Shown piece after piece: positions 1-64,000 of a stretch of 64,000 nucleotides of DNA. This DNA is from Bacteroidales bacterium (GTDB taxonomy: Bacteria > Bacteroidota > Bacteroidia > Bacteroidales > UBA7960). The notes beneath the pieces were generated by a model. The model saw nothing but the letters and a program-made list of their open reading frames with translations, was not told the origin of the DNA and did not search any database. The stretch is from contig SKRM01000024.1 of NCBI GenBank assembly GCA_007118495.1, positions 76,631-140,630 on the forward strand. Reading direction: 5' to 3'. Position numbers and translations under genes: made by a program. Every line of letters starts with the position of its first letter. Within the stretch, counting starts at the first letter, position 1.

Positions 1-297
1 GGAAGAGCTGCCACAGGTAACCCCTGGATATTCAGAGAAGTCAAACATTACCTGAATACAGGTGAGCAAATACAGAAACCTCCTTTAAGTGAAAAGCTGG
101 ATATTTGCCGTCGCCATGTTGCGATGTCAGTAAAATGGAAAGGCGAAAAAACCGGTCTTTTTGAAATGAGGCGACATTATTGTCAATACTTCAAAGAAAT
201 TCCCCATTTTAAACCAATTCGCATGCGACTGGTTACTGCAGATACGCTGGAAAAACTGGAAGTAATTCTCCATGAGATCGAAACTAAATTCTGCTGA
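1..297 (+). CDS. dusB: tRNA-dihydrouridine synthase, C-terminal fragment (5' end outside window)
   Basis: Frame 1 is open from the window edge to TGA at 295-297. The translation GRAATGNPWIFREVKHYL...MRRHYCQYFKEIPHFKPIRMRL resembles the C-terminal part of DusB-type enzymes. Confidence 0.75.
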   Translation, partial: GRAATGNPWIFREVKHYLNTGEQIQKPPLSEKLDICRRHVAMSVKWKGEKTGLFEMRRHYCQYFKEIPHFKPIRMRLVTADTLEKLEVILHEIETKFC

Positions 298-324
298 TCG
301 TTATTTATCACGTGAATGACGGTG

Positions 325-987
325 TCAAGGCTGTTTCAAAAGTAGATCAGTAAGGTCGTTGAGCCTGTATGCAGGTGAAAACAGATCAAGCACATCTATT
401 GAGGTAATATCAATCCACACAGCAAGTAAACCTGCCTTTCTTGCTCCCTCCACATGCTGGTAAGAGTCGTCAACAAACAAGGTCTGGTCTTTATTCAGTT
501 TCTTATCATGTATGATATGCTCAAATATTTCGACATCGGGCTTTCGCATACCAAGCTCATAAGACAGGTATTGTTTTTCGAACAAGGCTTCAAGGTCACT
601 AAATCCATACTGGCTATCCATATATGTCTGATACGCCGGATAATGAATGGCGTTGGTGTTGCTGAGTAAAAACAAACGATAGTGTCTGCTTACCCGGTCA
701 AGCATGGCCAGGCGTTTGCCCGGCATATCCAGCAACATGGCATTCCAGGCTGAATCAATTTGTTGATCTGTAAGCGGTAGTTCTGTGATTTTCCGCAATT
801 CATTCCTGAAAGTTTCAGGACTGATGTCTCCCCGGTCTAAACTGTCGAACAGGCCAATTTGGCTGGCCTGGGTAAATAACCCATCAAAATACTGAATGCC
901 CAAATCTTTGAAGGCCTCTATGGTGCGCTGGTAGTCAATATTGAGCAGAACCCCGCCCAGGTCAAAAATGATATTACGTATTTGCAT
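325..987 (-). CDS. HAD-superfamily hydrolase, subfamily IA
   Basis: 220-aa ORF. It has the N-terminal HAD motif I (IIFDLGGVL), a later LLSNTN (motif II) and FVDDS (motif IV). Confidence 0.8.
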   Translation of the reverse strand: MQIRNIIFDLGGVLLNIDYQRTIEAFKDLGIQYFDGLFTQASQIGLFDSLDRGDISPETFRNELRKITELPLTDQQIDSAWNAMLLDMPGKRLAMLDRVSRHYRLFLLSNTNAIHYPAYQTYMDSQYGFSDLEALFEKQYLSYELGMRKPDVEIFEHIIHDKKLNKDQTLFVDDSYQHVEGARKAGLLAVWIDITSIDVLDLFSPAYRLNDLTDLLLKQP

Positions 988-1071
988 GAATCGGTCAGAT
1001 TTGCGAACAGCCTCGTCTTATATTTAGGAGTGTAAAGAAAAAAAATCTTTTCCACATAAACAGATTATGTG

Positions 1072-1079
1072 TAAATTTG
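1072..1079 (+). promoter_or_regulatory. Candidate Bacteroidota sigma-A -7 box (TAnnTTTG) for the tRNA
   Basis: TAAATTTG lies 37 nt upstream of the tRNA 5' end. Confidence 0.35.
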
Positions 1080-1115
1080 CAGTCGCCGCCGGGCATGTAA
1101 AATACGTCGGGCAAC

Positions 1116-1192
1116 GGGCCCATAGCTCAGTTGGTTAGAGTAGCTGACTCATAATCAGTTGGTCCCTGGTTCGAGCCCAGGTGGGCCCACCA
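1116..1192 (+). tRNA. tRNA with CAT anticodon (Met, or more likely lysidine-modified Ile2)
   Basis: Hand-folded cloverleaf. Acceptor GGGCCCA/TGGGCCC, anticodon stem GCTGA/TCAGT with loop CTCATAA, T-arm CCTGG-TTCGAGC-CCAGG, and an encoded CCA. The G27-U43 wobble and TGGTC variable loop resemble E. coli ileX more than elongator Met. Confidence 0.9.
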
Positions 1193-1198
1193 CAAAAG

Positions 1199-1238
1199 CA
1201 GCCACTTACGAGAAATTCGCAAGTGGCTGTTATTTTTT
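1199..1238 (+). terminator. Rho-independent terminator after the tRNA
   Basis: Hairpin CAGCCACTT(A)CG-agaaatt-CG(C)AAGTGGCTG is followed by TTATTTTTT. Confidence 0.7.
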
Positions 1239-1495
1239 GCCACAGCCATTGATCAAAGTTTTATATGATCAAAAACATAAAAATCTGAGGTGACATTGAT
1301 ATAGAAAAGGTCATTACAAGTTATAACCAGCTGGAAGAAGAAATTGAGCGACCCATTTCAGGTGCATACCCCTCTTTTGAAGCATTCCTTGAGGACATAA
1401 AATCGGTAGCTTTTATTGTTATCAGAAATGACACCATCATATACGAGCGTTTTTTTTACGGGTATAGCCATGACTCTCAACTCTCCTGGTTCTCA

Positions 1496-2257
1496 ATGAC
1501 AAAATCATTTCTTTCTATATTGGTGGGATGCCCAATCGATGATGGGTATATCCTGTCAGTTGATGAGCCAGTATACCATTATGTTCCAGAGTTAAGGGAA
1601 AAGGGTTTTGAGAATGTTACCATCAGGCATTTGCTGCAAATGACCTCGGGAATAAACTTCAGTGAGGTATACTACAATCCGTTCAGGGGTCCGGTTGACC
1701 TGTATTACAGCGAGGATATTTACAGCTCCCTGCTGGGATTAAAGGTAACAAAAGAACCAGGCACACGTCACAATTACAACAGCGGCGACTCCCAGCTACT
1801 GGGGCTTGTACTGCATCGGGCCCTCAAGGGGATGACCATTACCAGCTACATGCAAGAAAGGCTTTGGGGTCCTTTGGGAATGGAGTATGCAGGAAGCTGG
1901 GTTATTGACAGTGAAGAGTCGGGGATGGAGAAAACCTTCTGCTGCCTGAGCGGAAGTCCGGTTGACTTTGCAAAATTCGGACGCCTCTTTATGCACGGTG
2001 GAGTGTGGAACGGACAGAGAATCGTATCGGAAGAATGGATAAGGGAATCAACAAAAACAGACACCATGTATGGGAGTGATCGCGGTTATCAGTACCATTG
2101 GCATGTGACGGATAACAGCTTTTCAGCGTATGGTTATGCCGGGCAGGTTGTTTACGTTGAACCTGAACGCGGTCTTATTTTTGTGAGAGCAGGCACAGAC
2201 CGCAGCAGACTGAACTGGGGATTATTCTTTTCAGTGGTTTCTCAAGCCTTGCAATGA
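1496..2257 (+). CDS. Serine hydrolase (beta-lactamase/PBP4*-related), N-terminally compromised and possibly a pseudogene
   Basis: 253-aa ORF with family-typical YxN (HNYNS) and C-terminal YGYAGQ motifs. The only in-frame start (ATG 1496) is the Met of the catalytic S-M-T-K motif. The frame stays open upstream to an in-frame TGA at 1286-1288, which is preceded by ATG at 1265. Confidence 0.65.
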   Translation: MTKSFLSILVGCPIDDGYILSVDEPVYHYVPELREKGFENVTIRHLLQMTSGINFSEVYYNPFRGPVDLYYSEDIYSSLLGLKVTKEPGTRHNYNSGDSQLLGLVLHRALKGMTITSYMQERLWGPLGMEYAGSWVIDSEESGMEKTFCCLSGSPVDFAKFGRLFMHGGVWNGQRIVSEEWIRESTKTDTMYGSDRGYQYHWHVTDNSFSAYGYAGQVVYVEPERGLIFVRAGTDRSRLNWGLFFSVVSQALQ

Positions 2258-2275
2258 TAAAGGACAGGATGATTC

Positions 2276-3754
2276 TCAGGTATTAGCTTTTTGTAAAGTA
2301 AAAAAGAACGTACTGCCCTTACCCACAACTGATTCAACCCAAATGCTCCCACCCTGCTTTGCTACAAGTTCTTTGCACAGTGTCAGGCCAAAACCGGTGC
2401 CTTCTTCACCTGCTGTCCCGGTAGTTGAATGTGGAATACCAATATCCCATAGTTTGGGGATATTTTCTTGTTCTATACCTATGCCAGTATCTGATACGGC
2501 TACTAGTACATGTTGTTTTTCATTGGTTGCAATGATTCTTACAGTTCCATTTTCAGGGGTAAATTTAATGGCATTTGAAACCAGGTTGCGTAGAATTGTA
2601 CGAAACATATGCTCATCAGTAAAGGCAACCACCGAACCAACCTCAGTACAATCAATGGAAATATTCTTTAATTCGGCCAGGGGCTTTAGCTTTAAAACCA
2701 CAGCATCACATGAGCGGCAGAGCTGAACAAAGTCAGAGTGAAATGAGATTTTTCCCGATTGCACCCTTACCCATGCCAGGATATCATCCAACAGGGTAAG
2801 TGTCAATGAAGCCTGCGACCTGATACCCTGTAAAAGTTCCCTTACTTCATCCGTGCTGAGCTCTCCTGTATTTTCAAGCAGTATATCAGCCAGCCCAAGG
2901 ATGGAGGCGAAGGGACTTCGGATATCATGTGACAAGATAGAAATGAAGGTGTCTTTAGTTGCGTTCAGCTCACTTAGCTGCATCTCACGTTGTATCAGGT
3001 TGAATTCTGCCTGTTTTTTTTCAGTAATATCAGCAACCATTCCAATGACCATTTTAACAACCCCATCCTGGTCTTTCAATGCAGATACAGACAAATCACC
3101 CCAGACATAATGGCCATCTTTGTGGATAAATCTTTTTTCTAACCTGTATTTATCAGTGCTTCCATTAACAATTTCAGAAAACTTTTTTTGCGTCTCCAGC
3201 CGGTCATCAGGATGGGTAATCTCTGCCACCGTTTTACCATCCATATCCTCAGTATCATAGCCCAGGTATTCCTGATACCATTTGTTGGTCATCAACAGCT
3301 TACCTGTCGGATCAGCAATGCTAAAGCCAATATTTGCATTATTGAATATGGTCCGCAGCTTAGCTTCACTTTCTTTTAAAGCTTCTTCAGCGCGCTTGCG
3401 GGATGTAATATCCTGGTAAATCCCTATGACTGACAGTGATCCTTCTTGCAATGATATGGGTGAACCGGTAATAGACACATGAAGCAAGCGGCCGTCTTTT
3501 GTCTTCCGGGTGGTTTCAATAAAAAGCCTTTGGCCTGAGGCAACGGTTTTTGTCGCCCCGAGTCCTTCATCCTGAAAGCGCTCAGGAACAATCAAATCAT
3601 TGATCTTTCTGCCAATGGATTCTTCTCTGTCAAACCCAAACAACACTTTAAACCCTGCGTTGCAATCAATGATTCGGTCATCCTTGTCAAGCAAAACCAC
3701 ACCTGCAGGCACACTCTGAAACAGGTGTTCAAAATAGACTGCTTTATCCGTCAT
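2276..3754 (-). CDS. PAS-domain sensor histidine kinase (cytoplasmic, PAS-PAS-HisKA-HATPase_c)
   Basis: 492 aa. It has two PAS-like segments each ending in DIT(S/E)RK, an H-box (SILSHDIRSPF), and N/G boxes (NLVSNAIKFT, DTGIGI, GTGFGL). Confidence 0.85.
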   Translation of the reverse strand: MTDKAVYFEHLFQSVPAGVVLLDKDDRIIDCNAGFKVLFGFDREESIGRKINDLIVPERFQDEGLGATKTVASGQRLFIETTRKTKDGRLLHVSITGSPISLQEGSLSVIGIYQDITSRKRAEEALKESEAKLRTIFNNANIGFSIADPTGKLLMTNKWYQEYLGYDTEDMDGKTVAEITHPDDRLETQKKFSEIVNGSTDKYRLEKRFIHKDGHYVWGDLSVSALKDQDGVVKMVIGMVADITEKKQAEFNLIQREMQLSELNATKDTFISILSHDIRSPFASILGLADILLENTGELSTDEVRELLQGIRSQASLTLTLLDDILAWVRVQSGKISFHSDFVQLCRSCDAVVLKLKPLAELKNISIDCTEVGSVVAFTDEHMFRTILRNLVSNAIKFTPENGTVRIIATNEKQHVLVAVSDTGIGIEQENIPKLWDIGIPHSTTGTAGEEGTGFGLTLCKELVAKQGGSIWVESVVGKGSTFFFTLQKANT

Positions 3755-3940
3755 AATTTTATTTGTTTAGGTATGGTGAAGGAGAATATAGTCCTGACAC
3801 ATAATTCAGTTTTAAGCTAAATTTTTCAGCCCAATGTGTCAATAATGTAAAAATGATCTTGCCGAAACGTATTTTTTGCATAGCCAACAGAAATGCTTTA
3901 TCCCAGTGCAATTTAATAAAACCCAGGCCAAAATGATGTG

Positions 3941-4516
3941 TCAGGGGAAAAGCCTTCTTACCCTGGGCCTGGCAGGAGGCAAACCAAAAAAACCCTCTTT
4001 TACGGTCTTTATCTCTTCAATGGTATAAAATGAGTTGGGGTGATGCGCATTGATAATCGCAATGGCCTGGCTGATCCGCTTACGTTTCATGATTGTAAAA
4101 ACAATTTTAACGGGCCCGGAAGCCCCTTGTCCATCTACCACGGTAACACCAAAACCACTTTCACGAAATTGTCTGATCAAACTTGATGGATCCCTGTTGG
4201 GGATCATTCTTAATAGAACATTACCTATGGAAATTTTCTCTTCGAGTCTGATCCCGACATAATTTCCCATAGCAAAACCTGCCCCATAAGCTATATATGA
4301 CAGGGGGTTATACAGATGTTTCAGCACCTGGGTCACCGCCAGCAACCAGATGATTACTTCAAAAAAACCAAGCAGAGGGCCGATATACCTGTAGCCTTTC
4401 GAAACAAATATGATACGGAGCGTCCCAATACTTTGGTCAAGGATACGACTTAAAAATATCAACAGGGGTAAAATAACCCAGCTCCACCATAACGAGTCAA
4501 AAAAGGACACTTCCAT
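3941..4516 (-). CDS. UPF0316 family membrane protein (DUF5698/DUF2179)
   Basis: The N-terminal TM region (ILDQSIGTLRIIFVSKG) plus a C-terminal soluble domain (GFGVTVVDGQGASG) are typical of the family. The start was moved to ATG 4516; the ORF track extends to 4579. Confidence 0.65.
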   Translation of the reverse strand: MEVSFFDSLWWSWVILPLLIFLSRILDQSIGTLRIIFVSKGYRYIGPLLGFFEVIIWLLAVTQVLKHLYNPLSYIAYGAGFAMGNYVGIRLEEKISIGNVLLRMIPNRDPSSLIRQFRESGFGVTVVDGQGASGPVKIVFTIMKRKRISQAIAIINAHHPNSFYTIEEIKTVKEGFFGLPPARPRVRRLFP

Positions 4517-4670
4517 GATGATAATTTTTGGGCCAAAGTTAGGTGAATAATACATAAATGCGTGACTAATAATCAGCAATTACATAAGAAAATTACATGC
4601 GAATCAAGAGCCCTTGATTTTTACATAAACACGATTCTTTCTAACTTAGTTTGTAAAAACCAATGATCCC

Positions 4671-5990
4671 ATGCAGAACCCTGTACCCTATCATGCAAGA
4701 CAAAGTCCAGACTGGGTAAAACATGCCGTGATTTACCAGATCAACACGAGGCAATTCACCCCCGAAGGAACCTTCAGGGCAGCCATACAACAATTACCAC
4801 GCCTGAAAGAATTGGGTGTTGATATTCTCTGGCTTATGCCGATCCACCCAATTGGTTCAAAGAACCGAAAAGGGAAGCTGGGCAGTCCGTATGCTGTAAG
4901 AGACTATTACGGGGTAAATCCTGAATTTGGTAGTTTCAGTGACCTGAAAAACTTCATTGACAAGGCACATGAGATGGGTTTGTATGTTATACTCGACTGG
5001 GTGGCTAACCATACTGCCTGGGATAACCCCCTGACCAGGCAAAACCCCGACTGGTACATCAGAGATAAAAAAGGCAATTTCAGGTCAACACCCTGGAGCG
5101 GATGGTCTGACATCATTGAGCTTGACTATAATTCAACGCAGCTGAGGGAGTATATGACCGAGACAATGTGCTGGTGGGTCAGGCAAGCAAATGTTGATGG
5201 TTTCCGCGCTGATGTTGCAGGTTATGTCCCCATCGATTTCTGGGTGAATGTACGCCGGGAACTGGAAAACATCAAACCCGTTTTTATGCTGGCTGAATGG
5301 GAGTCAAGAGAACTGCATCTGGAAGCCTTTGATGCGACCTATGCATGGACATGGTGGGATATGGTTCATGATATCGCCATGGACCGAAAAAAAATATCAG
5401 ACCTGCACAAATATTACGCATGGCATGCAAAAGCTTTTCCCAAAGGAAGTATACGAATGACTTTTGTGACCAACCACGACAAGAATGCCTGGGAGGGCAG
5501 TATGTACGAAAATTTTGGCCGGGCACTCGAGGCGGCCATCGTACTTTCAGTGGTTGGCGACGGTATACCCCTGATTCACAATGGACAGGAAGCCGGCATG
5601 GACAAGGCGCTCGCATTTTTTGACAAATCCCCCATCGCCTGGCGAAACCACCCAATGGGTAGTCTATACCAAAAACTGTTTTCACTTAAAAAGCAATACA
5701 AGGCCCTATGGAATGGGCACTGGGGTGCACCCATGCAGGAGGTTCCCAACAACCTGCCAGAAAACGTGTTGAGCTTTATCCGGCAAAATGATATGCATAA
5801 GGTTTTTGCCGTATTCAATTTTTCGTCAGAAAGAGTCAGTGCAACATTCAAAGACATGCTGCATCACGGCCGCTACAAAGATTATATCACCGAAAAACCT
5901 GTAACTTTTAACGACACCACATCCATAGCACTCAATCCCTGGTGCTTCAAGGTATTTATTCAATACAATGACAAAGCATTTCTGCATTGA
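4671..5990 (+). CDS. Alpha-amylase family glycoside hydrolase (GH13), no signal peptide
   Basis: 439 aa with GH13 conserved regions DWVANH, GFRADVA, MLAEWE and FVTNHD. Confidence 0.85.
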   Translation: MQNPVPYHARQSPDWVKHAVIYQINTRQFTPEGTFRAAIQQLPRLKELGVDILWLMPIHPIGSKNRKGKLGSPYAVRDYYGVNPEFGSFSDLKNFIDKAHEMGLYVILDWVANHTAWDNPLTRQNPDWYIRDKKGNFRSTPWSGWSDIIELDYNSTQLREYMTETMCWWVRQANVDGFRADVAGYVPIDFWVNVRRELENIKPVFMLAEWESRELHLEAFDATYAWTWWDMVHDIAMDRKKISDLHKYYAWHAKAFPKGSIRMTFVTNHDKNAWEGSMYENFGRALEAAIVLSVVGDGIPLIHNGQEAGMDKALAFFDKSPIAWRNHPMGSLYQKLFSLKKQYKALWNGHWGAPMQEVPNNLPENVLSFIRQNDMHKVFAVFNFSSERVSATFKDMLHHGRYKDYITEKPVTFNDTTSIALNPWCFKVFIQYNDKAFLH

Positions 5991-6022
5991 CCTGCAAGGC
6001 AGAATACTGGAAGCAGGATGGT

Positions 6023-7777
6023 TTAGCGGGCCTGTCGGCTCAACTTGCCGCCCTTGGGGCTATCTACATGAACAGTGATCTGCCGGCCACCCTCTACGAT
6101 CCATTTTACGGTAACATAACCCATGCCGGGAATATTCCTTACTTCTACAGTTGAGGGATTCACCTTCTGCTCTTCTACCACATTCAGGTCACGGTTATGA
6201 ACCAGCATCCCAGCCAATACCTCACCACCTTCAAGGCTGATATAATTGGGCCGTTCAATATTGTGGCGCAGGTCAATCCCCGCATGCGTTGGTGTCAGAC
6301 GGGTGTTGGCAACCACGGCAATAACCTCCCTCAGTCCACCACCCAGATCGGTTACCGATACCTCGGTAATTTCAAGCTGGGGTGTGTGGTAAGCATGATA
6401 AAGGGTAAAAGCCATATTGCGGTGGGCATCTGTCTCTAACATGAAGCCGGGATGAATTCTGCCAAAATTTTTCTTGAACCCACCAATTTCAATCTCACCA
6501 AACTGGGGATGATCAAAGGGTTCCCATGGCACAAAAGCATCTTCGAACAATAAATATTTATCAAAAAAGTAGGGTGCCTTCTGAGACTCCTCCCTGTTTT
6601 GGTATTGTTCATAAAAGTACATATAGTTGGTAAACAATTCATTGGTATATGTATATATCCCCCTTGAAAAATGGAACCAGTCTATCTGACCACCATAAAC
6701 GGTATACAGGTCTTCATATAGTATCATGTACCGATAACCTGGCAACAACCGATCTCCCAACTCGCCGATGGCATCATATACCCTGATATCTTCACGGGTA
6801 TAGAGACCGGCATCTTCACGGGTGCCGGGGCCGCGCAATATCATCCCGCCTGTATTGTGGTATGTCTGCGCACCCGCTATATTGGGGTGTGCCATGACAA
6901 AATCTCTCACAGCACGATTTTCAGGCAAGGCAAATGGATAATGGTAAGCTCCCCGTTGAATATGATCAGGCTGCCAGTTCCATCCCCAGTCACGGTTTGG
7001 GTCATAGCGTCCAACCCCATCTTCATTAATTCTTCCGTCACCATCCCTGTCAATTCCTTCAAATCCAAGCAGGTCAAAATCACCAAATTCACCGGGTCTG
7101 GCGGGTATCAGTCTTCTGGGATCTTCAGGACATTCAACAAACTGGCCCATGGGGTTTCGCCTGCGCATCTGGGTAATATGGCCATCTCCGTTCAAATCAT
7201 CAAAGCCATCTTCAGCCACCTCACCATCTCCATCATCATCAAGGGGGATGGTTCCGCTACGGGGCGTACTCACAGTATTTGGTTCAAACATATAATTTTC
7301 CCTTCCGTCCGGATTAATGGTAGGAGCAATATAAAACACTTTTTCATCCATTAACTGGGTGACAAACGCATTGTCTCCATAGTTCTCGGCCAAATACCAG
7401 GCGGTATACAGGGCGATCTCGCTTCCCTGGATTTCATTTGCATGGATATTGCCATCAATCCAAAATCCTGGCTTATCCATGTGTGGTTTATTGCTGTGGT
7501 TTGTTACCGTTAACAACCAAATTTCGCGACCCTCATAGCTTTTACCAATTGATTCAAGTTTTATCAGGTCGGGATGCGCTGCTGCCAATTGACGTGAAAT
7601 TTCATACAATCCATCATTGGTATAATAACGGTTCCAGCTAATCTGAACCTTGGGGTTAACAGGTGTCCCGGCTGCCTTAAACAGCATATCCACTGACTGG
7701 GCAGGCAAGAAATTATTGGTGCCGGATAAAAGCAGTAACGCGAAAATGACTGAAATGAATATCATATACTTTTTCAT
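6023..7777 (-). CDS. Secreted M14 zinc carboxypeptidase with Asp-rich insert (catalytic residues intact)
   Basis: HxxE (GNIHANE), second Zn His (QTYHNTGG), substrate NR (DPNRDW) and catalytic Glu (YTYTNELF) are all present. Signal peptide MKKYMIFISVIFALLLL. The ORF track start at 7801 is an alternative and would overlap the upstream stop as TAATG. Confidence 0.8.
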   Translation of the reverse strand: MKKYMIFISVIFALLLLSGTNNFLPAQSVDMLFKAAGTPVNPKVQISWNRYYTNDGLYEISRQLAAAHPDLIKLESIGKSYEGREIWLLTVTNHSNKPHMDKPGFWIDGNIHANEIQGSEIALYTAWYLAENYGDNAFVTQLMDEKVFYIAPTINPDGRENYMFEPNTVSTPRSGTIPLDDDGDGEVAEDGFDDLNGDGHITQMRRRNPMGQFVECPEDPRRLIPARPGEFGDFDLLGFEGIDRDGDGRINEDGVGRYDPNRDWGWNWQPDHIQRGAYHYPFALPENRAVRDFVMAHPNIAGAQTYHNTGGMILRGPGTREDAGLYTREDIRVYDAIGELGDRLLPGYRYMILYEDLYTVYGGQIDWFHFSRGIYTYTNELFTNYMYFYEQYQNREESQKAPYFFDKYLLFEDAFVPWEPFDHPQFGEIEIGGFKKNFGRIHPGFMLETDAHRNMAFTLYHAYHTPQLEITEVSVTDLGGGLREVIAVVANTRLTPTHAGIDLRHNIERPNYISLEGGEVLAGMLVHNRDLNVVEEQKVNPSTVEVRNIPGMGYVTVKWIVEGGRQITVHVDSPKGGKLSRQAR

Positions 7778-7800
7778 GGGAATAGGCAATTGTGGGTTCA

Positions 7801-9429
7801 TTATAATTTGATCTCGATCTGCTTAAAGCCGGCGGATTCGCTTCCTGCCCGGAGGGTTACAGTACCACCACCCCTGACAAGCCAACTTCTCTCCGTGCTT
7901 GAATGGCCCTGCAGCTCCTGAATAATATCAATGGTTCTTCCACTGATTAATTCCTGGCGGCGATCCAATTCAAGCCTGACAACTGGCTTTTGCACCCACC
8001 TTACCCGCTGCCCCAGCTGAGATGTAGCAGGCATTGCACCAGTATTGGCTATATCAACTGAAATCCGAAAGAGGTTCCTTCCCAGTTGTTCGGTCTTCAC
8101 ATTCACAATATCAAGGCGTGGACGCATTGCAGCCAAATGCATAAGAAACCCATAGTGGTTGTCAGCAATTCCGGCTATTATCTGTTCAGGCGGATTTTTC
8201 ATTACAAATGGTGCTATGCCACCAACCTCCGCTTCCTGGCCAGGAAAATCAGGATGATCAACCCTTGTCCAGGGTACAAATACATCAGGAATGTTCTCTT
8301 TCTCAGCCCAGCGCAGAAAGTTTACCTCAGCATTTTCAGCAGGTTTTCCGTCGTCTCCTGCTGGAGGAACCCACCAACCAGGCGTACTAAAACTAAATCG
8401 TCCATAGTGAAAATACGCCCATTGGAAAAAATCACCGGGACTACCTGACACAGCTGATGAGCCCTTTGATTGAACATGCATGTGGTAAGTATGGCTTACC
8501 ATGCGGTTTATTGTGGCGTCATGCTCAAGCCAGCCTGTAATGATTCTCCCACTGGCGTTCCTTTCACTAAAAGAAAGGGGGTGCGTTAAATTATTTGCAG
8601 GGCCAAATGACACGACGGCAAATACATTTTTAGCTCCGAACAAAAAGTCTGCAATGGCCCGGGTCTCTATTTCAGACACAGGATGCTCACCGGCACCCCT
8701 ATCAAAAACCGGATAATCAAAAGTAAAGTTTTTGTTAAAAAAGATACCTTCTTCTCCATCCTCGTTAAATTGTCCATCTTTGTCATTATCAACACCTTCG
8801 CTAAAAACCAGGTATTGACCACGCTCTCCCTTCTCCATATTGGCCTTCACCATTACCCTTTCATCATCAGGATGCTTAATCCATTTGCCAGTTGGGTCTT
8901 TGATCCGCATCAGGGTAATCAGTCCATCTCCATTCAGATCATCATAAGGATCCTCGCCAATGCGTCCATCCCGATCAAGGTCTGAAGGGTTGGCGTTACC
9001 GAATCGCTCATAACGCAATGGGGCAAAAAATTGCGCCCTGGCGTCGGGACTAACGTCGGGCACAATATAAAACGTTACCGAATCAAGCAGAGCCCTGACA
9101 TCTTGTTGTCCGACCCCTAGTGCCAACCTTTCGGCAAATCCAAGGGCAATTTCTGTTCCCAGCAGGTGATCTCCTGATACACCGCCAACCATTGCGATGG
9201 CTGGTTTTTTGGTGATATCTCCGGCACCTATTGAAAGTAACCAAATATCTTTGCCACCGACGGTTTTCCCGAGAGTCTGCAGGGATATCAGGTCAGGGTG
9301 TTTATCAGCCAGGCCCCTGAGTTTTTGCGTTAACTGCTGATGGTCACGGTAACTGGCCCCGGCAAATACATTGGTAACTGCAAGGCATACGAAAACCATG
9401 CAAAAGGCAAGTAGTCGTTTTGTCATCAT
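7801..9429 (-). CDS. Secreted M14-like protein lacking the zinc ligands and catalytic Glu (probable pseudopeptidase)
   Basis: 542 aa with a signal peptide. It aligns by eye to the downstream M14 protein, but HxxE becomes SGDH, the second His becomes Phe (VVSFGPANN), NRxF becomes NKNF, and the catalytic Glu becomes Pro (FSFSTPGW). Confidence 0.7.
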   Translation of the reverse strand: MMTKRLLAFCMVFVCLAVTNVFAGASYRDHQQLTQKLRGLADKHPDLISLQTLGKTVGGKDIWLLSIGAGDITKKPAIAMVGGVSGDHLLGTEIALGFAERLALGVGQQDVRALLDSVTFYIVPDVSPDARAQFFAPLRYERFGNANPSDLDRDGRIGEDPYDDLNGDGLITLMRIKDPTGKWIKHPDDERVMVKANMEKGERGQYLVFSEGVDNDKDGQFNEDGEEGIFFNKNFTFDYPVFDRGAGEHPVSEIETRAIADFLFGAKNVFAVVSFGPANNLTHPLSFSERNASGRIITGWLEHDATINRMVSHTYHMHVQSKGSSAVSGSPGDFFQWAYFHYGRFSFSTPGWWVPPAGDDGKPAENAEVNFLRWAEKENIPDVFVPWTRVDHPDFPGQEAEVGGIAPFVMKNPPEQIIAGIADNHYGFLMHLAAMRPRLDIVNVKTEQLGRNLFRISVDIANTGAMPATSQLGQRVRWVQKPVVRLELDRRQELISGRTIDIIQELQGHSSTERSWLVRGGGTVTLRAGSESAGFKQIEIKL

Positions 9430-9677
9430 GTGAAGAGGATTTTAATGTGTAACATGGTGTGGGATAGTCAAACATAAAGGCAGGCAAAACATGGGTCGCA
9501 AGCCTGCCTAAAAGTATGAATATTTTCAAAAAGCTGTTAAAAAATGGGCGGAAAGTTGCGCCATCATGACTAAAAACGTGTATTTTATGATTAACCGACA
9601 TAAATCATCAATCTGGGAGATTGGCAGCAATAGTTTCAGTAAAGTCAAAAACCTCATATGCTGGTTTTCACTAAACA

Positions 9678-9685
9678 TATATTTG
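9678..9685 (+). promoter_or_regulatory. Candidate -7 box (TAnnTTTG) for the znu operon
   Basis: TATATTTG lies about 95 nt upstream of the znuA ATG. Confidence 0.3.
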
Positions 9686-9778
9686 TATCTTGTGTTATCA
9701 TTTAAACAAAAGTGAAAAGCTGTTCCAAAAGGAATCAGTAAAACAAACAAACCTATACAATACATTTATACTTTAAGT

Positions 9779-10657
9779 ATGCGCAGGATCTTTTTTGCCT
9801 TTATTATTGCAGGTACACTGGCAACGTTTAATGCATGCCAGTCACCCCGGCAGTCAGCACATGATGCTGTGGTTTCAGTAAGTATCACACCCATTCAATT
9901 CTTTGTTGACAGGTTAACTGATCAGGCACTTGATGTGAACATAATGGTGCCCCAAGGCGCCAGCCATGCCACATATGCTCCCACCACAAGCCAGTTCAGA
10001 AAGTTGTCTGATTCAGGGCTTTATTTCAGGATTGGGTACCTCGGATACGAACAGGCCTGGATTAGCAGGCTTTCGGAGTTAAGTCCGGGGATGAAGGTAA
10101 TTGACCTGTCTGACGGGCTTGAACTCATCAGGGGTGAAGAGATAGATCATGGAGATCATGTTCATGAGGGGGGTATAGATCCCCATATCTGGATGTCGCC
10201 GGCCGTGATGCTAAAGCTACTTCCGGTAATGCGCGATGCTATCATACAAGTATTTCCCGAACTTGCAGAAACAGTTGAGCAAAACTACGAACCACTGTAT
10301 GCAGAAATCAAGGCCATTCACCAGGCAATGGAGATGGTCACCTCAACCCTGAGTCAGCGCACCTTTATGATATTTCACCCAGCTCTCACCTATCTGGCCA
10401 GAGATTACAGACTGGAGCAGGTTTCCATTGAAAGAGGGGGGAAAGACCCGACACCGGCTCAATTGGCCCGGATTATCAGGCAAGCCAGAGAGCATCAGGT
10501 ACCGCTTATTTTTATTCAGGAAGAATTTGATGTGCGCAGTGCCCAGCTGGTGAGTGATGAGTCGGGAACCACCCTGGTACAAATTAACCCCATGGCCTAT
10601 GACTGGACTGAAGAGATGCAGCAACTCATGGGTGTTTTCAGAGAATATATGCAATGA
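9779..10657 (+). CDS. znuA: Zinc/metal ABC transporter substrate-binding lipoprotein (TroA/ZnuA family)
   Basis: Lipobox (LATFNAC), His/Asp-rich loop (EEIDHGDHVHEGGIDPHIW), and operon context with the ATPase and permease. Confidence 0.8.
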   Translation: MRRIFFAFIIAGTLATFNACQSPRQSAHDAVVSVSITPIQFFVDRLTDQALDVNIMVPQGASHATYAPTTSQFRKLSDSGLYFRIGYLGYEQAWISRLSELSPGMKVIDLSDGLELIRGEEIDHGDHVHEGGIDPHIWMSPAVMLKLLPVMRDAIIQVFPELAETVEQNYEPLYAEIKAIHQAMEMVTSTLSQRTFMIFHPALTYLARDYRLEQVSIERGGKDPTPAQLARIIRQAREHQVPLIFIQEEFDVRSAQLVSDESGTTLVQINPMAYDWTEEMQQLMGVFREYMQ

Positions 10658-11400
10658 GCAAACCTCTGGTCATACTAGATCATTTACGTACCGGTTACTT
10701 TTCAGAAACGGTTCTCAGTGATGTGAACCTTGAAATATACCCCGACGACTTCATTGGCATTATTGGCCCCAACGGTGGGGGAAAGACCACGTTGATAAAG
10801 GCGATACTCGGATTACTGCCCCTTTTTGCAGGTTCAGTTAGTTTCCCCACAGGCAAGCCCAAAACAGGCTATCTTCCGCAGGCAACCCAGATTGACAAAT
10901 CCTTTCCGATCACTGTAAAAGAGTTGGTGGCCTCAGGTCTGCCAAGCAAAAGCAAATGGTTTCACCACCTGTCTGCCAACCAGAAAGAGAAAATAAATCA
11001 CATGATAAATGATGCCGGATTATCTGGAGTAACATCAAAACCAATCGGTGAGCTAAGCGGTGGCCAACTCCAGAAAGCGCTGCTATGCAGGGCACTGATT
11101 GATAAGCCCAATTTGCTTATATTGGATGAACCTAACACACATGTTGATAAACATTTTGAAAAAGAACTCTACACCTGGCTAAAGGCATTGAACAGTGAGA
11201 TGGCCATTCTGTTGGTTTCACATGATATCGGAACCATTTCGCCCCTGGTAAAAACCATTGCCTGTGTAAATGGCACCCTGCATTACCACCCTTCAAACCA
11301 ATTATCCGAAGAAATTTTGAAAGTATACAACTGCCCTGTGGATGTCATTGCACATGGTCCTGTTCCACACAGGGTGCTCAAAGTACACGACCATGACTGA
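10654..11400 (+). CDS. znuC: Metal ABC transporter ATP-binding protein
   Basis: Walker A (GPNGGGKTT), signature (LSGGQLQ), Walker B (LLILDEP). Its ATG overlaps the znuA stop (ATGA). Confidence 0.85.
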   Translation: MSKPLVILDHLRTGYFSETVLSDVNLEIYPDDFIGIIGPNGGGKTTLIKAILGLLPLFAGSVSFPTGKPKTGYLPQATQIDKSFPITVKELVASGLPSKSKWFHHLSANQKEKINHMINDAGLSGVTSKPIGELSGGQLQKALLCRALIDKPNLLILDEPNTHVDKHFEKELYTWLKALNSEMAILLVSHDIGTISPLVKTIACVNGTLHYHPSNQLSEEILKVYNCPVDVIAHGPVPHRVLKVHDHD

Positions 11401-12226
11401 GTATTTATCCATTTTTGAATACCAGTTTTTCCGTCATGCCATTGCCGCGGCCATTCTCACTTCAATTCTGGCAGCCATGGTAGGTACTTATATTGTGTCG
11501 AGAAAGATCGTATTTATCGGAGGGGGTATTACCCACGCATCATTCGGGGGCATCGGCATGGCCTATTTTTTTGGTTTGAACCCATTTGCAGGTGCGGCCT
11601 TGTTTGGCATATTGACAGCCGTAGGAATTGAATGGGTTTCACAAAAAGGAAGGGTTAGAGAAGACAGTGCCATTGCCATACTTTGGTCGCTGGGCATGGC
11701 TTTAGGCATCATCTTTGTTTTTATGACACCGGGATACACACCCAACCTGATGGGTTTTTTATTCGGCAATATTCTGTCAGTAGGCCGGGCTGAGCTGCAA
11801 TTACTGATCATTTTTTGCATTCTCATCATATTGCTATTCACTGTATACTACCGCCCTGTTCTTTATACTGCCTTTGACCCTGAATTTGCAAGAATCAAAG
11901 GCATACCCGTAGCCCGGTACCGTTACCTGATGTCGGTGGTTATGGCCCTGGCAATTGTCATTAGCATCAGAACGGTTGGCATAATCCTGGTATTAAGTGT
12001 TTTTACCATACCCCAAATTACAGCCATGTTGTTTACAAGAAACTTTGCCCGCATTATCCCACTGGCTGCACTCTGGGGCATCAGCGGTTCTGTTATAGGG
12101 CTCATGGCATCTTACACACTGGATATCCCGTCAGGAGCCGCAATCATCTTTTTTCTCACCTTGCAATACCTGACCGTCAGACTTATCATAGGTTTACGCA
12201 ATATCATCAGACGAAAAACATTTTGA
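11393..12226 (+). CDS. znuB: Metal ABC transporter permease (ABC-3 family)
   Basis: Polytopic membrane protein in the znu operon. The start was set to ATG 11393, which overlaps the znuC stop (ATGACTGA); the ORF track start is 11342. Confidence 0.8.
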   Translation: MTEYLSIFEYQFFRHAIAAAILTSILAAMVGTYIVSRKIVFIGGGITHASFGGIGMAYFFGLNPFAGAALFGILTAVGIEWVSQKGRVREDSAIAILWSLGMALGIIFVFMTPGYTPNLMGFLFGNILSVGRAELQLLIIFCILIILLFTVYYRPVLYTAFDPEFARIKGIPVARYRYLMSVVMALAIVISIRTVGIILVLSVFTIPQITAMLFTRNFARIIPLAALWGISGSVIGLMASYTLDIPSGAAIIFFLTLQYLTVRLIIGLRNIIRRKTF

Positions 12227-12279
12227 ACCATTCTTCCGCCTATCTGTTGTATTGCTGTAACCAATAAAACAACCCTTGC

Positions 12280-12513
12280 ATGAGAACAGTCATGTTTATA
12301 TTGGTGGTATGGCTGCCAGGCTTATTATTGGCACAGCGACCCACCCATGTACCATTTGACAAAGAACCACTGAGGTTCTTTGAATCGCCTTTCAATATTA
12401 TTTTTTATATAGTAATCCCCCTGCTGATTCTTTTTCTATACATAATATGGCGCCGCAGGATCAGGAAAGAGCAAGAGGAAAAACAAAAAAACCAACAATC
12501 GAATCGAGAATAA
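12280..12513 (+). CDS. Small hypothetical membrane protein
   Basis: 77 aa with an N-terminal signal-like segment, one TM helix (IIFYIVIPLLILFLYII) and a charged tail. No family recognised. Confidence 0.35.
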   Translation: MRTVMFILVVWLPGLLLAQRPTHVPFDKEPLRFFESPFNIIFYIVIPLLILFLYIIWRRRIRKEQEEKQKNQQSNRE

Positions 12514-12527
12514 CATTCATTCAGCAA

Positions 12528-13199
12528 ATGGAAAAACATATTGTAACAATACGCTCAATCAGTCATATCACGCACGACACGCTACTGATTATCACCAATA
12601 AACCAAACAATTATACATTTAGTCCAGGACAGGCAACAGAAATTGCCATCAATAAAAACGGATGGCAAAATGAGCCCAGGCCCTTTACATTCACTTCTTT
12701 ACAGGGTGATCCATACCTTGAATTCATCATTAAAACCTATCCGGAACATGATGGGGCAACTGACAAATTACTGGATGTCAACAAGGGTGATGAGCTGATC
12801 CTTCATGAGGTGTTTGGCGAACTAACCTGGAAAGGTGATGGACTCTTTATCGCAGGAGGTGCCGGCATCACTCCTTTTCTGGCTATGTTCAGAGAGCTTG
12901 CAAAGAGCAACCAGCATGGAAACAGCTCACTCATCTATGCCAATAAAACCAGTAAGGATATTATCCTGAAAGAAGAGCTGGAAACTTTGTTCAAAGGCCG
13001 GGTACACCATATCCTTTCTGAAGAAAAAACAAAGGAATTTGATCACGGTCTTATCAGCGAAGACATCATAAAACCCTATTTGGCAGACAATGAAAAGCGG
13101 GTGTATGTTTGCGGCCCACCGGCCATGATGGAAGCAGTTGAAAAGCTGCTGAAAGACATGGGCCTGTCACAGGAACAGATCATTACTGAGGCATGGTAA
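12528..13199 (+). CDS. FAD/NAD(P)-binding oxidoreductase (ferredoxin/flavodoxin reductase-like)
   Basis: FAD motif RPFTFTS, NAD(P) motif GGAGITPF, C-terminal VYVCGPPAM. The start was set to ATG 12528 (MEKHIV). Confidence 0.7.
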   Translation: MEKHIVTIRSISHITHDTLLIITNKPNNYTFSPGQATEIAINKNGWQNEPRPFTFTSLQGDPYLEFIIKTYPEHDGATDKLLDVNKGDELILHEVFGELTWKGDGLFIAGGAGITPFLAMFRELAKSNQHGNSSLIYANKTSKDIILKEELETLFKGRVHHILSEEKTKEFDHGLISEDIIKPYLADNEKRVYVCGPPAMMEAVEKLLKDMGLSQEQIITEAW

Positions 13200-13224
13200 C
13201 CTCCAGGCATAGTTAACGTGCTTT

Positions 13225-14445
13225 TTAAGGGCCGTCTGAAATAACACCTGAACCTATACATTCATCACCCTCGTACCAGGCTACAAACTGTCCGGCGGCA
13301 ATGCCCTTTTGTTTTTGAGCAAATAAAATATACAGGCCTTTTTCGCGCATGATCAGCATTGCACTGTCCAAAGGTTGGCGGTAGCGGATCCGCGCCATGT
13401 ATGAGGCATGCTGTCCAGGCTTTATAGCCAGGTCATCTCTGATCCAGTGAATATCTTCTTTGCGAACAAATAAGCCTGGTCTGAGCAGGCCCGGATGATC
13501 ACCCCCCATACCTGCATAAATGATATTGCTTTCAATATCCGTTGCAATGACAAAAATGGGTTGTGGCATACCCCCTACATCCAACCCCTTGCGCTGGCCA
13601 ACGGTAAAAAAATGTGCGCCCTGATGCACCCCCACTTTTCTGGCCTGTTGTGGTTGATACGAGGGGGCACGACATAGATTTTCAAGTAAATCTTCATCCA
13701 GATCAGCCCAGGTATTTTTTGCCGGAACTTCTTTTTGCTGAGAAGCCGCAACCTCTTCAGACACGAGCATGATATCACCTTCACGTGGCTTAAGTTGCTG
13801 TTGAAGAAAAACAGGTAAATGAACCTTGCCGATAAAGCATAAACCCTGACTGTCCCTTTTATCCGCAGTCACCAGTTCAAGCTTTCTGGCCAGAACCCTT
13901 ACCTCTTCCTTTTGCATGCCACCAATAGGAAAAAGGGCCCTTGACAATTGTTCCTGGGTGAGTTGGCAGAGAAAATAACTCTGGTCTTTATTCTGATCTG
14001 CGCCAGCAAGCAATTGATAGCGTTTCCCTGCAGCGGTTTCAGTTTCAGCCTTTTGACAATAGTGCCCTGTAGCCACAAATGACGCTCCAAGCTTTTCTGC
14101 TGCATCAAGAAAAACATCAAACTTGATCTCTCTGTTGCACAGAACGTCCGGATTTGGAGTCCGGCCAGCCTCGTATTCAGCGAACATATAGTCAACGATA
14201 CGTTTCCTGTAAACTTCACTGAAATCTAAGGTGTGAAACGGTATACCAAGTTTCTCGGCAACCATCATTGCATCAGTACTGTCTTCAATCCAGGGACATT
14301 GCTCCGAAATAATGACAGAGTCATCGTGCCAGTTGCGCATAAATACCCCAATTACTTCATAGCCAGCCTTACAAAGCAGGTAAGCAGCAACTGAGCTGTC
14401 AACCCCCCCCGACAAACCGACCACTACGCGTGTTTTATCAGACAT
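13225..14445 (-). CDS. mnmA: tRNA 2-thiouridine(34) synthase
   Basis: PP-loop ([11 protein letters not shown]), catalytic Cys regions (NPDVLCN, SQGLCF), and C-terminal barrel motifs. The start was set to ATG 14445. Confidence 0.9.
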
Positions 14446-14506
14446 ATGATTATGTAAAACTTTACTTTGTAAACACACAACCTGGCATCTTTGCTTGAAA
14501 AACCCT

Positions 14507-14514
14507 TATTTTTG
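14507..14514 (+). promoter_or_regulatory. Candidate -7 box (TAnnTTTG) for the sulfurtransferase gene
   Basis: TATTTTTG lies 37 nt upstream of ATG 14552. It sits inside the ORF-track N-terminal extension, which argues for the shorter start. Confidence 0.35.
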
Positions 14515-14551
14515 CAAAACAACCACCACAAAGATAGTTATATCCAAAAAT

Positions 14552-15394
14552 ATGATGACACCACTTATTGGAGCAAATGAATTGTTGCTACTGGCCGGCC
14601 ATGAACTTTTTACCCTCATAGATGCAAGGTCAGGCATAGATGCCAGAGAAAGATATGCGGCAGGGCACCTGAAGGGGGCCCTGCATGTGCACCTTGAAGA
14701 TGATTTATCTGATATCTGCGAAGATCTGAGTCAGGGTGGACGGCATCCCTTGCCCAGCCCAAAGAGATTTGGAGTGCTCTTGGGGCAATTGGGTATCAGC
14801 CCTGAATCAAGGGTTGTGGTTTATGATGATGCCGGTGGTTCCAGTGCAGCAGCCCGTTTCTGGTGGATGCTCAGAGCATCTGGACACAGCCAGGTGCAGG
14901 TACTTAACGGAGGTATGCAGGCAGCCATAACCGCTGGATTTCCGGTCAGCGCCCTTCCTTTCAAACCCAATACTGCACCCAATTACCCTGTCACGGAGTG
15001 GAAACTACCGGTTCGAGACATGCAGCAAACAGCAAAAGCTGCCACAGACATCCGTTTTCTTGTTGTCGATGTACGTGAAGAAGATCGTTATCTGGGATTT
15101 ATTGAACCCATCGACAACATTGCCGGACATATCCCCGGTGCAGTGAATTTGCCGTATACCTGGAACCTGGACGAAAACAGGTTTTTTCTTGATGCAGTAA
15201 CATTGCGGAAAATGTTTACCGAATTTTTTGATGGTCGCCCCGCAGATCAGGTTATCGTACATTGCGGGTCAGGTGTTACTGCCTGCCATACCTTGCTGGC
15301 CATAGACTATGCAGGGCTTGAAATTCCGCCAATCTACACAGGTTCCTGGAGCGAGTGGTCAAGAAACGGGATGCCCATCGGTACCTCTGTTTAA
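14552..15394 (+). CDS. Two-domain rhodanese sulfurtransferase (thiosulfate/3-mercaptopyruvate type)
   Basis: Tandem rhodanese domains. The second domain carries the active-site loop HCGSGVTACH, and the C-terminus is YTGSWSEW. Confidence 0.85.
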   Translation: MMTPLIGANELLLLAGHELFTLIDARSGIDARERYAAGHLKGALHVHLEDDLSDICEDLSQGGRHPLPSPKRFGVLLGQLGISPESRVVVYDDAGGSSAAARFWWMLRASGHSQVQVLNGGMQAAITAGFPVSALPFKPNTAPNYPVTEWKLPVRDMQQTAKAATDIRFLVVDVREEDRYLGFIEPIDNIAGHIPGAVNLPYTWNLDENRFFLDAVTLRKMFTEFFDGRPADQVIVHCGSGVTACHTLLAIDYAGLEIPPIYTGSWSEWSRNGMPIGTSV

Positions 15395-15499
15395 AAACTG
15401 CTGACACTTTTGGATATACCATTATTTGTCCTTTGACCTTAACATCACGACAGTTATGGGGTGCTCCCGTATTATATTTTAATTATTCCGTTTTTTCAT

Positions 15500-15507
15500 T
15501 ATATTTG
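15500..15507 (+). promoter_or_regulatory. Candidate -7 box (TAnnTTTG) for the kinase operon
   Basis: TATATTTG lies 68 nt upstream of ATG 15576. Confidence 0.3.
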
Positions 15508-15575
15508 TTTAAGGCAGGGTTTGAATTGCTTATTACACCATAGCTCAAGGGCTTGTTACGTAACACCTGACCTCA

Positions 15576-18455
15576 ATGGAATCGCATGACAAAAGTTTGA
15601 AAGCCGTTTTATACATGAAACGGCTAGCGCCATATCTGGCTGTGCTGCTGGTGGGGTTGGGCTTGCTTGTTGTTCTGGGTTGGGCACTGGACATTCCCGT
15701 TTTAAAAAGCGTTCATCCAAACCTTGTCAGCATGAAAGCCAATACAGCCGTTGGTATCATGGTTTCAGGAATCACCTTGCTTTTGCTTCTAAAATATACC
15801 CGGACAACATTCAATTACTGGTTGTCTTTGGTGCTGGCCTCATTTGTAATAGTCTTAGGCCTGGTATCAGTCATTGAATATGTGTTTGGTGTTTACACCG
15901 GCCTGGACAGCCTTTTTTTTACTGAGCATTCTGATGCGGTTGGCACCTATTTGCCAGGCCGCATGTCACCCAATGCAGCCATTGGGTTTTTAATTGCCGG
16001 AACTGCTTTGATCTCATTGATAATAAAGAATGCTTCAAGCCTGATCATTGCCCAGCTTTGTGCGTCATTTCTGGCGCTGCTCAGCGTTTTGCCATTTTTG
16101 GGTTACGGCTTTCGTATTGATCCCCTTTACGGATATGCACACTATACCCAAATGGCCGTTCACACATCAGCGGGATTTTTTATTCTCTCTCTGAGCGTGT
16201 TGTTTAGTTACCCTGATCAGGGTATCATGACCATTTTTTCCAAACCCGGGCCCGGAGGCTATCTGGCCAGGCGTTTATTGCCCCTGACAATCATGGCACC
16301 CATATCCCTGGTTTTACTATGGATTTTAGCTGAAAGGCTGGGGCTGCACGGGCTGTCTTCAGATATTTCGCTGTTCTTTGTCTTGTTTCTGTCCATTGCC
16401 GTTTTCCTTGTATGGAAAAGCGCAGATTCAATCAATAAAATTGAAGACCAAAGGCTTGAAAACGAAAAAAAAGCCACTGCATGGGATGACCTGATGCAAT
16501 ACATCATTCAGCACGACCCCAGTGCAATTGCAGTACACGACAAAGACCTGAAGTATATTTTTGTGAGCCAACGTTACCTTGACGACTACGGTGTTAAAGA
16601 AAAAGACCTCATTGGGAAATACCATTACGATGTATTTCCGGATATTCCTGAAAAGTGGAAAAAAGTGCATCAGCGTGCGCTACAGGGCGAAATCATACGA
16701 TCAGAAGAAGATCATTTTGTGCGCACAGATGGAAAGATTGAATTTACCCGCTGGGAGTGCAGGCCCTGGCGCGACAAAGATGGCCATATTGGCGGAATCA
16801 TTCTGTATACCGAAGTTATTACCAACAGGAAAATGGCCGAAATGAACCTTGCCGTTACGGCCGCAAAGCTTGAGACGGTGCTCAGATATGCCGGAGACGG
16901 CATTTTTTCAGTAGACAATCAGGGCAAAACCACCATGATCAATCAGGCTGCACTGGATATGTTGGGATACGAAGAAAATGAATTAACAGACAGGTTTATA
17001 CACGGTATACACCACCACACCCACGTTGACGGAACGCCTTATCACCCAAAGGATTGTTCTATTAATAAAGCATTAACCGAGGGCAGAATCAGCACCATTG
17101 ACCATGAAGTATTCTGGAAGAAAGATGGCAGCAGTTTTCCTGTTGAATATGTCAGCTCGCCTATCTACGTTGCAGGCAAAGCCAAAGGTGCTGTGGTAAG
17201 CTTCAGAGATATCACAGAACGCAAAAGAAGTGAAGGTGAGATCAAGAGGCTAAACACAAGGCTGTATGACTTGGTGGCAGCGGTCAAGGAGCTTTCAATC
17301 GGCAAGAACCTTCATCAAATACGTAAAACAATGGCATTGTACGCCAGAAAACTATCTGGCGCAGACGGAGCCACTTTTGTGGTCAGAGACAATGGTTATT
17401 GCAACTATCTTTACGAAGATGCCATTGAGCCCCTGTTCAAAGGGAAAAAATACCCGATGGAAAAATGCATCACCGGTTGGGTTATGCTTAACAAAAAGTC
17501 TGTTGTCATCGAAGATATCTATGCAGATGACAGAATACCCCATCAGGTTTATAAATCAACTTTCGTTAAAAGTCTGGCCAGTTTCCCGATTAACCAGCAG
17601 GAACCAAGGGCTGCCATTGCCGTTTACTGGGCAAGACCATATGTGCCAGCCGCTGAAGAACAGCATTTGCTGCAAACTTTGGCCGATGCAGCGGCCATTG
17701 CCCTGGAAAATGTTGACCTGGTTAACGAATTGGAGCAACGTGTTGAAAGGAGAACAAAGGCTTTGGAATCAACCAACAAGGAGCTGGAGGCATTTACCTA
17801 TTCCGTATCACATGACCTGAGGTCTCCGCTGCGTGCCATCGACGGCTTTTCAAGGATACTGCTTGAGGATTATGGACAACACCTTGATCAGGATGCACAA
17901 AGGGTATGCCAGGTAATCAGAGACAATACCCGAAATATGGGAAAACTCATTGACGACCTTCTTGCCTTTTCACGCCTGAGCAGAAAAGAGATAACCCGAG
18001 AAACCATTGACATGAGAAAATTGGTTTACTCCATGTACCACGAAGTCACTACTCCTGAACAAAGAGAAAATATTGATTTCGTGCTGGATGAGATCTATGA
18101 TGCAAAAGGAGATGCCACCATGATCAGGCAGGTGTGGAGCAACCTCTTGTCAAATGCAATTAAGTTTTCAGCCAGCCGTAAAAAGCCCAGCATCCATATT
18201 TCATCAGAAATGAAAGACGGGTTCTTTCATTACCAGATCAGAGATAACGGGGTGGGGTTTGACATGAATTATGTAGACAAGATCTTTGGTGTATTTCAGC
18301 GCTTACACTCTGCCAATGAGTTTGAAGGCACCGGTGTGGGTCTGGCTATCGTGCATAGGGTAATCTATAAACATGGTGGCCAGGTAGGCGCTGAAGGCAT
18401 AATAGACAAAGGAGCTGTTATTTCTTTTTCATTACCAGAAAAAATACTTGAATAA
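15576..18455 (+). CDS. Membrane sensor histidine kinase (multi-TM N-domain, PAS-PAS-GAF-HisKA-HATPase_c)
   Basis: 959 aa with about 8 predicted TM helices, two PAS segments, a GAF-like segment, an H-box (FTYSVSHDLRSPLR) and N/G boxes. An alternative start is ATG 15615. Confidence 0.85.
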   Translation: MESHDKSLKAVLYMKRLAPYLAVLLVGLGLLVVLGWALDIPVLKSVHPNLVSMKANTAVGIMVSGITLLLLLKYTRTTFNYWLSLVLASFVIVLGLVSVIEYVFGVYTGLDSLFFTEHSDAVGTYLPGRMSPNAAIGFLIAGTALISLIIKNASSLIIAQLCASFLALLSVLPFLGYGFRIDPLYGYAHYTQMAVHTSAGFFILSLSVLFSYPDQGIMTIFSKPGPGGYLARRLLPLTIMAPISLVLLWILAERLGLHGLSSDISLFFVLFLSIAVFLVWKSADSINKIEDQRLENEKKATAWDDLMQYIIQHDPSAIAVHDKDLKYIFVSQRYLDDYGVKEKDLIGKYHYDVFPDIPEKWKKVHQRALQGEIIRSEEDHFVRTDGKIEFTRWECRPWRDKDGHIGGIILYTEVITNRKMAEMNLAVTAAKLETVLRYAGDGIFSVDNQGKTTMINQAALDMLGYEENELTDRFIHGIHHHTHVDGTPYHPKDCSINKALTEGRISTIDHEVFWKKDGSSFPVEYVSSPIYVAGKAKGAVVSFRDITERKRSEGEIKRLNTRLYDLVAAVKELSIGKNLHQIRKTMALYARKLSGADGATFVVRDNGYCNYLYEDAIEPLFKGKKYPMEKCITGWVMLNKKSVVIEDIYADDRIPHQVYKSTFVKSLASFPINQQEPRAAIAVYWARPYVPAAEEQHLLQTLADAAAIALENVDLVNELEQRVERRTKALESTNKELEAFTYSVSHDLRSPLRAIDGFSRILLEDYGQHLDQDAQRVCQVIRDNTRNMGKLIDDLLAFSRLSRKEITRETIDMRKLVYSMYHEVTTPEQRENIDFVLDEIYDAKGDATMIRQVWSNLLSNAIKFSASRKKPSIHISSEMKDGFFHYQIRDNGVGFDMNYVDKIFGVFQRLHSANEFEGTGVGLAIVHRVIYKHGGQVGAEGIIDKGAVISFSLPEKILE

Positions 18456-18465
18456 AAAATAAAAA

Positions 18466-18912
18466 ATGATGAAAGAATTTGACCCCGTTGATGTGTTGTT
18501 GGTTGAAGACAATCCCAACGATGCAGAGCTTACCATCAGGGCGCTGAAAAAACAGCAGATGGCCAATGCCATTTACCTGGTTGAAGATGGTGCTGAAGCA
18601 CTTGACTTTATATTTTGCAGAGGGAAGTACGAAGACCGCAAGTTGAGCAAACCAGTGAAAGTGGTCTTCCTTGATCTGAAACTACCCAAGGTTGATGGAT
18701 TGGAAGTACTCCGGCAAATCAAAGGCAATGAGTTAACAAAAAGCATTCCGGTGGTTGTGGTCAGCTCTTCGAAAGAAGATCCCGACATTAAAACAGCCTA
18801 TGCATTGGGTGCCAACTCATATGTTGTCAAACCTGTTGATTTTGATGACTTTATCAATGCCCTGAGCAATACTGGCCTGTTCTGGCTCCTTGTGAATAAA
18901 ACCCTCGAATAA
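18466..18912 (+). CDS. Single-domain response regulator (CheY/Rcp1-like receiver)
   Basis: 148 aa with LLVEDNPND, phospho-acceptor VFLDLKLP, and conserved S/K positions (VVVSSS, VVKP). Confidence 0.9.
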   Translation: MMKEFDPVDVLLVEDNPNDAELTIRALKKQQMANAIYLVEDGAEALDFIFCRGKYEDRKLSKPVKVVFLDLKLPKVDGLEVLRQIKGNELTKSIPVVVVSSSKEDPDIKTAYALGANSYVVKPVDFDDFINALSNTGLFWLLVNKTLE

Positions 18913-18914
18913 AC

Positions 18915-20858
18915 ATGGTACCTGACCAAAAAAAACCAACACGGATCCTCATTGTTGAAGACCTCCCTTCTGATGCCATGCTGGCCCGGAGAGAGGTGGC
19001 AAAGCTGGTAGACCCGGTTGAATTTCATCTTGTTGAAACAGAAAGCGACTTTAGGAAAGCATTAAAGAGCTTCATCCCTCACCTCATCATTTCAGACTAT
19101 CAGATGCCTGCTTTTGATGGTTTGTCAGCATTGAAAATTGCGCTGCAAGAAACACCCACCACACCATTCATCATCCATACAGGGTCACAGAATGAAGACA
19201 CGGCCGTGGCCTGTATGAAAGCCGGAGCAACCGACTATGTGCTTAAAGAAAGGATAAAAAGGCTGGGACCAGCTGTTAAACAGGCCCTTGAAAACAAAAA
19301 GATCAGACTTGAAAGCCTGAGGGCCCAGGAAGCACTCATTGAAAGCGAAAACCGCTTCAGGCGTTTGGCTGAGAATGCCAACGATATAATTTATCGATAT
19401 GAAGTTTATCCGGAACATAAGTTTACCTATGTCAGTCCATCAGCTGAACGCATGACCGGTTATTCTCCTGAAGAGCATTATGCAGATCCAGATCTGGTTG
19501 CCAAACTTATACATCCCGAAGACCGGCCAATACTAATAAAGCTGGATAAAACCCCAAATGATCAGCCATACACTTTAACGCTGCGTCTGGTTAAAAAAAA
19601 TGGAGAACTTATCTGGACAGAACAAAAAAATGTACCCATCATAGATGCGCAAGGTCAGCTTATCGCCATTGAAGGCATTGTGCGCGATGTGACTGAAAGA
19701 AAAAAGGCTGAAGAAGACCTGCAATACGCCCTCAGGCTTGCCGAAGAAAGTGACCGGCTTAAAACAGCCTTTCTGAACAATTTAAGTCACGAGATCAGAA
19801 CCCCGCTGAACAGCATCCTTGGCTTCTCCAACCTGCTCAACGAAGACAAAATCAGCCCTGAGCAAAGAGCGCATTTTGTGCAGGTCATCAACCAGGGAGG
19901 CCAACGCCTGCTGCATATCATCAACGATATCTTAAGCATAGCCGCAATTGAGTCAGGCCAGGAAACCTCCAGGGAGGAAGCCTTTAGACTGGAGACACTG
20001 ACAGATCACATCAGGCAGGTTTTTCAGGAGACATTGAATAGCAAACCCATTAAACTACGTATTTTGGATGAGTTGCCGCAAGAAAAAGCCAGGATACTAA
20101 CCGATGGCAACAAGTTAATGCAGATCATGGGCAACCTGGTTACAAATGCCATTAAATTTACAGAAGATGGAGAGGTTACCTTCAGGATAAGTCGTGAGCA
20201 AGACACGCTTTACCTCGAAGTAAGTGATACCGGAATAGGTATTCCGAAAGAATACCATGACCTCATTTTTGAGCGGTTCAGGCAGATTGATTCTGAAGAT
20301 GTAAAACTTCATGAGGGCAGTGGTTTGGGATTATCAATCTCAATGGCTTATGCCCGTATGCTTGGCGGAAGCATTGAAGTTGAATCAACACCCGGAATAG
20401 GATCAAGCTTTAAGGTGAACATCCCCTTTAAACAAATACAGCATGAAACAGCTGCTGCTGAGCCAGACCAGGTAAAACAACAAAAAAGCAGTAAAAGCAG
20501 AAAGAAAACCATTCTGGTGGCTGAAGACGAATACAGCAACTTTTTGCTCGTGGAAACTTTGCTGGAACCCCTTCCCTATCAGGTTATCCATGTAACCAAT
20601 GGACAAGAAGCCGTTGAACAATGCAGAAAAAATCATGCGATTGACCTGGTTCTCATGGACCTTAAAATGCCACTGATGGGGGGACTGGAGGCCACCCGAA
20701 TAATACGTCATGAAAAGCCCAATCTCAAAATCATTGCATTAACTGCCTACGCACAAAAAGAAGACAGAGAAAAGGCTTTGCTTGCAGGATGCAATGACTA
20801 TATCGCAAAACCTATGCGAAATCAAGACTTGTTAGATATGATCAAAGCACATCTTTAA
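18915..20858 (+). CDS. Hybrid sensor kinase/response regulator (REC-PAS-HisKA-HATPase_c-REC)
   Basis: 647 aa with an N-terminal receiver (LIISDYQMP), a PAS segment, an H-box (LSHEIRTPLN), an ATPase domain and a C-terminal receiver (LVLMDLKMP). Confidence 0.85.
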   Translation: MVPDQKKPTRILIVEDLPSDAMLARREVAKLVDPVEFHLVETESDFRKALKSFIPHLIISDYQMPAFDGLSALKIALQETPTTPFIIHTGSQNEDTAVACMKAGATDYVLKERIKRLGPAVKQALENKKIRLESLRAQEALIESENRFRRLAENANDIIYRYEVYPEHKFTYVSPSAERMTGYSPEEHYADPDLVAKLIHPEDRPILIKLDKTPNDQPYTLTLRLVKKNGELIWTEQKNVPIIDAQGQLIAIEGIVRDVTERKKAEEDLQYALRLAEESDRLKTAFLNNLSHEIRTPLNSILGFSNLLNEDKISPEQRAHFVQVINQGGQRLLHIINDILSIAAIESGQETSREEAFRLETLTDHIRQVFQETLNSKPIKLRILDELPQEKARILTDGNKLMQIMGNLVTNAIKFTEDGEVTFRISREQDTLYLEVSDTGIGIPKEYHDLIFERFRQIDSEDVKLHEGSGLGLSISMAYARMLGGSIEVESTPGIGSSFKVNIPFKQIQHETAAAEPDQVKQQKSSKSRKKTILVAEDEYSNFLLVETLLEPLPYQVIHVTNGQEAVEQCRKNHAIDLVLMDLKMPLMGGLEATRIIRHEKPNLKIIALTAYAQKEDREKALLAGCNDYIAKPMRNQDLLDMIKAHL

Positions 20859-23557
20859 TGCTTATCTTTCTTTCTTATGATCTCTATAATCCATTTTTCC
20901 AGTTCAACCACAGCAAAAACAAGCATACCTCCAGCCAGTGAGTACAACCAAAGCTGACCGCTAATGGGGGTGGTGCTGAAAAATGTATTCATAACAGGCA
21001 GGTAAACAAATAAAGCCTGAAGTATAATTAAAGCTCCTGCAGCCATAAAGGCATAAGGATTATTGAAAAACCCTTTTCCAAGACTTGGCGATTTGATTTT
21101 CCGGCAGTTGAACAAATAAAACATCTGTCCGGCTACCAACATATTCACGGCCACCGTTCTCGACACCTCGTCAGCTACCCCTGTGGTTTGCATATAATAA
21201 AAAACTCCCAGTGTAAGTCCACCAATCAAAAAAGAAACAAAAGCAATCCGCCATAAAAACAACCCACCTAAAATGGGTTCACCAGGCTTGCGGGGTGGCC
21301 GTTCCATAACCTTTTCTTCCATGGGTTCAAAGGCAATTGCCAGCGCAAGTGTTACCGCGGTGACCATATTGACCCACAATACCTGCACAGGAGTGATGGG
21401 CATAACCATGCCCAGAAGAATGGCTGCCATAAGAACCAATGACTCGGCACCATTGGTGGGCAGTATGAATAGTAGTGCTTTCCGGATGTTGTCATATACT
21501 GTTCTGCCTTCCTCAATGGCATTGACAATCGACGCAAAATTATCGTCGGCCAATACCATTTCTGCTGCATCCTTTGACACCTCTGTACCTTTGATACCCA
21601 TAGCAATACCAATATTGGCCTTTTTCAGGGCCGGGGCGTCGTTAACCCCGTCTCCTGTCATGGCACATAGCCTGTTATTTGCCTGTAGCGCTTTAACAAG
21701 TCGTAACTTATGCTCGGGCGTAGTCCGGGCATACACATCATATTCATCAACCACCTGCTGCAGTTCTTCATCAGACATATCCTCAAGCTCTTTGCCCGAT
21801 AAAGCTTTTTCTCCATCACCAATCCCAATCTCTTTTCCAATGGCACTTGCAGTAATGATATGGTCACCCGTGATCATTTTCACCTCCACACCGGCCTCCT
21901 TACACTCCCTGATAGCTGAAACAGCTTCATCTCTCGGAGGGTCAATTATGCCTACGATACCCAAAAATGTTTTTTTCTGTTCCAGATCTTTTTTGTTCAG
22001 TTCAGTCAGGCTGTTATCCTTGTCGTTGAAGGCCACGCCCAGCAAACGCTGGCCACGGGCAGCGGCTTCCTCCATTTTCTCGACCCAGTATTCCCTGTCC
22101 AAATCTTTAAGACCATCTGCGGTATACTGTGATTTACACATATCCAACACACGTTCAGGGGCCCCCGTCATGAAAACATATACATCGCCATCAACATTGT
22201 TGAGTGTAGCCATGTATTTATGATCCGACTCAAAAGGGATGCTGTCAAGCCGTTCAGGTTTAAAATCTTTCAGCCCTGCCTTCAGGGCAAGGGTCAGCAT
22301 GGCTCCTTCAGTGGGTGCCCCTGTAAGCTTCCATTGACCGTTTTCCTCCTCGCTGATGGATGCATTGTTACAGGCACGGGCCACCCTGAGCAGCTGTCGC
22401 AGCACCTGATCTCCCTCAAGGTCGACCTGCTGATCATCCAGCAGTATCTTGCCTTCAGGAGCATAACCCGTGCCCTCCACATCGTAAATATGTTCGGCCG
22501 TAATGATTGTTTTGGCCGTCATTTCATTACGGGTGAGCGTACCCGTTTTATCCGAGCAGATTACATCTACCGAGCCCAGTGTCTCAACAGAGGGCAGTTT
22601 CCTGATAATGGCATTTCTGGCGGCCATGCGCTGAACACCAATGGCCAGGGTAATGGTCATAATGGCCGGCAGTCCTTCAGGAATTGCAGCAACCACCAAC
22701 CCAATCACCGCAAGGAACAATTCTCCCAGCTCATAATCACGGAAAAAATAACCAAATGCAAAAAACAATGAAGTAATCCCCAGTATGATCAATGAAAGCC
22801 ACTTGCCGAACTTTTCAATTTGTTGCAGGAGTGGTGTGGTCATCTCTTCTACATCAGAGATCATCTGGTTGATTTTGCCTATCTCAGTTTTTGCTCCGGT
22901 GGCAATCACCACACCTGTGGCTTTGCCATAGGTAACCACAGTGCCTGAAAACGCCATTGACAGCTGATCTCCAATGATTGAGCCCTCCTCAACCGCATCA
23001 GTCGACTTCTCTACAGAGGTTGATTCACCTGTCAGGGGCGATTCCTCAACCCTTAAATCTTTCGACCTGACCAGTCGCATATCAGCAGGTATCTTATCAC
23101 CCGACTTTAGCAAGACAATATCACCGGGTACAATATCTTCAGCGTCTATGGTTTTCTTTTCACCATTGCGGATCACCACCGCTTCAAGCGAAAGCATTTT
23201 CCTGATACTTTCAAGGGCTCTTTCAGCCTTGCCTTCTTGAATAAAGCCTATCAGTGCATTTACAACCACCACGGCCAGAATAACCCAGGTGTCAATCCAG
23301 TGATCCATCAAGGCTGTAATGATCGCTGCAGCCATCAGAACATATATGAGGACATTGTGAAATTGCATCAGCAACCTTGACCACCAGGGCCGTTTTTTGC
23401 CCGTGGGTATCTCATTTTTACCAACTTCGTTCAGGCGTTTTTCAGCTTCATCTACCGACAGCCCGTTCTCCACGTCTGTATCAAATGCCCCGATCACTTT
23501 TTCAGGATCCAGTGCATACCATTTTTTCTCTTTCTGATCTGCTTTGTTTTCGCTCAT
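20855..23557 (-). CDS. Cation-transporting P-type ATPase (P2 type, Ca2+/cation)
   Basis: Motifs TGES (LTGESTSV), DKTGTLT, TGDGVNDAPALKKA, and the N-terminal Cation_ATPase_N segment (GLSVDEAEKRL). The start was set to ATG 23557; the ORF track start is 23620. Confidence 0.9.
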   Translation of the reverse strand: MSENKADQKEKKWYALDPEKVIGAFDTDVENGLSVDEAEKRLNEVGKNEIPTGKKRPWWSRLLMQFHNVLIYVLMAAAIITALMDHWIDTWVILAVVVVNALIGFIQEGKAERALESIRKMLSLEAVVIRNGEKKTIDAEDIVPGDIVLLKSGDKIPADMRLVRSKDLRVEESPLTGESTSVEKSTDAVEEGSIIGDQLSMAFSGTVVTYGKATGVVIATGAKTEIGKINQMISDVEEMTTPLLQQIEKFGKWLSLIILGITSLFFAFGYFFRDYELGELFLAVIGLVVAAIPEGLPAIMTITLAIGVQRMAARNAIIRKLPSVETLGSVDVICSDKTGTLTRNEMTAKTIITAEHIYDVEGTGYAPEGKILLDDQQVDLEGDQVLRQLLRVARACNNASISEEENGQWKLTGAPTEGAMLTLALKAGLKDFKPERLDSIPFESDHKYMATLNNVDGDVYVFMTGAPERVLDMCKSQYTADGLKDLDREYWVEKMEEAAARGQRLLGVAFNDKDNSLTELNKKDLEQKKTFLGIVGIIDPPRDEAVSAIRECKEAGVEVKMITGDHIITASAIGKEIGIGDGEKALSGKELEDMSDEELQQVVDEYDVYARTTPEHKLRLVKALQANNRLCAMTGDGVNDAPALKKANIGIAMGIKGTEVSKDAAEMVLADDNFASIVNAIEEGRTVYDNIRKALLFILPTNGAESLVLMAAILLGMVMPITPVQVLWVNMVTAVTLALAIAFEPMEEKVMERPPRKPGEPILGGLFLWRIAFVSFLIGGLTLGVFYYMQTTGVADEVSRTVAVNMLVAGQMFYLFNCRKIKSPSLGKGFFNNPYAFMAAGALIILQALFVYLPVMNTFFSTTPISGQLWLYSLAGGMLVFAVVELEKWIIEIIRKKDKH

Positions 23558-23728
23558 AACTTCCAAAAGAAATAATTCCACCAAAATGAATATAAAGATA
23601 ACGATTAAAGTTTTTTTCAACAGTAAGCTTAATGGAGAAAGCCAGGATATATGGAAAAGAAAAAATTATGTAGATATTGGAGAAAATTATTACTTTCGCA
23701 CAGAATACATCCTTTCAGGCGAAGGATT

Positions 23729-23830
23729 TATTTATTGAGAAGGGCTGAGAGAACAGGCTCAGTGACGCCCTAGCAACCTGCCACCAAGGCAAAGGTGCTA
23801 ATACCTGCCCAGTAAGGGAATAATAAGTAA
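23729..23830 (+). promoter_or_regulatory. SAM-I (S-box) riboswitch aptamer upstream of metY-metX-hom
   Basis: TTATTGAGA-AGGGCTGAGAGAACAGGCTCAGTGACGCCCT-AGCAACC-TGCCaccaaGGCA-AAGGTGCTAATACCTGC-CCcagtaaGG-GAATAATAAG matches the S-box core (P1 TTATT/AATAA, GAGA junction, GCAACC, GGTGCTAAT-CCTGC). Confidence 0.85.
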
Positions 23831-24089
23831 AGACCGCTTTCATGAAGCATTGTTTATTTATGACCCGTTGTAACGGGAATGCTGTATCCGGGCAACTCAC
23901 AGCCCTGATTGCACACAGGTTGTCATATTTGTGTAACAGCCGCCATGGGTCTTCCTTTCTCATGCAGTGCAAAACACCCACTCAAGCAGTTCTGCGAATG
24001 CCTATCATGGCAATCAATAATTAAAAATCCATCCATTTGTGCGCACATACTTGGCTGACGGCCAGATGTGCCAGATAAATCAGAAAAAC

Positions 24090-25373
24090 ATGACACAACA
24101 AACATATCACTTTGACACACTTCAGGTGCATGCAGGTTATAAACCAGACCCTACCACACTTTCAAGGGCCGTGCCCATTTACCTTACGACAGCATATCAG
24201 TTCAACAGCAGTGAACATGCCAGCAAATTGTTCAACCTTGAAGAACAGGGTAATATTTACAGCCGTATCACCAACCCAACCAATGACATACTTGAGCAAC
24301 GCATCACTGCATTGGAAGGAGGAGTCGCATCCCTGGCCCTTGCATCAGGTCATGCAGCACAGCTCATAGCCATTACAACCATCCTTTCGCCGGGTGACAC
24401 CATTGTATCTTCCCCCTATTTGTATGGGGGCACCTATAATCAATTCAGACACAGCTTTTCATCATTTGGTATTCAGGTCAGGTTTGCACAAAGTGACAGC
24501 CCACGCCACATGGAAGCATTGATAGACAGCAGTACAAAAGCCATCTATGCTGAGACCATCGGAAACCCCGGTTTTTCTGTCCCTGATTTTGAAGGCTTGT
24601 CTGCATTGGGCAAAAAATACGGTATTCCACTGATCATAGACAATACCTTTGCCGGGGCCGGTTATCTTTGTAAACCAATTAATTATGGTGCCGATATTAT
24701 CGTCCAGTCAGCAACCAAATGGATAGGTGGTCACGGGCAAGTACTGGGTGGCATTATTACAGATGCCGGGCGATTTGACTGGAACAACGGGTCTTTTCCC
24801 AAGCTGAGCAAACCTTCATCCAGCTACCATGGGTTGATATTTACAGAGGCAGCGGGTGAGTTGGCCTTTATCGCCAAAGCCAGGGCCGAATACCTCAGAG
24901 ATTTTGGACCTTGTCTCAGCCCATTCAATGCATTTATGCTCCTCAACGGTCTGGAAACATTGTCCCTGCGGTTGGAAAGACAATGCTCCAATGCAAACAA
25001 GCTGGCCTTGTGGCTGGCAGATCACCCCAGGATCAGGCAGGTAAATTATCCCGGGTTGTCACGGAATGCCGCCCATGAAAAGGCAAAAAGATACCTTTGT
25101 AATGGTTTTGGCGGGGTTTTGTCATTCGAGCTCGACGGCGACCTGAAACAAACTGCCAAGCTGGTTGATCATTTGAATCTCATTAGCCATGTTGCCAATG
25201 TGGGTGACAACAAAACCCTGATCATCCAACCCGCCAATACCACACATCAGCAGCTGACTCCCGGGGCCCAAAAAGCAGCAGGCGTCAGCCCGGGAACCCT
25301 GAGGGTTTCATTGGGTATAGAACATATTGATGACATCATCCATGATCTGGAGCAGGCCATAAACGCCATTTAA
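24090..25373 (+). CDS. metY: O-acetylhomoserine sulfhydrylase (aminocarboxypropyltransferase)
   Basis: Cys/Met-metabolism PLP family. HFDTLQVHAG, NPTNDILEQRI, and PLP-lysine region SATKWIGGHG. The start was set to ATG 24090. Confidence 0.9.
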   Translation: MTQQTYHFDTLQVHAGYKPDPTTLSRAVPIYLTTAYQFNSSEHASKLFNLEEQGNIYSRITNPTNDILEQRITALEGGVASLALASGHAAQLIAITTILSPGDTIVSSPYLYGGTYNQFRHSFSSFGIQVRFAQSDSPRHMEALIDSSTKAIYAETIGNPGFSVPDFEGLSALGKKYGIPLIIDNTFAGAGYLCKPINYGADIIVQSATKWIGGHGQVLGGIITDAGRFDWNNGSFPKLSKPSSSYHGLIFTEAAGELAFIAKARAEYLRDFGPCLSPFNAFMLLNGLETLSLRLERQCSNANKLALWLADHPRIRQVNYPGLSRNAAHEKAKRYLCNGFGGVLSFELDGDLKQTAKLVDHLNLISHVANVGDNKTLIIQPANTTHQQLTPGAQKAAGVSPGTLRVSLGIEHIDDIIHDLEQAINAI

Positions 25374-25385
25374 GCAAAAAAACAT

Positions 25386-26408
25386 ATGACCAGAAACACT
25401 TTTTTCGCAGAGCATCCCCTAACCCTTGAGTCGGGCAGACAGCTTGAAAACCTGGAAATTGTCTACCACATTTCAGAACCAGATCCAGACAAGACAAAGC
25501 CTGTTGTCTGGATCTGTCACGCACTGACAGCCAATTCTGACCCTGAAGAATGGTGGCCGGGCATGGTTGGTAAAGGCAAATATTTCGACCCTGACAAGTA
25601 TACGATCGTATGTGCAAATGTTCTGGGCAGTTGTTATGGTACCACTGGTCCAGCCTCAGTATCGCCTGAGGGTAAACCCTGGCTAGTGGATTTCCCTGCC
25701 ATAACCATAAGGGACATGGTGGCCTGTCATATGCTGCTGAGGGAACACCTCGGAATCGGGCAGATACACTTATTGACAGGTGGATCTATCGGAGGATTTC
25801 AGGCTTTGGAATGGGCCGTGATGGAGGCTGACACACACGAGCATCTGGTTTTGGTTGCGACGGCTGCATTTGCCTCACCCTGGGCCATTGCCATCAATGA
25901 AACTGAACGCATGGCTCTGGAGGCAGACCAAACACTGGATGGACAAGATCCTGAAGGAGGGAAGGCAGGCCTTGCAGCAGCCAGGGCCATCGGGCTGCTC
26001 AGTTACAGGGGCTATGAGGCATACAACAACACCCAGTCTGAAACGGATAATGAAATCCTCGACCAATTCAGGGCTTCATCGTATCAGCGTTACCAGGGAG
26101 AGAAACTTGTCAGGCGTTTCAATGCCTATTGCTATCATTGCCTGACAAAGGCCCAGGACACGCATAACATGGCCAGAGGCAGGCATTCTTTGGCCCGGGC
26201 ACTGGGTATGATCAAGGCCCGGACACTTGTACTGGGAATCGTCACTGACCTGCTTTTCCCCCTGGTTGAGCAACAGAAGATGCACCGTTTAATTCCCGCA
26301 AGCCATTTCAGGGAAATTGAATCGGAGTATGGGCATGATGGTTTTTTGCTGGAAAATGAACAGATCAGTAAGGCCATCAAGGATTTTATTCACAAACAGA
26401 AAACATAG
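25386..26408 (+). CDS. metX: Homoserine O-acetyltransferase
   Basis: 340 aa alpha/beta hydrolase with nucleophile elbow GGSIGG, HALT motif (ICHALTANS) and C-terminal YGHDGFL. Confidence 0.9.
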   Translation: MTRNTFFAEHPLTLESGRQLENLEIVYHISEPDPDKTKPVVWICHALTANSDPEEWWPGMVGKGKYFDPDKYTIVCANVLGSCYGTTGPASVSPEGKPWLVDFPAITIRDMVACHMLLREHLGIGQIHLLTGGSIGGFQALEWAVMEADTHEHLVLVATAAFASPWAIAINETERMALEADQTLDGQDPEGGKAGLAAARAIGLLSYRGYEAYNNTQSETDNEILDQFRASSYQRYQGEKLVRRFNAYCYHCLTKAQDTHNMARGRHSLARALGMIKARTLVLGIVTDLLFPLVEQQKMHRLIPASHFREIESEYGHDGFLLENEQISKAIKDFIHKQKT

Positions 26409-26411
26409 AAA

Positions 26412-27626
26412 ATGACAGCATATGACCGAAAACAATACATCGGATTATTCGGATTTGGGGTGGTGGGTGAAAGCCTGTACCATGTTATTTCCAATAGTCC
26501 GTCATCCAATGCAGATATTATAAAAATCTGCATTAAGAACCCGCACAAACCCAGAAGCCTCCCACCCAACATGTTCTGCCATGAGGCCAGTCAGGTTATT
26601 TCAGACCCTGCCATCAACCTGGTGGTTGAGCTCATTGACAATGCTGAAGAAGCTTTCCATATTGTCTGTTCCGCGCTGAGGGCAGGCAAAAGCGTGGTTT
26701 CAGGAAACAAGAAAATGCTTGCCACACATATGGATGAACTTGTCAAACTGCAGGAGGAAACAGGAGCCGCTCTTTTATACGATGCCTCCGCTTGTGGAAG
26801 TATTCCGGTAATCAGAAACCTGGAAGAATATTACGATACAGATTTACTGTTATCCATCACGGGTATACTCAATGGTTCATCAAATTATATCCTCAGCCAG
26901 GCCTTCCATGAGCAGCACAGTTATGAAGAAGCACTGGCCAAAGCACAGGAGCTGGGATTTGCAGAATCCAATCCTGCCCTGGATGTGGACGGTCTGGATG
27001 CTGTGTACAAGCTGACTTTATTGACACTTCACGGGTTTGGATTGCTGGTGGATCCCGACAGCATATTCCGTTCTGGTATCAGGGGCATCAAACCAGCTGA
27101 TATCCGTTTTGCAAGGGAAAGAGGGTATAGGATCAAACCCATTGCCCAGGCAAGAAAATTCAACGGAAATAAACTGGCGCTGTTTGTGATGCCCAAACTT
27201 GTCACCCCTGACGAATACATCTATAATGTGGAAAATGAATACAATGGGGTGGTCATTGAAGGCACCTACTATGATAAGCAGTTCATGTTCGGAAAGGGAG
27301 CCGGGGGGTTCCCGACAGGCAGCTCTGTACTGTCGGACATCATGGCCAGAACCCATCAGTACCGCTATGAATATAAAAAACGACGCTACCTGACTCCACC
27401 TGCTCCGGACAATGACATCCAGATGGAAGTATACTTTAGTTACAGGAATCCCAATGACCTGCAGCTCATGGATTTTATCGAGATCACTGAGCAGTATGGC
27501 AGCAGGGATCACTACTTTGTCATAGGCAGGGTCAGCCTTCAGAAACTCTTTGACATCAGTGACTCGCTCAGCTCTTCAGGTATATTTCTGGCCTGCATCC
27601 GCCTGGTGGACGATCAGCGCACCTAA
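26412..27626 (+). CDS. hom: Homoserine dehydrogenase
   Basis: N-terminal Rossmann (IGLFGFGVVG), catalytic-domain motifs (GILNGSSNYIL, GFAESNPALDVDG), and operon position after metX. Confidence 0.8.
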   Translation: MTAYDRKQYIGLFGFGVVGESLYHVISNSPSSNADIIKICIKNPHKPRSLPPNMFCHEASQVISDPAINLVVELIDNAEEAFHIVCSALRAGKSVVSGNKKMLATHMDELVKLQEETGAALLYDASACGSIPVIRNLEEYYDTDLLLSITGILNGSSNYILSQAFHEQHSYEEALAKAQELGFAESNPALDVDGLDAVYKLTLLTLHGFGLLVDPDSIFRSGIRGIKPADIRFARERGYRIKPIAQARKFNGNKLALFVMPKLVTPDEYIYNVENEYNGVVIEGTYYDKQFMFGKGAGGFPTGSSVLSDIMARTHQYRYEYKKRRYLTPPAPDNDIQMEVYFSYRNPNDLQLMDFIEITEQYGSRDHYFVIGRVSLQKLFDISDSLSSSGIFLACIRLVDDQRT

Positions 27627-27634
27627 AAACCGTT

Positions 27635-28354
27635 TTATTGTTGCATGGTCCTGAATTGCCAAAAGCCCCAAATGGTGACCAAAGCCATGAGGGCAATGGC
27701 AATCCAGGCTATGGTTGCTATGGCAGGATAATCTGTCTGGCGGTTGATTACGATTCCGGTAAAGGCCCATATTACAGCCAGACCAAGAAAAGGGTTTTTT
27801 ACAGCATACAGGGCAAAGGCTGTTATGACCAGACCCGCCAAAACCATGATGATGGCCCAGCTGATTTCGCTTACACCCCAGCCTCCCCAGTTATAGCTCA
27901 CCAATAAGGCGGTGGCATTGGCAATGGTGGCGATACAAATCCAGCCCAGGTAAATACCAAAAGCAGCTTTTACAATGCCTGGCTGAAAATCACTCAATCG
28001 ATAATTGATATAGATCAGGATGGCCAGCAAACCCAGCATTACAAGCATGGAAAGAGGTAGTTTTTCATAGTGCCAGGCGTAGATCCACAGTGCATTGAGC
28101 AGGCAACTGATGGCAAAGCCCCAACCAATAGCCTCTACCACCGGGCGCTGTTGCTCCCTGAACTGCAAAATGACAAAAAGTCCAAGCATCAGGTAGATGA
28201 TTCCCCAGATAGAAAAAGTAATTCCTGCCGGAACAAAAAGATTAGGATATTGGGCAGAAAGAGCCCCGGTTGTCTTGCCGTTCAGAGGGAGGGCATTGGC
28301 CAGGTAATTCATAAAAACCATCGCACCGAACAGAAGCAGATTGATATATTTCAT
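27635..28354 (-). CDS. Trp-rich polytopic membrane protein, TspO/MBR-related (tentative)
   Basis: 239 aa with about 7 TM helices. The N-terminal segment NALPLNGKTTGALSAQYPNLFVPAGITFSIWGIIY resembles proteins usually annotated as tryptophan-rich sensory protein. This is from memory only. Confidence 0.45.
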   Translation of the reverse strand: MKYINLLLFGAMVFMNYLANALPLNGKTTGALSAQYPNLFVPAGITFSIWGIIYLMLGLFVILQFREQQRPVVEAIGWGFAISCLLNALWIYAWHYEKLPLSMLVMLGLLAILIYINYRLSDFQPGIVKAAFGIYLGWICIATIANATALLVSYNWGGWGVSEISWAIIMVLAGLVITAFALYAVKNPFLGLAVIWAFTGIVINRQTDYPAIATIAWIAIALMALVTIWGFWQFRTMQQ

Positions 28355-28541
28355 AAAAACCCCCTTTTATTAGGTTGGTAAACGTATCGTATCCGGGAAA
28401 GTTACGCAATTTTTCACACTTGATGTTTAAGGATCAGCTGTATTCATCGGAGGTTTTTGAAAAAATGACCGACTCGTATTAAACACATGTATAATTTTAC
28501 ATAATTTTAATACATTTACACCGGACAAAAACAATTCAATT

Positions 28542-28997
28542 ATGCAAAAGAAAAAACTGACCTTAATGATCCTTTGCCTGCTTTTTACTTCATCCTTGTA
28601 CGGACAGGCTGAACGGGTAGCCGGGTTCTGGCTCACAGCAGACAGAGATTCCCAGGTAGAGATTTTCAGAAAAGCTGACAATCAATATTACGGCCGGATC
28701 GTCTGGCTGGAAGAACCCCTCAATGAGCAGGGACGACCCAAGGTAGATGACAAAAACCCGGACAGGTCAAAGCATACAACACCCATTATGGGTCTGGAGA
28801 TATTGAAGGGCTTTTCATACAATGCTTCAAAAAACGAATGGTCAGGCGGCACCATATACGACCCGAAAAATGGACGAACCTATAGTGCATACATGCGCCT
28901 GGATGGCAACAATAAGCTGGTCATCAAGGGTTATGTCATGGGCATGCGTTTCCTGGGGAGGGAAACCGATTGGACCCGTGAACGGAACAAGCGCTAG
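28542..28997 (+). CDS. DUF2147 domain-containing secreted protein
   Basis: Signal peptide, then G(F)W...GRIVWL...GGTIYDPKNGRTYSAYMRL...LVIKGYV, which is characteristic of DUF2147. Confidence 0.8.
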   Translation: MQKKKLTLMILCLLFTSSLYGQAERVAGFWLTADRDSQVEIFRKADNQYYGRIVWLEEPLNEQGRPKVDDKNPDRSKHTTPIMGLEILKGFSYNASKNEWSGGTIYDPKNGRTYSAYMRLDGNNKLVIKGYVMGMRFLGRETDWTRERNKR

Positions 28998-29016
28998 AAG
29001 TATCATTCAACCAGCA

Positions 29017-30111
29017 TCATTGCTTTGGCCGAAGCGGTGAAAAATGAATTCCATCAGGTTCTTGTCCGGCAGCAAAGTGTCCGGTGATCTCCATGGTTCT
29101 TAAATCAATCACACTCACAGCATCTGAACGTGTATTGGCTACATAGGCCGTATAGTTATCAGGGACCACAAGTCCAATGGGTACGGATGTATCTTCAAAA
29201 TCAGCAAAATACCTGTCTGCATCCATGCCTTCCGGAACGGGCGGGGTAAGTTTGATGGCGGCGATCTGAACCCTCTCTCCGGTATCAAATACCGCAATAT
29301 CTCCTGAGCGTGCATTACTAACCAGAAAATATTTTCCGTCTGGTGAAAACCTGGCCCGAATGGGAAAGTCTGCACATGGCAAAATGGCCAATACCTCCAA
29401 TGATTGGGTGTCAATGACAGTGATGGTATTTGATGCCCGGTTGGTAATCCAGACCTCATGTCCGTCGGGATGTACATCAACACCCTCTGCTCCTTCACCA
29501 CTGTACACCTGGGCCAGCAACTCCCCGCTTTCCAAATCAAAAACACTTACATTGCCTGTTCGGATACTGGGTACAAATGCCCGTGTCATACAGGGTGTTG
29601 CAGCTACCATATGGGAAACAGGCTGATCAGTATACATGGCTTTAACCACTTCGCCTTGTTCCACATCAACCACAAGCAGGTGATGGCTGCCCTCAGCAGT
29701 TACGAGTAAAGTGGTAGTTCCGGTTATCCATTTCATCGCGTGGGGCCTTGTATGCTCACCCAAATCAATGGTCTTTAATAATTTGCCCTCTGCCACCCCA
29801 TAAACCGACAAGGTGTTTCCCGGCTGTGCCCGGTCACCGTAATTGGTGACAACAGCGATTTTCCCATCATCAGAAACCTCCACCTCGTGTGGTTCACGCC
29901 CGGTAGGTAAAACCAGCAAGGTCTCGCCACTGGCTCTCTCAATAAAGTAAACATCGTCGCCGCTTTTACTGGCTACGATGATAACACCTTCTTTTTGCGC
30001 TTTCTCATTCTGGCTGCAGGCTGTAAAAAAAGATAATGGGAGTATGACTGCAACCATCAGGAAGAAAAATGAGGTATTCAGCTTGCACAATGATCTTTGT
30101 TGTATATGCAT
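29017..30111 (-). CDS. YVTN/YncE-like beta-propeller repeat lipoprotein
   Basis: Lipobox (FFTACS) and repeated ~40-aa blades (DG..V.VTN...N.VSV.D). The start was set to ATG 30111. Confidence 0.7.
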   Translation of the reverse strand: MHIQQRSLCKLNTSFFFLMVAVILPLSFFTACSQNEKAQKEGVIIVASKSGDDVYFIERASGETLLVLPTGREPHEVEVSDDGKIAVVTNYGDRAQPGNTLSVYGVAEGKLLKTIDLGEHTRPHAMKWITGTTTLLVTAEGSHHLLVVDVEQGEVVKAMYTDQPVSHMVAATPCMTRAFVPSIRTGNVSVFDLESGELLAQVYSGEGAEGVDVHPDGHEVWITNRASNTITVIDTQSLEVLAILPCADFPIRARFSPDGKYFLVSNARSGDIAVFDTGERVQIAAIKLTPPVPEGMDADRYFADFEDTSVPIGLVVPDNYTAYVANTRSDAVSVIDLRTMEITGHFAAGQEPDGIHFSPLRPKQ

Positions 30112-30208
30112 CTTTTTATGTTTTGGAACAAAATAACTGGGTGGAGATTTCAATTATCCATAAATTTATAAAATATTTTGATTTTAATACCACCAATCTT
30201 CAACCTTG

Positions 30209-32260
30209 ATGCTTAACAAAGCACAACAGCGTCTTGAATTGCTCATATCTGTTACTGAAGCAGTCAGTTCTGCTGAGAGTTACACCCAGGCATTGCAGTT
30301 CACCCTCAATCAAGTTTGCAGGATGACAGGCTGGACCATAGGAGAAGCATGGGAGCCAGACAATGAGGGGAAGATGCTTGTTTACAGCAAAGCCTGGTAT
30401 ACCTCCGACCCGGCCATGAAACCTTTCAGAAAAATTGGCCGGCAGTATAGTTTTAAAATGGGTGAAGGCCTTCCGGGTAAGGCCTGGGAAAAAATGGGTA
30501 GTATATGGATACCCGACGTACAGAAAGATCCCGACTTCCACAGGTCTAAAGTGGCAGCAAATTATAAGCTTAAAGCCGGAGTGGCCATTCCGGTGGTCTC
30601 AGAAAAGAATGTGGTGAATGTATTGGTTTTCTTTTTGCTGAAACGTTCAGCTGAAGACAAAGAATTTGTCAAGATCGTTTCGGGAATTGCCGGGCAATTG
30701 GGACAACTATTCATCCGCAAGCAAACAGAGGAAAAGATATTCCGGTTATCAAAAGAGTACGAAACAGTATTTCATGGGGCCCAGAGCTCCATATTCCTGA
30801 TCGAAGTAACTAAAAATCATCAATTCCGGTATGTAAGCGTCAACAAGGCATATCAGAAATCTGCCGGCTACACCCTTGAGGAGATCAAGGGTAAAACACC
30901 ATATGATCTGTTCGGACAACAACAGGGGGACATGATCACCGGATATTACAAAGAATGCATCAGGTCAGGGAAGCCCTATAAGTATGAAACTACCCTGACG
31001 CACAAGGGTAAGGTCAGAATCATTGAAGCCGAGCTGACACCAATTTTTGAGGGATTTGGCATCAGATACCTGGTTGGGTCATCCACAGATGTAACCGAGA
31101 AAAAAAGCATCCTCGACCAGCTTCTAAAGGCAAAAGAGGATGCCATTGCCAGTGATCGCCTTAAAACAGCTTTTCTCAACAATATATCCCATGAAATCCG
31201 CACCCCTTTAAACGGTATATTGGGATTCGGGCAGTTACTCACCCAGGAGCAGGGTAACAGAAGCCAACGTCAACAATACATCAGGGGCATGCATTTAAGC
31301 AGTCAGCGACTCATTGACACCATCGACAAAATAGTTGACATGTCAATGATTCTCTCTGATACACTGCTGCCACATAAAGAAAGTTTAAGCCCGGCGGGTA
31401 TTTTACAAGATCTGTATGAGCATTTTTACAGTAAGTACAAAAACAAGGATTTGCAGCTGACCCTCCATGTCAGTGACATTCTCAGACAGTATAAATTATA
31501 CACTGATGGGCAGTTACTTCGTAAGGCCCTGGGGCATATGCTGGATAATGCCCTGAAGTTTACCAGAGAAGGAGGAGTCAGCATACAGGCATATAACGAG
31601 ACAGACCGCAGCCTGAGCATAGTCATCGAAGACAGTGGTGATGGTATTGACCAGGATTTCATCAATAAGATATATGAACCTTTCAGCCAGGAAGATGTGC
31701 AGATTACCCGGGGGCATGAGGGCAGTGGCCTGGGTTTATCCATTACCAGGGGCATCATTGACAGACTAGGTGGACAGCTGCTGGTTGACTCAGAAAAAGG
31801 AAAGGGAAGCCGTTTTACCATTCGCCTGCACGATCTGCTGAAAGAATCAGAGACGACACAGGCTGCAAACGGTGTGGTGTCGTCCGGAGTCGCCAACAGC
31901 AGCCTGTCTGTTCTGGTAGCTGATGACGACGAAATGGGACGATTCCTGCTGGAAACATTGCTTGAAGATCATTTCAAGACCATTTACTTTGTCACAAACG
32001 GAAAAGAGGCCGTAGAAGCATTCAACCAACATCCGGATATCAAACTGATACTTATGGATGTGAAAATGCCCGTTATGGATGGGTTGGAGGCCACCCGGCA
32101 GATCAGGAAAACAGGGAGAGATGTTGCAGTGATTGCTGTAACAGCCCATGCCATGGCCGGGGATGAAGCCAGGGTCAGAGCCGCGGGTTGCAATGATTAT
32201 ATTCCCAAGCCGCTCAGCAGTCAAACGCTGTTTCAGAAAATCGAAAAACTGATCAGATAA
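30209..32260 (+). CDS. Hybrid sensor histidine kinase (GAF-PAS-HisKA-HATPase_c-REC), cytoplasmic
   Basis: GAF-like N-terminus, PAS, H-box (ISHEIRTPLNG), N/G boxes and a C-terminal receiver (LILMDVKMP). The ATG at 30209 follows the TTG used by the ORF track. Confidence 0.85.
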   Translation: MLNKAQQRLELLISVTEAVSSAESYTQALQFTLNQVCRMTGWTIGEAWEPDNEGKMLVYSKAWYTSDPAMKPFRKIGRQYSFKMGEGLPGKAWEKMGSIWIPDVQKDPDFHRSKVAANYKLKAGVAIPVVSEKNVVNVLVFFLLKRSAEDKEFVKIVSGIAGQLGQLFIRKQTEEKIFRLSKEYETVFHGAQSSIFLIEVTKNHQFRYVSVNKAYQKSAGYTLEEIKGKTPYDLFGQQQGDMITGYYKECIRSGKPYKYETTLTHKGKVRIIEAELTPIFEGFGIRYLVGSSTDVTEKKSILDQLLKAKEDAIASDRLKTAFLNNISHEIRTPLNGILGFGQLLTQEQGNRSQRQQYIRGMHLSSQRLIDTIDKIVDMSMILSDTLLPHKESLSPAGILQDLYEHFYSKYKNKDLQLTLHVSDILRQYKLYTDGQLLRKALGHMLDNALKFTREGGVSIQAYNETDRSLSIVIEDSGDGIDQDFINKIYEPFSQEDVQITRGHEGSGLGLSITRGIIDRLGGQLLVDSEKGKGSRFTIRLHDLLKESETTQAANGVVSSGVANSSLSVLVADDDEMGRFLLETLLEDHFKTIYFVTNGKEAVEAFNQHPDIKLILMDVKMPVMDGLEATRQIRKTGRDVAVIAVTAHAMAGDEARVRAAGCNDYIPKPLSSQTLFQKIEKLIR

Positions 32261-32822
32261 TTCCCCTTGACACCAGCAAGGCGATCACAACAGGCAGGGT
32301 AAGATCACCCAAAACAAGAGGTACAAGAACACGCACAAAGGGATAACCGGTAAACGCAAGGGCACCGGTCAGGAGATTATTGGGAAAAGGAGAAAAAGCA
32401 ACATACAGAAATATAAAAGCCTGAACCACAACCATAGACTGCCTTTTGAGGCGGGCAAGTAATTTTTCCAGTCTTGCCCGGGTTTTTCCACCTGTCATTT
32501 CTCTGGCAGTAAAACCCATATAATAAAACAGTATATCGCCAACAGCAAGGCCCAAACCAGCAAAAAGGCCCACAAGCAATGGTTGGCTGTGACCAAGTGC
32601 CAAAGCAACCACCAGCGGATAGGTAGTAATCTTGGTCATATTTGTATATGCGCCCACAATCGAGAATAAAAAAGCGATGAGATAGCTGTTGCGGATTCCA
32701 AGCACCTGCACCATTTCCCGAATATCATACATAAAAAGTACTACAGCAAGACCTGCCACCATGGCCAACATAATCACAAGGGTGGCAATCTTGAGTAAAC
32801 CGGGTTTTTTTTTCATCAACAA
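32253..32822 (-). CDS. Hypothetical integral membrane protein (about 5 TM)
   Basis: 189-aa hydrophobic ORF with no motif I can name. It overlaps the convergent kinase gene by 8 nt. Confidence 0.5.
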   Translation of the reverse strand: MLMKKKPGLLKIATLVIMLAMVAGLAVVLFMYDIREMVQVLGIRNSYLIAFLFSIVGAYTNMTKITTYPLVVALALGHSQPLLVGLFAGLGLAVGDILFYYMGFTAREMTGGKTRARLEKLLARLKRQSMVVVQAFIFLYVAFSPFPNNLLTGALAFTGYPFVRVLVPLVLGDLTLPVVIALLVSRGII

Positions 32823-32978
32823 AACAATTCCCTTAATAACACAAAAATATATCCTTTAAATTAATTTTGGCCCGGATCAAAGCACCCGGTCTGAACCTGA
32901 GTCAGAAATGGGGAGCACAAAATACACAAAATAGTTATATTTACCCCTTTCAATTACTAATCATTCAATCCAAACAAC

Positions 32979-34217
32979 ATGAGGTTCTTACACTCTTTAA
33001 AACTTGTACTATTATTTTTTGCCGTAACTGGCCTGTTTGGTTGCAGTTCGGCTGAAGAAAGTCTGGAGCAAAAAGCAGCTGCTATCCATGCTGAAATACT
33101 CACCCTTGACAGCCACCTCGACACCCCGCTGATGATCGGTCGCGGAGAATTTGACATTGCTAAACGCAATGACCCCCATCAGGGTGGAGGCAAACTGGAT
33201 TTTCCCAGGATGAAGGAAGGTGGCCTGGATGCCGCAATTTTTGCCGTTTACCTTGGGCAGGGACCACTGACAGAAGAGGGATATGAAAGGGCACACCAAA
33301 GGGCGATTGGGATATTTGAAACCATCCACAACACCCTGAAAGAAAACCAGGATGTGGCCGGACTCGCACTGACCCCCGATGATGCCTACCAACTAAGGGA
33401 TCAGGGTAAGCGTGCCATCTATATTGGCAATGAAAACGGGTACCCCATTGGATATGACCTTGGCTTGCTGCAAACCTATTATGATCTTGGCAGTCGCTAC
33501 CTTGGTCTCTCACACTCAAGACATAATCAGATCTGTGATTCTTCAACAGACCCAGAACTCCCGTTGCATAACGGTTTGTCAGCGTTTGGTGTTGAGGTAG
33601 TCAGAGAGCTTAACCGCCTCGGCATGATGGTCGATGTTACACATATTTCTGATCAGGCCTTTTATGACGTACTGAATGTTACCCAGGCACCGGTCATTGC
33701 CTCACATTCTAATGCACGTGCCATATGCGACCACCCCAGAAACCTTGATGATGACATGATCATTGCACTGGCTGAGAACGGCGGCGTACTTCAGCTCTGT
33801 GTACTTAGTGCTTATGTAAAACAAATGCCTCCAGACCCGGAAAGAGATGCTGCCCTGAATGCGGTAAGGGAAAAATGGAATCACTTCAACGACCTGACTG
33901 ATGAGGAAATGGAAGTGGCAAGGGCCGAATGGACTGAGGTGAATCGCAAATACCCCCGTCCTTTGGCAACAGTTGCTGACCTGGTTGATCATGTTGACCA
34001 CGTTGTTAAACTGGTTGGTGTCGATTATGTAGGAATAGGCACTGACTTTGATGGTGGAGGCGCCCTGAAGGATTGTTTTGATGTATCTGAACTTGGCAAT
34101 ATAACGCTTGAGTTGGTCAGGCGAGGCTACAGCAAAGAAGATATCGAGAAAATCTGGTCAGGAAATTTCATGCGTGTGTTCCGTCAGGCCGAAGAGTTGG
34201 CAAAACAACTCCAGTGA
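32979..34217 (+). CDS. Membrane dipeptidase (peptidase M19) lipoprotein
   Basis: Lipobox (LFGCSS) and M19 motifs DSHLDTP, DVTHISD, IASHSNARA and GIGTDFDGG. Confidence 0.85.
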   Translation: MRFLHSLKLVLLFFAVTGLFGCSSAEESLEQKAAAIHAEILTLDSHLDTPLMIGRGEFDIAKRNDPHQGGGKLDFPRMKEGGLDAAIFAVYLGQGPLTEEGYERAHQRAIGIFETIHNTLKENQDVAGLALTPDDAYQLRDQGKRAIYIGNENGYPIGYDLGLLQTYYDLGSRYLGLSHSRHNQICDSSTDPELPLHNGLSAFGVEVVRELNRLGMMVDVTHISDQAFYDVLNVTQAPVIASHSNARAICDHPRNLDDDMIIALAENGGVLQLCVLSAYVKQMPPDPERDAALNAVREKWNHFNDLTDEEMEVARAEWTEVNRKYPRPLATVADLVDHVDHVVKLVGVDYVGIGTDFDGGGALKDCFDVSELGNITLELVRRGYSKEDIEKIWSGNFMRVFRQAEELAKQLQ

Positions 34218-34281
34218 TAAATTTTCACAAGTCAAAACTTTGCACATCCGGCAAACGGGTGCGCTAACAACATAACAAACA

Positions 34282-35841
34282 ATGAAGAAATTCACTTTGT
34301 TCCTGACCAGTTTATGTCTGGTCTTGACATTACAGGCCACCAATCCCCCATCACATGATGAGGTTGTCAGGCGTATCATTGAGATCGGACTCAATGACAA
34401 CCAGACCATGAACCACCTTGATGTATTATCAAACCGTATAGGAGGAAGGCTGGTAGGATCAGACGCTTATGCCAATGCAACCCAATGGTGTGCAGATCAA
34501 TTTCGAAAATGGGGGATGGAGGTAATCCTTGATGAAGTTGGTAGTGTCCCCGTGGGGTTTAACCGCGGCCCATGGTTTGGAAGGATGTTAAGCGAAGATG
34601 GAATGACACTCCACTTCGCCACCCCATCGTATACCTCGGGTACCAAAGGTGCACAAAGGGGGCATGTGGTTATGGAGCCTCGTACAAGGACTGAATTTGA
34701 ACGCATGAAAGGCAAACTCGCAGGCGCCTGGGTTTTAATCACAGGTGAAAGTTCGGGATGGCCCATTGACTATTCTGCTGAGGGAGATTCAATCAGAGCT
34801 GTTGCCATTGCTGCAAATGAAGAAACAGCGAGAAAAAACAGGGAGATCATGATGGCCAACCGGCAGAACCCTGAAGGTGAGCAGCAGCCGCTGCTGCCCA
34901 TGAACGAAGAACCTGCCCTGTTTTACAAAGAAATGGTTGAAGCCGGGATACTTGGAATTATTCAGTCAGCCAGGGTACCCATCAGGGTGCTTTACGACCG
35001 GAAGAACATCGACAAGATGACTTTTGAAACCTTGCCAACAATTCCTGACATCAAGCTGAATGAACATCAATATGCCATCATTGAGCAAAAAGTAAGGGAA
35101 AGGCAATATTTTCTGCTTGAATTTGACATCAGGAACCATTTTAAACCAGGGCCTGTACCTTACCATAATGTGATCGGTATTATCAGGGGCACCACTTACC
35201 CCGACGAATATGTGATGATGGGTGGGCACCTGGATGCATTTGATGTAGCCACCGGTGGCGTAGACAATGGTTCAGGGGTATCTCCTGCCATGGAAGCTGC
35301 CAGGCTTATCATGGAGGCAGGCGGACGCCCCAGGCGCACCATTCTCATAACCCTGTGGGCTGCTGAAGAATTTGGTTTGCTCGGATCTAAGCACTGGGTT
35401 GAAAGCAATATGGATAAACTACCTTATATTTCAAACTATTTTAACCGTGACAGTGGTCCGCTGGTGGCCAGCAGCCTCACGGTACCAGAAGCCATGTACG
35501 AAGATTTCAGAAAGATATGCGAACCCCTCAATGATATTGACCCTGAATTCCCTTTCACACTAAACAAAAGAGAAGGTCCACCCAGACCCAGACCCACCAG
35601 GGCCGGTGGATCAGACCATGCCTATTTTGCCATGAATGGGGTACCTACCATAGCATTCGGACTATCCGACCCAAGGGGATATGATTTTAATTATGGAGAA
35701 ATCTGGCATACTGAAAGAGATCTTTACAACATGAGTATTCCGGTTTACCAGAATCACACATCGATTGTACAGGCTATCGTTCTCTATGGTCTGGCAAATC
35801 TTGGGCATAATCTCTCCAGAGAAGGGCTCTACAGCGATTAG
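34282..35841 (+). CDS. M28 family aminopeptidase, secreted
   Basis: Signal peptide and M28 metal-binding motifs MGGHLDAFD, VDNGSGVS, WAAEEFGLLGS and HTERD. Confidence 0.8.
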   Translation: MKKFTLFLTSLCLVLTLQATNPPSHDEVVRRIIEIGLNDNQTMNHLDVLSNRIGGRLVGSDAYANATQWCADQFRKWGMEVILDEVGSVPVGFNRGPWFGRMLSEDGMTLHFATPSYTSGTKGAQRGHVVMEPRTRTEFERMKGKLAGAWVLITGESSGWPIDYSAEGDSIRAVAIAANEETARKNREIMMANRQNPEGEQQPLLPMNEEPALFYKEMVEAGILGIIQSARVPIRVLYDRKNIDKMTFETLPTIPDIKLNEHQYAIIEQKVRERQYFLLEFDIRNHFKPGPVPYHNVIGIIRGTTYPDEYVMMGGHLDAFDVATGGVDNGSGVSPAMEAARLIMEAGGRPRRTILITLWAAEEFGLLGSKHWVESNMDKLPYISNYFNRDSGPLVASSLTVPEAMYEDFRKICEPLNDIDPEFPFTLNKREGPPRPRPTRAGGSDHAYFAMNGVPTIAFGLSDPRGYDFNYGEIWHTERDLYNMSIPVYQNHTSIVQAIVLYGLANLGHNLSREGLYSD

Positions 35842-35868
35842 GCATCCAGGCCGGCAGAAAAACCCCGG

Positions 35869-36861
35869 TTACTGGTTCAGTATCTTATTGATTTGCCCCA
35901 GTTCATCGGATGTGAATTGGGGCATTTTCAATGACTCCAGATTGTTCTCCAACTGCTCCAAGCTGCTGGCTCCAACTATTACTGAGCTTATTCTGTGATC
36001 TTTCATAACCCAGGCAAGGGCCATCTGGGCCAGGGTCTGACCCCGTTCACTGGCCAGCACATTCAGTTTACTGACCTGTTCCATCACTTTTGATGTCAGT
36101 TCTTCAGGCTTAAGGAATCCTGAAGGCTTCGAAGCCCGCGACCCTGAGGGAATACCTTTGAGGTAACGATCGGTAAGAACGCCCTGAGCCAATGAAGAAA
36201 AAGTAATACACCCAATTCCAAGCTCTTCAAGTGTGTCCAGCAGACCATCTTCGACCCATCTGTCGAACATGGAGTATTTGGGTTGATGTATGAGGCAGGG
36301 AGTACCAAGCTTTCGGAGGATAGCCTCAGCCTCTCTGGTTTGTTCAGCAGAGTAACTTGACAACCCCACGTAGAGAGCCTTGCCCTGGCGCACTACCTGA
36401 TCAAGAGCCATCATGGTTTCTTCCATGGGCGTTTCAGGATCAGGTCGGTGGTGATAGAAAATATCCACATAATCGAGTCGAAGCCGCTTTAGGCTCTGAT
36501 CCAGGCTGCTAATGAGATATTTTCGGGAACCGAAGTCACCATATGGGCCGGGCCACATATAATATCCGGCTTTGGTTGACACCACCAGTTCATCCCTGTG
36601 TGCAGACAGATCAGATGAAAGGATGCGTCCAAAATTTTCTTCAGCACTCCCCGGAGGTGGACCATAATTATTGGCCAGGTCAAAGTGGGTAATTCCTGCA
36701 TCAAATGCACCGCAAATGAGTTGACGTGCAATAACCTGATCATCATCCTGGCCAAAATTATGCCAAAGGCCCAGCGAAATGGCCGGAAGGAATAAACCGC
36801 TTCGGCCAACACGGTTGTACGTCATTCCTTTATATCTTTGGGGATTGGGAATATAGTTCAT
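35869..36861 (-). CDS. Aldo/keto reductase (YghZ/Gpr-like)
   Basis: The N-terminus NPQRYKGMTYNRVGRSGLFLPAISLGLWHNFG closely mirrors E. coli YghZ. AKR motifs FDLANNYG and HRPD are present. Confidence 0.85.
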   Translation of the reverse strand: MNYIPNPQRYKGMTYNRVGRSGLFLPAISLGLWHNFGQDDDQVIARQLICGAFDAGITHFDLANNYGPPPGSAEENFGRILSSDLSAHRDELVVSTKAGYYMWPGPYGDFGSRKYLISSLDQSLKRLRLDYVDIFYHHRPDPETPMEETMMALDQVVRQGKALYVGLSSYSAEQTREAEAILRKLGTPCLIHQPKYSMFDRWVEDGLLDTLEELGIGCITFSSLAQGVLTDRYLKGIPSGSRASKPSGFLKPEELTSKVMEQVSKLNVLASERGQTLAQMALAWVMKDHRISSVIVGASSLEQLENNLESLKMPQFTSDELGQINKILNQ

Positions 36862-36908
36862 ATTGCTTTGGTTTTAACCCTAAAGCTACAAAATAAAACC
36901 ACTTCGCC

Positions 36909-38276
36909 ATGGAAACCCTGCTTATTGTAATTACACTGATTCTTGTAATATTGATACTGCTGCTCACCTTGCTTAGACAAGTGAAGCCTGGAAAAGAACA
37001 AGAACTTACCGGACAATTGCAAGAATTGCAGCGAATACTTAACAGACTTGAGACAGGGCTTAAAGACGAATTCCGCACCAATAGAGAGGAAAACGCAGGG
37101 ATTGCCAAAGACAACCGGATGGAACTTGGTCAGGCGCTTGAACGCATTGGGAAAGAGATACGGGAAACACTCAAAGAGCTTACCGAACAAGCCCAAAAAG
37201 ACAGTACACAGATGAGGGAGTCGCTTGAAAAAGCATTTAAGGGCTTTCAGGAAACCTTTGATAAAAATGTGGAGTCATTTAATACCCTTCAGCGGGAAAA
37301 GTTCGGGAAAATGGAAGAAGCCCAACTAAAGCTCATTGAAGGCACAGAAAAAAAGTTGGAGGCCATGCGTGCCACAGTGGACGAAAAGCTTCAGAAAACA
37401 CTCAATGAACGTTTGGGTCAATCATTTGAAACAGTGAGCAAACAGCTGCTTGCGGTACAGGCCGGACTTGGCGAAATGAGAACCCTGGCCAGTGATGTTG
37501 GCGGACTGAAAAAGGTACTTAGCAATGTCAAGATGCGCGGAGGAATCGGTGAAGTGCAACTTTCCATGTTACTGGAGCAACTTCTGGCACCTGAACAATA
37601 TGAATCAAATGTGAAAACCAAAGAGGGTTCATCAGATATGGTAGAATTCGCTATTAAACTGCCCGGCCGCGAAGACAGTAATCAAAGTGTTTACCTGCCC
37701 ATTGACGCCAAGTTTCCCCGCGAATCATATGAACAGCTGGTGGATGCATATGATGGAAATGATCTGATAGTTATTGAAGCCGCAGGCAAGAATATGGAAC
37801 ATGTCATTAAGAAGATGGCCAAAGATATCCATGAAAAATATATAGATCCACCCAATACCACTGATTTTGCCATTATGTTCCTGCCCTTCGAAGGCATTTA
37901 TGCAGAGGTGGTCAGGCGTGCCAGCTTGCTTGAGCAGCTTCAACGCGACTACAAAGTGATCGTTACCGGCCCCACCACCCTGGCAGCCATCCTGAACAGC
38001 CTGCAAATGGGTTTCAGGACGCTGACCATTCAAAAACGAAGCAGCGAGGTATGGAAAATTCTTGGAGCAGTGAAAAAAGAATTTGAGAAATTTGGAGGCA
38101 TGCTTGACAAAGCCCAGAAAAACCTGCATACAGCAAGTGATCAGCTTGACGAGGTAATCGGACGGCGTACACGGGCAATTACCAGAACCCTGAAAAGCGT
38201 AGAAAGTCTGTCTGAACAAGAAACCCGCAAGCTGCTTCCTGAATTTCAGGATGATGAAGATGAGGATAATACCTAA
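36909..38276 (+). CDS. rmuC: DNA recombination protein RmuC
   Basis: N-terminal TM helix, long coiled coil, and a C-terminal RmuC nuclease-like domain (RGGIGEVQL, VEFAIKLP, LPIDAKFP, MFLPFEGIY). Confidence 0.85.
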   Translation: METLLIVITLILVILILLLTLLRQVKPGKEQELTGQLQELQRILNRLETGLKDEFRTNREENAGIAKDNRMELGQALERIGKEIRETLKELTEQAQKDSTQMRESLEKAFKGFQETFDKNVESFNTLQREKFGKMEEAQLKLIEGTEKKLEAMRATVDEKLQKTLNERLGQSFETVSKQLLAVQAGLGEMRTLASDVGGLKKVLSNVKMRGGIGEVQLSMLLEQLLAPEQYESNVKTKEGSSDMVEFAIKLPGREDSNQSVYLPIDAKFPRESYEQLVDAYDGNDLIVIEAAGKNMEHVIKKMAKDIHEKYIDPPNTTDFAIMFLPFEGIYAEVVRRASLLEQLQRDYKVIVTGPTTLAAILNSLQMGFRTLTIQKRSSEVWKILGAVKKEFEKFGGMLDKAQKNLHTASDQLDEVIGRRTRAITRTLKSVESLSEQETRKLLPEFQDDEDEDNT

Positions 38277-39163
38277 GCAACAGGTTTTCTCATCCGTAAA
38301 AACAGATTGATTCCCAGCTCTTCACTGAGTACATCTGTCATCTGGGCGGGGACACCTGCCTGGCTTGCAAATCTCAACAATTCATCTTCAGATCGGTGAT
38401 ATAAAAACCAGTCACCCAGCACTTCCATAATCTTACGTGACGGATTTTGGGTGTTGAAATTTCCGATGACCATTTGTCCTCCCGGTGACACGTACTCATA
38501 ATACCTTTTGATTAGGAAAACAAAATGTTTGTCTTTGAAATAGTCAAACAAGCCTGCGCTCCAGATAAGGTCATAGCTTGAATCAGATGAAAACCGGATG
38601 GCATTTCTGTTGAAGAAACGCAGATAGTCAATATAAGCCTGATTCTTTTTTGAGGCATAATCTATGGCACGCTGATCAAGGTCAACCAGGTCAAAATGCA
38701 GATAATTCTCATCAGTTTGCCTGAAATATTCATTGACCTCTGTCATAGGTCCGCTACCCAAAATAAGCACCCTGCGTTTTTCACCATTTGCAGCATCATT
38801 CAAGCTAGTGAGCATTTCTATGGCCAGTTTCTTTCTGTTCACGACAGCTTTTGCAGCTGGCAGCAGGTGAAAAAACTCATCCCATTTACGATAACGTGGA
38901 TCAGGGCTCGCATAATGCTGGTAGATCTTCTCAATAATGAAGAAGTCTCCATTGTAACCGAAGGGTTTGGTATAAGAAAAGCCAATGATGGTTCCGGGGT
39001 TGAGAATTGGCTCCATGGCTTTCCGAAAAGACTCGATATGTTCAGGCTTCAGGCTATCGATAATGTTGAGAACAGTCTCAAAGTCGCCGGGATCCGGACC
39101 GTTTTTGGCAAATATTTCCTCAAGGTAGGCGTCTGGGGGTATAGTTTCCTGGGTCTGCTTCAT
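38273..39163 (-). CDS. Class I SAM-dependent methyltransferase with ~130-aa N-terminal extension (possible PhcB-like small-molecule MTase)
   Basis: Motif I (RVLILGSGPMTE), acidic beta-2 end (DLVDLD), post-I/II (YDLIWSAGLFDYF) and SPGGQMVIGNF. The N-terminal segment has KPFGYNGDFFIIEKIY. It is the last gene of the two-component operon, 3 nt after the LytTR regulator. Confidence 0.75.
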   Translation of the reverse strand: MKQTQETIPPDAYLEEIFAKNGPDPGDFETVLNIIDSLKPEHIESFRKAMEPILNPGTIIGFSYTKPFGYNGDFFIIEKIYQHYASPDPRYRKWDEFFHLLPAAKAVVNRKKLAIEMLTSLNDAANGEKRRVLILGSGPMTEVNEYFRQTDENYLHFDLVDLDQRAIDYASKKNQAYIDYLRFFNRNAIRFSSDSSYDLIWSAGLFDYFKDKHFVFLIKRYYEYVSPGGQMVIGNFNTQNPSRKIMEVLGDWFLYHRSEDELLRFASQAGVPAQMTDVLSEELGINLFLRMRKPVA

Positions 39164-39166
39164 AGC

Positions 39167-39919
39167 CTATTTATTCAGCATGGCTTCCAACAGCTCACGG
39201 TGTTCTTCATCCACAGTAATTACCGTCATTTTATCTGCCATGATTAGTTCAGGATACTTGGCGATAAATACCTTATCCAGGTTAATGATGTAATCAACAC
39301 TCACACGCACAAAGGTATCTTCAGGTAATTTTTTCTCGACATTATCGAGGCTGTCATGAATAACCAGGTCATTGTCCCGAAGGTAAACACGACAGTTTTC
39401 ATCTTCCTGCTCCAGGTAATACACATTGGGCAGATTGATCTTTTCAAGGCCCTTTGCCCCTTCGAGGATTAATTGGTTTTTCACCTTTGAACTAGCCTTG
39501 AAAAAAGTGTTGAACTGGTCACTTTCCATCTTTGATTTAATGTCATTCTCAAATTTATACCTCGCAATTTCTATGTTGGTTTGCAGGTCTTTCTCTGAAA
39601 ATGGTTTAATGATATACCCATAGGGAAGTGATATCTTGGCTTTTTCAATGGTTGCCACATCGGCGTTGGCTGTAAGAAATATCACAGGCACATCATGCTT
39701 CTGCCCAATAATGGTAGCTGCTTCGATACCGGTCATGTCGCCCTTCAGGATAATGTCCATCAGGATAAGATCGGGTAATTGCTTTTCAACCTCTTCAATG
39801 GCGTCCTTTCCCGAAGCCACCGTGTTCTGCACCGTGTACCCCAGGCTCAGCAAACTCTCTTCGATGTCTGCGGCCACAAGAAATTCATCTTCAACCACAA
39901 GGATGTTCAAATTGCTCAT
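39167..39919 (-). CDS. Response regulator, REC + LytTR DNA-binding domain
   Basis: Receiver (ILVVEDE, LILMDIIL, IIKPF) and a C-terminal LytTR-like domain (YYLEQEDENCRVYL...FVRVSVDYIINLDKV). Confidence 0.8.
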   Translation of the reverse strand: MSNLNILVVEDEFLVAADIEESLLSLGYTVQNTVASGKDAIEEVEKQLPDLILMDIILKGDMTGIEAATIIGQKHDVPVIFLTANADVATIEKAKISLPYGYIIKPFSEKDLQTNIEIARYKFENDIKSKMESDQFNTFFKASSKVKNQLILEGAKGLEKINLPNVYYLEQEDENCRVYLRDNDLVIHDSLDNVEKKLPEDTFVRVSVDYIINLDKVFIAKYPELIMADKMTVITVDEEHRELLEAMLNK

Positions 39920-39931
39920 ATACCAGTATTA

Positions 39932-40990
39932 TTAAATCTTAAAATGAATATCGTATTTTGTTCCGTTTGAAAAATCATACTCCAATTTACCGTCAATTTG
40001 CTGGACGAGCTTAAAAACGATGCGCATACCCAGCGATCTGGATGCTTTTATATCAAAATCAGGCTCCATGCCCTTGCCATTATCGGCTACCTGCAACACA
40101 AATTCTTTTCTCCCCTTATTAAGGAGAGCAATCCTGATTACTCCTTCACCATTCTCCTTAAATGCATGCTTAAACGCATTGGATATAAGCTCATTGATGA
40201 TCAATCCGCATGGTATACCAATATCGAGCGGCAGATATACATCGGCCACCTCATATTCAAACCTGACTTGATGTTGAATATCGTAATACGTTCTTGACAG
40301 ATTGCCTGCAAGACTTTTTACATAATTTGAAAACTGAATATTGGCCAGGTTTTCATGCTGATACAGGTTTTCGTGGATAAGCGCCATTGACCGGATGCGG
40401 TTTCGGCTTTCAGCAAGTACAGTACGAAGCTTCTCATCCTCAACCAGGCGTTCCTGCATGGTCAGAATGCTTGAAATAATCTGCATATTGTTTTTTACAC
40501 GGTGATGTACCTCTTTAAGCAGCACATCCTTTTCGTCGAGAGACCTTTTGAGGTTCTTTTCAGCCACACGTCTTCTGATCTCCTTCTCGGCCAGGGCCTT
40601 TTTAAGCAGAATATTGCCTGCCAACTGGTCAATTAGGGCATAGAGCCTGACCGGATCTACCGGTTTGATCAGGTAACCATTCACGCCCAGGTTGATGGCA
40701 TCAAGAAAATATTCTTTAACACTATAAGCCGACATAACTATAACCTGCACATCATCTGAAAGCTTCTTGATCTCTCTGATCATATCAAGACCGTTCATGA
40801 TGGGCATGCTGATATCGGTAATGATCAGGTCAGGATTTTTAGCCTTGAATTTCTCCAGGCCTTCTTGTCCGTTCTCAGCAACATAGAAGGTTTCTACACG
40901 TTTTCTTAGGCGCTTTTCATACAGACTGCGAATGGTATCATTATCTTCGACAAAAAGAAGTGTAATCTGGTGGGGGAGGATCTGATCCAT
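39932..40990 (-). CDS. Receiver-histidine kinase fusion (REC-HisKA_2-HATPase_c)
   Basis: N-terminal receiver (LLFVEDN, LIITDISMP, LIKP), HisKA_2 H-box (EVHHRVKNNMQIISS), N box (ELISNAFKHAF) and G box (DNGKGM). Confidence 0.85.
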   Translation of the reverse strand: MDQILPHQITLLFVEDNDTIRSLYEKRLRKRVETFYVAENGQEGLEKFKAKNPDLIITDISMPIMNGLDMIREIKKLSDDVQVIVMSAYSVKEYFLDAINLGVNGYLIKPVDPVRLYALIDQLAGNILLKKALAEKEIRRRVAEKNLKRSLDEKDVLLKEVHHRVKNNMQIISSILTMQERLVEDEKLRTVLAESRNRIRSMALIHENLYQHENLANIQFSNYVKSLAGNLSRTYYDIQHQVRFEYEVADVYLPLDIGIPCGLIINELISNAFKHAFKENGEGVIRIALLNKGRKEFVLQVADNGKGMEPDFDIKASRSLGMRIVFKLVQQIDGKLEYDFSNGTKYDIHFKI

Positions 40991-41014
40991 AACAGGAATA
41001 TCTCAGATTGATGA

Positions 41015-42880
41015 TTATAAATATCTGGCTATGAGTTGCAGAAATTCGTTAACATTAAAAGGCTTGGCGATGTAGTCATTGCATCCGGATTCCTGGCTTT
41101 TCTCCCTGTCACCATCCATGGCATATGAAGTCTGGGCAATGACTGGAATATCAGGACGGACCTCTTTAATCAGTTTAGTGGCTGTATACCCGTCCATGAC
41201 AGGCATCCTGACATCCATAAGAACAAGGTCAATTTGTTGTTCTTTTTTACATTCATCCAGGGCTTCTTGCCCGTTCTTTGCCCATATAAGCGAAACATCT
41301 GTTTTGCGTAGTGCAGTTTTAATTAACAGGTAATTGGTGGCAACATCCTCTGCAACCAGGATTACTTTGTTTTTCCAGTTGAAGTTCATTTCAGAAGGCT
41401 TTATGGAAAAATTCTTAAAAATAGATTGATCTCCCTGTAAAAAGGGAATTGTAAAACTAAAGACAGAGCCACCTGGGTAATTGCTCTCAACCCAAATCTC
41501 ACCTCCAAGCAACTGTACAAATGCTTTTGAAATGGCAAGGCCCAAACCCGAACCTTCAAACTTGGGTTGATGATCAATGGTGGCTTGCATAAAGCGGTCA
41601 AAAATGACCTCCTGCTGCTCCCTTGGGATTCCTGTCCCTGTGTCTTTCACATAAAACAACAGGTCTTCTTTATGCACAGTGTAGCCAATCTCAACAAAGC
41701 CATTACTGGTAAATTTCATGGCATTGCTGGTGAGGTTGATCAAAATCTGCTTTAAACGTGTCCGGTCTGAAGTAATAACGGCATCCACACCGGAAAGACT
41801 GCATCTTAATTTCAGTTTAACACGTTTTTCAAGCACCTTGTGATTGCTTTTAAACATGTTGTGAACCTCATCAAGGAGGGCATTTAGTGAGAATTCGCTA
41901 TGGTTTACCGATAACATTCCCACCTCAATCTTCGACAAATCTATGATATCATTGATAAGTTCAAGCAAATGATTTCCGTTCCTGTTGATTACCTCCACAA
42001 ACTCCCGCCTTTCTTCTTCGTCTTCTGCCTCAAGCAGTAGTTGTGAGAAACCCAGGATACCATTCATGGGAGTTCTGATTTCATGGCTCATATTGGCCAG
42101 AAAGGCTGACTTCAGTTTATCAGATTGTTCTGCCCTTTCTTTTGCTTCTTTGAGCTGAGACGTTCTTTCATCGACTTTTATCTCCAGGGTCTTATTCACC
42201 TCCTCAACTTCTTCCTTACGCTTATCAAGTTCATTATTAAGAAAGAAATCTCTTCGGGCAAAATATTCGATGTTATAGGAAGCAAACATCCCAATGATAT
42301 TGGCCGAAACATAAAAGAAATTGTTGTTGATGATGAGTTCAAGTGGAGCATCAGAAAGCAAAAATGCACCGGCGTTGTATATAATGAGGTTGAACCATCC
42401 CGCAATGGCGGCAAGAAAAAACCGTAGCTTGATAAAAAAATACCCGGCAAAGAACACCAGCATCAACCCGCCGTAATATGCATGGTTTTCAGGGACTACA
42501 ACCAACATGGCACTTATTCCTGTTCCGGCAACAATAAAGGAAAGAAACAAAAGCCCTTGCCATATATTTTTAAAAAGAGGGAAAAACGAAAGGAATAAAA
42601 CGATCAGAAGTACTGGTATGACAATACCAAAACGAATGATCATAAAAGCCTCCCTCAGGTCAGGAACCATCACTGAGTCAAGCACACCGAACAACCCGTA
42701 CAATATGGCAACCAGCACAAATGCCACACGGAAATGCACCAGGGAGTCAGCAAAGTATTTTGACAAAAACACCTTTTCCTGATCGTCCCTGAAAGATAGC
42801 GTATACGGGTTTAATTGCATAGATATAATCTTGCGTGGGAAACCATTAAGAAAAGCCCCGGCAAGACGATTGTTGTTCAT
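41015..42880 (-). CDS. Membrane hybrid sensor histidine kinase (multi-TM sensor, HisKA-HATPase_c-REC)
   Basis: About 6 TM helices, a coiled coil, H-box (MSHEIRTPMNG), N/G boxes and a C-terminal receiver (LVLMDVRMP). The start was set to ATG 42880 because a TAnnTTTG box lies at 42913-42920. The ORF track start at 42943 is an alternative. Confidence 0.85.
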   Translation of the reverse strand: MNNNRLAGAFLNGFPRKIISMQLNPYTLSFRDDQEKVFLSKYFADSLVHFRVAFVLVAILYGLFGVLDSVMVPDLREAFMIIRFGIVIPVLLIVLFLSFFPLFKNIWQGLLFLSFIVAGTGISAMLVVVPENHAYYGGLMLVFFAGYFFIKLRFFLAAIAGWFNLIIYNAGAFLLSDAPLELIINNNFFYVSANIIGMFASYNIEYFARRDFFLNNELDKRKEEVEEVNKTLEIKVDERTSQLKEAKERAEQSDKLKSAFLANMSHEIRTPMNGILGFSQLLLEAEDEEERREFVEVINRNGNHLLELINDIIDLSKIEVGMLSVNHSEFSLNALLDEVHNMFKSNHKVLEKRVKLKLRCSLSGVDAVITSDRTRLKQILINLTSNAMKFTSNGFVEIGYTVHKEDLLFYVKDTGTGIPREQQEVIFDRFMQATIDHQPKFEGSGLGLAISKAFVQLLGGEIWVESNYPGGSVFSFTIPFLQGDQSIFKNFSIKPSEMNFNWKNKVILVAEDVATNYLLIKTALRKTDVSLIWAKNGQEALDECKKEQQIDLVLMDVRMPVMDGYTATKLIKEVRPDIPVIAQTSYAMDGDREKSQESGCNDYIAKPFNVNEFLQLIARYL

Positions 42881-42912
42881 GGTTAAACAGCTGCACTTAT
42901 TAACAGTCAAAA

Positions 42913-42920
42913 CAAAAATA
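42913..42920 (-). promoter_or_regulatory. Candidate -7 box (TAnnTTTG) for the kinase/LytTR/methyltransferase operon
   Basis: The minus strand reads TATTTTTG, 33 nt upstream of ATG 42880. Confidence 0.35.
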
Positions 42921-42965
42921 AACCTTTTTGGTATATCATACACATTTATATCTATGTCTTTTTCC

Positions 42966-42973
42966 TAACTTTG
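42966..42973 (+). promoter_or_regulatory. Candidate -7 box (TAnnTTTG) for pnuC
   Basis: TAACTTTG lies 30 nt upstream of ATG 43004 and overlaps the TTG start used by the ORF track. Confidence 0.35.
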
Positions 42974-43003
42974 CCCCTCTTCTACAAGCCTAAACACATT
43001 GCT

Positions 43004-43669
43004 ATGATCGCTGCAGGGTTTTTTCAGTTGTTTTATGAGAATCTAATGGCAACCACCTGGCCAGAACTGGTGGCCGTCCTTTTTGGCATCCTGAGCGTCT
43101 GGTATGCACGTAAAGCCAATCTCCTGGTGTATCCCACAGGTATTGTCAGCACAACTATTTACATATACATCTGCTTCCAGATCCAGCTATATGCAGATAT
43201 GGGCATCAATATCTTTTATACCAGTATGAGTATATATGGATGGTATATATGGACCAGAAAAGACGACCAGAAAAGGGTAAGGCCCATTCGCTGGAACACA
43301 AAAAGACAACAGGCCGGAGGGTTGTTAATGATTCCGGTTCTGTATGTATTGATTTTTGGACTGATTTACCTTTTTAAGCAGGACGATACAGAGTACATGA
43401 ATTCATATATACCTTACGTCGACTCCTTCACCACCTCCATATTCCTTTTGGGAATGTGGTATATGGCGCGGAAAAAGATTGAAAATTGGATTTACTGGAT
43501 TGCAGGCAACATCATTTCCATTCCTCTGTATTTTATCAAGGGTCTGGTGTTTACCAGCTTTCAGTTCACTGTCTTTCTGATACTGGCCATCTTGGGATTG
43601 ATGCACTGGATCAAGCTATACAATGAAGGAAGGGCGAGGGAACAAAAGTTTATCGATGACCTTATTTAG
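43004..43669 (+). CDS. pnuC: Nicotinamide riboside transporter PnuC
   Basis: The polytopic protein has the PnuC-typical segment YARKANLLVYPTGIVSTTIYIYICFQIQLYADMGINIFYTSMSIYGWYIW. Confidence 0.8.
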   Translation: MIAAGFFQLFYENLMATTWPELVAVLFGILSVWYARKANLLVYPTGIVSTTIYIYICFQIQLYADMGINIFYTSMSIYGWYIWTRKDDQKRVRPIRWNTKRQQAGGLLMIPVLYVLIFGLIYLFKQDDTEYMNSYIPYVDSFTTSIFLLGMWYMARKKIENWIYWIAGNIISIPLYFIKGLVFTSFQFTVFLILAILGLMHWIKLYNEGRAREQKFIDDLI

Positions 43670-44247
43670 CTGTCCTGATCTTTGCTGCGTCTGTTAAACT
43701 GGTTCATGGTATTTGCTACTCCCTGCATCCCAAAACTTAGGGCCATTTCACAAGCCAGATCAATGCGGGGGTCAATAACTTCCATTTCATCAGGGGTCCA
43801 TTTTCCAAGGACAAACTGCGACTGAAAACCCATTGGGTATTCACTTCCAATACCAAAACGCAAGCGTGCAAATTGACTGGTCCCCAATGTCTCAATGATA
43901 TCTGTCAACCCATTATGTCCACCAGGACCTCCCTTTGGACGCATACGCAGGGTTCCGAGTGGCAAGGCAACATCATCAGTAACGACCAAAAGGTTGTCCA
44001 GTGCGATATTTTCTTTATTAAGCCAGTAAAGCACCGGCCTTCCGCTCCGGTTCATGAAAGTAGATGGTTTAAGCAAATAAAACACCCTTCCCTTGAACCG
44101 GAACGAGGCCAGATCACCATAACGTGCTGGTTGAAATACAGCCTTGTGCTTTAGGGCCAGACGGTCTGCCACCATAAAACCTATGTTATGGCGGGTATCG
44201 GCATAATCGGGGCCGATATTACCAAGTCCGGCAATAAGAAATCGCAT
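43666..44247 (-). CDS. pth: Peptidyl-tRNA hydrolase
   Basis: LIAGLGNIGPDYADTRHNIGF, the catalytic His region, and GHNGLTDI. Confidence 0.9.
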   Translation of the reverse strand: MRFLIAGLGNIGPDYADTRHNIGFMVADRLALKHKAVFQPARYGDLASFRFKGRVFYLLKPSTFMNRSGRPVLYWLNKENIALDNLLVVTDDVALPLGTLRMRPKGGPGGHNGLTDIIETLGTSQFARLRFGIGSEYPMGFQSQFVLGKWTPDEMEVIDPRIDLACEMALSFGMQGVANTMNQFNRRSKDQDS

Positions 44248-44256
44248 ACGATGGGT

Positions 44257-44916
44257 TTATTCCTCTTTGGGTGCTTCATCGCCGGCAGCAGGAGCTTCAG
44301 CATCTTCTGCTCCTTCTCCTTCTGCAGCCTCTTCTGTTTCGTCTTCGTCAGGATCAACAGCTGCCATCATGGCGGCCCTGGCTGATTTAACCATGACAAC
44401 TACTGCGTTTTCAGGATCCATAAAACGGATATTATCCATCATCAGCTGTTCTACAACAACTGAATCACCTATTTGGAGCTTTGAAATATTCACATCTATT
44501 TCAGCAGGCAAATCATCCGGAAGTGCCAGCACTTCAAGCTTACGACGTTTTATCTGCATCTTGCCACCTGCAATTACACCAGGACTGTTTCCGGAAACAC
44601 TGATGGGGATAGCCATTTTGACAGGCTTATCAGGAAAAATCTGCAGAAAATCAGCGTGCAGAATCTTATCAGTAACAGGATGAAACTGAATGTCCTGTAA
44701 AACTACATCCATGGTTTTTTTTCCAATGGTCAACTTCACAATACATGCATCGGGTGAATACACAATACCCTTAAAGCTTTTTTCAGATGTAAAGAACTGA
44801 ATTTGTTCCTTACCTCCATAAACAACACAGGGTACATTGCCTTCTCTGCGCAGGCGTTTTGCATCTTTTTTCCCTACGTTCTCTCGCGGAGAACCGCTCA
44901 TAGATACTTTTTTCAT
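44257..44916 (-). CDS. rplY: 50S ribosomal protein L25 / general stress protein Ctc
   Basis: RENVGKKDAKRLRREGNVPCVVYGG, a Ctc-form C-terminal domain and an acidic tail. The start was set to ATG 44916. Confidence 0.9.
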   Translation of the reverse strand: MKKVSMSGSPRENVGKKDAKRLRREGNVPCVVYGGKEQIQFFTSEKSFKGIVYSPDACIVKLTIGKKTMDVVLQDIQFHPVTDKILHADFLQIFPDKPVKMAIPISVSGNSPGVIAGGKMQIKRRKLEVLALPDDLPAEIDVNISKLQIGDSVVVEQLMMDNIRFMDPENAVVVMVKSARAAMMAAVDPDEDETEEAAEGEGAEDAEAPAAGDEAPKEE

Positions 44917-45023
44917 AAAATAAAAATTTGAATATGGCATGGGGTTAAACTATTTAACCCCTTAAAAACAGCCTGCAAAGGTAATACTTTAGGCTGAAAA
45001 ATAAAGCAAGATCTGCTTTAAAA

Positions 45024-45968
45024 TTACATTATTGTAGAGAACTCAAAATGAGAGCTTATTGATTCGTGGTTATGCACCCGCTGAATTACATCGGCAAAAA
45101 GTTTAGATGCCGTCAGAACAGTTACCTTGGGACATTCTTTTTTAAGGGGGATGGTATCTGATACAATCACCTCTTCAAATGCGCTGTTGGCTATACGGTC
45201 ATAGGCCTTTCCGCTGAATACGGGGTGGGTACATACAGCACGCACGCTGTTTGCGCCCTTTTCAAGCATCATATGGCAAGCCTTGGTAATAGACCCTGCT
45301 GTGTCAATAATATCATCCACCAACACAACGTCCTTGCCCTTGACGTCACCTATGAGCGTCATGCGCTCAACCTCATTGGCCTTGACTCTTTGCTTATAGC
45401 AGATCACCAGTTCGCTATTCAAAAATTTGGCATAAGCTCCTGCACGTCTTGTACCCCCTGTATCAGGAGAAGCCATGACCAGATTGGGAAGGTTCAGCTT
45501 CTTCAGGTAGGGAACAAACAGGGCCGAGGCATACATGTGGTCAACAGGCACATCAAAAAACCCCTGTATCTGGTCAGCATGTAAGTCCATGGTAATTATC
45601 CTGTTCACACCAGCTGCAGCTAAAAGGTTTGCGATTAGTTTTGCACCAATTGAAACCCGTGGCTTATCTTTTCTGTCTTGCCTTGCAAAACCAAAATAAG
45701 GGATAACGGCAACCACCTGTTTGGCTGATGCACGTCGGGCCGCATCAATCATAAGCAACAACTCCATCAGGTTGTCAGCCGGAGGCACAGTGCTTTGTAT
45801 AATAAACACATCATTCCCCCTGAGAGTTTCTTCGAATGAGGGTTGGAATTCACCATCGGCAAAATGCTGAACCAGCTCTTTACCAAGTGGTTTTCCATAA
45901 CTTTCCGAAATTTTTTCTGCCAGGGAGCGGGAAACCGAACCAGTGAAAATCTTAACGACTGAGGCCAT
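45024..45968 (-). CDS. prs: Ribose-phosphate pyrophosphokinase
   Basis: FADGEFQPSF, YFGFARQDRK, DLHADQIQGFF and the PRPP loop VLVDDIIDTAGS. The start was set to ATG 45968. Confidence 0.9.
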   Translation of the reverse strand: MASVVKIFTGSVSRSLAEKISESYGKPLGKELVQHFADGEFQPSFEETLRGNDVFIIQSTVPPADNLMELLLMIDAARRASAKQVVAVIPYFGFARQDRKDKPRVSIGAKLIANLLAAAGVNRIITMDLHADQIQGFFDVPVDHMYASALFVPYLKKLNLPNLVMASPDTGGTRRAGAYAKFLNSELVICYKQRVKANEVERMTLIGDVKGKDVVLVDDIIDTAGSITKACHMMLEKGANSVRAVCTHPVFSGKAYDRIANSAFEEVIVSDTIPLKKECPKVTVLTASKLFADVIQRVHNHESISSHFEFSTIM

Positions 45969-46087
45969 GGAATGGTTGTTTGGGAGAAATAAGACTAATA
46001 ATCTGACAAAAGTATGAATAATATCAGAACCGTATTGAGGGCTTTGGGTGAAATGCTTATTTTTTTTGTCAGATCCAATGAAATATT

Positions 46088-46095
46088 TACCTTTG
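46088..46095 (+). promoter_or_regulatory. Candidate -7 box (TAnnTTTG) for tRNA-Leu
   Basis: TACCTTTG lies 31 nt upstream of the tRNA 5' end. Confidence 0.35.
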
Positions 46096-46126
46096 CAACC
46101 CAGCAACAGCGCTTACATCATACTTT

Positions 46127-46213
46127 GCCCGGGTGGCGGAATTGGTAGACGCGTTGGTCTCAAACACCAATGATAGCAATATCGTGCCGGTTCGATCCCG
46201 GCCCCGGGTACCA
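46127..46213 (+). tRNA. tRNA-Leu (CAA anticodon), class II with long variable arm
   Basis: Acceptor GCCCGGG/CCCGGGT, anticodon loop CTCAAAC, long variable arm, T-arm GCCGG-TTCGATC-CCGGC and an encoded CCA. Confidence 0.9.
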
Positions 46214-46255
46214 GCAATAAAAAACTCCCTGATTTTCAGGGAGTTTTTTTATTGC
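46214..46255. terminator. Bidirectional intrinsic terminator (tRNA-Leu / FtsX permease)
   Basis: Perfect palindrome GCAATAAAAAACTCCCTG-atttt-CAGGGAGTTTTTTTATTGC, with A/T runs on both sides. It sits between convergent genes. Confidence 0.7.
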
Positions 46256-46258
46256 TAT

Positions 46259-48730
46259 TTATTCGTACTGTAGCGTTTCAGCGGGATTGCGCTGCATGCT
46301 GCGCCAGGCATGATAACCTACCGCGAGAAAAGTAATAAAACTTGCCGCAAACATCGCAAACAAAAATGGCCACATGGTTAAACTGGTGCTATAGGCAAAT
46401 CCATCAAGCCATTGACCCATAAAATACCAGGCCAAAGACGTGGCCACGACAAAGGCAGTAATTAAAAGCCATAAAAATTCACGATTCAGCATGAAGATCA
46501 CATCACCAAGTCTGGCACCCAATACTTTTCTGACGCCAATCTCCCGGGTACGTTGTTCTGCAGCATAGGCTGACAAGCCATACACCCCCATAAATGAAAT
46601 GATGATACACAGCAATGCAAATGCGCCAAAAAAAGTACTTAACACCTGCTGTGATTGATATAGCCCAGAAATGGCTTCATCCAGAAAATAATAAACAAGT
46701 GGGTTATTGGGCGCAAAAGAATTCCAGGCCCGCTCAATGGCACTTACAGCTGCCGGAATGTCAGAGTCCGTGACTTTAACCAAAAGAAAGTTACCCCTGT
46801 CTTCCATGGGAAACATCAACAATGGTTCGACAGGTTTGGTCAGTGAGGTATAGTGAAAATCCCTCACAACACCTACAACACGTCTGTCATACCCTGAATA
46901 CTCTGACAAAAGGTAGTTGGCCTGAATAGATTTGCCGATGGGGTCATCCCATCCAAATTGCCTTACAGCGGTTTCATTTACCACGATGGCCTCGCCTAAA
47001 TCAGTGCGCAGATCCCAGTCAAAAAAACGCCCGGTCACAATTTCCATTTCCATAAAGCCTTTAAAGTCAGGCGATACCTGAGCATAGTTAAGTGAAAACA
47101 TCTGATATCCATCTTCCGTTTCAATTTCAAGTGAGTTTTGTATGGTATAAAGAGATGGAAAATAGTTTGAGACGGTCGCATCCCTAACCAGTGGGTTCTG
47201 CAAGAGCATATTTTTCAGCACCCCTGCCCTGTTCACATTGACATCATCCTGCATTTCAATAATCATCACATGTTCATAATCATATCCAAGGTCTTTGCTG
47301 TTTATATATCGTAACTGACTGTTGACCACCAAGGTTGAGGCGACCATAAAAACGGAAATAATGAACTGTACAACAATCAGGATTTTTTTGAGTGACATGG
47401 CACCACTGCCGGGCGAAAACCGTTTTGTTAGTACACTGACAGGTGAATATGAAGAAAAATACACTGAAGGGTACACCCCGGCCACCAATCCAACAAAAAC
47501 GGCTATCCCCAGCAAAAAAATCAGGATTTGTGGATTGGACACCACACTGGTGGTAATGGCCACACCTAACAGGGAGTTTACTGAGGGAAGCATAATCTCA
47601 ACCAGCACCAGCGCTATAATCAGTGCAGCCATGGTGGTCACGACAGACTCCGCCATAAACTGTTTAATAAGCTGATGCCTGTCTGCGCCCATAACTTTTC
47701 TTACCCCTACTTCTTTGCTGCGTTTGTGAAACCTGCTTATGGCCAGATTTGTATAATTTATTGACGCTACAAGCAACAAAAACAAGGCAATAACAGAGAA
47801 AATACCCACCATCTCAGGGCTCATCATGGTTACTGCCCCCGTTTCAGAAGTCATTTCATATTCCATTTTTGATTGCAGGTGTATGGTATGTAAGGGCTGA
47901 AACTTCAGGCTGCTGCTTGACTGTACCATGTCTTCCATTTCAGCCAGATGTTCCTGGTAAAAACCTTCCCAGTGTGTGTCCATAAAAACAGCTGGATCAA
48001 AACCATCTACCGTGTGCAAATAGACCCAGCAGACCCGGCTTAAAAAGTTATTTTCAAAAATGGCCCAGGAGGCCCCGGGGCCGAAAGCTGATTCAAATAA
48101 AGTTCGCATATGGGCCAGGGTACTCATTGAAAGCAGACCTTCAAACTGAACATGGCTGTTCACCGGAGGATCTTCAACCACCGCTGTTACCTGTACCCCA
48201 CCCAAACCTTCAACTTGCAAGGTTACCCCGGTGGGATCACCATGGCCAAAATACCTTTCAGCCATGCTTTTGGTCATCACAATTGAAAAAGGTTCCTGCA
48301 GCGCAGTTTGTATGTTTCCATAAATAAATTCAAAGTGAAAAAAATCAAAGAATGTTGAGTCGGCAGCAAACACACCAGATTCGTGAAAGCTTCTATCTCC
48401 ATGCCGGTAAACCATATTCCTGAAGAAAAAACTCAGCGGAAATATGCGTGTTGAATTTTTGATTTCAGGAAACTGTGACTCCATAAGAGGTGCGAGCGGA
48501 AAAGAGTTGACGGCTAATCCGATCTCATCACCACCTGTATTGCTAATGGTAGCCAGCCGGTACTTATTCTGATAATCTTCATGGTAGCGGTCATAACTCA
48601 GTTCAAACTGCAGAAAAAGTATGATCAGCAGTGCACCGGCCATACTTACTGCCAAACCAACCACATTGATGAGAGAATATTGTTTCTCACGGATCAAACG
48701 TCTTAGTCCAATTTTAAAATCTGTTCGCAT
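46259..48730 (-). CDS. ABC transporter permease, FtsX/MacB type (two FtsX modules)
   Basis: 823 aa. The N-terminus is ...YSLINVVGLAVSMA, there are two 4-TM FtsX-like blocks separated by large extracytoplasmic domains, and the C-terminus is NPAETLQYE. Confidence 0.85.
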   Translation of the reverse strand: MRTDFKIGLRRLIREKQYSLINVVGLAVSMAGALLIILFLQFELSYDRYHEDYQNKYRLATISNTGGDEIGLAVNSFPLAPLMESQFPEIKNSTRIFPLSFFFRNMVYRHGDRSFHESGVFAADSTFFDFFHFEFIYGNIQTALQEPFSIVMTKSMAERYFGHGDPTGVTLQVEGLGGVQVTAVVEDPPVNSHVQFEGLLSMSTLAHMRTLFESAFGPGASWAIFENNFLSRVCWVYLHTVDGFDPAVFMDTHWEGFYQEHLAEMEDMVQSSSSLKFQPLHTIHLQSKMEYEMTSETGAVTMMSPEMVGIFSVIALFLLLVASINYTNLAISRFHKRSKEVGVRKVMGADRHQLIKQFMAESVVTTMAALIIALVLVEIMLPSVNSLLGVAITTSVVSNPQILIFLLGIAVFVGLVAGVYPSVYFSSYSPVSVLTKRFSPGSGAMSLKKILIVVQFIISVFMVASTLVVNSQLRYINSKDLGYDYEHVMIIEMQDDVNVNRAGVLKNMLLQNPLVRDATVSNYFPSLYTIQNSLEIETEDGYQMFSLNYAQVSPDFKGFMEMEIVTGRFFDWDLRTDLGEAIVVNETAVRQFGWDDPIGKSIQANYLLSEYSGYDRRVVGVVRDFHYTSLTKPVEPLLMFPMEDRGNFLLVKVTDSDIPAAVSAIERAWNSFAPNNPLVYYFLDEAISGLYQSQQVLSTFFGAFALLCIIISFMGVYGLSAYAAEQRTREIGVRKVLGARLGDVIFMLNREFLWLLITAFVVATSLAWYFMGQWLDGFAYSTSLTMWPFLFAMFAASFITFLAVGYHAWRSMQRNPAETLQYE

Positions 48731-48815
48731 GTGCTTATCTTTTTATTTTGCTGCGGTTATCACCTGTTTAGTGACACCAACAGCCATATTACCAAACTTG
48801 CTGCTTCAATCAAAG

Positions 48816-48970
48816 CTATTCATATTTCAGGGCTTCTACCGGATTTGCGCCGACAGCATGATCAGAATGGCCGAAGCCAGTCTGACAGACAAACCCATGA
48901 CATTTATGGCTGAGTAGAGTGCGTTTTTCTTAAAACTCCTCCAGGCAACAATGAAAAAATTGTGAAGCAT
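48816..48970 (-). pseudogene. Deletion relic of a third FtsX/MacB-type permease gene
   Basis: ATG 48970 opens MLHNFFIVAWRSFKKNALYSAINVMGLSVRLASAILIMLSAQ, a typical permease N-terminus, and stops at TAG 48836-48838. A shifted frame then reads ANPVEALKYE*, the family C-terminus, ending at 48816. Confidence 0.6.
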
Positions 48971-49217
48971 ATGATCATTATTTTGGGGATTGGCTGATTG
49001 GTTTTACAGACAAAAATAAACAAACATCATGCAAAACAAGATATAGTACTTAGTGATAGATACTTATTACAATATAGCCCATAGAAAGGATGGCAATGCA
49101 CTGAACAGTAACGCACACATTTGTCCGCTTACGGACAGCCATGTGAGCCTGCAGTTATTTGGAATGAAGCAATATTTTCCATAAATTAGCTGTTTTGTGA
49201 AACCAAAACCCATCACC

Positions 49218-49793
49218 ATGACACATGTTCTACCCAAATTACCCTACTCACCCGAAGCACTTGAACCACATATTTCCAAAAAAACCATTGAGTATCACTA
49301 TGGGAAGCATCATATGACCTATGTGAAAAAACTCAATGATCTGATCCCTGACACACCTTTTGAGGAGGAGCCCCTGGAAGATATTATAAAGAAATCGGAT
49401 GGTGCAATTTTTAACAATGCAGCCCAGGTATGGAACCATACCTTTTTCTGGGAAGGCCTTTCGCCAAACGGTGGCGGGCAGCCCGAGGGTGAGCTTCTGG
49501 AGGCCATTCAGGAGGCTTTTGGATCATTTGAAAAATTCCAGGAAGAATTTTCACAGGCAGCCATCACATTATTTGGTTCGGGTTGGGCCTGGCTGGTAAA
49601 AAACAAAGAAGGCAAATTGAAGATCATTCAGACCACCAATGCAGGAAACCCCTTGGTTGATGGCTATCAGCCGCTTTTAACCTGTGATGTCTGGGAGCAT
49701 GCCTATTATCTTGATTATCAAAACCGCCGTCCTGAATTTGTTTCTGCATTCTGGAAGCTGATTGACTGGAAGCGGGTGGCAGAACGCATGTGA
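49218..49793 (+). CDS. sodB: Fe/Mn superoxide dismutase
   Basis: LPKLPYSPEALEPHISKKTIEYHYGKHH, AQVWNHTFFW and DVWEHAYYLDYQNRRP. The start was set to ATG 49218. Confidence 0.9.
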   Translation: MTHVLPKLPYSPEALEPHISKKTIEYHYGKHHMTYVKKLNDLIPDTPFEEEPLEDIIKKSDGAIFNNAAQVWNHTFFWEGLSPNGGGQPEGELLEAIQEAFGSFEKFQEEFSQAAITLFGSGWAWLVKNKEGKLKIIQTTNAGNPLVDGYQPLLTCDVWEHAYYLDYQNRRPEFVSAFWKLIDWKRVAERM

Positions 49794-49882
49794 CAACCAC
49801 ATCTGTCTCTATTTCAGATACTTAAAAAACGTTAAAGGGTGTTAAATTGTGTTAAACATGCCCTTTATCGTTATTTCCCGTT

Positions 49883-49890
49883 TACTTTTG
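49883..49890 (+). promoter_or_regulatory. Candidate -7 box (TAnnTTTG) for the HK/RR pair
   Basis: TACTTTTG lies 83 nt upstream of ATG 49974. Confidence 0.3.
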
Positions 49891-49973
49891 TATACAAATA
49901 ATTATTGGTTTACCTGCCAAAGGCACTCCAACACGAAAATTTGTAATCCGGGGTCATATTTGTTAAACGCCTG

Positions 49974-51536
49974 ATGAAAAAGAGACTGATCATAATTGTC
50001 ATCATTGCCATTACCGTATCTCTTTTGGGGTTGGTAGGCATTCAGCTTTACTGGATACGCAATGCTGTGGCAATTAAAGAAGTTAATTTTGAGCGTAGCG
50101 TCAGTGAAGCAGTTTCACGAGCCATTGATAAGTTCAACAAACAAGAATTGACCCGTAAGCTCTTGCGGGAACAGCAGAGAGGTAATTATATGGGATCGCT
50201 GAGTCAGATGCTCGACTCACTGAACAGATATTATTACGATCGCATCTTTTCACAAATCGACGAACTCCCCGGGCAGCCTGGAGAAACAAGGGGGTTTTTC
50301 TGGCAAGAATTTGGTTTACACAGCCAGGACCACTCAGGTTATTTGCCTGAATCAAACTACCATTTTTCAGAAGATCCGTTTGGGGCCTTTTTTGAACGCA
50401 GCAGAATTATCAACGATTTGTTCGATGAACTCTTTACCAGCCGTTATACATTTCAAGTATCTGATGAAGAGAGTATTTCTGATCTCGACTCTCTGATTGC
50501 CTATGAGTTGCACAACCAGGGAATTAATACTCCATATGAGTTTGGCATCTATAATCCGGTGCGACATATGCTGGTAAAAGAAAAAACGGGTCATTACAGT
50601 GATGCATTGATCCATAGTCCCTTTGCCTTCCACCTTTTCCCAAACGATATTTTTATTAACCCAGAATATCTGCTGATCCACTTTCCACAGCAGGATCGGT
50701 ACATCCTTTCCCATTTGAATGCCATGTTGGGCACATCAATTTTACTGATCCTGGTTATCATCTCTTCATTTGCTATCACCATACTGACGGTAATAAGGCA
50801 AAAGAGGCTCTCTGTGATGAAAAATGATTTCATCAACAACATGACCCATGAACTGAAAACCCCCATATCGACAATCTCACTCGCGTGTCAGGCACTCAGT
50901 GACCAGGACGTTCAAAAATCAGAAGTTTTGTACCAAAACTATATCAATGTCATTAATGAAGAAAACGAACGGCTGGGCTTGCTAACTGAGAAAGTGCTTC
51001 AAACCGCCCTGATTGAGAAGGCAAAAATTCGATTAAACATTACTGGTCTTGACCTTCACGAACTCATCGACAATGCCATCAGCAAAATCGGACTACAGGT
51101 TCAGTCAAGGCATGGAAACATCACCAAATCTCTGACAGCAGATTACAGTTATGTGATGGCCGATAAGATCCATCTGACCAATGTGTTTTCAAACCTGCTT
51201 GACAATGCCAACAAATACTCATCCCACGCACCTGAGATCTTTGTGCGCACAGAGAATTACAGCAGGGGTGTAGTAGTACATATCCAGGATCAGGGAATTG
51301 GGATCAGTCGGATAAATCAAAAGAAAATTTTTGATAACTTGTACCGCGTTTCAACAGGAAATCTCCACGATGTTAAAGGGTTTGGCCTGGGTCTGAGTTA
51401 TGTCAAGGCCATTGTAGAACAACATGGTGGCCATATTTCACTGCATAGTGAGCCCAATAAGGGATCCTGTTTTACCGTTCATATCCCTTTTGGCTATGAT
51501 GGAAAAACCACAGAACCCAGGCTAAACAACAACTAA
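49974..51536 (+). CDS. Sensor histidine kinase (TM-periplasmic-TM-HisKA-HATPase_c), RprX-like
   Basis: Two TM helices flank a ~215-aa extracytoplasmic domain. H-box is MTHELKTPIS, with N/G boxes NLLDNANKY, DQGIGI and GFGLGL. Confidence 0.85.
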   Translation: MKKRLIIIVIIAITVSLLGLVGIQLYWIRNAVAIKEVNFERSVSEAVSRAIDKFNKQELTRKLLREQQRGNYMGSLSQMLDSLNRYYYDRIFSQIDELPGQPGETRGFFWQEFGLHSQDHSGYLPESNYHFSEDPFGAFFERSRIINDLFDELFTSRYTFQVSDEESISDLDSLIAYELHNQGINTPYEFGIYNPVRHMLVKEKTGHYSDALIHSPFAFHLFPNDIFINPEYLLIHFPQQDRYILSHLNAMLGTSILLILVIISSFAITILTVIRQKRLSVMKNDFINNMTHELKTPISTISLACQALSDQDVQKSEVLYQNYINVINEENERLGLLTEKVLQTALIEKAKIRLNITGLDLHELIDNAISKIGLQVQSRHGNITKSLTADYSYVMADKIHLTNVFSNLLDNANKYSSHAPEIFVRTENYSRGVVVHIQDQGIGISRINQKKIFDNLYRVSTGNLHDVKGFGLGLSYVKAIVEQHGGHISLHSEPNKGSCFTVHIPFGYDGKTTEPRLNNN

Positions 51537-51546
51537 CAAACAACCC

Positions 51547-52260
51547 ATGGAAAAGCACAAGATCAAGATACTGTTGGCTGAGGACGATCAAAATCTCGGC
51601 ACAATTCTTAAAGCATACCTGGAAGCCAAGGGATTCCCCACGACACTATGCCCTGACGGTCAAAAAGCCTTTGATGCCTTCATCAATGAAAATTTCAACT
51701 TCTGCATTCTCGACGTTATGATGCCGGTAAAAGATGGTTTTACCCTTGCCAAAGATATTCGCAAGGTTGATAAAAAGGTACCCATTCTATTCCTCACTGC
51801 AAAGAATCTTCAGGAAGATATTCTTGAGGGATTGAAGCTGGGAGCAGATGACTATCTGACCAAGCCCTTCAGCATGGAAGAACTTCTGTTGAGGATAAAC
51901 GCAATTTACAGAAGGGCTTTTGACGGAGAACTCAGAGGTTCTGAAAAAACCTTTTTCAGGATTGGACAGTATAGTTTTGACTATGCCCGCCAGATTCTGA
52001 AAATTGAAAACCAGGAACAAAAACTAACCTCAAAAGAAGCCCAGCTTCTGAAAATGCTTTGCGACCGCGTCAATGATGTGCTTGACAGGTCTGAGGCCCT
52101 GAATAAGATCTGGCTTGACGACAATTACTTCAATGCCCGAAGCATGGATGTATATATTGCAAAACTCAGAAAATACCTGAAAGACGACCCCCAGGTTGAA
52201 CTACTCAATGTCCATGGTAAAGGTTTCAAACTTCTGGTCACTGAAGACAGGATCACTTAA
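51547..52260 (+). CDS. OmpR/PhoB-family response regulator (REC + winged helix), RprY-like
   Basis: ILLAEDD, ILDVMMP, LTKPF, and a C-terminal trans_reg_C domain (LTSKEAQLLKML...VHGKGFKL). Confidence 0.9.
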   Translation: MEKHKIKILLAEDDQNLGTILKAYLEAKGFPTTLCPDGQKAFDAFINENFNFCILDVMMPVKDGFTLAKDIRKVDKKVPILFLTAKNLQEDILEGLKLGADDYLTKPFSMEELLLRINAIYRRAFDGELRGSEKTFFRIGQYSFDYARQILKIENQEQKLTSKEAQLLKMLCDRVNDVLDRSEALNKIWLDDNYFNARSMDVYIAKLRKYLKDDPQVELLNVHGKGFKLLVTEDRIT

Positions 52261-52271
52261 AGTATCCTGTT

Positions 52272-54647
52272 TTATTCATACTTAAGAATAGTACCAGGAT
52301 TTACCAGAGAAACTTTTATTGCGTGGTAAGCCACCGTCAGCACAGTTACCGCGCCTGTGATTAATGCTGCAGCCAGAAACGGATAAAACCCCAAATGAAT
52401 TCGGTATGGGAACCCATTAAGCCAATCACTGAGCAGCAACCATGAAACCGGAGCAGCAATAAGGAAAGCCAGGCCAAGCAGTTTCAGAAAATCTATGAGC
52501 ATTAAATAAACCATATGATTCATTTGTGCACCCATGACCTTACGCACTGCCATTTCACGCAACCGCCTTTCAGCCATAAATGAAGAGAGTCCAAGCATAC
52601 CCAGACTTGCGATCAGAATGGCAAATGTGGTGAAAATAAAAAAGACAGACCTGAGTTGCCTCTCGGTGGTGTATCGCTGGCCATACAGTTCATCCATAAA
52701 CTGGTACTGGAATAACCTGGCTCCTGAAAATTCATTAAATACGCGCTCTACGTGCCTGACTCCCTGAGCAAACTGGCTCATATCCATCAGAATATTGGCA
52801 TAAAAGGCATTCTCCTCATCCCAGAAAATTACAAGCGGAGGCACCTGATGGTGCAGAGAATTGAAGTGAAAGTCAGGCACAATACCTATAATCCTGTAAT
52901 CATCACCTGACGAAGAATCTTCATAAAAACTAAGATCTATGATATCCTGATAACTCCCTTCGTAGCCGAAATACCTCACAGCAGTTTCATTAAGAATAAC
53001 CACAGCACCTTGTTCAGCAAGGTTCTCCTCGTCAAAAAGTCTGCCTGCCAGTGGCTCTACACCAAGTAATGGCAGATAGCGGGCATCAACCATCAAGGCA
53101 GTAAATTGCTGAGACTCCTCCAGATTTCCCCGTGCAGATTCCTGCCAGGTAACATAGCCGGGCACTTGTGAAGACAAGGCAGTTCCAACCACAGAGGGAT
53201 GGTCCAGCAGCCTTTCTCTGAAAGTATTCCAACGTGGAAATGAATGCTGATTCAATTGAAAATGAATAATTCCTTCCATGCGGAATCCCAGGTCTTTATT
53301 TTCCATATACCTGAGTTGATCTGATATTACAAAACTGGAAACAATAAGACTTATGGAAATAACAAATTGAAACACAATGAGAAACTTTCTGAAAGCAGCA
53401 CCTCTGCGTCCCCTGACAAGCTGCCCCTTGAGAACATCAACAGGAACAACCGAAGTCATATAAATGGACGGATACAACCCAGCCAATAAACCAACCGACA
53501 CCGTACCCAGGACAAGAATCGACACCAGTTTGACCCATCCTATATCTCTTATGACAAGTGAAATGGAAACAAAATCTCTAAACCATGGAAAACCAATTTC
53601 AACCAATATCAGGGCTAACAGTACTGACACCGCCGTGATAACAACTGATTCAGAGAGAAATTGTATAATCAGCTTGCCGCGGGGGCTCCCTAAAAGCCTT
53701 TTTACGCCCACTTCTCGCGCACGGGCAGCAGACCTTGCAGTAGAAAGATTAATAAAGTTTACCACTGCTATCAGCAAAATGAACAAAGCAATGGCAAGGA
53801 AAAGCTGAATGGTTTCCCGATTAGCTGAAAGCACCGGCGAAATATGACGTATGTCATTGGCAAAATAGATTCCGGTTAAAGGACGCAAAAAGAAGGTGCG
53901 ATCCATTTCCATTCCAAAAAGCTCATAAATCTCGCGGTGAAAAAGTTCATTGATTTTATGGCCAAAAGCTTCAGTGTCTGTTCCCGATTTGAGTTTCACA
54001 TAAGTCATATAATTCCATGATCCCCAATTGTGTAAAAAATTATCAATTCCGGGGTTGAAGTCGGCCAGCAAATGAAACGGAGACAAGGCACCTACTTCAA
54101 TATGAAAGTGCGACACATCCCTGATTACCCCCGTCACCACCAAGTCTTTGAAGTCATTAAAACGTATGGTCATACCAGCCACACGATTTGTCCCAAAAAT
54201 CCGCATGGCCACTGATTCGGTAAGCACCACCGATGCTGGCTCTTTAAGCGCGTACCCGGGGTTTCCTGTGATAAATTCAAAGGGAAAAACTTCAAAAACA
54301 GTGCTATCTGCAAACACCCAATGGTTAACAGCATGAACATCGTCCTGAAAGGCCACATTGGCAGGATATCCACTGGTTGAGATCCTGGTGAAATCTTCAA
54401 CTTCAGGAAAGTTCTTTTTCATGTATGGGCCATAAGCTGTACCAAGCAAAGCCCAGTCATCGAGCTCAAGCCGGTAAACCCTGTCGCGGTCATTAACCCA
54501 GCGGTCGAAAGCATATTGGTCGACAAGATAGATGGATAAGAAAAAGAAAACAGCCATGCCCAATGAAAAACCAATAATATTGATGGCACTGTAAAAGCGT
54601 TGGTTTTGCAAAACCCGCACGGCCATTTTAAATTGGGAAGCAATCAT
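52272..54647 (-). CDS. ABC transporter permease, FtsX/MacB type (two FtsX modules)
   Basis: 791 aa and a paralog of 46259-48730. The N-terminus is ...FYSAINIIGFSLGMA and the C-terminus is NPGTILKYE. Confidence 0.85.
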   Translation of the reverse strand: MIASQFKMAVRVLQNQRFYSAINIIGFSLGMAVFFFLSIYLVDQYAFDRWVNDRDRVYRLELDDWALLGTAYGPYMKKNFPEVEDFTRISTSGYPANVAFQDDVHAVNHWVFADSTVFEVFPFEFITGNPGYALKEPASVVLTESVAMRIFGTNRVAGMTIRFNDFKDLVVTGVIRDVSHFHIEVGALSPFHLLADFNPGIDNFLHNWGSWNYMTYVKLKSGTDTEAFGHKINELFHREIYELFGMEMDRTFFLRPLTGIYFANDIRHISPVLSANRETIQLFLAIALFILLIAVVNFINLSTARSAARAREVGVKRLLGSPRGKLIIQFLSESVVITAVSVLLALILVEIGFPWFRDFVSISLVIRDIGWVKLVSILVLGTVSVGLLAGLYPSIYMTSVVPVDVLKGQLVRGRRGAAFRKFLIVFQFVISISLIVSSFVISDQLRYMENKDLGFRMEGIIHFQLNQHSFPRWNTFRERLLDHPSVVGTALSSQVPGYVTWQESARGNLEESQQFTALMVDARYLPLLGVEPLAGRLFDEENLAEQGAVVILNETAVRYFGYEGSYQDIIDLSFYEDSSSGDDYRIIGIVPDFHFNSLHHQVPPLVIFWDEENAFYANILMDMSQFAQGVRHVERVFNEFSGARLFQYQFMDELYGQRYTTERQLRSVFFIFTTFAILIASLGMLGLSSFMAERRLREMAVRKVMGAQMNHMVYLMLIDFLKLLGLAFLIAAPVSWLLLSDWLNGFPYRIHLGFYPFLAAALITGAVTVLTVAYHAIKVSLVNPGTILKYE

Positions 54648-54865
54648 GTCAAGCTTTTTTAAGTTCTCGCCGGCTTACATAACCCAATATTTGTTCCAAA
54701 TAATTTAATCCACTAATTTTCATAATTTTACCTAAATAATTGATAAAAAAAACACCCCAAACAATGTGCGGCACAGGACAACTGTGTCCGTATACGGGCA
54801 CAAACAGCCCCTTTCCGGAAACTTTTTGGGGGGCAAAGTTGTTAAGTAGACTTAAAGCATATTCG

Positions 54866-55915
54866 ATGATATTCAATGAAAAAACTGGCGGACAGCTTCG
54901 TGAAAAAGGCTTACCGGGCATATATGATCTGAAAAAGATCTGGCATCCCTCATGGTTCCAGGGGAACAGAAGAAAAAAAAATTACTTTGAGGGCTGGTAT
55001 TTTAAACTGGTATCCCATGACCTGTCGCAGGCCTGGGCATTCATACCGGGCATTTCGTTGAACAACGCAGACGAACACAGTTTTATCCAGGTCATTGACG
55101 GCAACACCGGAAAAACATGGCACTACCGCTTTCCGGTCAATGCATTCAATTTCTCAAAAGAAACATTCAATGTGCGAATTGGTGCCAATCATTTTTCATC
55201 AAAAGGCATGTACTTATCCCTGAATGACCACACTGGCACCTTTGAAGGCAAAGTCATGTTTACCAACACCACACCTTTCAGAGCCAGCCTTTTAAAACCC
55301 GGCATTATGGGTTGGTACAGGTATATACCTTTTATGGAGTGCTACCACGGGGTGGTTAGCATGGATCATCTTATCAGCGGCACACTTGATATACAGGGTC
55401 AAACCATTGATTTTAGTGACGGCAGGGGGTATATGGAAAAAGATTGGGGCGTATCCATGCCAAAAGCCTGGATATGGATGCAGACCAATCACTTTTCGGA
55501 AACAGGAACATCATTCATGCTGTCACTGGCAGATGTTCCATTGATAGGAAAAACATTTCCCGGCTTCCTGGGGTTTATACATTTTAACGGCAGTCACAGG
55601 CTTTTTGCAACTTACACAGGGTCTAAAATAACAAGTCTGAAAGGGAGTGACCGACAGGTATGGCTCTCTGTTGAGGATAAAGACATGACTCTGGAAATCA
55701 GGGGCGAAAAAACCAGGCAAGCCATCAAACAGATTGAACAGGGTGCATTGAAAGCGCCTGTTTCGGGGCAGATGAGCCGGATTATCCACGAAAGCATGCT
55801 TGCAACCATCCATGTACGCCTGACCAGCAAACAGGGAAATATTCTTTTTGAAGATACAGGACAGCGGGCCGGACTTGAAATGGTGGGAGACATCAGTCTT
55901 TTAAACAAAAGATAA
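54866..55915 (+). CDS. Tocopherol cyclase-like family protein (start uncertain)
   Basis: The N-terminal HPSWFQGNRRKKNYFEGWYFKL matches the hallmark (H..Y/F H...FEGWYF[RK]) of the VTE1/slr1737 family. Later motifs are GYMEKDWG and WIWMQ. Alternative starts are 54740 and 54764. Confidence 0.55.
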   Translation: MIFNEKTGGQLREKGLPGIYDLKKIWHPSWFQGNRRKKNYFEGWYFKLVSHDLSQAWAFIPGISLNNADEHSFIQVIDGNTGKTWHYRFPVNAFNFSKETFNVRIGANHFSSKGMYLSLNDHTGTFEGKVMFTNTTPFRASLLKPGIMGWYRYIPFMECYHGVVSMDHLISGTLDIQGQTIDFSDGRGYMEKDWGVSMPKAWIWMQTNHFSETGTSFMLSLADVPLIGKTFPGFLGFIHFNGSHRLFATYTGSKITSLKGSDRQVWLSVEDKDMTLEIRGEKTRQAIKQIEQGALKAPVSGQMSRIIHESMLATIHVRLTSKQGNILFEDTGQRAGLEMVGDISLLNKR

Positions 55916-55951
55916 TACATCATTAGGTTTGAATAAAATAAGCACGTTTCT

Positions 55952-55959
55952 TATATTTG
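55952..55959 (+). promoter_or_regulatory. Candidate -7 box (TAnnTTTG) for the suf operon
   Basis: TATATTTG lies 74 nt upstream of the sufB ATG. Confidence 0.35.
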
Positions 55960-56033
55960 CAAACCAATTTATACTTAATCTAAATAAGATTTTCAGCAGG
56001 TTACCGGGCCGTTAGGGCCAAACGCAAGATGCA

Positions 56034-57482
56034 ATGGAAAATAACAGCGATAAAATACTTGAAGAAGTAACTGGTTCAGACTACAAGTACGGGTTTTATA
56101 CTGATATCGAAATGGATCAGGCCCCAAAGGGGCTTAGTGAGGATACAGTCCGCTTTATATCCGCCAAAAAGAATGAACCAGAATTCATGCTTGAGTTCAG
56201 GCTGAAGGCTTTCAGACACTGGCAAACCCTCGGGGAGCCGGATTGGGCACATGTAAATTATCCACCCATTGATTACCAGGATATAATTTACTACTCTGCC
56301 CCCAAGAAAAAAGCCACATACGAAAGTATGGATGAAGTAGACCCTGAGCTGCTTGAAACTTTCGAGAAACTGGGCATCCCGCTTGAAGAGCAGAAAATGC
56401 TTGCAGGTGTTGCAGTTGACGCCGTAATGGACTCTGTTTCGGTGGGCTCTACCTTTAAAAAGACTCTGGCAGAGCAAGGCATCATTTTTTGCTCCTTTTC
56501 TGAAGCCCTTCAGAAACATCCCGAACTCATTAAAAAATACATGGGCACGGTGGTTCCGTACACAGACAATTTTTTCGCTGCATTAAACTCGGCTGTCTTC
56601 AGTGACGGTTCTTTTGCCTATATCCCAAAGGGAGTGAAATGCCCGCTTGAACTATCCACGTATTTCCGCATCAATGCAGCCAATACAGGCCAGTTTGAAA
56701 GGACACTGATTGTAGCTGAAGAAGGCAGTTATGTTAGTTATATGGAGGGATGTACAGCTCCCATAAGGGATGAGAATCAATTACATGCCGCCATTGTAGA
56801 AATCATCGCCCATAAAGATGCAGAGGTAAAATACTCAACGGTGCAAAATTGGTGGCCAGGTGACAAAGAAGGGAAAGGAGGCGTTTATAATTTCGTTACC
56901 AAACGGGGCATTTGCGAAGGAGATAGGTCAAAAATATCATGGACCCAGGTTGAAACAGGCTCAGCAATCACCTGGAAATATCCCAGCCTTGTTTTGAAAG
57001 GAGATTATTCATCAGGTGAATTCTATTCTGTCGCTGTTACCAATAATTATCAACAGGCCGATACAGGCACCAAGATGATCCATTTGGGACGCAACACCAA
57101 AAGCACCATTATCAGCAAGGGAATCTCTGCAGGCCACAGCAATAATAGTTATCGTGGTCTTGTCAAAGCAACCCGCAGGGCTGAAAACGCAAGAAACTTT
57201 TCCCAGTGTGATTCTCTGTTACTTGGTGACCAGTGCGGAGCCCACACCTTTCCATACCTGGATGTGGGAAACAGGTCGACCATAGTGGAGCACGAAGCGA
57301 CCACCAGTAAGATCTCTGAAGATCAGCTTTTTTATTGCCTTCAGAGAGGCATTGACATGGAGGGGGCCATTGGACTCATAGTTAATGGTTATGCAAAAGA
57401 AGTATTGTCAAAACTGCCTATGGAGTTTGCCGTTGAAGCACAGAAATTGCTTTCAATCAGCCTGGAAGGGAGTGTTGGTTAA
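56034..57482 (+). CDS. sufB: Fe-S cluster assembly scaffold SufB
   Basis: 482 aa with highly conserved SufB segments ([45 protein letters not shown]). Confidence 0.95.
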
Positions 57483-57545
57483 AACACTTTAAGGGCCATC
57501 AAACAGCAGCTTTATTGTTTAAAGATCATTCAAAAAAACACATAT

Positions 57546-58292
57546 ATGTTAAGCATTAAAAATCTGTCAGCAGCCATAAATGGTAAAACTATCCTGAAGG
57601 GATTGAACCTTGAAGTTAAAGAAGGCGAAGTACATGCCATCATGGGGCCCAATGGTTCTGGCAAAAGCACACTGGCTTCAGTAATTGCTGGCCGTGAAAC
57701 ATTTGAGGTAACCGAAGGAGAAGTTACTTACCTGGGGAGCAACCTGCTGGATATGCCCGCAGAAACCCGTGCCAGAGAGGGTATCTTTATGGGGTTTCAG
57801 TATCCTGTTGAAATTCCGGGTGTGAGCATTGCCAACTTTATGCGCACCGCAATCAATGAAAAGCGCAAATATTTGGGGCTAGAGCCCATGACAGGAGCTG
57901 AATTCCTCAAACTCATGGAAGAGAAAAAGAAAATGGTCGATATTCAGTCAAAGCTGACAAATCGCAGCGTAAATGAAGGTTTTTCAGGAGGGGAGAAGAA
58001 AAAGAATGAAATTTTTCAGATGGCATTACTTGAACCAAAGTTGTCCATTTTGGACGAAACAGATTCCGGGCTGGATATTGATGCCCTTAAAGTGGTGGCA
58101 AACGGAATAAATTTGCTTAGGAGAAAAGATAATGCAACCGTAGTAATTACCCACTATCAAAGGCTCCTTGACTTCATAATCCCCGACTTTGTTCATGTGC
58201 TTTTCGATGGACGAATCATTCGCAGCGGAGGCAAGGAGCTGGCCATTGAACTTGAAGAAAAAGGATACGACTGGGTAAAAAAAGAAAAGTAA
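57546..58292 (+). CDS. sufC: Fe-S cluster assembly ATPase SufC
   Basis: Walker A (GPNGSGKST), signature-like FSGGEKKKNEI, and Walker B (LSILDETDSGLD). Confidence 0.95.
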   Translation: MLSIKNLSAAINGKTILKGLNLEVKEGEVHAIMGPNGSGKSTLASVIAGRETFEVTEGEVTYLGSNLLDMPAETRAREGIFMGFQYPVEIPGVSIANFMRTAINEKRKYLGLEPMTGAEFLKLMEEKKKMVDIQSKLTNRSVNEGFSGGEKKKNEIFQMALLEPKLSILDETDSGLDIDALKVVANGINLLRRKDNATVVITHYQRLLDFIIPDFVHVLFDGRIIRSGGKELAIELEEKGYDWVKKEK

Positions 58293-58301
58293 AAGCCTGA
58301 C

Positions 58302-59708
58302 ATGGATAACATACAAACAACACTTGCCAAAGATAAACTGCTTGCATTATTTGCCAGAGAAGAAGAAGCTATTACAGCATTTTCAACACCACTGGTAAAT
58401 CGAATCAGGCAACATGCGCTCAGCCGTTTCAGGCAGAACGGCTTCCCTGCAACCAGCAAGGAAAGCTGGAGGTTTACCGACCTGACACCACTGCTAAACA
58501 CCGAATTCACTTTCGATTTCAGTAATCAGAGTCGAAGCATGGATATTGAAAAAATATTCACCTGCGACGTCTATGATCTGGACACCTTCAGCATCACCCT
58601 TCTGAATGGATGGTTTGTGTACAAAAATGCCCCACTTACCAAACTTGACAACGGAACCATTATTGGCAGCCTGGCCAAAGCCATGGAGCTTTACCCTGAA
58701 CTGGTCGATCAATACTTTGGCAAAACGGCCAAAACTGAAGAACACGAAATGGCGGCGCTAAATGGCGCATTTGTTCAGGATGGACTTTTCATACATGTTC
58801 CCGACGGGGTATGTATGGAAAAACCTGTACAACTGATCAATATCGTTGATGCACAACAACCCGTTTTTCTCCAACCCAGGCATTTGATCATTGCGGGGAA
58901 AAATGCCTGTCTCACCCTGGTGCACTGTGATCATTCACTAACCCACAATGTGAGCTTCACCAACACGGTCGCCGAGATCTTTGCCGAAGAAAATGCGGTA
59001 ATCGACCACTATAAAATACAGAACAAAGGCAGAAATTCTGCCCTGGTTACCAATACGTATTTTCACCAAAAGCGGTCAAGCAAGGTGACCAGCAATATCA
59101 TTACCCTCAACGGTGGGTTTACAAAGAACATTGTAGATGTGACACTGGCCGAACCTGACACTATTTCAGAACACTACGGCCTTTACCTGGCCGACAGCAA
59201 TCAGCATGTTGACAACCAGCTTTATATTGACCATCTTGCCCAAAATTGTCATAGCAATCAGCTGTTCAAAGGCATTCTGGATGATGAAGCCAAGGCCGTT
59301 TTTTCGGGCAAAGTAATGGTTCGACCTCAGGCACAAAAGACAAGGGCCTACCAAAATAACCGCAACATTCTTTTGACTGATGATGCAAAGGTAAACACAC
59401 AGCCCCATCTGGAAATATATGCCGATGACGTAAAATGCTCACATGGGGCAACCGTCGGACAACTAGACCCCGAAGCCATGTTTTATCTTCGCTCAAGAGG
59501 TCTTTGTGAAAGAACTGCACGGCAAATGATGATGATCGCATTTGCCAGCGAGGTGGTGCAGAAAATATCCATTGAGCCGCTCAGAGACAGGATACATGAC
59601 CTGGTTGAGAAACGACTTAAGGGTGAATTATCCATCTGTGACCAATGTGTGTTGCATTGTAACAGCAAAGAGCCAACCACCTTTAATATTGACCTGAGTA
59701 AACTGTAA
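58302..59708 (+). CDS. sufD: Fe-S cluster assembly protein SufD
   Basis: Position after sufC, plus a C-terminal SufB/D beta-helix segment (NQLFKGILDDEAKAVFSGKV...HLEIYADDVKCSHGATVGQLD). Confidence 0.9.
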   Translation: MDNIQTTLAKDKLLALFAREEEAITAFSTPLVNRIRQHALSRFRQNGFPATSKESWRFTDLTPLLNTEFTFDFSNQSRSMDIEKIFTCDVYDLDTFSITLLNGWFVYKNAPLTKLDNGTIIGSLAKAMELYPELVDQYFGKTAKTEEHEMAALNGAFVQDGLFIHVPDGVCMEKPVQLINIVDAQQPVFLQPRHLIIAGKNACLTLVHCDHSLTHNVSFTNTVAEIFAEENAVIDHYKIQNKGRNSALVTNTYFHQKRSSKVTSNIITLNGGFTKNIVDVTLAEPDTISEHYGLYLADSNQHVDNQLYIDHLAQNCHSNQLFKGILDDEAKAVFSGKVMVRPQAQKTRAYQNNRNILLTDDAKVNTQPHLEIYADDVKCSHGATVGQLDPEAMFYLRSRGLCERTARQMMMIAFASEVVQKISIEPLRDRIHDLVEKRLKGELSICDQCVLHCNSKEPTTFNIDLSKL

Positions 59709-59716
59709 TAAAACCA

Positions 59717-60937
59717 ATGACCATTCAAGCCGATAGCATTCGTAAAGCTTTCCCCATCCTGTCAAGGACGGTAAATAAACGTCCCTTGGTCTATTTTGAC
59801 AATGCAGCTACTACCCAAAAACCACAGGTGGTCATGGATCGCCTGATGCATTATTATTCATACGAAAACAGCAATATACACAGGGGGGCACATTTTTTAA
59901 GCCAACAGGCCACCGAAGCTTACGAATCAGCCAGGGCAACCATCCGTGCATTTATACATGCCCGCCACAACCACGAGGTCATTTTTACAAGAGGAACCAC
60001 AGAGGCCATCAACCTGGTGGCTTATTCCTACACAAAAAAGTTTGTTAAACCAGGTGACGAGGTCCTCATATCAGCCATGGAGCACCACTCCAATATTGTA
60101 CCATGGCAGATTGCATGCCAGGAGTTAAATGCCCGGCTAAAGGTTATTCCTATGAATGAGCGGGGCGAACTTGACATGGAAGCCTACGCAAAATTACTGA
60201 CCGGAAAAACCCGTATCGTTGCACTCACCCACGTGAGCAACGCTCTGGGAACGGTAAACCCCCTGAAAGAGATTATCAGACAGGCCCATAACATGGACAT
60301 TCCCGTTCTTATAGACGGTGCCCAGGCCATTCCCCACATGGCGGTCGATGTACAGGATCTTGACTGCGATTTTTACTGCTTTTCGGGCCATAAAATGTAT
60401 GGGCCCATGGGAGTTGGCGTGCTTTACGGCAAGGAAGAATGGCTCAACCAGATGCCACCCTATCAGGGAGGTGGAGAAATGATCCGTGAAGTTACTTTCA
60501 GTGGCACAACATACAATGAGTTGCCTTTTAAATTTGAAGCCGGTACTCCAAATGTTGCAGACGTGCTGGGGATGGAGTCAGCTGTTAAGTTTATCAGCCA
60601 TCTGGGACACGAGCATATCGCTGCCCATGAAAACGCACTCCTGGAGTATGCCTTGAGTCAAATGGAGCAGCTTGACCAAATACGTTTTATTGGTACTGCA
60701 AGCCAGAGAACCAGTGTCATCTCTTTTTTATTCAAAGACATCCACCCTTACGATACCGGCACCATTCTAGACAAGCTGGGTGTTGCCGTCAGAACGGGTC
60801 ACCACTGTGCCCAACCCATTATGGACTTTTTTGAAATTCCCGGCACAGTAAGGGTCTCTCTGGCCATATATAACACAAAAAAAGAAGTTGACATACTTAT
60901 TGAAGCCCTTAAAAAAGTCAGGGAGATGTTTGGCTGA
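59717..60937 (+). CDS. sufS: Cysteine desulfurase SufS (group II)
   Basis: YFDNAATTQKP, HHSNIVPWQ, PLP-lysine region FSGHKMYGPMG and catalytic Cys loop RTGHHCAQP. Confidence 0.9.
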   Translation: MTIQADSIRKAFPILSRTVNKRPLVYFDNAATTQKPQVVMDRLMHYYSYENSNIHRGAHFLSQQATEAYESARATIRAFIHARHNHEVIFTRGTTEAINLVAYSYTKKFVKPGDEVLISAMEHHSNIVPWQIACQELNARLKVIPMNERGELDMEAYAKLLTGKTRIVALTHVSNALGTVNPLKEIIRQAHNMDIPVLIDGAQAIPHMAVDVQDLDCDFYCFSGHKMYGPMGVGVLYGKEEWLNQMPPYQGGGEMIREVTFSGTTYNELPFKFEAGTPNVADVLGMESAVKFISHLGHEHIAAHENALLEYALSQMEQLDQIRFIGTASQRTSVISFLFKDIHPYDTGTILDKLGVAVRTGHHCAQPIMDFFEIPGTVRVSLAIYNTKKEVDILIEALKKVREMFG

Positions 60938-60958
60938 CCCCCTGCAAATAACCACACC

Positions 60959-61432
60959 ATGGAAGAAAACATCAAGATTCAATTGAACTTTCTTAAACGC
61001 CTATACGGTGTCTTGTTTGCAAGTCTGATCATTCTGCTGCTTTTTGCATCCATTATGGTAAGCAATTACGGACCTCTATTATCTCCAAATCCGCCGTTGT
61101 TTGAAAACCTGAAAACAGTGGCCATAGCAGTTGCGGGCATATTTCTGGCTATAGCCTTTATTTATCCCCAGCGTCAAATCGGGAAAATTTCCAACACCTT
61201 CTCTTTGGCAGAAAAAATCGACCTTTACCGCAAACCCATTATTATCCGGCTCATTCTCATAACAGATGCAGGCATTGTGAGCAGTCTCATTTTCTTGCTC
61301 ACGGCAGACACCAACCTAATGCTCATTTTGGCTATTATTCTCATTCTTTTTATTCTGGCCAGACCAACTCCATTCAAAATTGCATCAGACCTGAAATTGA
61401 GCGAAGAGGAAAAAACCACCATATTAAATTAA
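60959..61432 (+). CDS. Hypothetical 4-TM membrane protein embedded in the suf operon
   Basis: 157-aa hydrophobic ORF, 21 nt after sufS and 26 nt before sufE. No recognisable motif. Confidence 0.5.
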   Translation: MEENIKIQLNFLKRLYGVLFASLIILLLFASIMVSNYGPLLSPNPPLFENLKTVAIAVAGIFLAIAFIYPQRQIGKISNTFSLAEKIDLYRKPIIIRLILITDAGIVSSLIFLLTADTNLMLILAIILILFILARPTPFKIASDLKLSEEEKTTILN

Positions 61433-61458
61433 TCACCACACCATAACCCACAATCAAT

Positions 61459-61887
61459 ATGACCAGCATCAGTGACAAAGAGCAGGAAGTAGTCAATGAG
61501 TTTGAATTGTTCGATGACTGGATGGACAAATACAACTACATTATCGAACTGGGAAAATCCCTACCCCCGATTGATGAAAAACACAAAGAAGACAAATACC
61601 TGATTAATGGCTGCCAGGCCAGGGTATGGTTACATGCACGCATGGAAGATGGCAAGGTGGTTTTTTTGGCCGATAGTGATGCACTCATCACCAAAGGTAT
61701 CGTAGCCCTGCTCATCAGGGTGCTTTCAGGTCATGTTCCGCAAGAAATCATTCATGCAGACATGACATTTATTGACGAAATCGGCCTGAAAGAGCATCTG
61801 TCACAAACCCGTTCAAACGGTTTGCTCAACATGATCAAACAAATGAAGCTCTACGCCCTGGCATTCAGCAAAACATCAGCCAAATAA
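61459..61887 (+). CDS. sufE: SufE-family sulfur acceptor
   Basis: Conserved SufE Cys loop (INGCQARVWL) and C-terminal RSNGLLNMI. Confidence 0.8.
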   Translation: MTSISDKEQEVVNEFELFDDWMDKYNYIIELGKSLPPIDEKHKEDKYLINGCQARVWLHARMEDGKVVFLADSDALITKGIVALLIRVLSGHVPQEIIHADMTFIDEIGLKEHLSQTRSNGLLNMIKQMKLYALAFSKTSAK

Positions 61888-61894
61888 AAGCATC

Positions 61895-62191
61895 ATGGAA
61901 CAACGCATCATAGACGCCTTAAAGACCGTTCACGATCCGGAGATTCCGGTAAACGTATATGACCTTGGGCTCATTTATAAAATTGATATAGTGGATGAGG
62001 GCAAGGTAAACATTACCATGACCCTGACCAACCCAAACTGTCCGGTAGCTGACGCACTACCCCGACAGGTATCCGAAGCAGCAAAACAAGTAGAAGGTGT
62101 CAGAGAAGTAAATATTGAACTTGTTTTTGACCCCCCATGGTCAACAGATAATATGTCTGATGCTGCCATGCTAGATATGGGCCTGTTTTAA
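61895..62191 (+). CDS. DUF59 (MIP18/SufT-like) Fe-S assembly protein
   Basis: 98 aa with VHDPEIPVNVYDLGLIY and TLTNPNCP, characteristic of DUF59. Confidence 0.8.
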   Translation: MEQRIIDALKTVHDPEIPVNVYDLGLIYKIDIVDEGKVNITMTLTNPNCPVADALPRQVSEAAKQVEGVREVNIELVFDPPWSTDNMSDAAMLDMGLF

Positions 62192-63450
62192 TACCTCATA
62201 ATCTTTTTGCTGACAACAGGGTTTGTGTCAAGATTCAGAATGTAAACCCCTGGTGGCAATTCTCCCATATAAAGGAGGGTGATGTCAGCTCCCGTTTTTC
62301 CCTTAAGTAATATCCTGCCATGCATATCCATTATTTTGTAATTGGTGCCAACAGGCAAATCAGCCGACTCCAATCTTAGATAACTTCTTGATGGATTCGG
62401 ATACAAATGCAAACTGCCCAAAACGCTTTCTTCAACTCCCACCTCATAATCTGTGATGTAATGACCCAGGTATTCTGTAAGGTCGAGGGTATGCAACTTC
62501 TGACTCACTGTGACGAATGCTGTAAGAAGTGCTTCATTGGTCATGTAGTAAAACAAGCCATCTTTTGTGGTAATGGCCTCTACCTGATGCAAGGGTAGGT
62601 TTACCCGAAGTTTTCTTTTATTTCCACCAAAAAAGTCCCTGCCCTGGAAATCATAAAACAAGTATAGAAATGGCTGAACAACCATATTGTATCCGCTCAA
62701 TACCAAAAGACGCTCATGTTCCAGGTAAGTGGCACCCGTAATCAGTCCTTGCACATCATAGGTGTCGAGATGCCTGGCTACATAGTTACCGGGTTCTTTT
62801 GGCAAAACGTACACACTGGTCTTTTTGCTCACCCATTCTTTGGTAAACAGGTACAAACTGTCTTTGCCTACAACAAAAGCCTCGCAATCGTAATCTGTAT
62901 TGTTGAGACCCGAACCGGACAGATCATCCTGAAGCGCGTACGAAAATTGGATGGTATCAATCAGGGGTTCCCGAGAAAGAAGAGATGTCTTTTCAACCAG
63001 GAGAATTTGCAGATTGGTTCTGTTCCCATTGTAGTTATTGCCAAAATCACCAACATAAACATAATGCTCATCCTGTGCAATTTCTTCCCAATCAATATTA
63101 ATCGTTCCAGTCAACTCAAAGGTTTCATAATTAAAGACATCCAGCGTATCAAAAGCATATAATTTGAGATCCTGACGATCATTATGGGTCCAGATCTTAT
63201 GGTTCCAAACTATCAGTCCTGAAGTTTCCACCATGCTTGGTGGTAGCAGCCAGGAGGAGAGCACACTGATAGAAGCATCCGGATAAATACAGCTGCCATC
63301 ATTCTGGGCAGCTCCGGCATGATAATTTAGGGCCAAAAGATCGGTGCAACCATGGCTCTGGGCATTCCCCATGCTCAATGCCAGAAAACCTTGCAGCAAC
63401 AATGTTATCATGACTGCCACGGAGTAAGTATTTATACGTAATGTGGTCAT
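62188..63450 (-). CDS. Secreted protein with T9SS C-terminal sorting domain
   Basis: Signal peptide (start set to ATG 63450). The body is propeller-like (ETSGL...YVYVGDFGNNYNGNR). The C-terminal ~75 aa (LYPNPSRSYLRLE...PGVYILNL) fits the type A T9SS sorting domain. Confidence 0.75.
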   Translation of the reverse strand: MTTLRINTYSVAVMITLLLQGFLALSMGNAQSHGCTDLLALNYHAGAAQNDGSCIYPDASISVLSSWLLPPSMVETSGLIVWNHKIWTHNDRQDLKLYAFDTLDVFNYETFELTGTINIDWEEIAQDEHYVYVGDFGNNYNGNRTNLQILLVEKTSLLSREPLIDTIQFSYALQDDLSGSGLNNTDYDCEAFVVGKDSLYLFTKEWVSKKTSVYVLPKEPGNYVARHLDTYDVQGLITGATYLEHERLLVLSGYNMVVQPFLYLFYDFQGRDFFGGNKRKLRVNLPLHQVEAITTKDGLFYYMTNEALLTAFVTVSQKLHTLDLTEYLGHYITDYEVGVEESVLGSLHLYPNPSRSYLRLESADLPVGTNYKIMDMHGRILLKGKTGADITLLYMGELPPGVYILNLDTNPVVSKKIMRY

Positions 63451-63548
63451 TGAGGTGCCTGATCCATTTAAAAACAAACACAAGCAAGTATTTTGGAATA
63501 GATTTTGTGAGTGCCGGGGTATTGAAAACAAAAGACAGCAAGACAACC

Positions 63549-64000
63549 ATGAAAACAATACAATGTACAAAATTTCTGCTAATCTTTTTTATTTTCTCCT
63601 GCCTGACCCCAACCAGCAAGGCCAGCGAAAAACCCCTTAAAGATTTTCAGTTAAGCATCATTCCCTTTGTAGGCACTGAAGGCACATCGGTAATTGATTA
63701 CCGTTATAGGTTAAGTGTAAACTTTTTTGCAGGTGCCACAGGGGGCATTGAAGGCTTCGAGGCCGGGGGATTTCTCAACATCACCAACGGCTACCTGCAG
63801 GGAATACAGCTGGCAGGATTTGGAAACCTTGTTTCAGGAGATATTCAGGGTCTGCAAGCTTCGGGCTTTGCCAATGTGGGTGGCGGAGACCGCCTGGGCT
63901 TCGCAGCCTCTGGCTTTGCCAATATCACAGGTGGTAACCATCAGGGCTTTGCAGGAGCAGGTTTCGCAAATGTTGTGGGAAGAAATCATACCGGATTTTC
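63549..64000 (+). CDS. Secreted repeat protein, 5' fragment (continues beyond window)
   Basis: ATG 63549 opens a frame that runs to the window end. It has a signal peptide (MKTIQCTKFLLIFFIFSCL) followed by 16-residue Gly-rich repeats. It is absent from the ORF track because there is no stop in the window. Confidence 0.6.
   Translation, partial: MKTIQCTKFLLIFFIFSCLTPTSKASEKPLKDFQLSIIPFVGTEGTSVIDYRYRLSVNFFAGATGGIEGFEAGGFLNITNGYLQGIQLAGFGNLVSGDIQGLQASGFANVGGGDRLGFAASGFANITGGNHQGFAGAGFANVVGRNHTGF
63711..64000 (+). repeat. In-frame 48-nt (16-codon) tandem coding repeat
   Basis: Units are AGGFLNITNGYLQGIQ / LAGFGNLVSGDIQGLQ / ASGFANVGGGDRLGFA / ASGFANITGGNHQGFA / GAGFANVVGRNHTGF. The consensus is xGFxN(I/V)xxGxxxG(F/L/I)(Q/A). 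Confidence 0.55.

Follow-up and report, generated by a model that had tools for sequence, protein, structure and literature searches.

We have analysed a window of 64,000 nucleotides from a Bacteroidales bacterium, in which four open reading frames lie on the minus strand, one closely behind another (Table 1). In the order of reading they encode a hybrid histidine kinase, a REC-HisKA_2 kinase, a REC-LytTR response regulator and a methyltransferase. Our recount of the open reading frames agrees with the initial annotation, which had described four minus-strand genes with gaps of 24, 12 and 3 nt between each stop codon and the following start. Since the group is flanked by a convergent RmuC gene on one side and a divergent PnuC gene on the other, it makes up a bounded unit, and we infer that the four genes are co-transcribed.

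Table 1. Features of the operon and its flanks, as positions in the window.
Feature	Position	Strand	Length	Basis
RmuC gene, convergent flank of the operon	36909-38276	+		
PhcB-core class I SAM-dependent methyltransferase	38273..39163	-	296 aa	Pfam, homologues, AF2 model
REC-LytTR response regulator	39167..39919	-	250 aa	Pfam
Cytoplasmic REC-HisKA_2-HATPase_c kinase	39932..40990	-	352 aa	Pfam
Hybrid sensor histidine kinase (likely start)	41015..42880	-	621 aa	Pfam: HisKA, HATPase_c, REC
MASE8-like membrane sensor domain, residues ~30-215 of the 621-aa kinase	42236..42793	-		Pfam of relatives, hhalign, hydropathy
TAnnTTTG box TATTTTTG, candidate Bacteroidota-type -7 promoter element	42913..42920	-		sequence and pattern match
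PnuC gene, divergent flank of the operon	about 43046-43669	+		

The ORF lister starts the hybrid kinase at GTG 42943. The true start is likely ATG 42880, because the TAnnTTTG box, which the initial annotation had correctly placed, lies upstream of this ATG (by 33 nt), and because the alignment to the orthologue begins only at residue 34 of the longer version. The bare pattern shows no enrichment across the window as a whole (58 matches versus 54.7 expected). In 36 of 45 orthologous loci, the box stands in the last 150 nt before the kinase gene, on the coding strand, while the chance expectation is 0.084 per 150-nt region. In addition, a crude scan of these 45 upstream regions revealed no LytTR-type direct repeats that stand out: 9-mer direct repeats at a spacing of 18-24 nt reached 7.2, versus 7.0 in shuffles, in a scan that covered the upstream regions of the operon, and LytTR target sites may lie elsewhere. 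Positive autoregulation of the kind typical of quorum sensing is therefore unsupported here.

The hybrid kinase consists of a multi-pass membrane sensor of the MASE8 type, a coiled-coil linker, HisKA, HATPase_c and a C-terminal REC. Its membrane region of ~230 aa precedes HisKA, whose phospho-acceptor motif is intact (SHEIRTP), and a hydropathy scan of the sensor domain gives at least four TM segments. With PF20968.2, the older local copy of the Pfam model, MASE8 was undetected in the window kinase. The newer PF20968.4 finds MASE8 in 13 of 15 relatives covering most of the sensor domain (53-64% identical), and the orthologue at locus L001, which is 68% identical, has a precomputed Pfam MASE8 match. 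We have compared the profile of the Bacteroidota sensors with the N-termini of PhcS by hhalign, which gave a probability of 96% (E 2.2e-9). The membrane part alone matched PhcS with E 3.2e-5 and a score of 38, while the decoys scored 11.7 (reversed) and 22 (best column shuffle). Judged by these profile comparisons, the hybrid kinase and PhcS have homologous sensor domains at their N-termini (MASE8), and this shared sensor is a finding beyond the initial annotation.

Pfam matches in the relay kinase are Response_reg (E 2.9e-26), HisKA_2 (E 1.3e-27) and HATPase_c (E 4.5e-10). The phospho-acceptor motif of HisKA_2 is intact (HHRVKNN), as are the receiver aspartates of the operon proteins, and the best NCBIfam match is a PhyK-type kinase model (E 2.2e-39); the protein is a candidate second-tier kinase. 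The LytTR regulator, the presumed transcriptional output, matches Response_reg (E 2.9e-21) and LytTR (E 2.8e-11). Its receiver is nearest to a PhyR-type receiver model (E 1.8e-22), which would fit its phosphorylation by the HisKA_2 kinase.

For the methyltransferase, the sequence features that had been read from the DNA are all borne out. The quoted motifs VLILGSGPMTE, DLVDLD, YDLIWSAGLFDYF and KPFGYNGDFFIIEKIY are present in the translation, and Pfam places Methyltransf_25 at residues 133-229. The reported N-terminal extension of ~130 aa corresponds, in an AF2 model with a mean pLDDT of 96.5, to an all-helical part (helices at residues 10-124) that precedes a Rossmann fold starting at residue 130; this helical cap carries the motif KPFGYNGDF. 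The enzyme had also been described as not of the CheR type, and it shows no CheR Pfam match at E <=0.01 and no CheR N-terminal domain.

Our comparisons used the orthologues from Cupriavidus and Paraburkholderia in place of R. solanacearum PhcB. The Phc proteins of C. necator JMP134 share 56-75% identity with their R. solanacearum counterparts, and a Cupriavidus strain appears to produce a form of 3-OH PAME (PMC2842291); Paraburkholderia homologues are also acknowledged in the literature (PMC6989110). In BLASTP, the window enzyme is 27% identical to a PhcB-like protein of Paraburkholderia graminis over 283 aa (E 3e-31) and 25% identical to Cupriavidus PhcB over 270 aa (E 4e-25), and the PhcB-like protein is also the best of 139 plasmid matches. 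The profile-profile comparison by hhalign with the Cupriavidus/Paraburkholderia PhcB clade reached a probability of 99.95% (E 2.9e-38, 233 columns) and pairs window residues 59-295 with PhcB residues 212-463. Beyond the generic SAM motifs, the conserved residues comprise KPxGYxGD in the cap, AGLFDY, NPxR..ME, W.L..R and GxN.F, and these motifs are invariant or nearly so both in the Bacteroidota alignments and in the PhcB clade. Of the eight residues invariant in the family, the PhcB clade shares seven, the exception being D95, which aligns to N249. The window protein lacks the N-terminal domain of PhcB (~175-210 aa) and aligns from about PhcB residue 180-212 to 457-463. At the level of these alignments, its homology is with the catalytic C-terminal part of PhcB, which spans ~250-290 residues. 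Its homologues bear the JGI name 'extracellular factor (EF) 3-hydroxypalmitic acid methyl ester biosynthesis protein', which describes what PhcB does. Since the identity to PhcB is only 25-27%, substrate and product could differ.

For the AF2 model, the first Foldseek match in the PDB is 3ocj (E 1.7e-12, TM 0.63), an uncharacterised 'possible exported protein' of Bordetella parapertussis. SibL, Plu4890, DnrK, DtpM, SgvM and the CurJ C-MT follow with E about 1e-11 to 1e-10, and the sequence identity of the matches to the window enzyme is 10-17%. Like the window enzyme, 3ocj and these natural-product O- and C-methyltransferases, which act on small molecules, combine a Rossmann fold with a helical cap. 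None of the listed structures belongs to PhcB or to the family of the window enzyme, and they do not reveal the substrate. Taking BLASTP, profile-profile comparison and Foldseek together, the nearest relatives are PhcB and small-molecule methyltransferases, not enzymes acting on rRNA, tRNA or protein. In addition, family members are fused to KAS III, ACP and acyl-CoA dehydrogenase, one is embedded in a type I PKS, and one shares an operon with a fatty-acid desaturase. The fold neighbours and the fusions to KAS III, ACP, acyl-CoA dehydrogenase and PKS point to a small acyl compound, not a macromolecule, as the probable substrate.

The wider family is large, with 4857 clusters at 50% identity and most members of ~300 aa, and many of its members do not adjoin kinases; belonging to the family is therefore no sign of signalling in itself. 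Some members give weak Pfam matches to the CheR SAM-binding domain (E about 1e-4 to 1e-3), and a Deinococcus plasmid record annotates one member as CheR.

Across Bacteroidota, the gene neighbourhood is conserved. We have collected 80 species-level loci, 73 of which are informative, and in all of these 73 the methyltransferase is clustered with a MASE8 kinase. At least 43 of the 80 loci repeat the four genes of the window in unchanged order. Three arrangements can be distinguished, in which HK-RK-LytTR-MT is type A, HK-MT is type B and MT-HK-REC is type C; the REC-HisKA_2 relay kinase is absent from the type B and C relatives. In the type B and C loci, the membrane domain is 38-50% identical while the kinase core is only 23-37% identical. 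It follows that the sensor domain, which is kept where the kinase core has diverged, is the constant partner of the enzyme.

PhcB and PhcS form a diffusible quorum-sensing system (PMC10653808; PMC2842291), and they are the sole characterised pair in which both parts are homologous to those found here. The Cupriavidus phc locus reads MT-463, MASE8-HK-443, REC-HK-381, REC-332. Its likeness to the window operon thus extends from the catalytic part of PhcB and the MASE8 sensor of PhcS to the architecture of PhcR, likewise a receiver with a histidine-kinase core (REC, HisKA and HATPase_c in Cupriavidus), to the presence of a further response regulator and to the grouping in a single operon. On the other hand, the Phc hosts are Betaproteobacteria while the window host belongs to Bacteroidota; PhcS has no receiver, whereas the sensor kinase of the window is a hybrid with a C-terminal one; PhcR uses HisKA instead of HisKA_2; and PhcQ has an unassigned C-terminal domain behind its receiver, the sole domain that Pfam finds in Cupriavidus PhcQ, whereas the regulator here is REC plus LytTR. 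The output also differs, being the LysR protein PhcA in Phc and a LytTR regulator in the window, and no LysR gene lies within the operon. The relay kinase is collinear with Cupriavidus PhcR at 18% identity (E 7e-9), a match that stems from the REC and ATPase domains. Of the conditions that the initial annotation named as refuting its reading, macromolecule methyltransferases as nearest relatives and a lack of conserved synteny were examined here, and neither applies. Its reading is thus supported, although homology in the decisive parts is confined to two of the four proteins: the methyltransferase and PhcB are homologous, as are the MASE8 sensor kinase and PhcS, but the relay kinase resembles PhcR in architecture alone and the LytTR regulator resembles PhcQ in its receiver alone. 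The gene order was rightly said to differ from that of phc, since it is reversed in the window; in the type C relatives, the order of enzyme then kinase is that of phcB-phcS. For Bacteroidota, we came across no publication that deals with phcB.

Other known systems share single aspects of this design. CqsA/CqsS of Vibrio and LqsA/LqsS of Legionella are pairs of an autoinducer synthase and a membrane-sensor kinase, and they follow the same logic, with the gene for a synthase of a hydrophobic acyl-derived signal adjoining that for a kinase whose multi-pass membrane domain binds this signal. However, CqsA and LqsA belong to the PLP-dependent acyl-CoA transferases rather than to the SAM methyltransferases, and the sensors of these systems are not MASE8. 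AgrCA, ComDE and FsrCA of Firmicutes are two-component systems with LytTR output that serve peptide quorum sensing, and their final regulator is REC plus LytTR, as in the window. However, their signals are peptides, their kinases are of the HPK10 type with membrane domains of their own, and their operons are preceded by strong direct repeats for autoregulation, which were not found upstream of the window operon.

Since the methyltransferase and the sensor kinase are homologous to PhcB and PhcS, the locus is a strong candidate for a chemical signalling system, of a kind not known to have been described in Bacteroidota. We propose, with a probability of roughly 55% and on the grounds of homology and conserved clustering, that the operon encodes a signal synthase and receptor pair of the Phc type wired to a LytTR output. 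In this scheme, the 296-aa enzyme would transfer a methyl group from SAM to a small, hydrophobic acyl compound, the most plausible target being the carboxyl of a (3-hydroxy) fatty acid, and so give a membrane-permeant methyl ester. Within the membrane, the MASE8 domain of the hybrid kinase would detect the ester, just as PhcS detects 3-OH PAME or 3-OH MAME. The REC-HisKA_2 kinase would then take up the state of the hybrid kinase through its own receiver, in a two-tier arrangement like that from PhcS to PhcR, and this second kinase would phosphorylate the REC-LytTR regulator and so change transcription. We infer the substrate, the product, the role of the product as the kinase ligand, the order of phosphotransfer and the reach of the signal, which may act between cells or solely in the cell that produces it. 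Pfam finds no Hpt domain in the hybrid kinase and none was seen in the operon to take the phosphate from its receiver, so the order of the relay is a guess.

The most serious alternative, though an unlikely one, keeps the coupling of enzyme and sensor real but confines it to one cell: the enzyme would modify a lipid or fatty-acid pool, the MASE8 kinase would monitor the state of the membrane or the product, and the relay would then adjust expression, possibly of lipid or envelope genes, as a private loop of homeostasis. Domains of the MASE type are largely membrane-embedded, as the TM segments predicted here illustrate, and members of the enzyme family are linked to the chemistry of fatty acids and polyketides. 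That no autoregulatory LytTR repeats were found upstream of the operon also fits such a loop, and so does the position of the enzyme as the last gene of a type A regulator operon, which would suit an output enzyme as well. However, PhcB/PhcS, the sole characterised homologous pair, serves diffusible quorum sensing (PMC10653808, PMC2842291), and the annotated neighbourhoods contain no conserved lipid-biosynthesis genes beside the cluster.

The type A series of sensor, relay, regulator and enzyme also resembles an inducible resistance operon, in which the enzyme would methylate a foreign compound, such as an exogenous fatty acid or a toxin, and the kinases would sense that compound. Small-molecule methyltransferases are often used in this way, and TehB-type and generic methyltransferase matches do appear. 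We consider such detection and detoxification improbable, since type C loci begin with the enzyme followed by the kinase as in phcB-phcS, the enzyme stands in no separate target operon but is tied to the regulators constitutively, and the characterised homologue PhcB is a signal synthase. Similarly improbable is a role in which the methyltransferase modifies a protein of the pathway (a kinase, a receiver or another) and thereby tunes signalling, as CheR does with chemoreceptors. Tight kinase linkage would be compatible with it, and the CheR-like matches and the CheR label within the family speak in its favour. Against it stand the missing CheR match and N-terminal domain in the window protein itself, its homology to a small-molecule enzyme in PhcB, its small-molecule fold neighbours, and the family fusions to KAS III, ACP and PKS modules; moreover, no che or MCP genes were seen adjoining the methyltransferase, and no CheB or MCP genes in the annotated lists of neighbouring genes.

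Returning to the reading as a Phc-type synthase and receptor pair, the Bacteroidota that carry the methyltransferase and MASE8 kinase include members of Lentimicrobiaceae, Prolixibacteraceae, Draconibacterium, Maribellus, and lineages labelled Bacteroides or Rikenellaceae. It is possible, though we would put it at somewhat below even odds, that the PhcB-core methyltransferase and the MASE8 kinase constitute an ancient and mobile autoinducer synthase-receptor cassette that operates in many Bacteroidota, beyond Ralstonia, Cupriavidus and Paraburkholderia. Branched 3-hydroxy fatty acids are common in Bacteroidota, and if the proposal is true, the product could differ from 3-OH PAME or 3-OH MAME, being for example an ester of such branched acids. 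Bacteria of sediments, digesters and gut-associated habitats would then have a dedicated quorum-sensing language of lipid methyl esters.

The four minus-strand open reading frames described in the initial annotation are all present, with gaps of 24, 12 and 3 nt between them, and their domains are given in the table together with the coordinates of the other features. The start of the first frame is probably the ATG at 42880 rather than the mechanically called GTG at 42943.

Coordinates of the operon, its surroundings and the features of comparison loci mentioned in the text
Sequence	Feature	Coordinates	Strand	Content
Window	First protein (hybrid kinase)	41015-42943	-	Pfam HisKA, HATPase_c, C-terminal receiver
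Window	Second protein (relay kinase)	39932-40990	-	Pfam receiver, HisKA_2, HATPase_c
Window	Third protein (regulator)	39167-39919	-	Pfam receiver, LytTR
Window	Fourth protein (methyltransferase)	38273-39163	-	Pfam weak generic class I methyltransferase domain, residues 133-229
Window	Methyltransferase stop codon	38273-38275		
Window	TAnnTTTG box	42913-42920		TATTTTTG
Window	RmuC-family gene	36909-38276	+	
Window	Upstream syntenic block	42971-46106		pnuC, pth, ribosomal protein L25, PRPP synthetase
L001, relative with orthologous kinase	Block syntenic with the preceding one	1-2673		
L059, type B locus	Methyltransferase and following genes	8901-15486		
L086, Pseudanabaena sp. PCC 7367 plasmid	Family member and neighbours	5893-8512		
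L090, Deinococcus actinosclerus plasmid	Family member and neighbours	1847-5205		

All the peptide motifs that had been quoted for the methyltransferase are found in its translation. In the AF2 model (mean pLDDT 96.5, pTM 0.92), an all-helical cap, with helices over residues 10 to 124, is followed by a Rossmann fold from residue 130. The close homologues, which are 60–93% identical, come from Bacteroidales-type metagenome genomes. NCBI labels them plainly as class I methyltransferases, and JGI names many homologues [quoted passage not shown], a name that denotes the function of PhcB. We have searched 1.84 billion representatives with HMMER and obtained 4857 clusters at E ≤0.001, of which 509 reach E ≤1e-30. 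Since the matches normally cover the entire ~280-aa unit including the cap, this is a large family of ~300-aa enzymes. The longer members are fusions to KAS III (FabH-like, on either side), acyl-CoA dehydrogenase, ACP, PilZ, AraC-type HTH or HTH_3, and on a plasmid of Enterobacter ludwigii a family member was observed as a domain within a type I polyketide synthase (representatives P0182, P0237, P0196, P0260, P0186, P0199 and P0232, and the plasmid matches H2/H3). Such varied fusions suggest that the family is broad and largely unstudied and modifies acyl or polyketide compounds, with some members being directly regulatory.

The best plasmid match in tblastn is a 468-aa methyltransferase from a Paraburkholderia graminis plasmid, downstream of which a 445-aa kinase and two response regulators are encoded. 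It shows 64–92% identity over 94–100% of the length to proteins of 444–522 aa from Paraburkholderia, Cupriavidus, Massilia and Janthinobacterium. In Cupriavidus, the locus encodes a methyltransferase (463 aa), a MASE8-HisKA-HATPase protein (443 aa), a REC-HisKA-HATPase protein (381 aa) and a REC protein (332 aa), that is, phcBSRQ. A complete Phc system, 56–75% identical to that of R. solanacearum, is described for C. necator JMP134, and one Cupriavidus strain apparently makes a form of 3-OH PAME (PMC2842291); homologues of Phc proteins have also been reported in Paraburkholderia (PMC6989110). Our PhcB references are the Cupriavidus and Paraburkholderia orthologues, standing in for R. solanacearum PhcB and tied to Ralstonia through these two papers. 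Against them, the window enzyme shows 27% identity over 283 residues (E 3e-31) and 25% over 270 residues (E 4e-25). The profile comparison with PhcB proposed in the initial annotation gave a probability of 99.95% (E 2.9e-38, 233 columns), aligning window residues 59–295 with PhcB 212–463. The common positions include the family-specific cap motif KPxGYxGD, AGLFDY, NPxR..ME and W.L..R; of the eight residues that do not vary in the wider family alignment, seven are identical in the PhcB clade and invariant there too. PhcB carries an extra N-terminal region of about 175–210 residues, which the window protein does not have. Overall, PhcB itself belongs, with its N-terminal extension, to a much larger family of ~300-aa enzymes.

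We have surveyed one genome per GTDB species for the gene neighbourhood of the enzyme, with the loci classified from their called ORFs and from domain-specific BLAST queries. This gave 80 loci, all in Bacteroidota, with methyltransferases 44–69% identical to that of the window. The window's own arrangement (type A: MASE8 hybrid kinase, REC-HisKA_2 kinase, REC-LytTR, methyltransferase) was found at 43 loci, and at two more scored as "other" with matching spacing. At eight loci (type B) a MASE8-PAS hybrid kinase is directly followed by the methyltransferase. Another 20 (type C) show the methyltransferase, a MASE8 hybrid kinase and a single-domain receiver, which is the phcB-phcS order, with gaps mostly of 0–90 nt and two of ~340 nt. 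The remaining seven loci are uninformative, with a contig end no more than 3.3 kb upstream; the adjoining type A genes are kept in six of them. The syntenic co-occurrence survey that had been suggested therefore finds the enzyme coupled to a MASE8 kinase in 73 of 73 informative Bacteroidota loci, and because of this conserved linkage we reject a chance adjacency of the two. Between types B and C and the window, the membrane domain is 38–50% identical and the kinase core only 23–37%. As the membrane domain is better conserved than the core, reversing the usual pattern, the constant partner of the enzyme is the sensor domain and not the whole kinase. In type B relatives (L059), the gene after the methyltransferase, on the same strand, encodes a 567-aa protein matching weakly to an outer-membrane beta-barrel, and a 1596-aa ORF comes next.

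Elsewhere in the methyltransferase family, the kinase coupling is not general. A Rhizobium member adjoins an EAL protein, the neighbours of a Pantoea member include no signalling gene, and the Deinococcus actinosclerus member ends a same-strand run or operon opened by a fatty-acid desaturase. The gene of the Pseudanabaena member is tail-to-tail with those for a HAMP histidine kinase and a response regulator, beside a Tn3 transposase; this cyanobacterial case hints that the enzyme-kinase pairing and its mobility may reach other phyla.

The sensor domain was judged with two Pfam versions of MASE8, the older PF20968.2 in our own scan and PF20968.4 in the precomputed tables. With PF20968.2, no domain was found in the N-terminus of the window kinase at E up to 10, and a Paraburkholderia PhcS-like kinase gave a weak match (E 0.0044). 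The same scan misses MASE8 in the L001 orthologue (68% identical to the window kinase) and in Cupriavidus PhcS, where the PF20968.4 tables list unmarked or confident matches, in the former before HisKA-HATPase-REC. Because the domain is missed in such proteins, negatives from PF20968.2 are unreliable, and we have therefore relied on the precomputed matches and on hhalign with decoys. The N-terminal 219 residues of the window kinase matched 21 proteins; 15 of these cover most of the domain (53–64% identity), and 13 of the 15 are labelled PF20968.4 MASE8. A profile of 74 Bacteroidota membrane domains, aligned with the N-termini of two PhcS proteins, reached a probability of 96% and E 2.2e-9 over 167 columns. 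After removal of the coiled-coil linker, E was 3.2e-5 with a score of 38, compared with 11.7 for the reversed decoy and 22 for the best column-shuffled one. The whole kinases align collinearly in BLASTP with 25% identity (E 6e-20), the alignment running from the membrane domain to the end of the kinase core with its ATPase domain. Judged from these alignments, the sensor domain of the window kinase is PhcS-like.

The closest known system is phcBSRQ, which the window operon resembles in inventory; the two have common ancestry in the synthase core and in the sensor domain. Unlike Phc, the operon has a hybrid sensor kinase, a relay kinase of a different phospho-acceptor family, no PhcB N-terminal domain, no PhcQ-type regulator and no PhcA. 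Since several defining Phc features are missing, it should be regarded as a variant of the Phc kind and not as a phc operon.

The TAnnTTTG box noted upstream of the operon does exist. Within the window the pattern is no commoner than expected (58 matches vs 54.7 in shuffles), but at 36 of 45 loci the 150 nt preceding the orthologous kinase gene contain such a box on the coding strand, with 0.084 expected per region. It is this cross-locus comparison, and not the frequency within the window, that gives the box weight. Scans for sigma-70-type promoters and terminators, whose scope excludes Bacteroidota promoters, gave no more matches than shuffled sequence and nothing informative in the intergenic gaps; LytTR-type direct repeats and shared 7-mers upstream of the operon were likewise not above shuffles at the 45 loci.

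The operon is bounded by a convergent RmuC gene on one side and a divergent PnuC gene on the other. The last four bases of the former, including its stop, overlap the stop codon of the methyltransferase, and no terminator-like hairpin was found between the two genes. The upstream block is syntenic with L001, a 66%-identity relative, which additionally carries a NUDIX gene and, between pnuC and the kinase, a PDZ/hydrolase gene, neither observed in the window. The downstream flank differs, with RmuC in the window and Lumazine_bd_2/DUF2147 in L001. A horizontally acquired island was rejected: the drop in G+C is modest (0.42 vs 0.47), and pnuC, pth, L25 and prs next to the operon are in synteny with the relative. 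G+C is ~0.42 over the operon (38001–44000) and 0.46–0.49 in the stretch at 22–38 kb that precedes it; as it is likewise 0.42–0.45 past 44 kb, there is no clear island signal.

Taken together, a Phc-type synthase-sensor pair wired to a LytTR output is the best explanation, to which we assign a probability of about 0.55. The enzyme would methylate a hydrophobic acyl compound, and the resulting product would be sensed inside the membrane by the MASE8 domain. The hybrid kinase may then control the REC-HisKA_2 kinase via the receiver of the latter, in two tiers like PhcS and PhcR (PMC2842291, PMC10653808), and the HisKA_2 kinase would phosphorylate the LytTR regulator, which fits the PhyK-like core of this kinase and the PhyR-like receiver of the regulator. 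The phospho-acceptor motifs are all intact in the operon proteins, and Pfam reports no Hpt domain in the operon.

The main competing explanation is a membrane or lipid feedback loop within the cell, which would retain the coupling of enzyme and sensor and which we consider possible though rather unlikely. Sensing and detoxification of a foreign compound seems quite improbable. CheR-like methylation of a protein by the enzyme is slightly more doubtful still: as stated in the initial annotation, the methyltransferase is not CheR-type; Pfam gives no CheR match, and the name "chemotaxis protein CheR" carried by the Deinococcus member is probably a mis-annotation. Nor are its closest relatives macromolecule methyltransferases, given the homology to PhcB and the small-molecule enzymes that lead the structural matches. 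In the PDB, single-sequence and profile searches gave only generic Rossmann matches to small-molecule methyltransferases (PEAMT, ToxA, NodS, 3ocj), with macromolecule methyltransferases only at the bottom of the list, and the family has no solved structure. The fold search placed the uncharacterised 3ocj first, followed by natural-product O- and C-methyltransferases, and macromolecule enzymes were absent among the fold matches listed. NCBIfam holds no specific model for the enzyme, giving only BioC and NodS far under their cut-offs. The earlier interpretation of a Phc-like signalling module is supported as a candidate, whose function is predicted from sequence.

The database-level likeness to PhcB is not new, as it is already implicit in the JGI automatic names. 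The conserved pairing with MASE8 kinases and the three architectures appear to be undescribed, and a full-text literature search returned no paper linking phcB to Bacteroidetes in the sense of this system. Bacteroidota are important in sediments, digesters and guts, and to our knowledge few dedicated autoinducer synthase-receptor pairs have been described for them. Here, the Phc synthase core and sensor domain are strictly coupled to each other in at least 73 Bacteroidota species, wired to differing downstream relays by lineage. This should be notable to specialists in quorum sensing or Bacteroidota, and is directly testable in Draconibacterium and Maribellus. If the proposed function is true, there would be a new class of signal to seek in anaerobic communities, a defined test case, as the cluster occurs in these two genera with cultured members, and a natural experiment in the re-plugging of a single sensor-synthase cassette into different phosphorelays.
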